From Utricularia gibba (taxonomy: Eukaryota > Plantae > Magnoliophyta): DNA of 29,483 bases. Positions 1-29,483 of this stretch are shown here, piece by piece (position 1 is the stretch's first letter; every line of letters starts with the position of its first letter). A program made the translations under genes and the position numbers. The notes beneath the pieces are model-generated. The model searched no databases and had not been told where the DNA came from. It was given only the letters and a program-made list of their open reading frames with translations. The stretch lies in assembly GCA_002189035.1 (NCBI GenBank), contig NEEC01000515.1:1-29483 (forward strand). Direction: 5' to 3'.

Positions 1-3000
1 CAAATGCAACATTGTATTCATCGATTTGCATCCTTTTGTCCTCATGAGCCATAAAGAATCGCGGGCCCGGACCAAGTTCCTAGCGAGACTGGCCGCCACA
101 AAACGAGAAGCTGTTCCTTGAAAAACCATGTAGGCAAACACCGAAAACCGAACGTTAATAAATACATCACTTTCTTTGCCGGGCTACAACTTACTTTGGG
201 CCAAGGCCTAAGCTGATCTTTTTCCGGTTCCAAGTGCACCCAAAGACCGCCTTCTCAAGTATAAAGTAAGTTGTTGAAAAAATCATGTGGGGTGCACGTG
301 ACATCAATAATTTAAACAAATGGATCATTTTTTTTAATCGATTTGCATCCAGTTGACCTCATGAGCCATACAGAATCGGGGTCAAGGACCAAGTTCCCAG
401 CGAGACTGGCCGCCACAAAACGAGAAGCGGTTCCTTGAAAAACCATGTAGGCAGCCCCCGAAAACCGAACGATAATAAATACATCACTTATTTGCCGGAC
501 TACAACTACTTTGGGCAAGCCAAACTTACCTTTGTCCGTTCCAGGTGCCCCAAGACCGCCTTCTCAAGTATAAAGTAAGTTGTTGAAAAAATCATGTGGG
601 GTGCACGTGATATCGCAATTTAAACAAATGCAACATTGATTCATCGATTTGCATCCTTTGTCCTCATGAGCCATAAAGAATCGCGGGCCCGGACCAAGTT
701 CCTAGCGAGACTGGCGCCACAAAACGAGAAGCTGTTCCTTGAAAAACCATGTAGGCAACACCGAAAACCGAACGTTAATAAATACATCACTTTCTTTGCC
801 GGGCTACAACTTACTTTGGGCCAAGGCCTAAGCTGACCTTTTTCCGTTTCCAAGTGCCCCAAAGACCGCCTCCTCATGTATAAAGTAAGTTGTTAAAAAA
901 ATCATGTGGGGTGCACGTGACATCATAATTTAAACAAATGGATCATTTTTTTTAATCGATTTGCATCCAGTTGACCTCATGAGCCATACAGAATCGGGGT
1001 CAAGGACCAAGTTCCCAGCGAGACTGGCCGCCACAAAACGAGAAGCGGTTCCTTGAAAAACCATGTAGGCAGCCCCGAAAACCGAACGATAATAAATACA
1101 TCACTTTATTTGCCGACTACAACTAACTCTCGATGCAAGCCAAACCTTACCTTTGTCCGTTCCAGGTGCACCCAAAGACCGCCTGCTCAAGTATAAAGTA
1201 AGTTGTTGAAAAAATCATGTGGGGTGCACGTGATATCGCAATTTAAACAAATGCAACATTGTATTCATCGATTTGCATCCTTTTGTCCTCATGAGCCATA
1301 AAGAATCGCGGGCCCGGACCAAGTTCCTAGCGAGACTGGCCGCCACAAAACGAGAAGCTGTTCCTTGAAAAACCATGTAGGCAACACGAAAACCGAACGT
1401 TAATAAATACATCACTTTCTTTGCCGGGCTACAACTTACTTTGGGCCAAGGCCTAAGCTGATCTTTTTTCCGGTTCCAAGTGCACCCAAAGACCGCCTTC
1501 TCAAGTATAAAGTAAGTTGTTGAAAAAATCATGTGGGGTGCACGTGACATCATAATTTAAACAAATGGATCATTTTTTTTAATCGATTTGCATCCAGTTG
1601 ACCTCATGAGCCATACAGAATCGGGGTCAAGGACCAAGTTCCCAGCGAGACTGGCCGCCACAAAACGAGAAGCGGTTCCTTGAAAAACCATGTAGGCAGC
1701 CCCCGAAAACCGAACGATAATAAATACATCACTTTATTTGCCGGACTACAACTAACTCTCGGCAAGCCAAACCTTACTTTGTCCGTTCCAGGTGCACCCA
1801 AAGACCGCCTTCTCAAGTATAAAGTAAGTTGTTGAAAAAATCATGTGGGGTGCACGTGATATCGCAATTTAAACAAATGCAACATTGTATTCATCGATTT
1901 GCATCCTTTTGTCCTCATGAGCCATAAAGAATCGCGGGCCCGGACCAAGTTCCTAGCGAGACTGGCCGCCACAAAACGAGAAGCTGTTCCTTGAAAAACC
2001 ATGTAGGCAACACCGAAAACCGAACGTTAATAAATACATCACTTTCTTTGCCGGGCTACAACTTACTTTGGGCCAAGGCCTAAGCTGATCTTTTTCCGGT
2101 TCCAAGTGCACCCAAAGACCGCCTTCTCAAGTATAAAGTAAGTTGTTGAAAAAATCATGTGGGGTGCACGTGACATCATAATTTAAACAAATGGATCATT
2201 TTTTTTAATCGATTTGCATCCAGTTGACCTCATGAGCCATACAGAATCGGGGTCAGGACCAAGTTCCCAGCGAGACTGGCCGCCACAAAAACGAGAAGCG
2301 GTTCCTTGAAAAACCATGTAGGCAGCCCCCGAAAACCGAACGATAATAAATACATCACTTTATTTGCCGGACTACAACTTACTTTGGGCAAGGCCTAAGC
2401 TGACCTTTTCCGTTCCAAGTGCCCCAAGACCGCCTCCTCATGTATAAAGTATGTTGTTAAAAAAATCATGTGGGGTGCACGTGATATCGCAATTTAAACA
2501 AATGCACATTGTATTCATCGATTTGCATCCTTTTGTCCTCATGAGCCATAAAGAATCGCGGGCCCGGACCAAGTTCCTAGCGAGACTGGCCGCCACAAAA
2601 CGAGAAGCTGTTCCTTGAAAAACCATGTAGGCAACACCGAAAACCGAACGTTAATAAATACATCACTTTCTTTGCCGGGCTACAACTTACTTTGGGCCAA
2701 GGCCTAAGCTGATCTTTTTCCGGTTCCAAGTGCACCCAAAGACCGCCTTCTCAAGTATAAAGTAAGTTGTTGAAAAAATCATGTGGGGTGCACGTGACAT
2801 CATAATTTAAACAAATGGATCATTTTTTTTAATCGATTTGCATCCAGTTGACCTCATGAGCCATACAGAATCGGGGTCAAGGACCAAGTTCCCAGCGAGA
2901 CTGGCCGCCAAAAACGAGAAGCGGTTCCTTGAAAAACCATGTAGGCAGCCCCGAAAACCGAACGATAATAAATACATCACTTTATTTGCCGGACTACAAC

Positions 3001-4974
3001 TTACTTTGGGCCAAGGCCTAAGCTGACCTTTTCCGGTTCCAAGTGCCCCCAAGACCGCCTCCTCAAGTATAAAGTAAGTTGTTAAAAAAATCATGTGGGG
3101 TGCACGTGAATCGTAATTTAAACAAATGCATCATTTTTTTTAATCGATTTGCATCCTTTGTCCTCATGAGCCATAAAGAATCGCGGGCCCGGACCAAGTT
3201 CCTAGCGAGACTGGCCGCCACAAAACGAGAAGCTGTTCCTTGAAAAACCATGTAGGCAACACCGAAAACCGAACGTTAATAAATACATCACTTTCTTTGC
3301 CGGGCTACAACTTACTTTGGGCCAAGGCCTAAGCTGATCTTTTTCCGGTTCCAAGTGCACCCAAAGACCGCCTTCTCAAGTATAAAGTAAGTTGTTGAAA
3401 AAATCATGTGGGGGCACGTGACATCATAATTTAAACAAATGGATCATTTTTTTAATCGATTTGCATCCAGTTGACCTCATGAGCCATACAGAATCGGGGT
3501 CAGGACCAAGTTCCCAGCGAGACTGGCCGCCAAAAACGAGAAGCGGTTCCTTGAAAAACCATGTAGGCAGCCCCCGAAAACCGAACGATAATAAATACAT
3601 CACTTTATTTGCCGACTACAACTTACTTTGGGCCAAGCCTAAGCTGACCTTTTTCCGGTTCCAAGTGCCCCCAAGACCGCCTCCTCATGTATAAAGTATG
3701 TTGTTAAAAAAAATCATGTGGGGTGCACGTGATATCGTAATTTAAACAAATGCATCATTTTTTTTAATCGATTTGCATCCTTTGACCTCATGAGCCATAA
3801 AGAATCGCGGGCCCGGACCAAGTTCCTAGCGAGACTGGCCGCCACAAAACGAGAAGCTGTTCCTTGAAAAACCATGTAGGCAACACCGAAAAACCGAACG
3901 TTAATAAATACACTTTCTTTGCCGGGCTACAACTTACTTTGGGCCAAGGCCTAAGCTGATCTTTTTCCGGTTCCAAGTGCCCCCCAAGACCGCCTCCTCA
4001 TGTATAAAGTATGTTGTTAAAAAATCATGTGGGGTGCACGTGACATCGTAATTTAAACAAATGGATCATTTTTTTTAATCGATTTGCATCCAGTTGACCT
4101 CATGAGCCATACAGAATCGGGGTCAAGGACCAAGTTCCCAGCGAGACTGGCCGCACAAAACGAGAAGCGGTTCCTTGAAAAACCATGTAGGCAGCCCCCG
4201 AAAACCGAACGATAATAAATACATCACTTTATTTGCCGACTACAACTAACTCTCGGTGCAAAGCCAAACCTTACCTTTTTCCGGTTCCAGGTGCACCCAA
4301 AGACCGCCTGCTCAAGTATAAAGTAAGTTGTTGAAAAAATCATGTGGGGTGCACGTGATATCGCAATTTAAACAAATGCAACATTGTATTCATCGATTTG
4401 CATCCTTTGTCCTCATGAGCCATAAAGAATCGCGGGCCCGGACCAAGTTCCTAGCGAGACTGGCCGCCACAAAACGAGAAGCTGTTCCTTGAAAAACCAT
4501 GTAGGCAACACCGAAAACCGAACGTTAATAAATACATCACTTTCTTTGCCGGGCTACAACTTACTTTGGGCCAAGGCCTAAGCTGATCTTTTTCCGGTTC
4601 CAAGTGCACCCAAGACCGCCTCCTCATGTATAAAGTAAGTTGTTAAAAAAATCATGTGGGGTGCACGTGACATCGTAATTTAAACAAATGCATCATTTTT
4701 TTTAATCGATTTGCATCCAGTTGACCTCATGAGCCATACAGAATCGGGGTCAGGACCAAGTTCCCAGCGAGACTGGCCGCCACAAAACGAGAAGCGGTTC
4801 CTTGAAAAAACCATGTAGGCAGCCCCCGAAAACCGAACGATAATAAATACATCACTTTATTTGCCGGACTACAACTTACTTTGGGCCAAGGCCTAAGCTG
4901 ACTTTTTCCGGTTCCAAGTGCCCCCAAGACCGCCTCCTCATGTATAAAGTATGTTGTTAAAAAAATCATGTGGG

Positions 4975-5284
4975 GTGCACGTGACATCGTAATTTAAACA
5001 AATGCATCATTTTTTTAAATCGATTTGCATCCATTTGACCTCATGAGCCATAAAGAATCGCGGGCCCGGACCAAGTTCCTAGCGAGACTGGCCGCCACAA
5101 AACGAGAAGCTGTTCCTTGAAAAACCATGTAGGCAGCCCCCGAAAACCGAACGATAATAAATACATCACTTTATTTGCCGGACTACAACTTACTTTGGCA
5201 AGCCAAAGCTTACTTTTCCGTTCCAGGTGCACCCAAAGACCGCCTCTCAAGTATAAAGTAAGTTGTTGAAAAAAATCATGTGGG
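4975..5284 (+). repeat. Chimeric monomer (A-type alleles in first half, B-type alleles in second half) causing an HOR phase slip
   Basis: A alleles run to GCTGTT (T at 5111) and B alleles start at GCAGCCCCCG (G at 5136). It is followed directly by a full A monomer at 5285. Confidence 0.85.
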
Positions 5285-8200
5285 GTGCACGTGATATCGC
5301 AATTTAAACAAATGCAACATTGTATTCATCGATTTGCATCCTTTTGTCCTCATGAGCCATAAAGAATCGCGGGCCCGGACCAAGTTCCTAGCGAGACTGG
5401 CCGCCACAAAACGAGAAGCTGTTCCTTGAAAAACCATGTAGGCAACACCGAAAACCGAACGTTAATAAATACATCACTTTCTTTGCCGGGCTACAACTTA
5501 CTTTGGGCCAAGGCCTAAGCTGATCTTTTTCCGGTTCCAAGTGCACCCAAAGACCGCCTTCTCAAGTATAAAGTAAGTTGTTGAAAAAATCATGTGGGGT
5601 GCACGTGACATCATAATTTAAACAAATGGATCATTTTTTTAATCGATTTGCATCCAGTTGACCTCATGAGCCATACAGAATCGGGGTCAGGACCAAGTTC
5701 CCAGCGAGACTGGCCGCCACAAAACGAGAAGCGGTTCCTTGAAAAACCATGTAGGCAGCCCCGAAAACCGAACGATAATAAATACATCACTTTATTTGCC
5801 GGACTACAACTTACTTTGGGCCAAGGCCTAAGCTGACCTTTTTCCGGTCCAAGTGCCCCCCAAGACCGCCTCCTCATGTATAAAGTATGTTGTTAAAAAA
5901 ATCATGTGGGGTGCACGTGAATCGTAATTTAAACAAATGCATCATTTTTTTTAATCGATTTGCATCCATTTGACCTCATGAGCCATAAAGAATCGCGGGC
6001 CCGGACCAAGTTCCTAGCGAGACTGGCCGCCACAAAACGAGAAGCTTCCTTGAAAAACCATGTAGGCAACACCGAAAACCGAACGTTAATAAATACATCA
6101 CTTTCTTTGCCGGGCTACAACTTACTTTGGGCCAAGGCCTAAGCTGACTTTTTCCGGTTCCAAGTGCACCCAAAGACCGCCTTCTCAAGTATAAAGTAAG
6201 TTGTTGAAAAAATCATGTGGGGTGCACGTGACATCATAATTTAAACAAATGGATCATTTTTTTTAATCGATTTGCATCCAGTTGACCTCATGAGCCATAC
6301 AGAATCGGGGTCAAGGACCAAGTTCCCAGCGAGACTGGCCGCCACAAAACGAGAAGCGGTTCCTTGAAAAACCATGTAGGCAGCCCCGAAAACCGAACGA
6401 TAATAAATACATCACTTTATTTGCCGGACTACAACTACTTTGGGCAAGGCCTAAGCTGACCTTTTTCCGGTTCCAAGTGCCCCCAAGACCGCCTCCTCAA
6501 GTATAAAGTAAGTTGTTAAAAAAATCATGTGGGGTGCACGTGATATCGCAATTTAAACAAATGCATCATTTTTTTCATCGATTTGCATCCTTTGACCTCA
6601 TGAGCCATAAAGAATCGCGGGCCCGGACCAAGTTCCTAGCGAGACTGGCCGCCACAAAACGAGAAGCTGTTCCTTGAAAAACCATGTAGGCAACACCGAA
6701 AACCGAACGTTAATAAATATATCACTTTCTTTGCCGGGCTACAACTTACTTTGGGCCAAGGCCTAAGCTGACCTTTTTCCGGTTCCAAGTGCCCCCCAAG
6801 ACCGCCTCCTCATGTATAAAGTATGTTGTTAAAAAAATCATGTGGGGTGCACGTGACATCGTAATTTAAACAAATGCATCATTTTTTTTAATCGATTTGC
6901 ATCCAGTTGACCTCATGAGCCATACAGAATCGGGGTCAAGGACCAAGTTCCCAGCGAGACTGGCCGCCACAAAACGAGAAGCGGTTCCTTGAAAAACCAT
7001 GTAGGCAGCCCCGAAAACCGAACGATAATAAATACATCACTTTATTTGCCGACTACAACTAACTCTCGGTGCAAGCCAAACCTTACCTTTGTCCGTTCCA
7101 GGTGCACCCAAAGACCGCCTGCTCAAGTATAAAGTAAGTTGTTGAAAAAATCATGTGGGGTGCACGTGATATCGCAATTTAAACAAATGCAACATTGTAT
7201 TCATCGATTTGCATCCTTTTGTCCTCATGAGCCATAAAGAATCGCGGGCCCGGACCAAGTTCCTAGCGAGACTGGCCGCCACAAAACGAGAAGCTGTTCC
7301 TTGAAAAACCATGTAGGCAACACCGAAAACCGAACGTTAATAAATACATCACTTTCTTTGCCGGGCTACAACTTACTTTGGGCCAAGGCCTAAGCTGATC
7401 TTTTTCCGGTTCCAAGTGCCCCCCAAGACCGCCTTCTCAAGTATAAAGTAAGTTGTTAAAAAAATCATGTGGGGTGCACGTGACATCATAATTTAAACAA
7501 ATGCATCATTTTTTTTAATCGATTTGCATCCAGTTGACCTCATGAGCCATACAGAATCGGGGTCAGGACCAAGTTCCCAGCGAGACTGGCCGCCACAAAA
7601 CGAGAAGCGGTTCCTTGAAAAACCATGTAGGCAGCCCCGAAAACCGAACGATAATAAATACATCACTTTATTTGCCGGACTACAACTTACTTTGGGCAAG
7701 GCCTAAGCTGACCTTTTTCCGGTCCAAGTGCCCCCAAGACCGCCTCCTCATGTATAAAGTAAGTTGTTAAAAAAATCATGTGGGGTGCACGTGATATCGT
7801 AATTTAAACAAATGCATCATTTTTTTATCGATTTGCATCCTTTGACCTCATGAGCCATAAAGAATCGCGGGCCCGGACCAAGTTCCTAGCGAGACTGGCC
7901 GCCACAAAACGAGAAGCTGTTCCTTGAAAAACCATGTAGGCAACACCGAAAACCGAACGTTAATAAATACATCACTTTCTTTGCCGGGCTACAACTTACT
8001 TTGGGCCAAGGCCTAAGCTGATCTTTTTCCGGTTCCAGTGCACCCAAAGACCGCCTTCTCAAGTATAAAGTAAGTTGTTGAAAAAAATCATGTGGGGTGC
8101 ACGTGACATCATAATTTAAACAAATGGATCATTTTTTTTAATCGATTTGCATCCAGTTGACCTCATGAGCCATACAGAATCGGGGTCAAGGACCAAGTTC

Positions 8201-9643
8201 CCAGCGAGACTGGCCGCCACAAAACGAGAAGCGGTTCCTTGAAAAACCATGTAGGCAGCCCCGAAAACCGAACGATAATAAATACATCACTTTATTTGCC
8301 GGACTACAACTACTTTGGGCAAGCCAAGCTGACTTTTTCCGGTTCCAAGTGCCCCCAAGACCGCCTCCTCAAGTATAAAGTAAGTTGTTAAAAAAATCAT
8401 GTGGGGTGCACGTGATATCGCAATTTAAACAAATGCATTTTTTTCATCGATTTGCATCCTTTGACCTCATGAGCCATAAAGAATCGCGGGCCCGGACCAA
8501 GTTCCTAGCGAGACTGGCCGCCACAAAACGAGAAGCTGTTCCTTGAAAAACCATGTAGGCAACACCGAAAACCGAACGTTAATAAATACATCACTTCTTT
8601 GCCGGGCTACAACTTACTTTGGGCCAAGGCCTAAGCTGACCTTTTTCCGGTTCCAAGTGCCCCCAAGACCGCCTCCTCATGTATAAAGTATGTTGTTAAA
8701 AAAAATCATGTGGGGTGCACGTGACATCGTAATTTAAACAAATGCATCATTTTTTTTAATCGATTTGCATCCAGTTGACCTCATGAGCCATACAGAATCG
8801 GGGTCAAGGACCAAGTTCCCAGCGAGACTGGCCGCCACAAAACGAGAAGCGGTTCCTTGAAAAACCATGTAGGCAGCCCCCGAAAACCGAACGATAATAA
8901 ATACATCACTTTATTTGCCGGACTACAACTAACTCTCGGTGCAAGCCAAACTTACTTTGTCCCGTTCCAGTGCACCCAAAGACCGCCTGCTCAAGTATAA
9001 AGTAAGTTGTTGAAAAATCATGTGGGGTGCACGTGATATCGCAATTTAAACAAATGCAACATTGTATTCATCGATTTGCATCCTTTGACCTCATGAGCCA
9101 TAAAGAATCGCGGGCCCGGACCAAGTTCCTAGCGAGACTGGCCGCCACAAAACGAGAAGCTGTTCCTTGAAAAACCATGTAGGCAACACCGAAAACCGAA
9201 CGTTAAAAATACATCACTTTCTTTGCCGGGCTACAACTTACTTTGGGCCAAGGCCTAAGCTGACTTTTTCCGGTTCCAAGTGCCCCCAAGACCGCCTCCT
9301 CAAGTATAAAGTAAGTTGTTAAAAAAATCATGTGGGGTGCACGTGACATCATAATTTAAACAAATGCATCATTTTTTTTTAATCGATTTGCATTTTGACC
9401 TCATGAGCCATACAGAATCGGGGTCGAGGACCAAGTTCCCAGCGAGACTGGCCGCCACAAAACGAGAAGCGGTTCCTTGAAAAACCATGTAGGCAGCCCC
9501 CGAAAACCGAACGATAATAAATACATCACTTTATTTGCCGGACTACAACTTACTTTGGGCAAGGCCTAAGCTGACCTTTTTCCCCAAGTGCCCCCAAGAC
9601 CGCCTCCTCATGTATAAAGTATGTTGTTAAAAAATCATGTGGG

Positions 9644-9862
9644 GTGCACGTGAATCGTAATTTAAACAAATGCATCATTTTTTTAATCGATTTGCATCCA
9701 TTTGACCTCATGAGCCATAAGAATCGGGGCCCGGACCAAGTTCCTAGCGAGACTGGCCGCCACAAACGAGAAGCTGTTCCTTGAAAACCATGTAGGCATA
9801 ATAGGCGGTTCCAAGTGACCGCCTCTCAAGTATAAAGTAAGTTGTTGAAAAAATCATGTGGG
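9644..9862 (+). repeat. Truncated monomer (219 bp, ~95 bp missing)
   Basis: After CATGTAGGCA (ends 9798) the sequence reads TAATAGGCGGTTCCAAGTGACCGCC, skipping most of the second half of the monomer. Anchor spacing 9644 to 9863 is 219 bp. Confidence 0.92.
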
Positions 9863-12343
9863 GTGCACGTGATATCGCAATTTAAACAAATGCAACATTG
9901 TATTCATCGATTTGCATCCTTTGTCCTCATGAGCCATAAAGAATCGCGGCCCGGACCAAGTTCCTAGCGAGACTGGCCGCCACAAAACGAGAAGCTGTTC
10001 CTTGAAAAACCATGTAGGCAACACCGAAAACCGAACGTTAATAAATACATCACTTTCTTTGCCGGGCTACAACTTACTTTGGGCCAAGGCCTAAGCTGAT
10101 CTTTTTCCGGTTCCAAGTGCCCCAAGACCGCCTCTCAAGTATAAAGTAAGTTGTTGAAAAATCATGTGGGGTGCACGTGACATCGTAATTTAAACAAATG
10201 CATCATTTTTTTAATCGATTTGCATCCAGTTGACCTCATGAGCCATACAGAATCGGGGTCAGGACCAAGTTCCCAGCGAGACTGGCCGCCACAAAACGAG
10301 AAGCGGTTCCTTGAAAAACCATGTAGGCAGCCCCCGAAAACCGAACGATAATAAATACATCACTTTATTTGCCGGACTACAACTTACTTTGGGCAAGGCC
10401 TAAGCTGACCTTTTTCCGGTCCAAGTGCCCCCAAGACCGCCTCCTCATGTATAAAGTATGTTGTTAAAAAATCATGTGGGGTGCACGTGACATCGTAATT
10501 TAAACAAATGCATCATTTTTTTAATCGATTTGCATCCTTTTGACCTCATGAGCCATAAAGAATCGCGGGCCCGGACCAAGTTCCTAGCGAGACTGGCCGC
10601 CACAAAACGAGAAGCTTTCCTTGAAAAACCATGTAGGCAACACCGAAAACCGAACGTTAATAAATACATCACTTTCTTTGCCGGGCTACAACTTACTTTG
10701 GGCCAAGGCCTAAGCTGATCTTTTCCGGTTCCAAGTGCACCCAAAGACCGCCTCTCAAGTATAAAGTAAGTTGTTGAAAAAATCATGTGGGGTGCACGTG
10801 ACATCAAATTTAAACAAATGCATCATTTTTTTAATCGATTTGCATCCAGTTGACCTCATGAGCCATACAGAATCGGGGTCAAGGACCAAGTTCCCAGCGA
10901 GACTGGCCGCCACAAACGAGAAGCGGTTCCTTGAAAAACCATGTAGGCAGCCCCCGAAAACCGAACGATAATAAATACATCACTTTATTTGCCGGACTAC
11001 AACTTACTTTGGGCCAAGGCCTAAGCTGACTTTTTCCGGTTCCAAGTGCCCCCAAGACCGCCTCTCATGTATAAAGTATGTTGTTAAAAAAAATCATGTG
11101 GGGTGCACGTGACATCGTAATTTAAACAAATGCATCATTTTTTTTAATCGATTTGCATCCTTTTGACCTCATGAGCCATAAAGAATCGCGGGCCCGGACC
11201 AAGTTCCTAGCGAGACTGGCCGCCACAAAACGAGAAGCTGTTCCTTGAAAAACCATGTAGGCAACACCGAAAACCGAACGTTAATAAATATATCACTTTC
11301 TTTGCCGGGCTACAACTTACTTTGGGCCAAGGCCTAAGCTGACCTTTTTCCGGTTCCAAGTGCCCCCAAGACCGCCTCCTCAAGTATAAGTATGTTAAAA
11401 AAATCATGTGGGGTGCACGTGACATCGTAATTTAAACAAATGCATCATTTTTTTTAATCGATTTGCATCCAGTTGACCTCATGAGCCATACAGAATCGGG
11501 GTCAAGGACCAAGTTCCCAGCGAGACTGGCCGCCACAAAACGAGAAGCGGTTCCTTGAAAAACCATGTAGGCAGCCCCCGAAAACCGAACGATAATAAAT
11601 ACATCACTTTATTTGCCGGACTACAACTAACTCTCGTGCAAGCCAAACTTACCTTTGTCCCGTTCCAGGTGCACCCAAAGACCGCCTGCTCAAGTATAAA
11701 GTAAGTTGTTGAAAAAATCATGTGGGGTGCACGTGATATCGCAATTTAAACAAATGCAACATTGTATTCATCGATTTGCATCCTTTGTCCTCATGAGCCA
11801 TAAAGAATCGCGGGCCCGGACCAAGTTCCTAGCGAGACTGGCCGCCACAAAACGAGAAGCTGTTCCTTGAAAAACCATGTAGGCAACACCGAAAACCGAA
11901 CGTTAATAAATACATCACTTTCTTTGCCGGGCTACAACTTACTTTGGGCCAAGGCCTAAGCTGACCTTTTTCCGGTTCCAAGTGCCCCCCAAGACCGCCT
12001 CCTCATGTATAAAGTATGTTGTTAAAAAAATCATGTGGGGTGCACGTGACATCGTAATTTAAACAAATGCATCATTTTTTTTAATCGATTTGCATCCAGT
12101 TGACCTCATGAGCCATACAGAATCGGGGTCAAGGACCAAGTTCCCAGCGAGACTGGCCGCCACAAAACGAGAAGCGGTTCCTTGAAAAACCATGTAGGCA
12201 GCCCCGAAAACCGAACGATAATAAATACATCACTTTATTTGCCGGACTACAACTTACTTTGGGCCAAGGCCTAAGCTGACCTTTTTCCGGTTGCCCAAGA
12301 CCGCCTCTCATGTATAAAGTAAGTTGTTAAAAAATCATGTGGG

Positions 12344-12649
12344 GTGCACGTGATCGAATTTAAACAAATGCATCATTTTTTTTAATCGATTTGCATCCAG
12401 TTGACCTCATGAGCCATAAAGAATCGGGGCCCGGACCAAGTTCCTAGCGAGACTGGCCGCCACAAAACGAGAAGCTGTTCCTTGAAAAACCATGTAGGCA
12501 GCCCCCGAAAACCGAACGATAATAAATACATCACTTATTTGCCGGACTACAACTAACTTCGGCAAGCCAAACCTTCTTTGTCCCGTTCCAGGTGCACCCA
12601 AAGACCGCCTTCTCAAGTATAAAGTAAGTTGTTGAAAAAATCATGTGGG
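12344..12649 (+). repeat. Chimeric monomer (A-type first half, B-type second half) causing an HOR phase slip
   Basis: A alleles run to T at 12476 and B alleles start at G 12501. It is followed by a full A monomer at 12650. Confidence 0.85.
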
Positions 12650-15600
12650 GTGCACGTGATATCGCAATTTAAACAAATGCACATTGTATTCATCGATTTG
12701 CATCCTTTTGTCCTCATGAGCCATAAAGAATCGCGGGCCCGGACCAAGTTCCTAGCGAGACTGGCCGCCACAAAACGAGAAGCTGTTCCTTGAAAAACCA
12801 TGTAGGCAACACCGAAAACCGAACGTTAATAAATACATCACTTTCTTTGCCGGGCTACAACTTACTTTGGGCCAAGGCCTAAGCTGATCTTTTTCCGGTT
12901 CCAAGTGCACCCAAAGACCGCCTTCTCAAGTATAAAGTAAGTTGTTGAAAAAATCATGTGGGGTGCACGTGACATCATAATTTAAACAAATGCATCATTT
13001 TTTTTAATCGATTTGCATCCAGTTGACCTCATGAGCCATACAGAATCGGGGTCAGGACCAAGTTCCCAGCGAGACTGGCCGCCACAAAACGAGAAGCGGT
13101 TCAAAACCATGTAGGCAGCCCCCGAAAACCGAACGATAATAAATACATCACTTTATTTGCCGGACTACAACTTACTTTGGGCCAAGGCCTAAGCTGACCT
13201 TTTTCCGGTTCCAAGTGCCCCCAAGACCGCCTCCTCATGTATAAAGTATGTTGTTTAAAAAAATCATGTGGGGTGCACGTGAGATCGTAATTTAAACAAA
13301 TGCATTTTTTTTTTAATCGATTTGCATCCTTTGACCTCATGAGCCATAAAGAATCGCGGGCCCGGACCAAGTTCCTAGCGAGACTGGCCGCCACAAAACG
13401 AGAAGCTGTTCCTTGAAAAACCATGTAGGCAACACCGAAAACCGAACGTTAATAAATACATCACTTTCTTTGCCGGGCTACAACTTACTTTGGGCCAAGG
13501 CCTAAGCTGACCTTTTTCCGGTTCCAAGTGCCCCCAAGACCGCCTCTCATGTATAAAGTATGTTGTTAAAAAATCATGTGGGGTGCACGTGACATCGTAA
13601 TTTAAACAAATGCATCATTTTTTTTAATCGATTTGCATCCAGTTGACCTCATGAGCCATACAGAATCGGGGTCAAGGACCAAGTTCCCAGCGAGACTGGC
13701 CGCCACAAAACGAGAAGCGGTTCCTTGAAAAACCATGTAGGCAGCCCCCGAAAACCGAACGATAATAAATACATCACTTTATTTGCCGACTACAACTAAC
13801 TTCGGGCAAGCCAAACCTTACCTTTGTCCGTTCCAGTGCACCCAAAGACCGCCTGCTCAAGTATAAAGTAAGTTGTTGAAAAAATCATGTGGGGTGCACG
13901 TGATATCGCAATTTAAACAAATGCAACATTGTATTCATCGATTTGCATCCATTTGACCTCATGAGCCATAAAGAATCGCGGGCCCGGACCAAGTTCCTAG
14001 CGAGACTGGCCGCCACAAAACGAGAAGCTGTTCCTTGAAAAACCATGTAGGCAACACCGAAAACCGAACGTTAATAAATACATCACTTTCTTTGCCGGGC
14101 TACAACTTACTTTGGGCCAAGGCCTAAGCTGATCTTTTTCCGGTTCCAAGTGCACCCAAAGACCGCCTTCTCAAGTATAAAGTAAGTTGTTGAAAAAATC
14201 ATGTGGGGTGCACGTGACATCATAATTTAACAAATGGATCATTTTTTTTAATCGATTTGCATCCAGTTGACCTCATGAGCCATACAGAATCGGGGTCAAG
14301 GACCAAGTTCCCAGCGAGACTGGCCGCCACAAAACGAGAAGCGGTTCCTTGAAAAACCATGTAGGCAGCCCCGAAACCGAACGATAATAAATACATCACT
14401 TTATTTGCCGGACTACAACTAACTCTTGCAAGCCAAACCTTACCTTTGTCCCGTTCCAGTGCACCCAAAGACCGCCTGCTCAAGTATAAAGTAAGTTGTT
14501 GAAAAAATCATGTGGGGTGCACGTGATATCGCAATTTAAACAAATGCAACATTGTATTCATCGATTTGCATCCTTTTGTCCTCATGAGCCATAAAGAATC
14601 GCGGCCCGGACCAAGTTCCTAGCGAGACTGGCCGCCACAAAACGAGAAGCTGTTCCTTGAAAAACCATGTAGGCAACACCGAAAACCGAACGTTAATAAA
14701 TACATCACTTTCTTTGCCGGGCTACAACTTACTTTGGGCCAAGGCCTAAGCTGATCTTTTTCCGGTTCCAAGTGCACCCAAAGACCGCCTTCTCAAGTAT
14801 AAAGTAAGTTGTTGAAAAAATCATGTGGGGTGCACGTGACATCATAATTTAAACAAATGGATCATTTTTTTTAATCGATTTGCATCCAGTTGACCTCATG
14901 AGCCATACAGAATCGGGGTCAAGGACCAAGTTCCCAGCGAGACTGGCCGCCAAAAACGAGAAGCGGTTCCTTGAAAAACCATGTAGGCAGCCCCCGAAAA
15001 CCGAACGATAATAAATACATCACTTTATTTGCCGGACTACAACTTACTTGGGCCAAGCCTAAGCTGACCTTTTTCCGGTCCAAGTGCCCCCCAAGACCGC
15101 CTCCTCATGTATAAAGTATGTTCTTAAAAAATCATGTGGGGTGCACGTGAGATCGTAATTTAAACAAATGATCATTTTTTTAATCGATTTGCATCCTTTT
15201 GTCCTCATGAGCCATAAAGAATCGCGGGCCCGGACCAAGTTCCTAGCGAGACTGGCCGCCACAAAACGAGAAGCTGTTCCTTGAAAAACCATGTAGGCAA
15301 CACCGAAAACCGAACGTTAATAAATACATCACTTTCTTTGCCGGGCTACAACTTACTTTGGGCCAAGGCCTAAGCTGATCTTTTTTCCGGTTCCAAGTGC
15401 ACCCAAAGACCGCCTTCTCAAGTATAAAGTAAGTTGTTGAAAAAAATCATGTGGGGTGCACGTGACATCATAATTTAAACAAATGGATCATTTTTTTTTA
15501 ATCGATTTGCATCCAGTTGACCTCATGAGCCATACAGAATCGGGGTCAAGGACCAAGTTCCCAGCGAGACTGGCCGCCACAAAACGAGAAGCGGTTCCTT

Positions 15601-16084
15601 GAAAAACCATGTAGGCAGCCCCCGAAAACCGAACGATAATAAATACATCACTTTATTTTCCGGACTACAACTAACTCTCGGTGCAAGCCAAACCTTACCT
15701 TTGTCCCGTTCCAGGTGCACCCAAAGACCGCCTGCTCAAGTATAAAGTAAGTTGTTGAAAAAATCATGTGGGGTGCACGTGATATCGCAATTTAAACAAA
15801 TGCAACATTGTATTCATCGATTTGCATCCTTTTGTCCTCATGAGCCATAAAGAATCGCGGGCCCGGACCAAGTTCCTAGCGAGACTGGCCGCCACAAAAC
15901 GAGAAGCTGTTCCTTGAAAAACCATGTAGGCAACACGAAAACCGAACGTTAATAAATACATCACTTTCTTTGCCGGGCTACAACTTACTTTGGGCCAAGG
16001 CCTAAGCTGATCTTTTTCCGGTTCCAAGTGCACCCAAAGACCGCCTTCTCAAGTATAAAGTAAGTTGTTGAAAAAATCATGTGG

Positions 16085-16096
16085 GGTGCACGTGAC
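16085..16096. other. Overlapping palindromes GTGCAC/CACGTG (E-box/G-box core) present once per monomer; representative copy
   Basis: GGTGCACGTGA[C/T] is seen in essentially every monomer. The motif is visible in the sequence, but protein binding is not demonstrated. Confidence 0.6.
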
Positions 16097-16724
16097 ATCA
16101 TAATTTAAACAAATGGATCATTTTTTTTAATCGATTTGCATCCAGTTGACCTCATGAGCCATACAGAATCGGGGTCAAGGACCAAGTTCCCAGCGAGACT
16201 GGCCGCCACAAAACGAGAAGCGGTTCCTTGAAAAACCATGTAGGCAGCCCCCGAAAACCGAACGATAATAAATACATCACTTTATTTGCCGGACTACAAC
16301 TAACTCTCGGTGCAAGCCAAACCTTACCTTTGTCCCGTTCCAGGTGCACCAAAGACCGCCTGCTCAAGTATAAAGTAAGTTGTTGAAAAAATCATGTGGG
16401 GTGCACGTGATATCGCAATTTAAACAAATGCAACATTGTATTCATCGATTTGCATCCTTTTGTCCTCATGAGCCATAAAGAATCGCGGGCCCGGACCAAG
16501 TTTCCTAGCGAGACTGGCCGCCACAAAACGAGAAGCTGTTCCTTGAAAAACCATGTAGGCAACACGAAAACCGAACGTTAATAAATACATCACTTTCTTT
16601 GCCGGGCTACAACTTACTTTGGGCCAAGGCCTAAGCTGATCTTTTTCCGGTTCCAAGTGCACCCAAAGACCGCCTTCTCAAGTATAAAGTAAGTTGTTGA
16701 AAAAATCATGTGGGGTGCACGTGA

Positions 16725-17040
16725 CATCATAATTTAAACAAATGGATCATTTTTTTTAATCGATTTGCATCCAGTTGACCTCATGAGCCATACAGAATCG
16801 GGGTCAAGGACCAAGTTCCCAGCGAGACTGGCCGCCACAAAACGAGAAGCGGTTCCTTGAAAAACCATGTAGGCAGCCCCCGAAAACCGAACGATAATAA
16901 ATACATCACTTTATTTGCCGGACTACAACTAACTCTCGGTGCAAGCCAAACCTTACCTTTGTCCCGTTCCAGGTGCACCCAAAGACCGCCTGCTCAAGTA
17001 TAAAGTAAGTTGTTGAAAAAATCATGTGGGGTGCACGTGA
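16725..17040 (+). repeat. Representative B-type monomer (316 bp)
   Basis: Diagnostic alleles: CATCATAATT, GGATCATTTTTTTTAATC, CCAGTTGACC, CATACAG, GGGGTCAAGG, TCCCAG, GCGGTT, GCAGCCCCCG, ACGATA, CTAACTCTCGGTGCAAGCCAAACCTTACC, CCTGCTC. Confidence 0.95.
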
Positions 17041-18290
17041 TATCGCAATTTAAACAAATGCAACATTGTATTCATCGATTTGCATCCTTTTGTCCTCATG
17101 AGCCATAAAGAATCGCGGGCCCGGACCAAGTTCCTAGCGAGACTGGCCGCCACAAAACGAGAAGCTGTTCCTTGAAAAACCATGTAGGCAACACGAAAAC
17201 CGAACGTTAATAAATACATCACTTTCTTTGCCGGGCTACAACTTACTTTGGGCCAAGGCCTAAGCTGATCTTTTTCCGGTTCCAAGTGCACCCAAAGACC
17301 GCCTTCTCAAGTATAAAGTAAGTTAAAAAATCATGTGGGGTGCACGTGACATCATAATTTAAACAAATGGATCATTTTTTTTAATCGATTTGCATCCAGT
17401 TGACCTCATGAGCCATACAGAATCGGGGTCAAGGACCAAGTTCCCAGCGAGACTGGCCGCCACAAAACGAGAAGCGGTTCCTTGAAAAACCATGTAGGCA
17501 GCCCCCGAAAACCGAACGATAATAAATACATCACTTTATTTGCCGGACTACAACTACTTTGGGCAAGCCAAACCTACCTTTTTCCGTTCCAAGTGCCCCC
17601 AAGACCGCCTCCTCAAGTATAAAGTAAGTTGTTTAAAAAATCATGTGGGGTGCACGTGATATCGCAATTTAAACAAATGCAACATTTTTTTCATCGATTT
17701 GCATCCTTTTGTCCTCATGAGCCATAAAGAATCGCGGGCCCGGACCAAGTTCCTAGCGAGACTGGCCGCCACAAAACGAGAAGCTGTTCCTTGAAAAACC
17801 ATGTAGGCAACACCGAAAACCGAACGTTAATAAATACATCACTTTCTTTGCCGGGCTACAACTTACTTTGGGCCAAGGCCTAAGCTGATCTTTTTCCGGT
17901 TCCAAGTGCACCCAAAGACCGCCTTCTCAAGTATAAAGTAAGTTGTTGAAAAAATCATGTGGGGTGCACGTGACATCATAATTTAAACAAATGGATCATT
18001 TTTTTTAATCGATTTGCATCCAGTTGACCTCATGAGCCATACAGAATCGGGGTCAAGGACCAAGTTCCCAGCGAGACTGGCCGCCACAAAACGAGAAGCG
18101 GTTCCTTGAAAAACCATGTAGGCAGCCCCCGAAAACCGAACGATAATAAATACATCACTTTATTTTGCCGGACTACAACTAACTCTCGGTGCAAGCCAAA
18201 CCTTACCTTTGTCCCGTTCCAGGTGCACCCAAAGACCGCCTGCTCAAGTATAAAGTAAGTTGTTGAAAAAATCATGTGGGGTGCACGTGA

Positions 18291-18604
18291 TATCGCAATT
18301 TAAACAAATGCAACATTGTATTCATCGATTTGCATCCTTTTGTCCTCATGAGCCATAAAGAATCGCGGGCCCGGACCAAGTTCCTAGCGAGACTGGCCGC
18401 CACAAAACGAGAAGCTGTTCCTTGAAAAACCATGTAGGCAACACCGAAAACCGAACGTTAATAAATACATCACTTTCTTTGCCGGGCTACAACTTACTTT
18501 GGGCCAAGGCCTAAGCTGATCTTTTTCCGGTTCCAAGTGCACCCAAAGACCGCCTTCTCAAGTATAAAGTAAGTTGTTGAAAAAATCATGTGGGGTGCAC
18601 GTGA
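18291..18604 (+). repeat. Representative A-type monomer (314 bp)
   Basis: Diagnostic alleles: TATCGCAATT, GCAACATTGTATTC, CCTTTTGTCC, CATAAAG, CGCGGGCCCGG, TCCTAG, GCTGTT, GCAACACCG, ACGTTA, CTTACTTTGGGCCAAGGCCTAAGCTGATC, CCTTCTC. GC is 140/314 (~45%) by hand count. Confidence 0.95.
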
Positions 18605-19858
18605 CATCATAATTTAAACAAATGATCATTTTTTTTAATCGATTTGCATCCAGTTGACCTCATGAGCCATACAGAATCGGGGTCAAGGACCAAGTTCCCA
18701 GCGAGACTGGCCGCCACAAAACGAGAAGCGGTTCCTTGAAAAACCATGTAGGCAGCCCCCGAAAACCGAACGATAATAAATACATCACTTTATTTGCCGG
18801 ACTACAACTAACTCTCGGTGCAAGCCAAACCTTACCTTTGTCCCGTTCCAGGTGCACCCAAAGACCGCCTGCTCAAGTATAAAGTAAGTTGTTGAAAAAA
18901 TCATGTGGGGTGCACGTGATATCGCAATTTAAACAAATGCAACATTGTATTCATCGATTTGCATCCTTTTGTCCTCATGAGCCATAAAGAATCGCGGGCC
19001 CGGACCAAGTTCCTAGCGAGACTGGCCGCCACAAAACGAGAAGCTGTTCCTTGAAAAACCATGTAGGCAACACCGAAAACCGAACGTTAATAAATACATC
19101 ACTTTCTTTGCCGGGCTACAACTTACTTTGGGCCAAGGCCTAAGCTGATCTTTTTCCGGTTCCAAGTGCACCCAAAGACCGCCTTCTCAAGTATAAAGTA
19201 AGTTGTTGAAAAAATCATGTGGGGTGCACGTGACATCATAATTTAAACAAATGGATCATTTTTTAATCGATTTGCATCCAGTTGACCTCATGAGCCATAC
19301 AGAATCGGGGTCAAGGACCAAGTTCCCAGCGAGACTGGCCGCCACAAAACGAGAAGCGGTTCCTTGAAAAACCATGTAGGCAGCCCCCGAAAACCGAACG
19401 ATAATAAATACATCACTTTATTTGCCGGACTACAACTAACTTCGGGCAAGCCAAACCTTACCTTTTTCCGTTCCAAGTGCACCCCAAGACCGCCTCCTCA
19501 GTATAAAGTAAGTTGTTGAAAAAATCATGTGGGGTGCACGTGATATCGCAATTTAAACAAATGCAACATTTTTTTTCATCGATTTGCATCCTTTTGTCCT
19601 CATGAGCCATAAAGAATCGCGGGCCCGGACCAAGTTCCTAGCGAGACTGGCCGCCACAAAACGAGAAGCTGTTCCTTGAAAAACCATGTAGGCAACACCG
19701 AAAACCGAACGTTAATAAATACATCACTTTCTTTGCCGGGCTACAACTTACTTTGGGCCAAGGCCTAAGCTGATCTTTTTCCGGTTCCAAGTGCACCCAA
19801 AGACCGCCTTCTCAAGTATAAAGTAAGTTGTTGAAAAAATCATGTGGGGTGCACGTGA

Positions 19859-20488
19859 CATCATAATTTAAACAAATGGATCATTTTTTTTAATCGATTT
19901 GCATCCAGTTGACCTCATGAGCCATACAGAATCGGGGTCAAGGACCAAGTTCCCAGCGAGACTGGCCGCCACAAAACGAGAAGCGGTTCCTTGAAAAACC
20001 ATGTAGGCAGCCCCCGAAAACCGAACGATAATAAATACATCACTTTATTTGCCGGACTACAACTAACTCTCGGTGCAAGCCAAACCTTACCTTTGTCCCG
20101 TTCCAGGTGCACCCAAAGACCGCCTGCTCAAGTATAAAGTAAGTTGTTGAAAAAATCATGTGGGGTGCACGTGATATCGCAATTTAAACAAATGCAACAT
20201 TGTATTCATCGATTTGCATCCTTTTGTCCTCATGAGCCATAAAGAATCGCGGGCCCGGACCAAGTTCCTAGCGAGACTGGCCGCCACAAAACGAGAAGCT
20301 GTTCCTTGAAAAACCATGTAGGCAACACCGAAAACCGAACGTTAATAAATACATCACTTTCTTTGCCGGGCTACAACTTACTTTGGGCCAAGGCCTAAGC
20401 TGATCTTTTTCCGGTTCCAAGTGCACCCAAAGACCGCCTTCTCAAGTATAAAGTAAGTTGTTGAAAAAATCATGTGGGGTGCACGTGA
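19859..20488 (+). repeat. Representative 630-bp higher-order repeat unit (B monomer 19859-20174 + A monomer 20175-20488)
   Basis: Anchors at 19849, 20165 and 20479 give 316 + 314 = 630 bp. Every second monomer is near-identical, while adjacent monomers differ at ~40 positions. Confidence 0.97.
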
Positions 20489-21400
20489 CATCATAATTTA
20501 AACAAATGGATCATTTTTTTAATCGATTTGCATCCAGTTGACCTCATGAGCCATACAGAATCGGGGTCAAGGACCAAGTTCCCAGCGAGACTGGCCGCCA
20601 CAAAACGAGAAGCGGTTCCTTGAAAAACCATGTAGGCAGCCCCCGAAAACCGAACGATAATAAATACATCACTTTATTTGCCGGACTACAACTAACTCTC
20701 GGTGCAAGCCAAACCTTACCTTTGTCCCGTTCCAGGTGCACCCAAAGACCGCCTGCTCAAGTATAAAGTAAGTTGTTGAAAAAATCATGTGGGGTGCACG
20801 TGATATCGCAATTTAAACAAATGCAACATTGTATTCATCGATTTGCATCCTTTTGTCCTCATGAGCCATAAAGAATCGCGGGCCGGACCAAGTTCCTAGC
20901 GAGACTGGCCGCCACAAAACGAGAAGCTGTTCCTTGAAAAACCATGTAGGCAACACCGAAAACCGAACGTTAATAAATACATCACTTTCTTTGCCGGGCT
21001 ACAACTTACTTTGGGCCAAGGCCTAAGCTGATCTTTTTCCGGTTCCAAGTGCACCCAAAGACCGCCTTCTCAAGTATAAAGTAAGTGTTGAAAAAATCAT
21101 GTGGGGTGCACGTGACATCATAATTTAAACAAATGGATCATTTTTTTTAATCGATTTGCATCCAGTTGACCTCATGAGCCATACAGAATCGGGGTCAAGG
21201 ACCAAGTTCCCAGCGAGACTGGCCGCCAAAACGAGAAGCGGTTCCTTGAAAAACCATGTAGGCACCCCGAAAACCGAACGATAATAAATACATCACTTTA
21301 TTTGCCGGACTACAACTTACTTTGGGCAAGCCCTACCTTTTCCGTTCCAAGTGCCCCCAAGACCGCCTCTCAAGTATAAAGTAAGAAAAAATCATGTGGG

Positions 21401-21706
21401 GTGCACGTGACATCGTAATTTAAACAAATGATCATTTTTAATCGATTTGCATCCAGTTGACCTCATGAGCCATAAAGAATCGGGGCCCGGACCAAGTTCC
21501 AGCGAGACTGGCCGCCACAAAACGAGAAGCTGTTCCTTGAAAAACCATGTAGGCAACCCGAAAACCGAACGTTAATAAATACATCACTTTCTTTGCCGGG
21601 CTACAACTTACTTTGGGCAAGCCTAAGCTGACCTTTTTCCGGTTCCAAGTGCACCCAAAGACCGCCTTCTCAAGTATAAAGTAAGTTGTTGAAAAAATCA
21701 TGTGGG
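21401..21706 (+). repeat. Chimeric monomer (B/C-type start, A-type remainder) causing an HOR phase slip
   Basis: It begins CATCGTAATT...CCAGTTGACC (B/C-like), then has A alleles from CATAAAG (~21470) onward. It is followed by another A monomer at 21707. Confidence 0.8.
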
Positions 21707-24700
21707 GTGCACGTGATATCGCAATTTAAACAAATGCAACATTGTATTCATCGATTTGCATCCTTTTGTCCTCATGAGCCATAAAGAATCGGGCCCGGAC
21801 CAAGTTCCTAGCGAGACTGGCCGCCACAAAACGAGAAGCTGTTCCTTGAAAAACCATGTAGGCAACACCGAAAACCGAACGTTAATAAATACATCACTTT
21901 CTTTGCCGGCTACAACTTACTTTGGGCCAAGGCCTAAGCTGATCTTTTTCCGGTTCCAAGTGCACCCAAAGACCGCCTTCTCAAGTATAAAGTAAGTTGT
22001 TGAAAAAATCATGTGGGGTGCACGTGACATCATAATTTAAACAAATGATCATTTTTTTTAATCGATTTGCATCCAGTTGACCTCATGAGCCATACAGAAT
22101 CGGGGTCAAGGACCAAGTTCCCAGCGAGACTGGCCGCCACAAAACGAGAAGCGGTTCCTTGAAAAACCATGTAGGCAGCCCCCGAAAACCGAACGATAAT
22201 AAATACATCACTTTTTGCCGGACTACAACTAACTTCGGCCAAGCCAAACCTTACCTTTGTCCGTTCCAGGTGCACCCAAAGACCGCCTGCTCAAGTATAA
22301 AGTAAGTTGTTGAAAAAATCATGTGGGGTGCACGTGATATCGCAATTTAAACAAATGCAACATTGTATTCATCGATTTGCATCCTTTTGTCCTCATGAGC
22401 CATAAAGAATCGCGGGCCCGGACCAAGTTCCTAGCGAGACTGGCCGCCACAAAACGAGAAGCTGTTCCTTGAAAAACCATGTAGGCAACACCGAAAACCG
22501 AACGTTAATAAATACATCACTTTCTTTGCCGGGCTACAACTTACTTTGGGCCAAGGCCTAAGCTGATTTTTCCGGTTCCAAGTGCACCCAAAGACCGCCT
22601 TCTCAAGTATAAAGTAAGTTGTTGAAAAAATCATGTGGGGTGCACGTGACATCATAATTTAAACAAATGGATCATTTTTTTAATCGATTTGCATCCAGTT
22701 GACCTCATGAGCCATACAGAATCGGGGTCAAGGACCAAGTTCCCAGCGAGACTGGCCGCCACAAAACGAGAAGCGGTTCCTTGAAAAACCATGTAGGCAG
22801 CCCCCGAAAACCGAACGATAATAAATACATCACTTTATTTGCCGGACTACAACTAACCAAGCCAAACCTTACCTTTTTCCGTTCCAAGTGCACCCAAAGA
22901 CCGCCTCTCAGTATAAAGTAAGTTGTTAAAAAATCATGTGGGGTGCACGTGATATCGCAATTTAAACAAATGATTTGCATCCTTTTGTCCTCATGAGCCA
23001 TAAAGAATCGCGGGCCCGGACCAAGTTCCTAGCGAGACTGGCCGCCACAAAACGAGAAGCTGTTCCTTGAAAAACCATGTAGGCAACACGAAAACCGAAC
23101 GTTAATAAATACATCACTTTCTTTGCCGGGCTACAACTTACTTTGGGCCAAGGCCTAAGCTGATCTTTTTCCGGTTCCAAGTGCACCCAAAGACCGCCTT
23201 CTCAAGTATAAAGTAAGTTGTTGAAAAAATCATGTGGGGTGCACGTGACATCATAATTTAAACAAATGGATCATTTTTTTTAATCGATTTGCATCCAGTT
23301 GACCTCATGAGCCATACAGAATCGGGGTCAAGGACCAAGTTCCCAGCGAGACTGGCCGCCACAAAACGAGAAGCGGTTCCTTGAAAAACCATGTAGGCAG
23401 CCCCCGAAAACCGAACGATAATAAATACATCACTTTATTTGCCGGACTACAACTAACTCTCGGTGCAAGCCAAACCTTACCTTTGTCCCGTTCCAGTGCA
23501 CCCAAAGACCGCCTGCTCAAGTATAAAGTAAGTTGTTAAAAAATCATGTGGGGTGCACGTGATATCGCAATTTAAACAAATGCAACATTGTATTCATCGA
23601 TTTGCATCCTTTGTCCTCATGAGCCATAAAGAATCGCGGGCCCGGACCAAGTTCCTAGCGAGACTGGCCGCCACAAAACGAGAAGCTGTTCCTTGAAAAA
23701 CCATGTAGGCAACACCGAAAACCGAACGTTAATAAATACATCACTTTCTTTGCCGGGCTACAACTTACTTTGGGCCAAGGCCTAAGCTGATCTTTTTCCG
23801 GTTCCAAGTGCACCCAAAGACCGCCTTCTCAAGTATAAAGTAAGTTGTTGAAAAAATCATGTGGGGTGCACGTGACATCATAATTTAAACAAATGGATCA
23901 TTTTTTTTAATCGATTTGCATCCAGTTGACCTCATGAGCCATACAGAATCGGGGTCAAGGACCAAGTTCCCAGCGAGACTGGCCGCCACAAAACGAGAAG
24001 CGGTTCCTTGAAAAACCATGTAGGCAGCCCCCGAAAACCGAACGATAATAAATACATCACTTTATTTGCCGGACTACAACTAACTCTCGGTGCAAGCCAA
24101 ACCTTACCTTTGTCCCGTTCCAGGTGCACCCAAAGACCGCCCTCAAGTATAAAGTAAGTTGAAAAAATCATGTGGGGTGCACGTGATATCGCAATTTAAA
24201 CAAATGCAACATTGTATTCATCGATTTGCATCCTTTTGTCCTCATGAGCCATAAAGAATCGCGGGCCCGGACCAAGTTCCTAGCGAGACTGGCCGCCACA
24301 AAACGAGAAGCTGTTCCTTGAAAAACCATGTAGGCAACACCGAAAACCGAAACGTTAATAAATACATCACTTTCTTTGCCGGGCTACAACTTACTTTGGG
24401 CCAAGGCCTAAGCTGATCTTTTTCCGGTTCCAAGTGCACCCAAAGACCGCCTTCTCAAGTATAAAGTAAGTTGTTGAAAAAATCATGTGTGCACGTGACA
24501 TCATAATTAAACAAATGGATCATTTTTTTTAATCGATTTGCATCCAGTTGACCTCATGAGCCATACAGAAGGTCGACCAAGTTCCCAGCGAGACTGGCCG
24601 CCACAAACGAGAAGCGGTTCCTTGAAAAACCATGTAGGCAGCCCCCGAAAACCGAACGATAATAAATACATCACTTTATTTGCCGGACTACAACTAACAT

Positions 24701-27700
24701 GCAAGCCAAACCTTACCTTTGTCCGTTCCAGTGCACCCAAAGACCGCCTGCTCAAGTATAAAGTAAGTTGTTGAAAAAATCATGTGGGGTGCACGTGATA
24801 TCGCAATTTAAACAAATGCAACATTGTATTCATCGATTTGCATCCTTTTGTCCTCATGAGCCATAAAGAATCGCGGGCCCGGACCAAGTTCCTAGCGAGA
24901 CTGGCCGCCACAAAACGAGAAGCTGTTCCTTGAAAAACCATGTAGGCAACACCGAAAACCGAACGTTAATAAATACATCACTTTCTTTGCCGGGCTACAA
25001 CTTACTTTGGGCCAAGGCCTAAGCTGATCTTTTTCCGGTTCCAAGTGCACCCAAAGACCGCCTTCTCAGTATAAAGTAAGTTGTTGAAAAAATCATGTGG
25101 GGTGCACGTGACATCATAATTTAAACAAATGGATCATTTTTTTAATCGATTTGCATCCAGTTGACCTCATGAGCCATACAGAATCGGGTCAAGGACCAAG
25201 TTCCCAGCGAGACTGGCCGCCACAAAACGAGAAGCGGTTCCTTGAAAAACCATGTAGGCAGCCCCCGAAAACCGAACGATAATAAATACATCACTTTATT
25301 TGCCGGACTACAACTAACTCTCGGGCAAGCCAAACCTACCTTTTTTCCGTTCCAGGTGCCCCAAGACCGCCTCTCAAGTATAAAGTAAGTTGTTGAAAAA
25401 ATCATGTGGGTGCACGTGATATCGCAATTTAAACAAATGCAACATCATCGATTTGCATCCTTTTGTCCTCATGAGCCATAAAGAATCGCGGGCCCGGACC
25501 AAGTTCCTAGCGAGACTGGCCGCCACAAAACGAGAAGCTGTTCCTTGAAAAACCATGTAGGCAACACGAAAACCGAACGTTAATAAATACATCACTTTCT
25601 TTGCCGGGCTACAACTTACTTTGGGCCAAGGCCTAAGCTGATCTTTTTCCGGTTCCAAGTGCACCCAAAGACCGCCTTCTCAAGTATAAAGTAAGTTGTT
25701 GAAAAAATCATGTGGGTGCACGTGACATCATAATTTAAACAAATGGATCATTTTTTTAATCGATTTGCATCCAGTTGACCTCATGAGCCATACAGAATCG
25801 GGGTCAAGGACCAAGTTCCCAGCGAGACTGGCCGCCACAAAACGAGAAGCGGTTCCTTGAAAAACCATGTAGGCAGCCCCGAAAACCGAACGATAATAAA
25901 TACATCACTTTATTTGCCGGACTACAACTAACTCTCGGTGCAAGCCAAACCTTACCTTTGTCCCGTTCCAGGTGCACCCAAAGACCGCCTGCTCAAGTAT
26001 AAAGTAAGTTGTTGAAAAAATCATGTGGGGTGCACGTGATATCGCAATTTAAACAAATGCAACATTGTATTCATCGATTTGCATCCTTTTGTCCTCATGA
26101 GCCATAAAGAATCGCGGGCCCGGACCAAGTTCCTAGCGAGACTGGCCGCCACAAAACGAGAAGCTGTTCCTGAAAAACCATGTAGGCAACACGAAAACCG
26201 AACGTTAATAAATACATCACTTTCTTTGCCGGGCTACAACTTACTTTGGGCCAAGGCCTAAGCTGATCTTTTTCCGGTTCCAAGTGCACCCAAAGACCGC
26301 CTTCTCAAGTATAAAGTAAGTTGTTTGAAAAAATCATGTGGGGTGCACGTGACATCATAATTTAAACAAATGGATCATTTTTTTTAATCGATTTGCATCC
26401 AGTTGACCTCATGAGCCATACAATCGGGGTCAAGGACCAAGTTCCCAGCGAGACTGGCCGCCACAAAACGAGAAGCGGTTCCTTGAAAAACCATGTAGGC
26501 AGCCCCCGAAAACCGAACGATAATAAATACATCACTTTATTTGCCGGACTACAACTAACTCTCGGTGCAAGCCAAACCTTACCTTTGTCCCGTTCCAGGT
26601 GCACCCAAAGACCGCCTCCTCAAGTATAAAGTAAGTTGTTGAAAAAATCATGTGGGGTGCACGTGATATCGCAATTTAAACAAATGCAACATTGTATTCA
26701 TCGATTTGCATCCTTTTGTCCTCATGAGCCATAAAGAATCGCGGGCCCGGACCAAGTTCCTAGCGAGACTGGCCGCCACAAAACGAGAAGCTGTTCCTTG
26801 AAAAACCATGTAGCAACACCGAAAACCGAACGTTAATAAATACATCACTTTCTTTGCCGGGCTACAACTTACTTTGGGCCAAGGCCTAAGCTGATCTTTT
26901 TCCGGTTCCAAGTGCACCCAAAGACCGCCTTCTCAAGTATAAAGTAAGTTGTTGAAAAAATCATGTGGGGTGCACGTGACATCATAATTTAAACAAATGG
27001 ATCATTTTTTTTAATCGATTTGCATCCAGTTGACCTCATGAGCCATACAGAATCGGGTCAAGGACCAAGTTCCCAGCGAGACTGGCCGCCACAAAACGAG
27101 AAGCGGTTCCTTGAAAAACCATGTAGGCAGCCCCGAAAACCGAACGATAATAAATACATCACTTTATTTGCCGGACTACAACTAACGCAAGCCAAACCTT
27201 ACCTTTTTCCGTTCCAAGTGCCCCCAAGACCGCCTCCTCAATAAAGTTGAAAAAATCATGTGGGTGCACGTGATATCGCAATTTAAACAAATGCAACATT
27301 GTATTCATCGATTTGCATCCTTTTGTCCTCATGAGCCATAAAGAATCGCGGGCCCGGACCAAGTTCCTAGCGAGACTGGCCGCCACAAAACGAGAAGCTG
27401 TTCCTTGAAAAACCATGTAGGCAACACCGAAAACCGAACGTTAATAAATACATCACTTTCTTTGCCGGGCTACAACTTACTTTGGGCCAAGGCCTAAGCT
27501 GATCTTTTTCCGGTTCCAAGTGCACCCAAAGACCGCCTTCTCAAGTATAAAGTAAGTTGTTGAAAAAATCATGTGGGGTGCACGTGACATCATAATTTAA
27601 ACAAATGATCATTTTTTTTTAATCGATTTGCATCCAGTTGACCTCATGAGCCATACAGAATCGGGTCAAGGACCAAGTTCCCAGCGAGACTGGCCGCCAC

Positions 27701-29483
27701 AAAACGAGAAGCGGTTCCTTGAAAAACCATGTAGGCAGCCCCCGAAAACCGAACGATAATAAATACATCACTTTATTTGCCGGACTACAACTAACTCTCG
27801 GTGCAAGCCAAACCTTACCTTTGTCCCGTTCCAGGTGCACCCAAAGACCGCCTGCTCAAGTATAAAGTAAGTTGTTGAAAAAATCATGTGGGGTGCACGT
27901 GATATCGCAATTTAAACAAATGCAACATTGTATTCATCGATTTGCATCCTTTTGTCCTCATGAGCCATAAAGAATCGCGGGCCCGGACCAAGTTCCTAGC
28001 GAGACTGGCCGCCACAAAACGAGAAGCTGTTCCTTGAAAAACCATGTAGGCAACACGAAAACCGAACGTTAATAAATACATCACTTTCTTTGCCGGGCTA
28101 CAACTTACTTTGGGCCAAGGCCTAAGCTGATCTTTTTCCGGTTCCAAGTGCACCCAAAGACCGCCTCTCAAGTATAAAGTAAGTTGTTGAAAAAATCATG
28201 TGGGGTGCACGTGACATCATAATTTAAACAAATGGATCATTTTTTTTAATCGATTTGCATCCAGTTGACCTCATGAGCCATACAGAATCGGGGTCAAGGA
28301 CCAAGTTCCCAGCGAGACTGGCCGCCACAAAACGAGAAGCGGTTCCTTGAAAACCATGTAGGCAGCCCCCGAAAACCGAACGATAATAAATACATCACTT
28401 TATTTGCCGGACTACAACTAACTCTCGGCAAGCCAAACCTTACCTTTGTCCCGTTCCAGGTGCACCCAAAGACCGCCTGCTCAAGTATAAAGTAAGTTGT
28501 TGAAAAAATCATGTGGGGTGCACGTGATATCGCAATTTAAACAAATGCAACATTGTATTCATCGATTTGCATCCTTTTGTCCTCATGAGCCATAAAGAAT
28601 CGCGGGCCCGGACCAAGTTCCTAGCGAGACTGGCCGCCACAAAACGAGAAGCTGTTCCTTGAAAAACCATGTAGGCAACACCGAAAACCGAACGTTAATA
28701 AATACATCACTTTCTTTGCCGGGCTACAACTTACTTTGGGCCAAGGCCTAAGCTGATCTTTTTCCGGTTCCAAGTGCACCCAAAGACCGCCTTCTCAAGT
28801 ATAAAGTAAGTTGTTGAAAAAATCATGTGGGGTGCACGTGACATCATAATTTAAACAAATGGATCATTTTTTTTAATCGATTTGCATCCAGTTGACCTCA
28901 TGAGCCATACAGAATCGGGGTCAAGGACCAAGTTCCCAGCGAGACTGGCCGCCACAAAACGAGAAGCGGTTCCTTGAAAAACCATGTAGGCAGCCCCCGA
29001 AAACCGAACGATAATAAATACATCACTTTATTTGCCGGACTACAACTAACTCTCGTGCAAGCCAAACCTTACCTTTGTCCCGTTCCAGGTGCACCCAAAG
29101 ACCGCCTGCTCAAGTATAAAGTAAGTTGTTGAAAAAATCATGTGGGGTGCACGTGATATCGCAATTTAAACAAATGCAACATTGTATTCATCGATTTGCA
29201 TCCTTTTGTCCTCATGAGCCATAAAGAATCGCGGGCCCGGACCAAGTTCCTAGCGAGACTGGCCGCCACAAAACGAGAAGCTGTTCCTTGAAAAACCATG
29301 TAGGCAACACCGAAAACCGAACGTTAATAAATACATCACTTTCTTTGCCGGGCTACAACTTACTTTGGGCCAAGGCCTAAGCTGATCTTTTTCCGGTTCC
29401 AAGTGCACCCAAAGACCGCCTTCTCAAGTATAAAGTAAGTTGTTGAAAAATCATGTGGGTGCACGTGACATCATAATTTAAAC

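Follow-up and report, generated by a model that had tools for sequence, protein, structure and literature searches.

A 314-bp satellite monomer of Utricularia gibba as a probable diverged dimer of ~157-bp subunits in a four-subunit higher-order repeat

Introduction

Nested doubling of nucleosome-sized units is a standard, well-known way in which satellites grow. In alpha-satellite dimers, one of the two units bears a CENP-B box, and their binding of CENP-A has been shown. Among plants, the ~327-bp pBV unit of Beta vulgaris has been described as consisting of two ~160-bp subrepeats, and the repeats CentC of maize (156 bp) and CentO of rice (155 bp) are centromeric in these grasses. In primate dimeric alpha-satellite of suprachromosomal families 1-2, two alternating units of nucleosome size that differ by at most ~30% are homogenised as a ~340-bp unit, with higher-order repeats (HORs) on top (PMC8122249). 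The Drosophila satellite Responder consists of two 120-bp units with 84% identity, and a satellite of Palorus subdepressus has passed from 72-bp units to 144-bp dimers (PMC8122249). Plant satellites typically have units of 160-180 bp or 320-370 bp, whatever their chromosomal location (PMC2820488). Silene latifolia contains both the subtelomeric satellite X43.1, with a 313-bp consensus linked to rDNA-spacer subrepeats, and the 159-bp satellite 15Ssp (PMC3212565).

Here, we analyse a satellite array of Utricularia gibba (assembly GCA_002189035.1, contig NEEC01000515.1). The window is the whole stretch of 29,483 nucleotides that was analysed. We follow up an original prediction, made from these letters, that the monomer of the array is itself a dimer and that its higher-order repeat has four parts.

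Results

The entire 29.5-kb window (1..29483, + strand) is one tandem satellite array without interruption, which extends past both window ends. TRF and anchor spacing delimit 94 full monomers with a period of 314 bp, alternating between two types, A and B. Over 1-29483, TRF returned a period of 314 only, in 31.4 and 63.2 copies, and the sole irregularity lies at ~9.6-10.0 kb. Monomers were anchored on one conserved 25-mer, giving 95 anchors and 94 intervals, 93 of which measure 294-318 bp. The remaining interval of 219 bp is a truncated unit (9620-9838) with ~95 bp lost from the middle of the second subunit (S2, defined below), and TRF assigns the region 9598-10020 a local period of 220 bp. 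Throughout the window, GC content stays at 0.44-0.45, strand skews are constant, and no other DNA is inserted in the array within these 29.5 kb. Homopolymer run length (A7, T8; consensus 1-15 and 61-75, e.g. 15758-15764) is part of the variation between monomers, and this component could be long-read sequencing error rather than true polymorphism.

The array is plain non-coding plant satellite DNA. Reading frames are irregular with no consistent frame, and the four longest ORFs tested have zero matches to Pfam families. Folding the unit as single-strand DNA gave no better result than shuffles (z +1.4), with no dyad symmetry or hairpin potential. An Rfam scan of both strands at 15000-17000 found only one chance-level miRNA match (E 0.28). 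The scan of these two kilobases gave no sign of a satellite of the 5S, tRNA or hammerhead-ribozyme type.

For the analysis of half-units, the first subunit (S1) was set to begin at GTTGTTGAAAAAAT with a length of 158-159 nt, and S2 at GTTCCTTGAAAAACC with ~156 nt. A complete four-subunit HOR unit at 15751-16378 on the + strand illustrates the arrangement, with a B-type monomer followed by an A-type monomer. The B-type monomer comprises S1 at 15751..15908 (158 nt, + strand) and S2 at 15909..16063 (155 nt, + strand), the latter a diverged copy of the former with 63.5% identity over ungapped columns. The following A-type monomer comprises S1 at 16064..16222 (159 nt, + strand) and S2 at 16223..16378 (156 nt, + strand).

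The original prediction derived the ~157-bp subunits from three block pairs at offsets of 159, 157 and 155, and all six coordinates proved exact. The pairs are 15755-15778 with 15914-15936 (18 of 24 columns identical, offset 159), 15792-15807 with 15949-15963 (12/16, offset 157) and 15863-15886 with 16018-16043 (16/27, offset 155). The predicted periodicity near 157 bp was recovered as well. Ungapped autocorrelation of the raw window had a maximum of 0.341 at lag 157 against a median of 0.254, with values of 0.302, 0.323, 0.341 and 0.317 at lags 155, 156, 157 and 158. The value at 314 was 0.384, the peak being smeared by indels. Secondary autocorrelation peaks at lags 23, 135 and 180 reflect scattered short matches within the shuffle range.

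Half-unit similarity also exceeds that of shuffled sequence, as had been anticipated. At every cut point of the 315-nt consensus the two halves were aligned globally and the best result was kept, with dinucleotide-preserving shuffles (n=300) treated alike. The observed score was 8 compared to -19.1 +/- 5.4 in shuffles, which had a maximum of 0 (z = 5.0, 0/300). In the best alignment, 94 of the 149 ungapped columns (63%) are identical. Significance was judged on one unit because all monomers descend from one founder. A single 314-bp founder for all 94 monomers amounts to one independent observation of S1-S2 similarity and not 94. Over 91 individual monomers, S1-S2 identity was 61.4 +/- 1.7% of ungapped columns and 55.8% with gaps counted. 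Overall, S1 and S2 are 61-63% identical in gapped alignments and 49-52% in the near-gapless four-way MAFFT alignment, which has few gaps. The claim that the ~315-bp monomer consists of two diverged ~157-bp subunits was upheld by autocorrelation, by the alignment (z = 5.0) and by the nhmmer searches described below.

Base composition carries a related signal. In both WW and GC composition, power is raised at the even harmonic of 157 bp (p ~0.006-0.01) but not at the fundamental, the pattern that a dimer would give. The sixth harmonic, at 52.5 bp, is reached by 0.2-1.6% of shuffles (p ~0.002-0.016), and AT-rich patches recur every ~52.5 bp in the consensus monomer (e.g. 15751-16063), a distance of roughly five helical turns. 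These patches could be phased A-tracts or reflect curvature, though once multiple testing is considered the signal is marginal. A further ~52-bp layer beneath the subunit (157 = 3 x 52) was rejected, since the six ~52-nt segments are no more alike than shuffles (53/200), and no repeat layer shorter than 157 bp was found.

Homology between S1 and S2 is uneven along the subunit. About the first 65 nt hold most of the signal, and the remainder is weak yet collinear and in register. The best-conserved part of S1 (15755..15815, + strand) opens with the box TTGAAAAAATCATGTGGGG. Its S2 counterpart (15914..15972, + strand), identified by blastn and nhmmer, opens with TTGAAAAACCATGTAGG, and the 18-mers of this S2 block are exact in 90 of the ~94 monomers. 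Comparing S1 to S2, blastn returned one 61-nt block (S1 5-65, S2 6-64) of 67% identity (E = 6e-4). With a profile of all S1 copies, nhmmer aligned positions 6-66 to S2 (8.0 bits, E = 2e-4). Conversely, the S2 profile aligned to B-type S1 over profile positions 7-135, or ~130 of 157 nt (8.6 bits, E = 1.6e-4), the only nhmmer alignment to continue past position ~65. The best score among 2000 shuffled targets was 3.8 bits, compared to the 8.0-8.6 observed. When thirds were cut out of the already optimised global alignment, the first third of the subunit stood well apart from shuffles (z = 5.2, 0/1000), and the middle and last thirds were marginal (z = 2.1 each, 35/1000 and 33/1000).

The original prediction further proposed a ~630-bp HOR. 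The repeat is real and measures ~627 bp for A plus B. Across the 94 monomers aligned with MAFFT, neighbouring units (lag 1) share a mean identity of 0.861 and units two apart (lag 2) one of 0.938, and the odd/even alternation is still present at lag 12. Clustering separates 47 A-type from 46 B-type monomers, in addition to the one truncated unit, and the two types alternate strictly save for three slips. Between the A and B consensus sequences identity is 88%, compared to 93% within A and 96% within B. As proposed, the HOR is a tetramer (S1A-S2A-S1B-S2B), because each 314-bp monomer within the ~627-bp A/B repeat is itself a diverged dimer.

The three A/B phase slips are located at 4951-5260 (AA), 12320-12625 (AA) and 21378-21682 (BB). 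The slips at 4951-5260 and 12320-12625 are chimeras that combine B-like S1 with A-like S2. Their switch point falls in alignment columns 166-192, at the S1-to-S2 junction and within the longest tract that is identical between A and B. Both chimeric slips reflect ordinary exchange of A with B at a shift of one full unit, not exchange of S1 with S2. The exchanges that form chimeras sit where A/B homology is best. At 21378-21682, the breakpoint is ambiguous.

A separate irregularity distinguishes the two sides of the window. Between 3076 and 15431, many left-half B-type monomers (m009, m011, m018, m024, m033, m035, m042 and m048) are A-like at the S1 diagnostic columns 42-87, forming a conversion-like patch. 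Rightward from ~15.4 kb, the A/B pattern is nearly perfectly clean. The patch on the left and the clean pattern on the right indicate that the window spans two differently homogenised domains.

At present, the array evolves solely in the 314- and 627-bp registers. None of the 94 anchor intervals corresponds to a unit of ~157 or ~471 bp. Per-column variability has no 157-bp period; at this lag, its autocorrelation lies between -0.02 and -0.10. The most invariant stretch (consensus ~121-215) spans the S1-to-S2 junction, and the S2-to-S1 junction is more variable. S1 and S2 no longer behave as equivalent units.

Discussion

The nested identities of the subunits give the order in which the array was built. 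Subunits at the same position are 88.6% (S1A-S1B) and 90.3% (S2A-S2B) identical in consensus, compared to 49-52% for every S1-S2 pair in the same alignment and up to 63% in gapped alignments. The step from 157 to 314 bp must therefore be much older than the step from 314 to 627 bp. Jukes-Cantor distances are ~0.5-0.8 substitutions per site between S1 and S2, ~0.13 between A and B, and ~0.05 within types. The predicted order of ~157 to ~315 to 630 bp accordingly stands, with measured lengths of 157, 314 and 627 bp.

We consider it likely, with a probability of roughly 0.85, that the 314-bp unit represents two neighbouring ~157-bp tandem copies that diverged and were then amplified together. Two adjacent copies of a ~157-bp repeat would have diverged from one another. 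Unequal crossing-over and gene conversion might then have shifted to a two-unit register, with the S1+S2 pair being amplified and homogenised as the new unit. The same step one level up would have produced alternating 314-bp variants A and B, homogenised as the ~627-bp four-subunit HOR. We infer the ancestral ~157-bp monomer from this one array, and likewise the recombination mechanism behind the doubling.

The concentration of signal in one part of the subunit bears on a different origin, in which one copying event duplicated a ~60-65-nt segment within a 314-bp unit that had otherwise never been dimeric, leaving the ~157-bp spacing incidental. Such a copy would match the end of both the blastn and the S1-profile nhmmer alignments at about position 65, and the middle and last thirds of the subunit barely beat shuffles. 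However, the weaker matches stay collinear at offsets of 155-159 over the remaining unit, the third block (CCGG..CCAAGT) sits ~110 nt into the subunit, and the S2-profile alignment continues to profile position 135. The subunits are also almost equal in length (158-159 versus 156 nt), and the 157-bp harmonic is present in base composition. We regard a single segment copy as improbable, and duplication of the whole subunit as the better reading.

The depth of the S1-S2 divergence (37-50% different) could also suggest that the 314-bp unit joined monomers from two related ~157-bp families, or rDNA-spacer subrepeats, instead of arising by divergence in place. For the Silene satellite X43.1, likewise of 313 bp, an origin in rDNA-spacer subrepeats has been described (PMC3212565). 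Yet nothing in the window sets such a joining apart from in-place divergence, and the Rfam scan of 15000-17000 contained no rRNA-related sequence. A joined origin appears even less probable than the copying of a short segment. It is extremely unlikely that the half-units are similar by chance, or that they converged, without common descent, on a repeated motif for protein binding or bending. In favour of such an explanation, 11 of 2000 shuffles reach the observed value of 0.352 at some lag when the consensus is autocorrelated on a circle without gaps. This test is weaker, though, as the offset shifts along the unit from 159 to 155. The tests that allow gaps gave clear results (0/300 for the halves, 0/1000 for the first third and 0/2000 for nhmmer), and the similarity is far longer than a motif-sized box. 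In-place divergence of two tandem copies is the preferred origin of the 314-bp unit.

The length of the subunits invites the question of a centromeric or nucleosome-phasing role, an idea that the original prediction raised tentatively and that none of the sequence tests favoured. Monomer length is not diagnostic of centromeres, because the size classes of plant satellites are common to all chromosomal locations (PMC2820488). A ~10-bp WW periodicity is absent, with the power at 9-11.5 bp being reached by 619 of 1000 shuffles, and so are dyad symmetry and a 157-bp period of constraint. No retrotransposon insertions, including those of centromere-targeting CRM elements, are found in the 29.5-kb array; the absence of CRM is weak evidence because a window this short may miss insertions. 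Our best estimate is that the array is heterochromatic satellite DNA, and a centromeric role seems rather unlikely. Both subunits share a ~60-nt block with the box TTGAAAAA-N(1-2)-CATGTRGG, which is nearly invariant over the 94 monomers. By analogy with human alpha-satellite, this block might be a putative retained protein-binding or nucleosome-positioning site, recurring at one-nucleosome spacing, in a CENH3-bound array with the dimer as the working unit, a scenario we hold to be distinctly improbable. If true, the array would be an example from plants of centromeric chromatin phased by dimers.

Three nested amplification steps, at 157, 314 and 627 bp, are recorded in one plant satellite. This is of use for satellite annotation and for the design of S1- and S2-specific FISH probes. 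The array raises no new question, the doubling route being already well known. Its weight would rise only if chromatin data showed the dimer to be the phasing unit of CENH3 nucleosomes, or if the 157-bp ancestor proved to derive from the rDNA spacer.

The satellite family may be undescribed; the way it is built is a familiar one. Six conserved 15-20-mers had no match among about 8.4 million papers, and nothing relevant was found in the literature on plant satellites of 313, 314, 315 or 157 bp. No 313/314-bp family appears in the text of the preprint on the centromere atlas of the Darwin Tree of Life. Among metagenome contigs, one satellite 20-mer had no match and another had one chance match only. 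The contig concerned, Ga0129308_1004258 (4855-4874), was rejected as a relative since its flanks are non-repetitive and unrelated.

Among plants, several described satellites have similar lengths. At 157 and 314 bp, the units fall at or just below the typical plant size classes, as represented by pEV and pBV of Beta vulgaris (PMC2820488), in a comparison of length only. The maize and rice repeats CentC and CentO, compared by length only, share with the subunit a length of about one nucleosome. X43.1 and 15Ssp of Silene form the same length pair (313 and 159 bp) within one plant genome. Identity with either family was rejected on the 50 nt per family covered by the published FISH probes, which aligned to our consensus no better than their shuffled versions did, with z <= 2.2 for X43.1 and <0 for 15Ssp.

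Similar architectures are found among animals, although the array is not known to resemble any of the human satellite classes. Responder of Drosophila and the Palorus satellite are diverged tandem dimers like the monomer described here, but they come from animals, differ in unit length and have far less diverged halves. The alpha-satellite dimers of primates follow the same nesting logic, which is here represented by S1 and S2 and then by A and B, and the likeness is one of architecture only. With 37-50% of positions differing between S1 and S2, the divergence within the U. gibba dimer is deeper than that between the units of alpha-satellite dimers.
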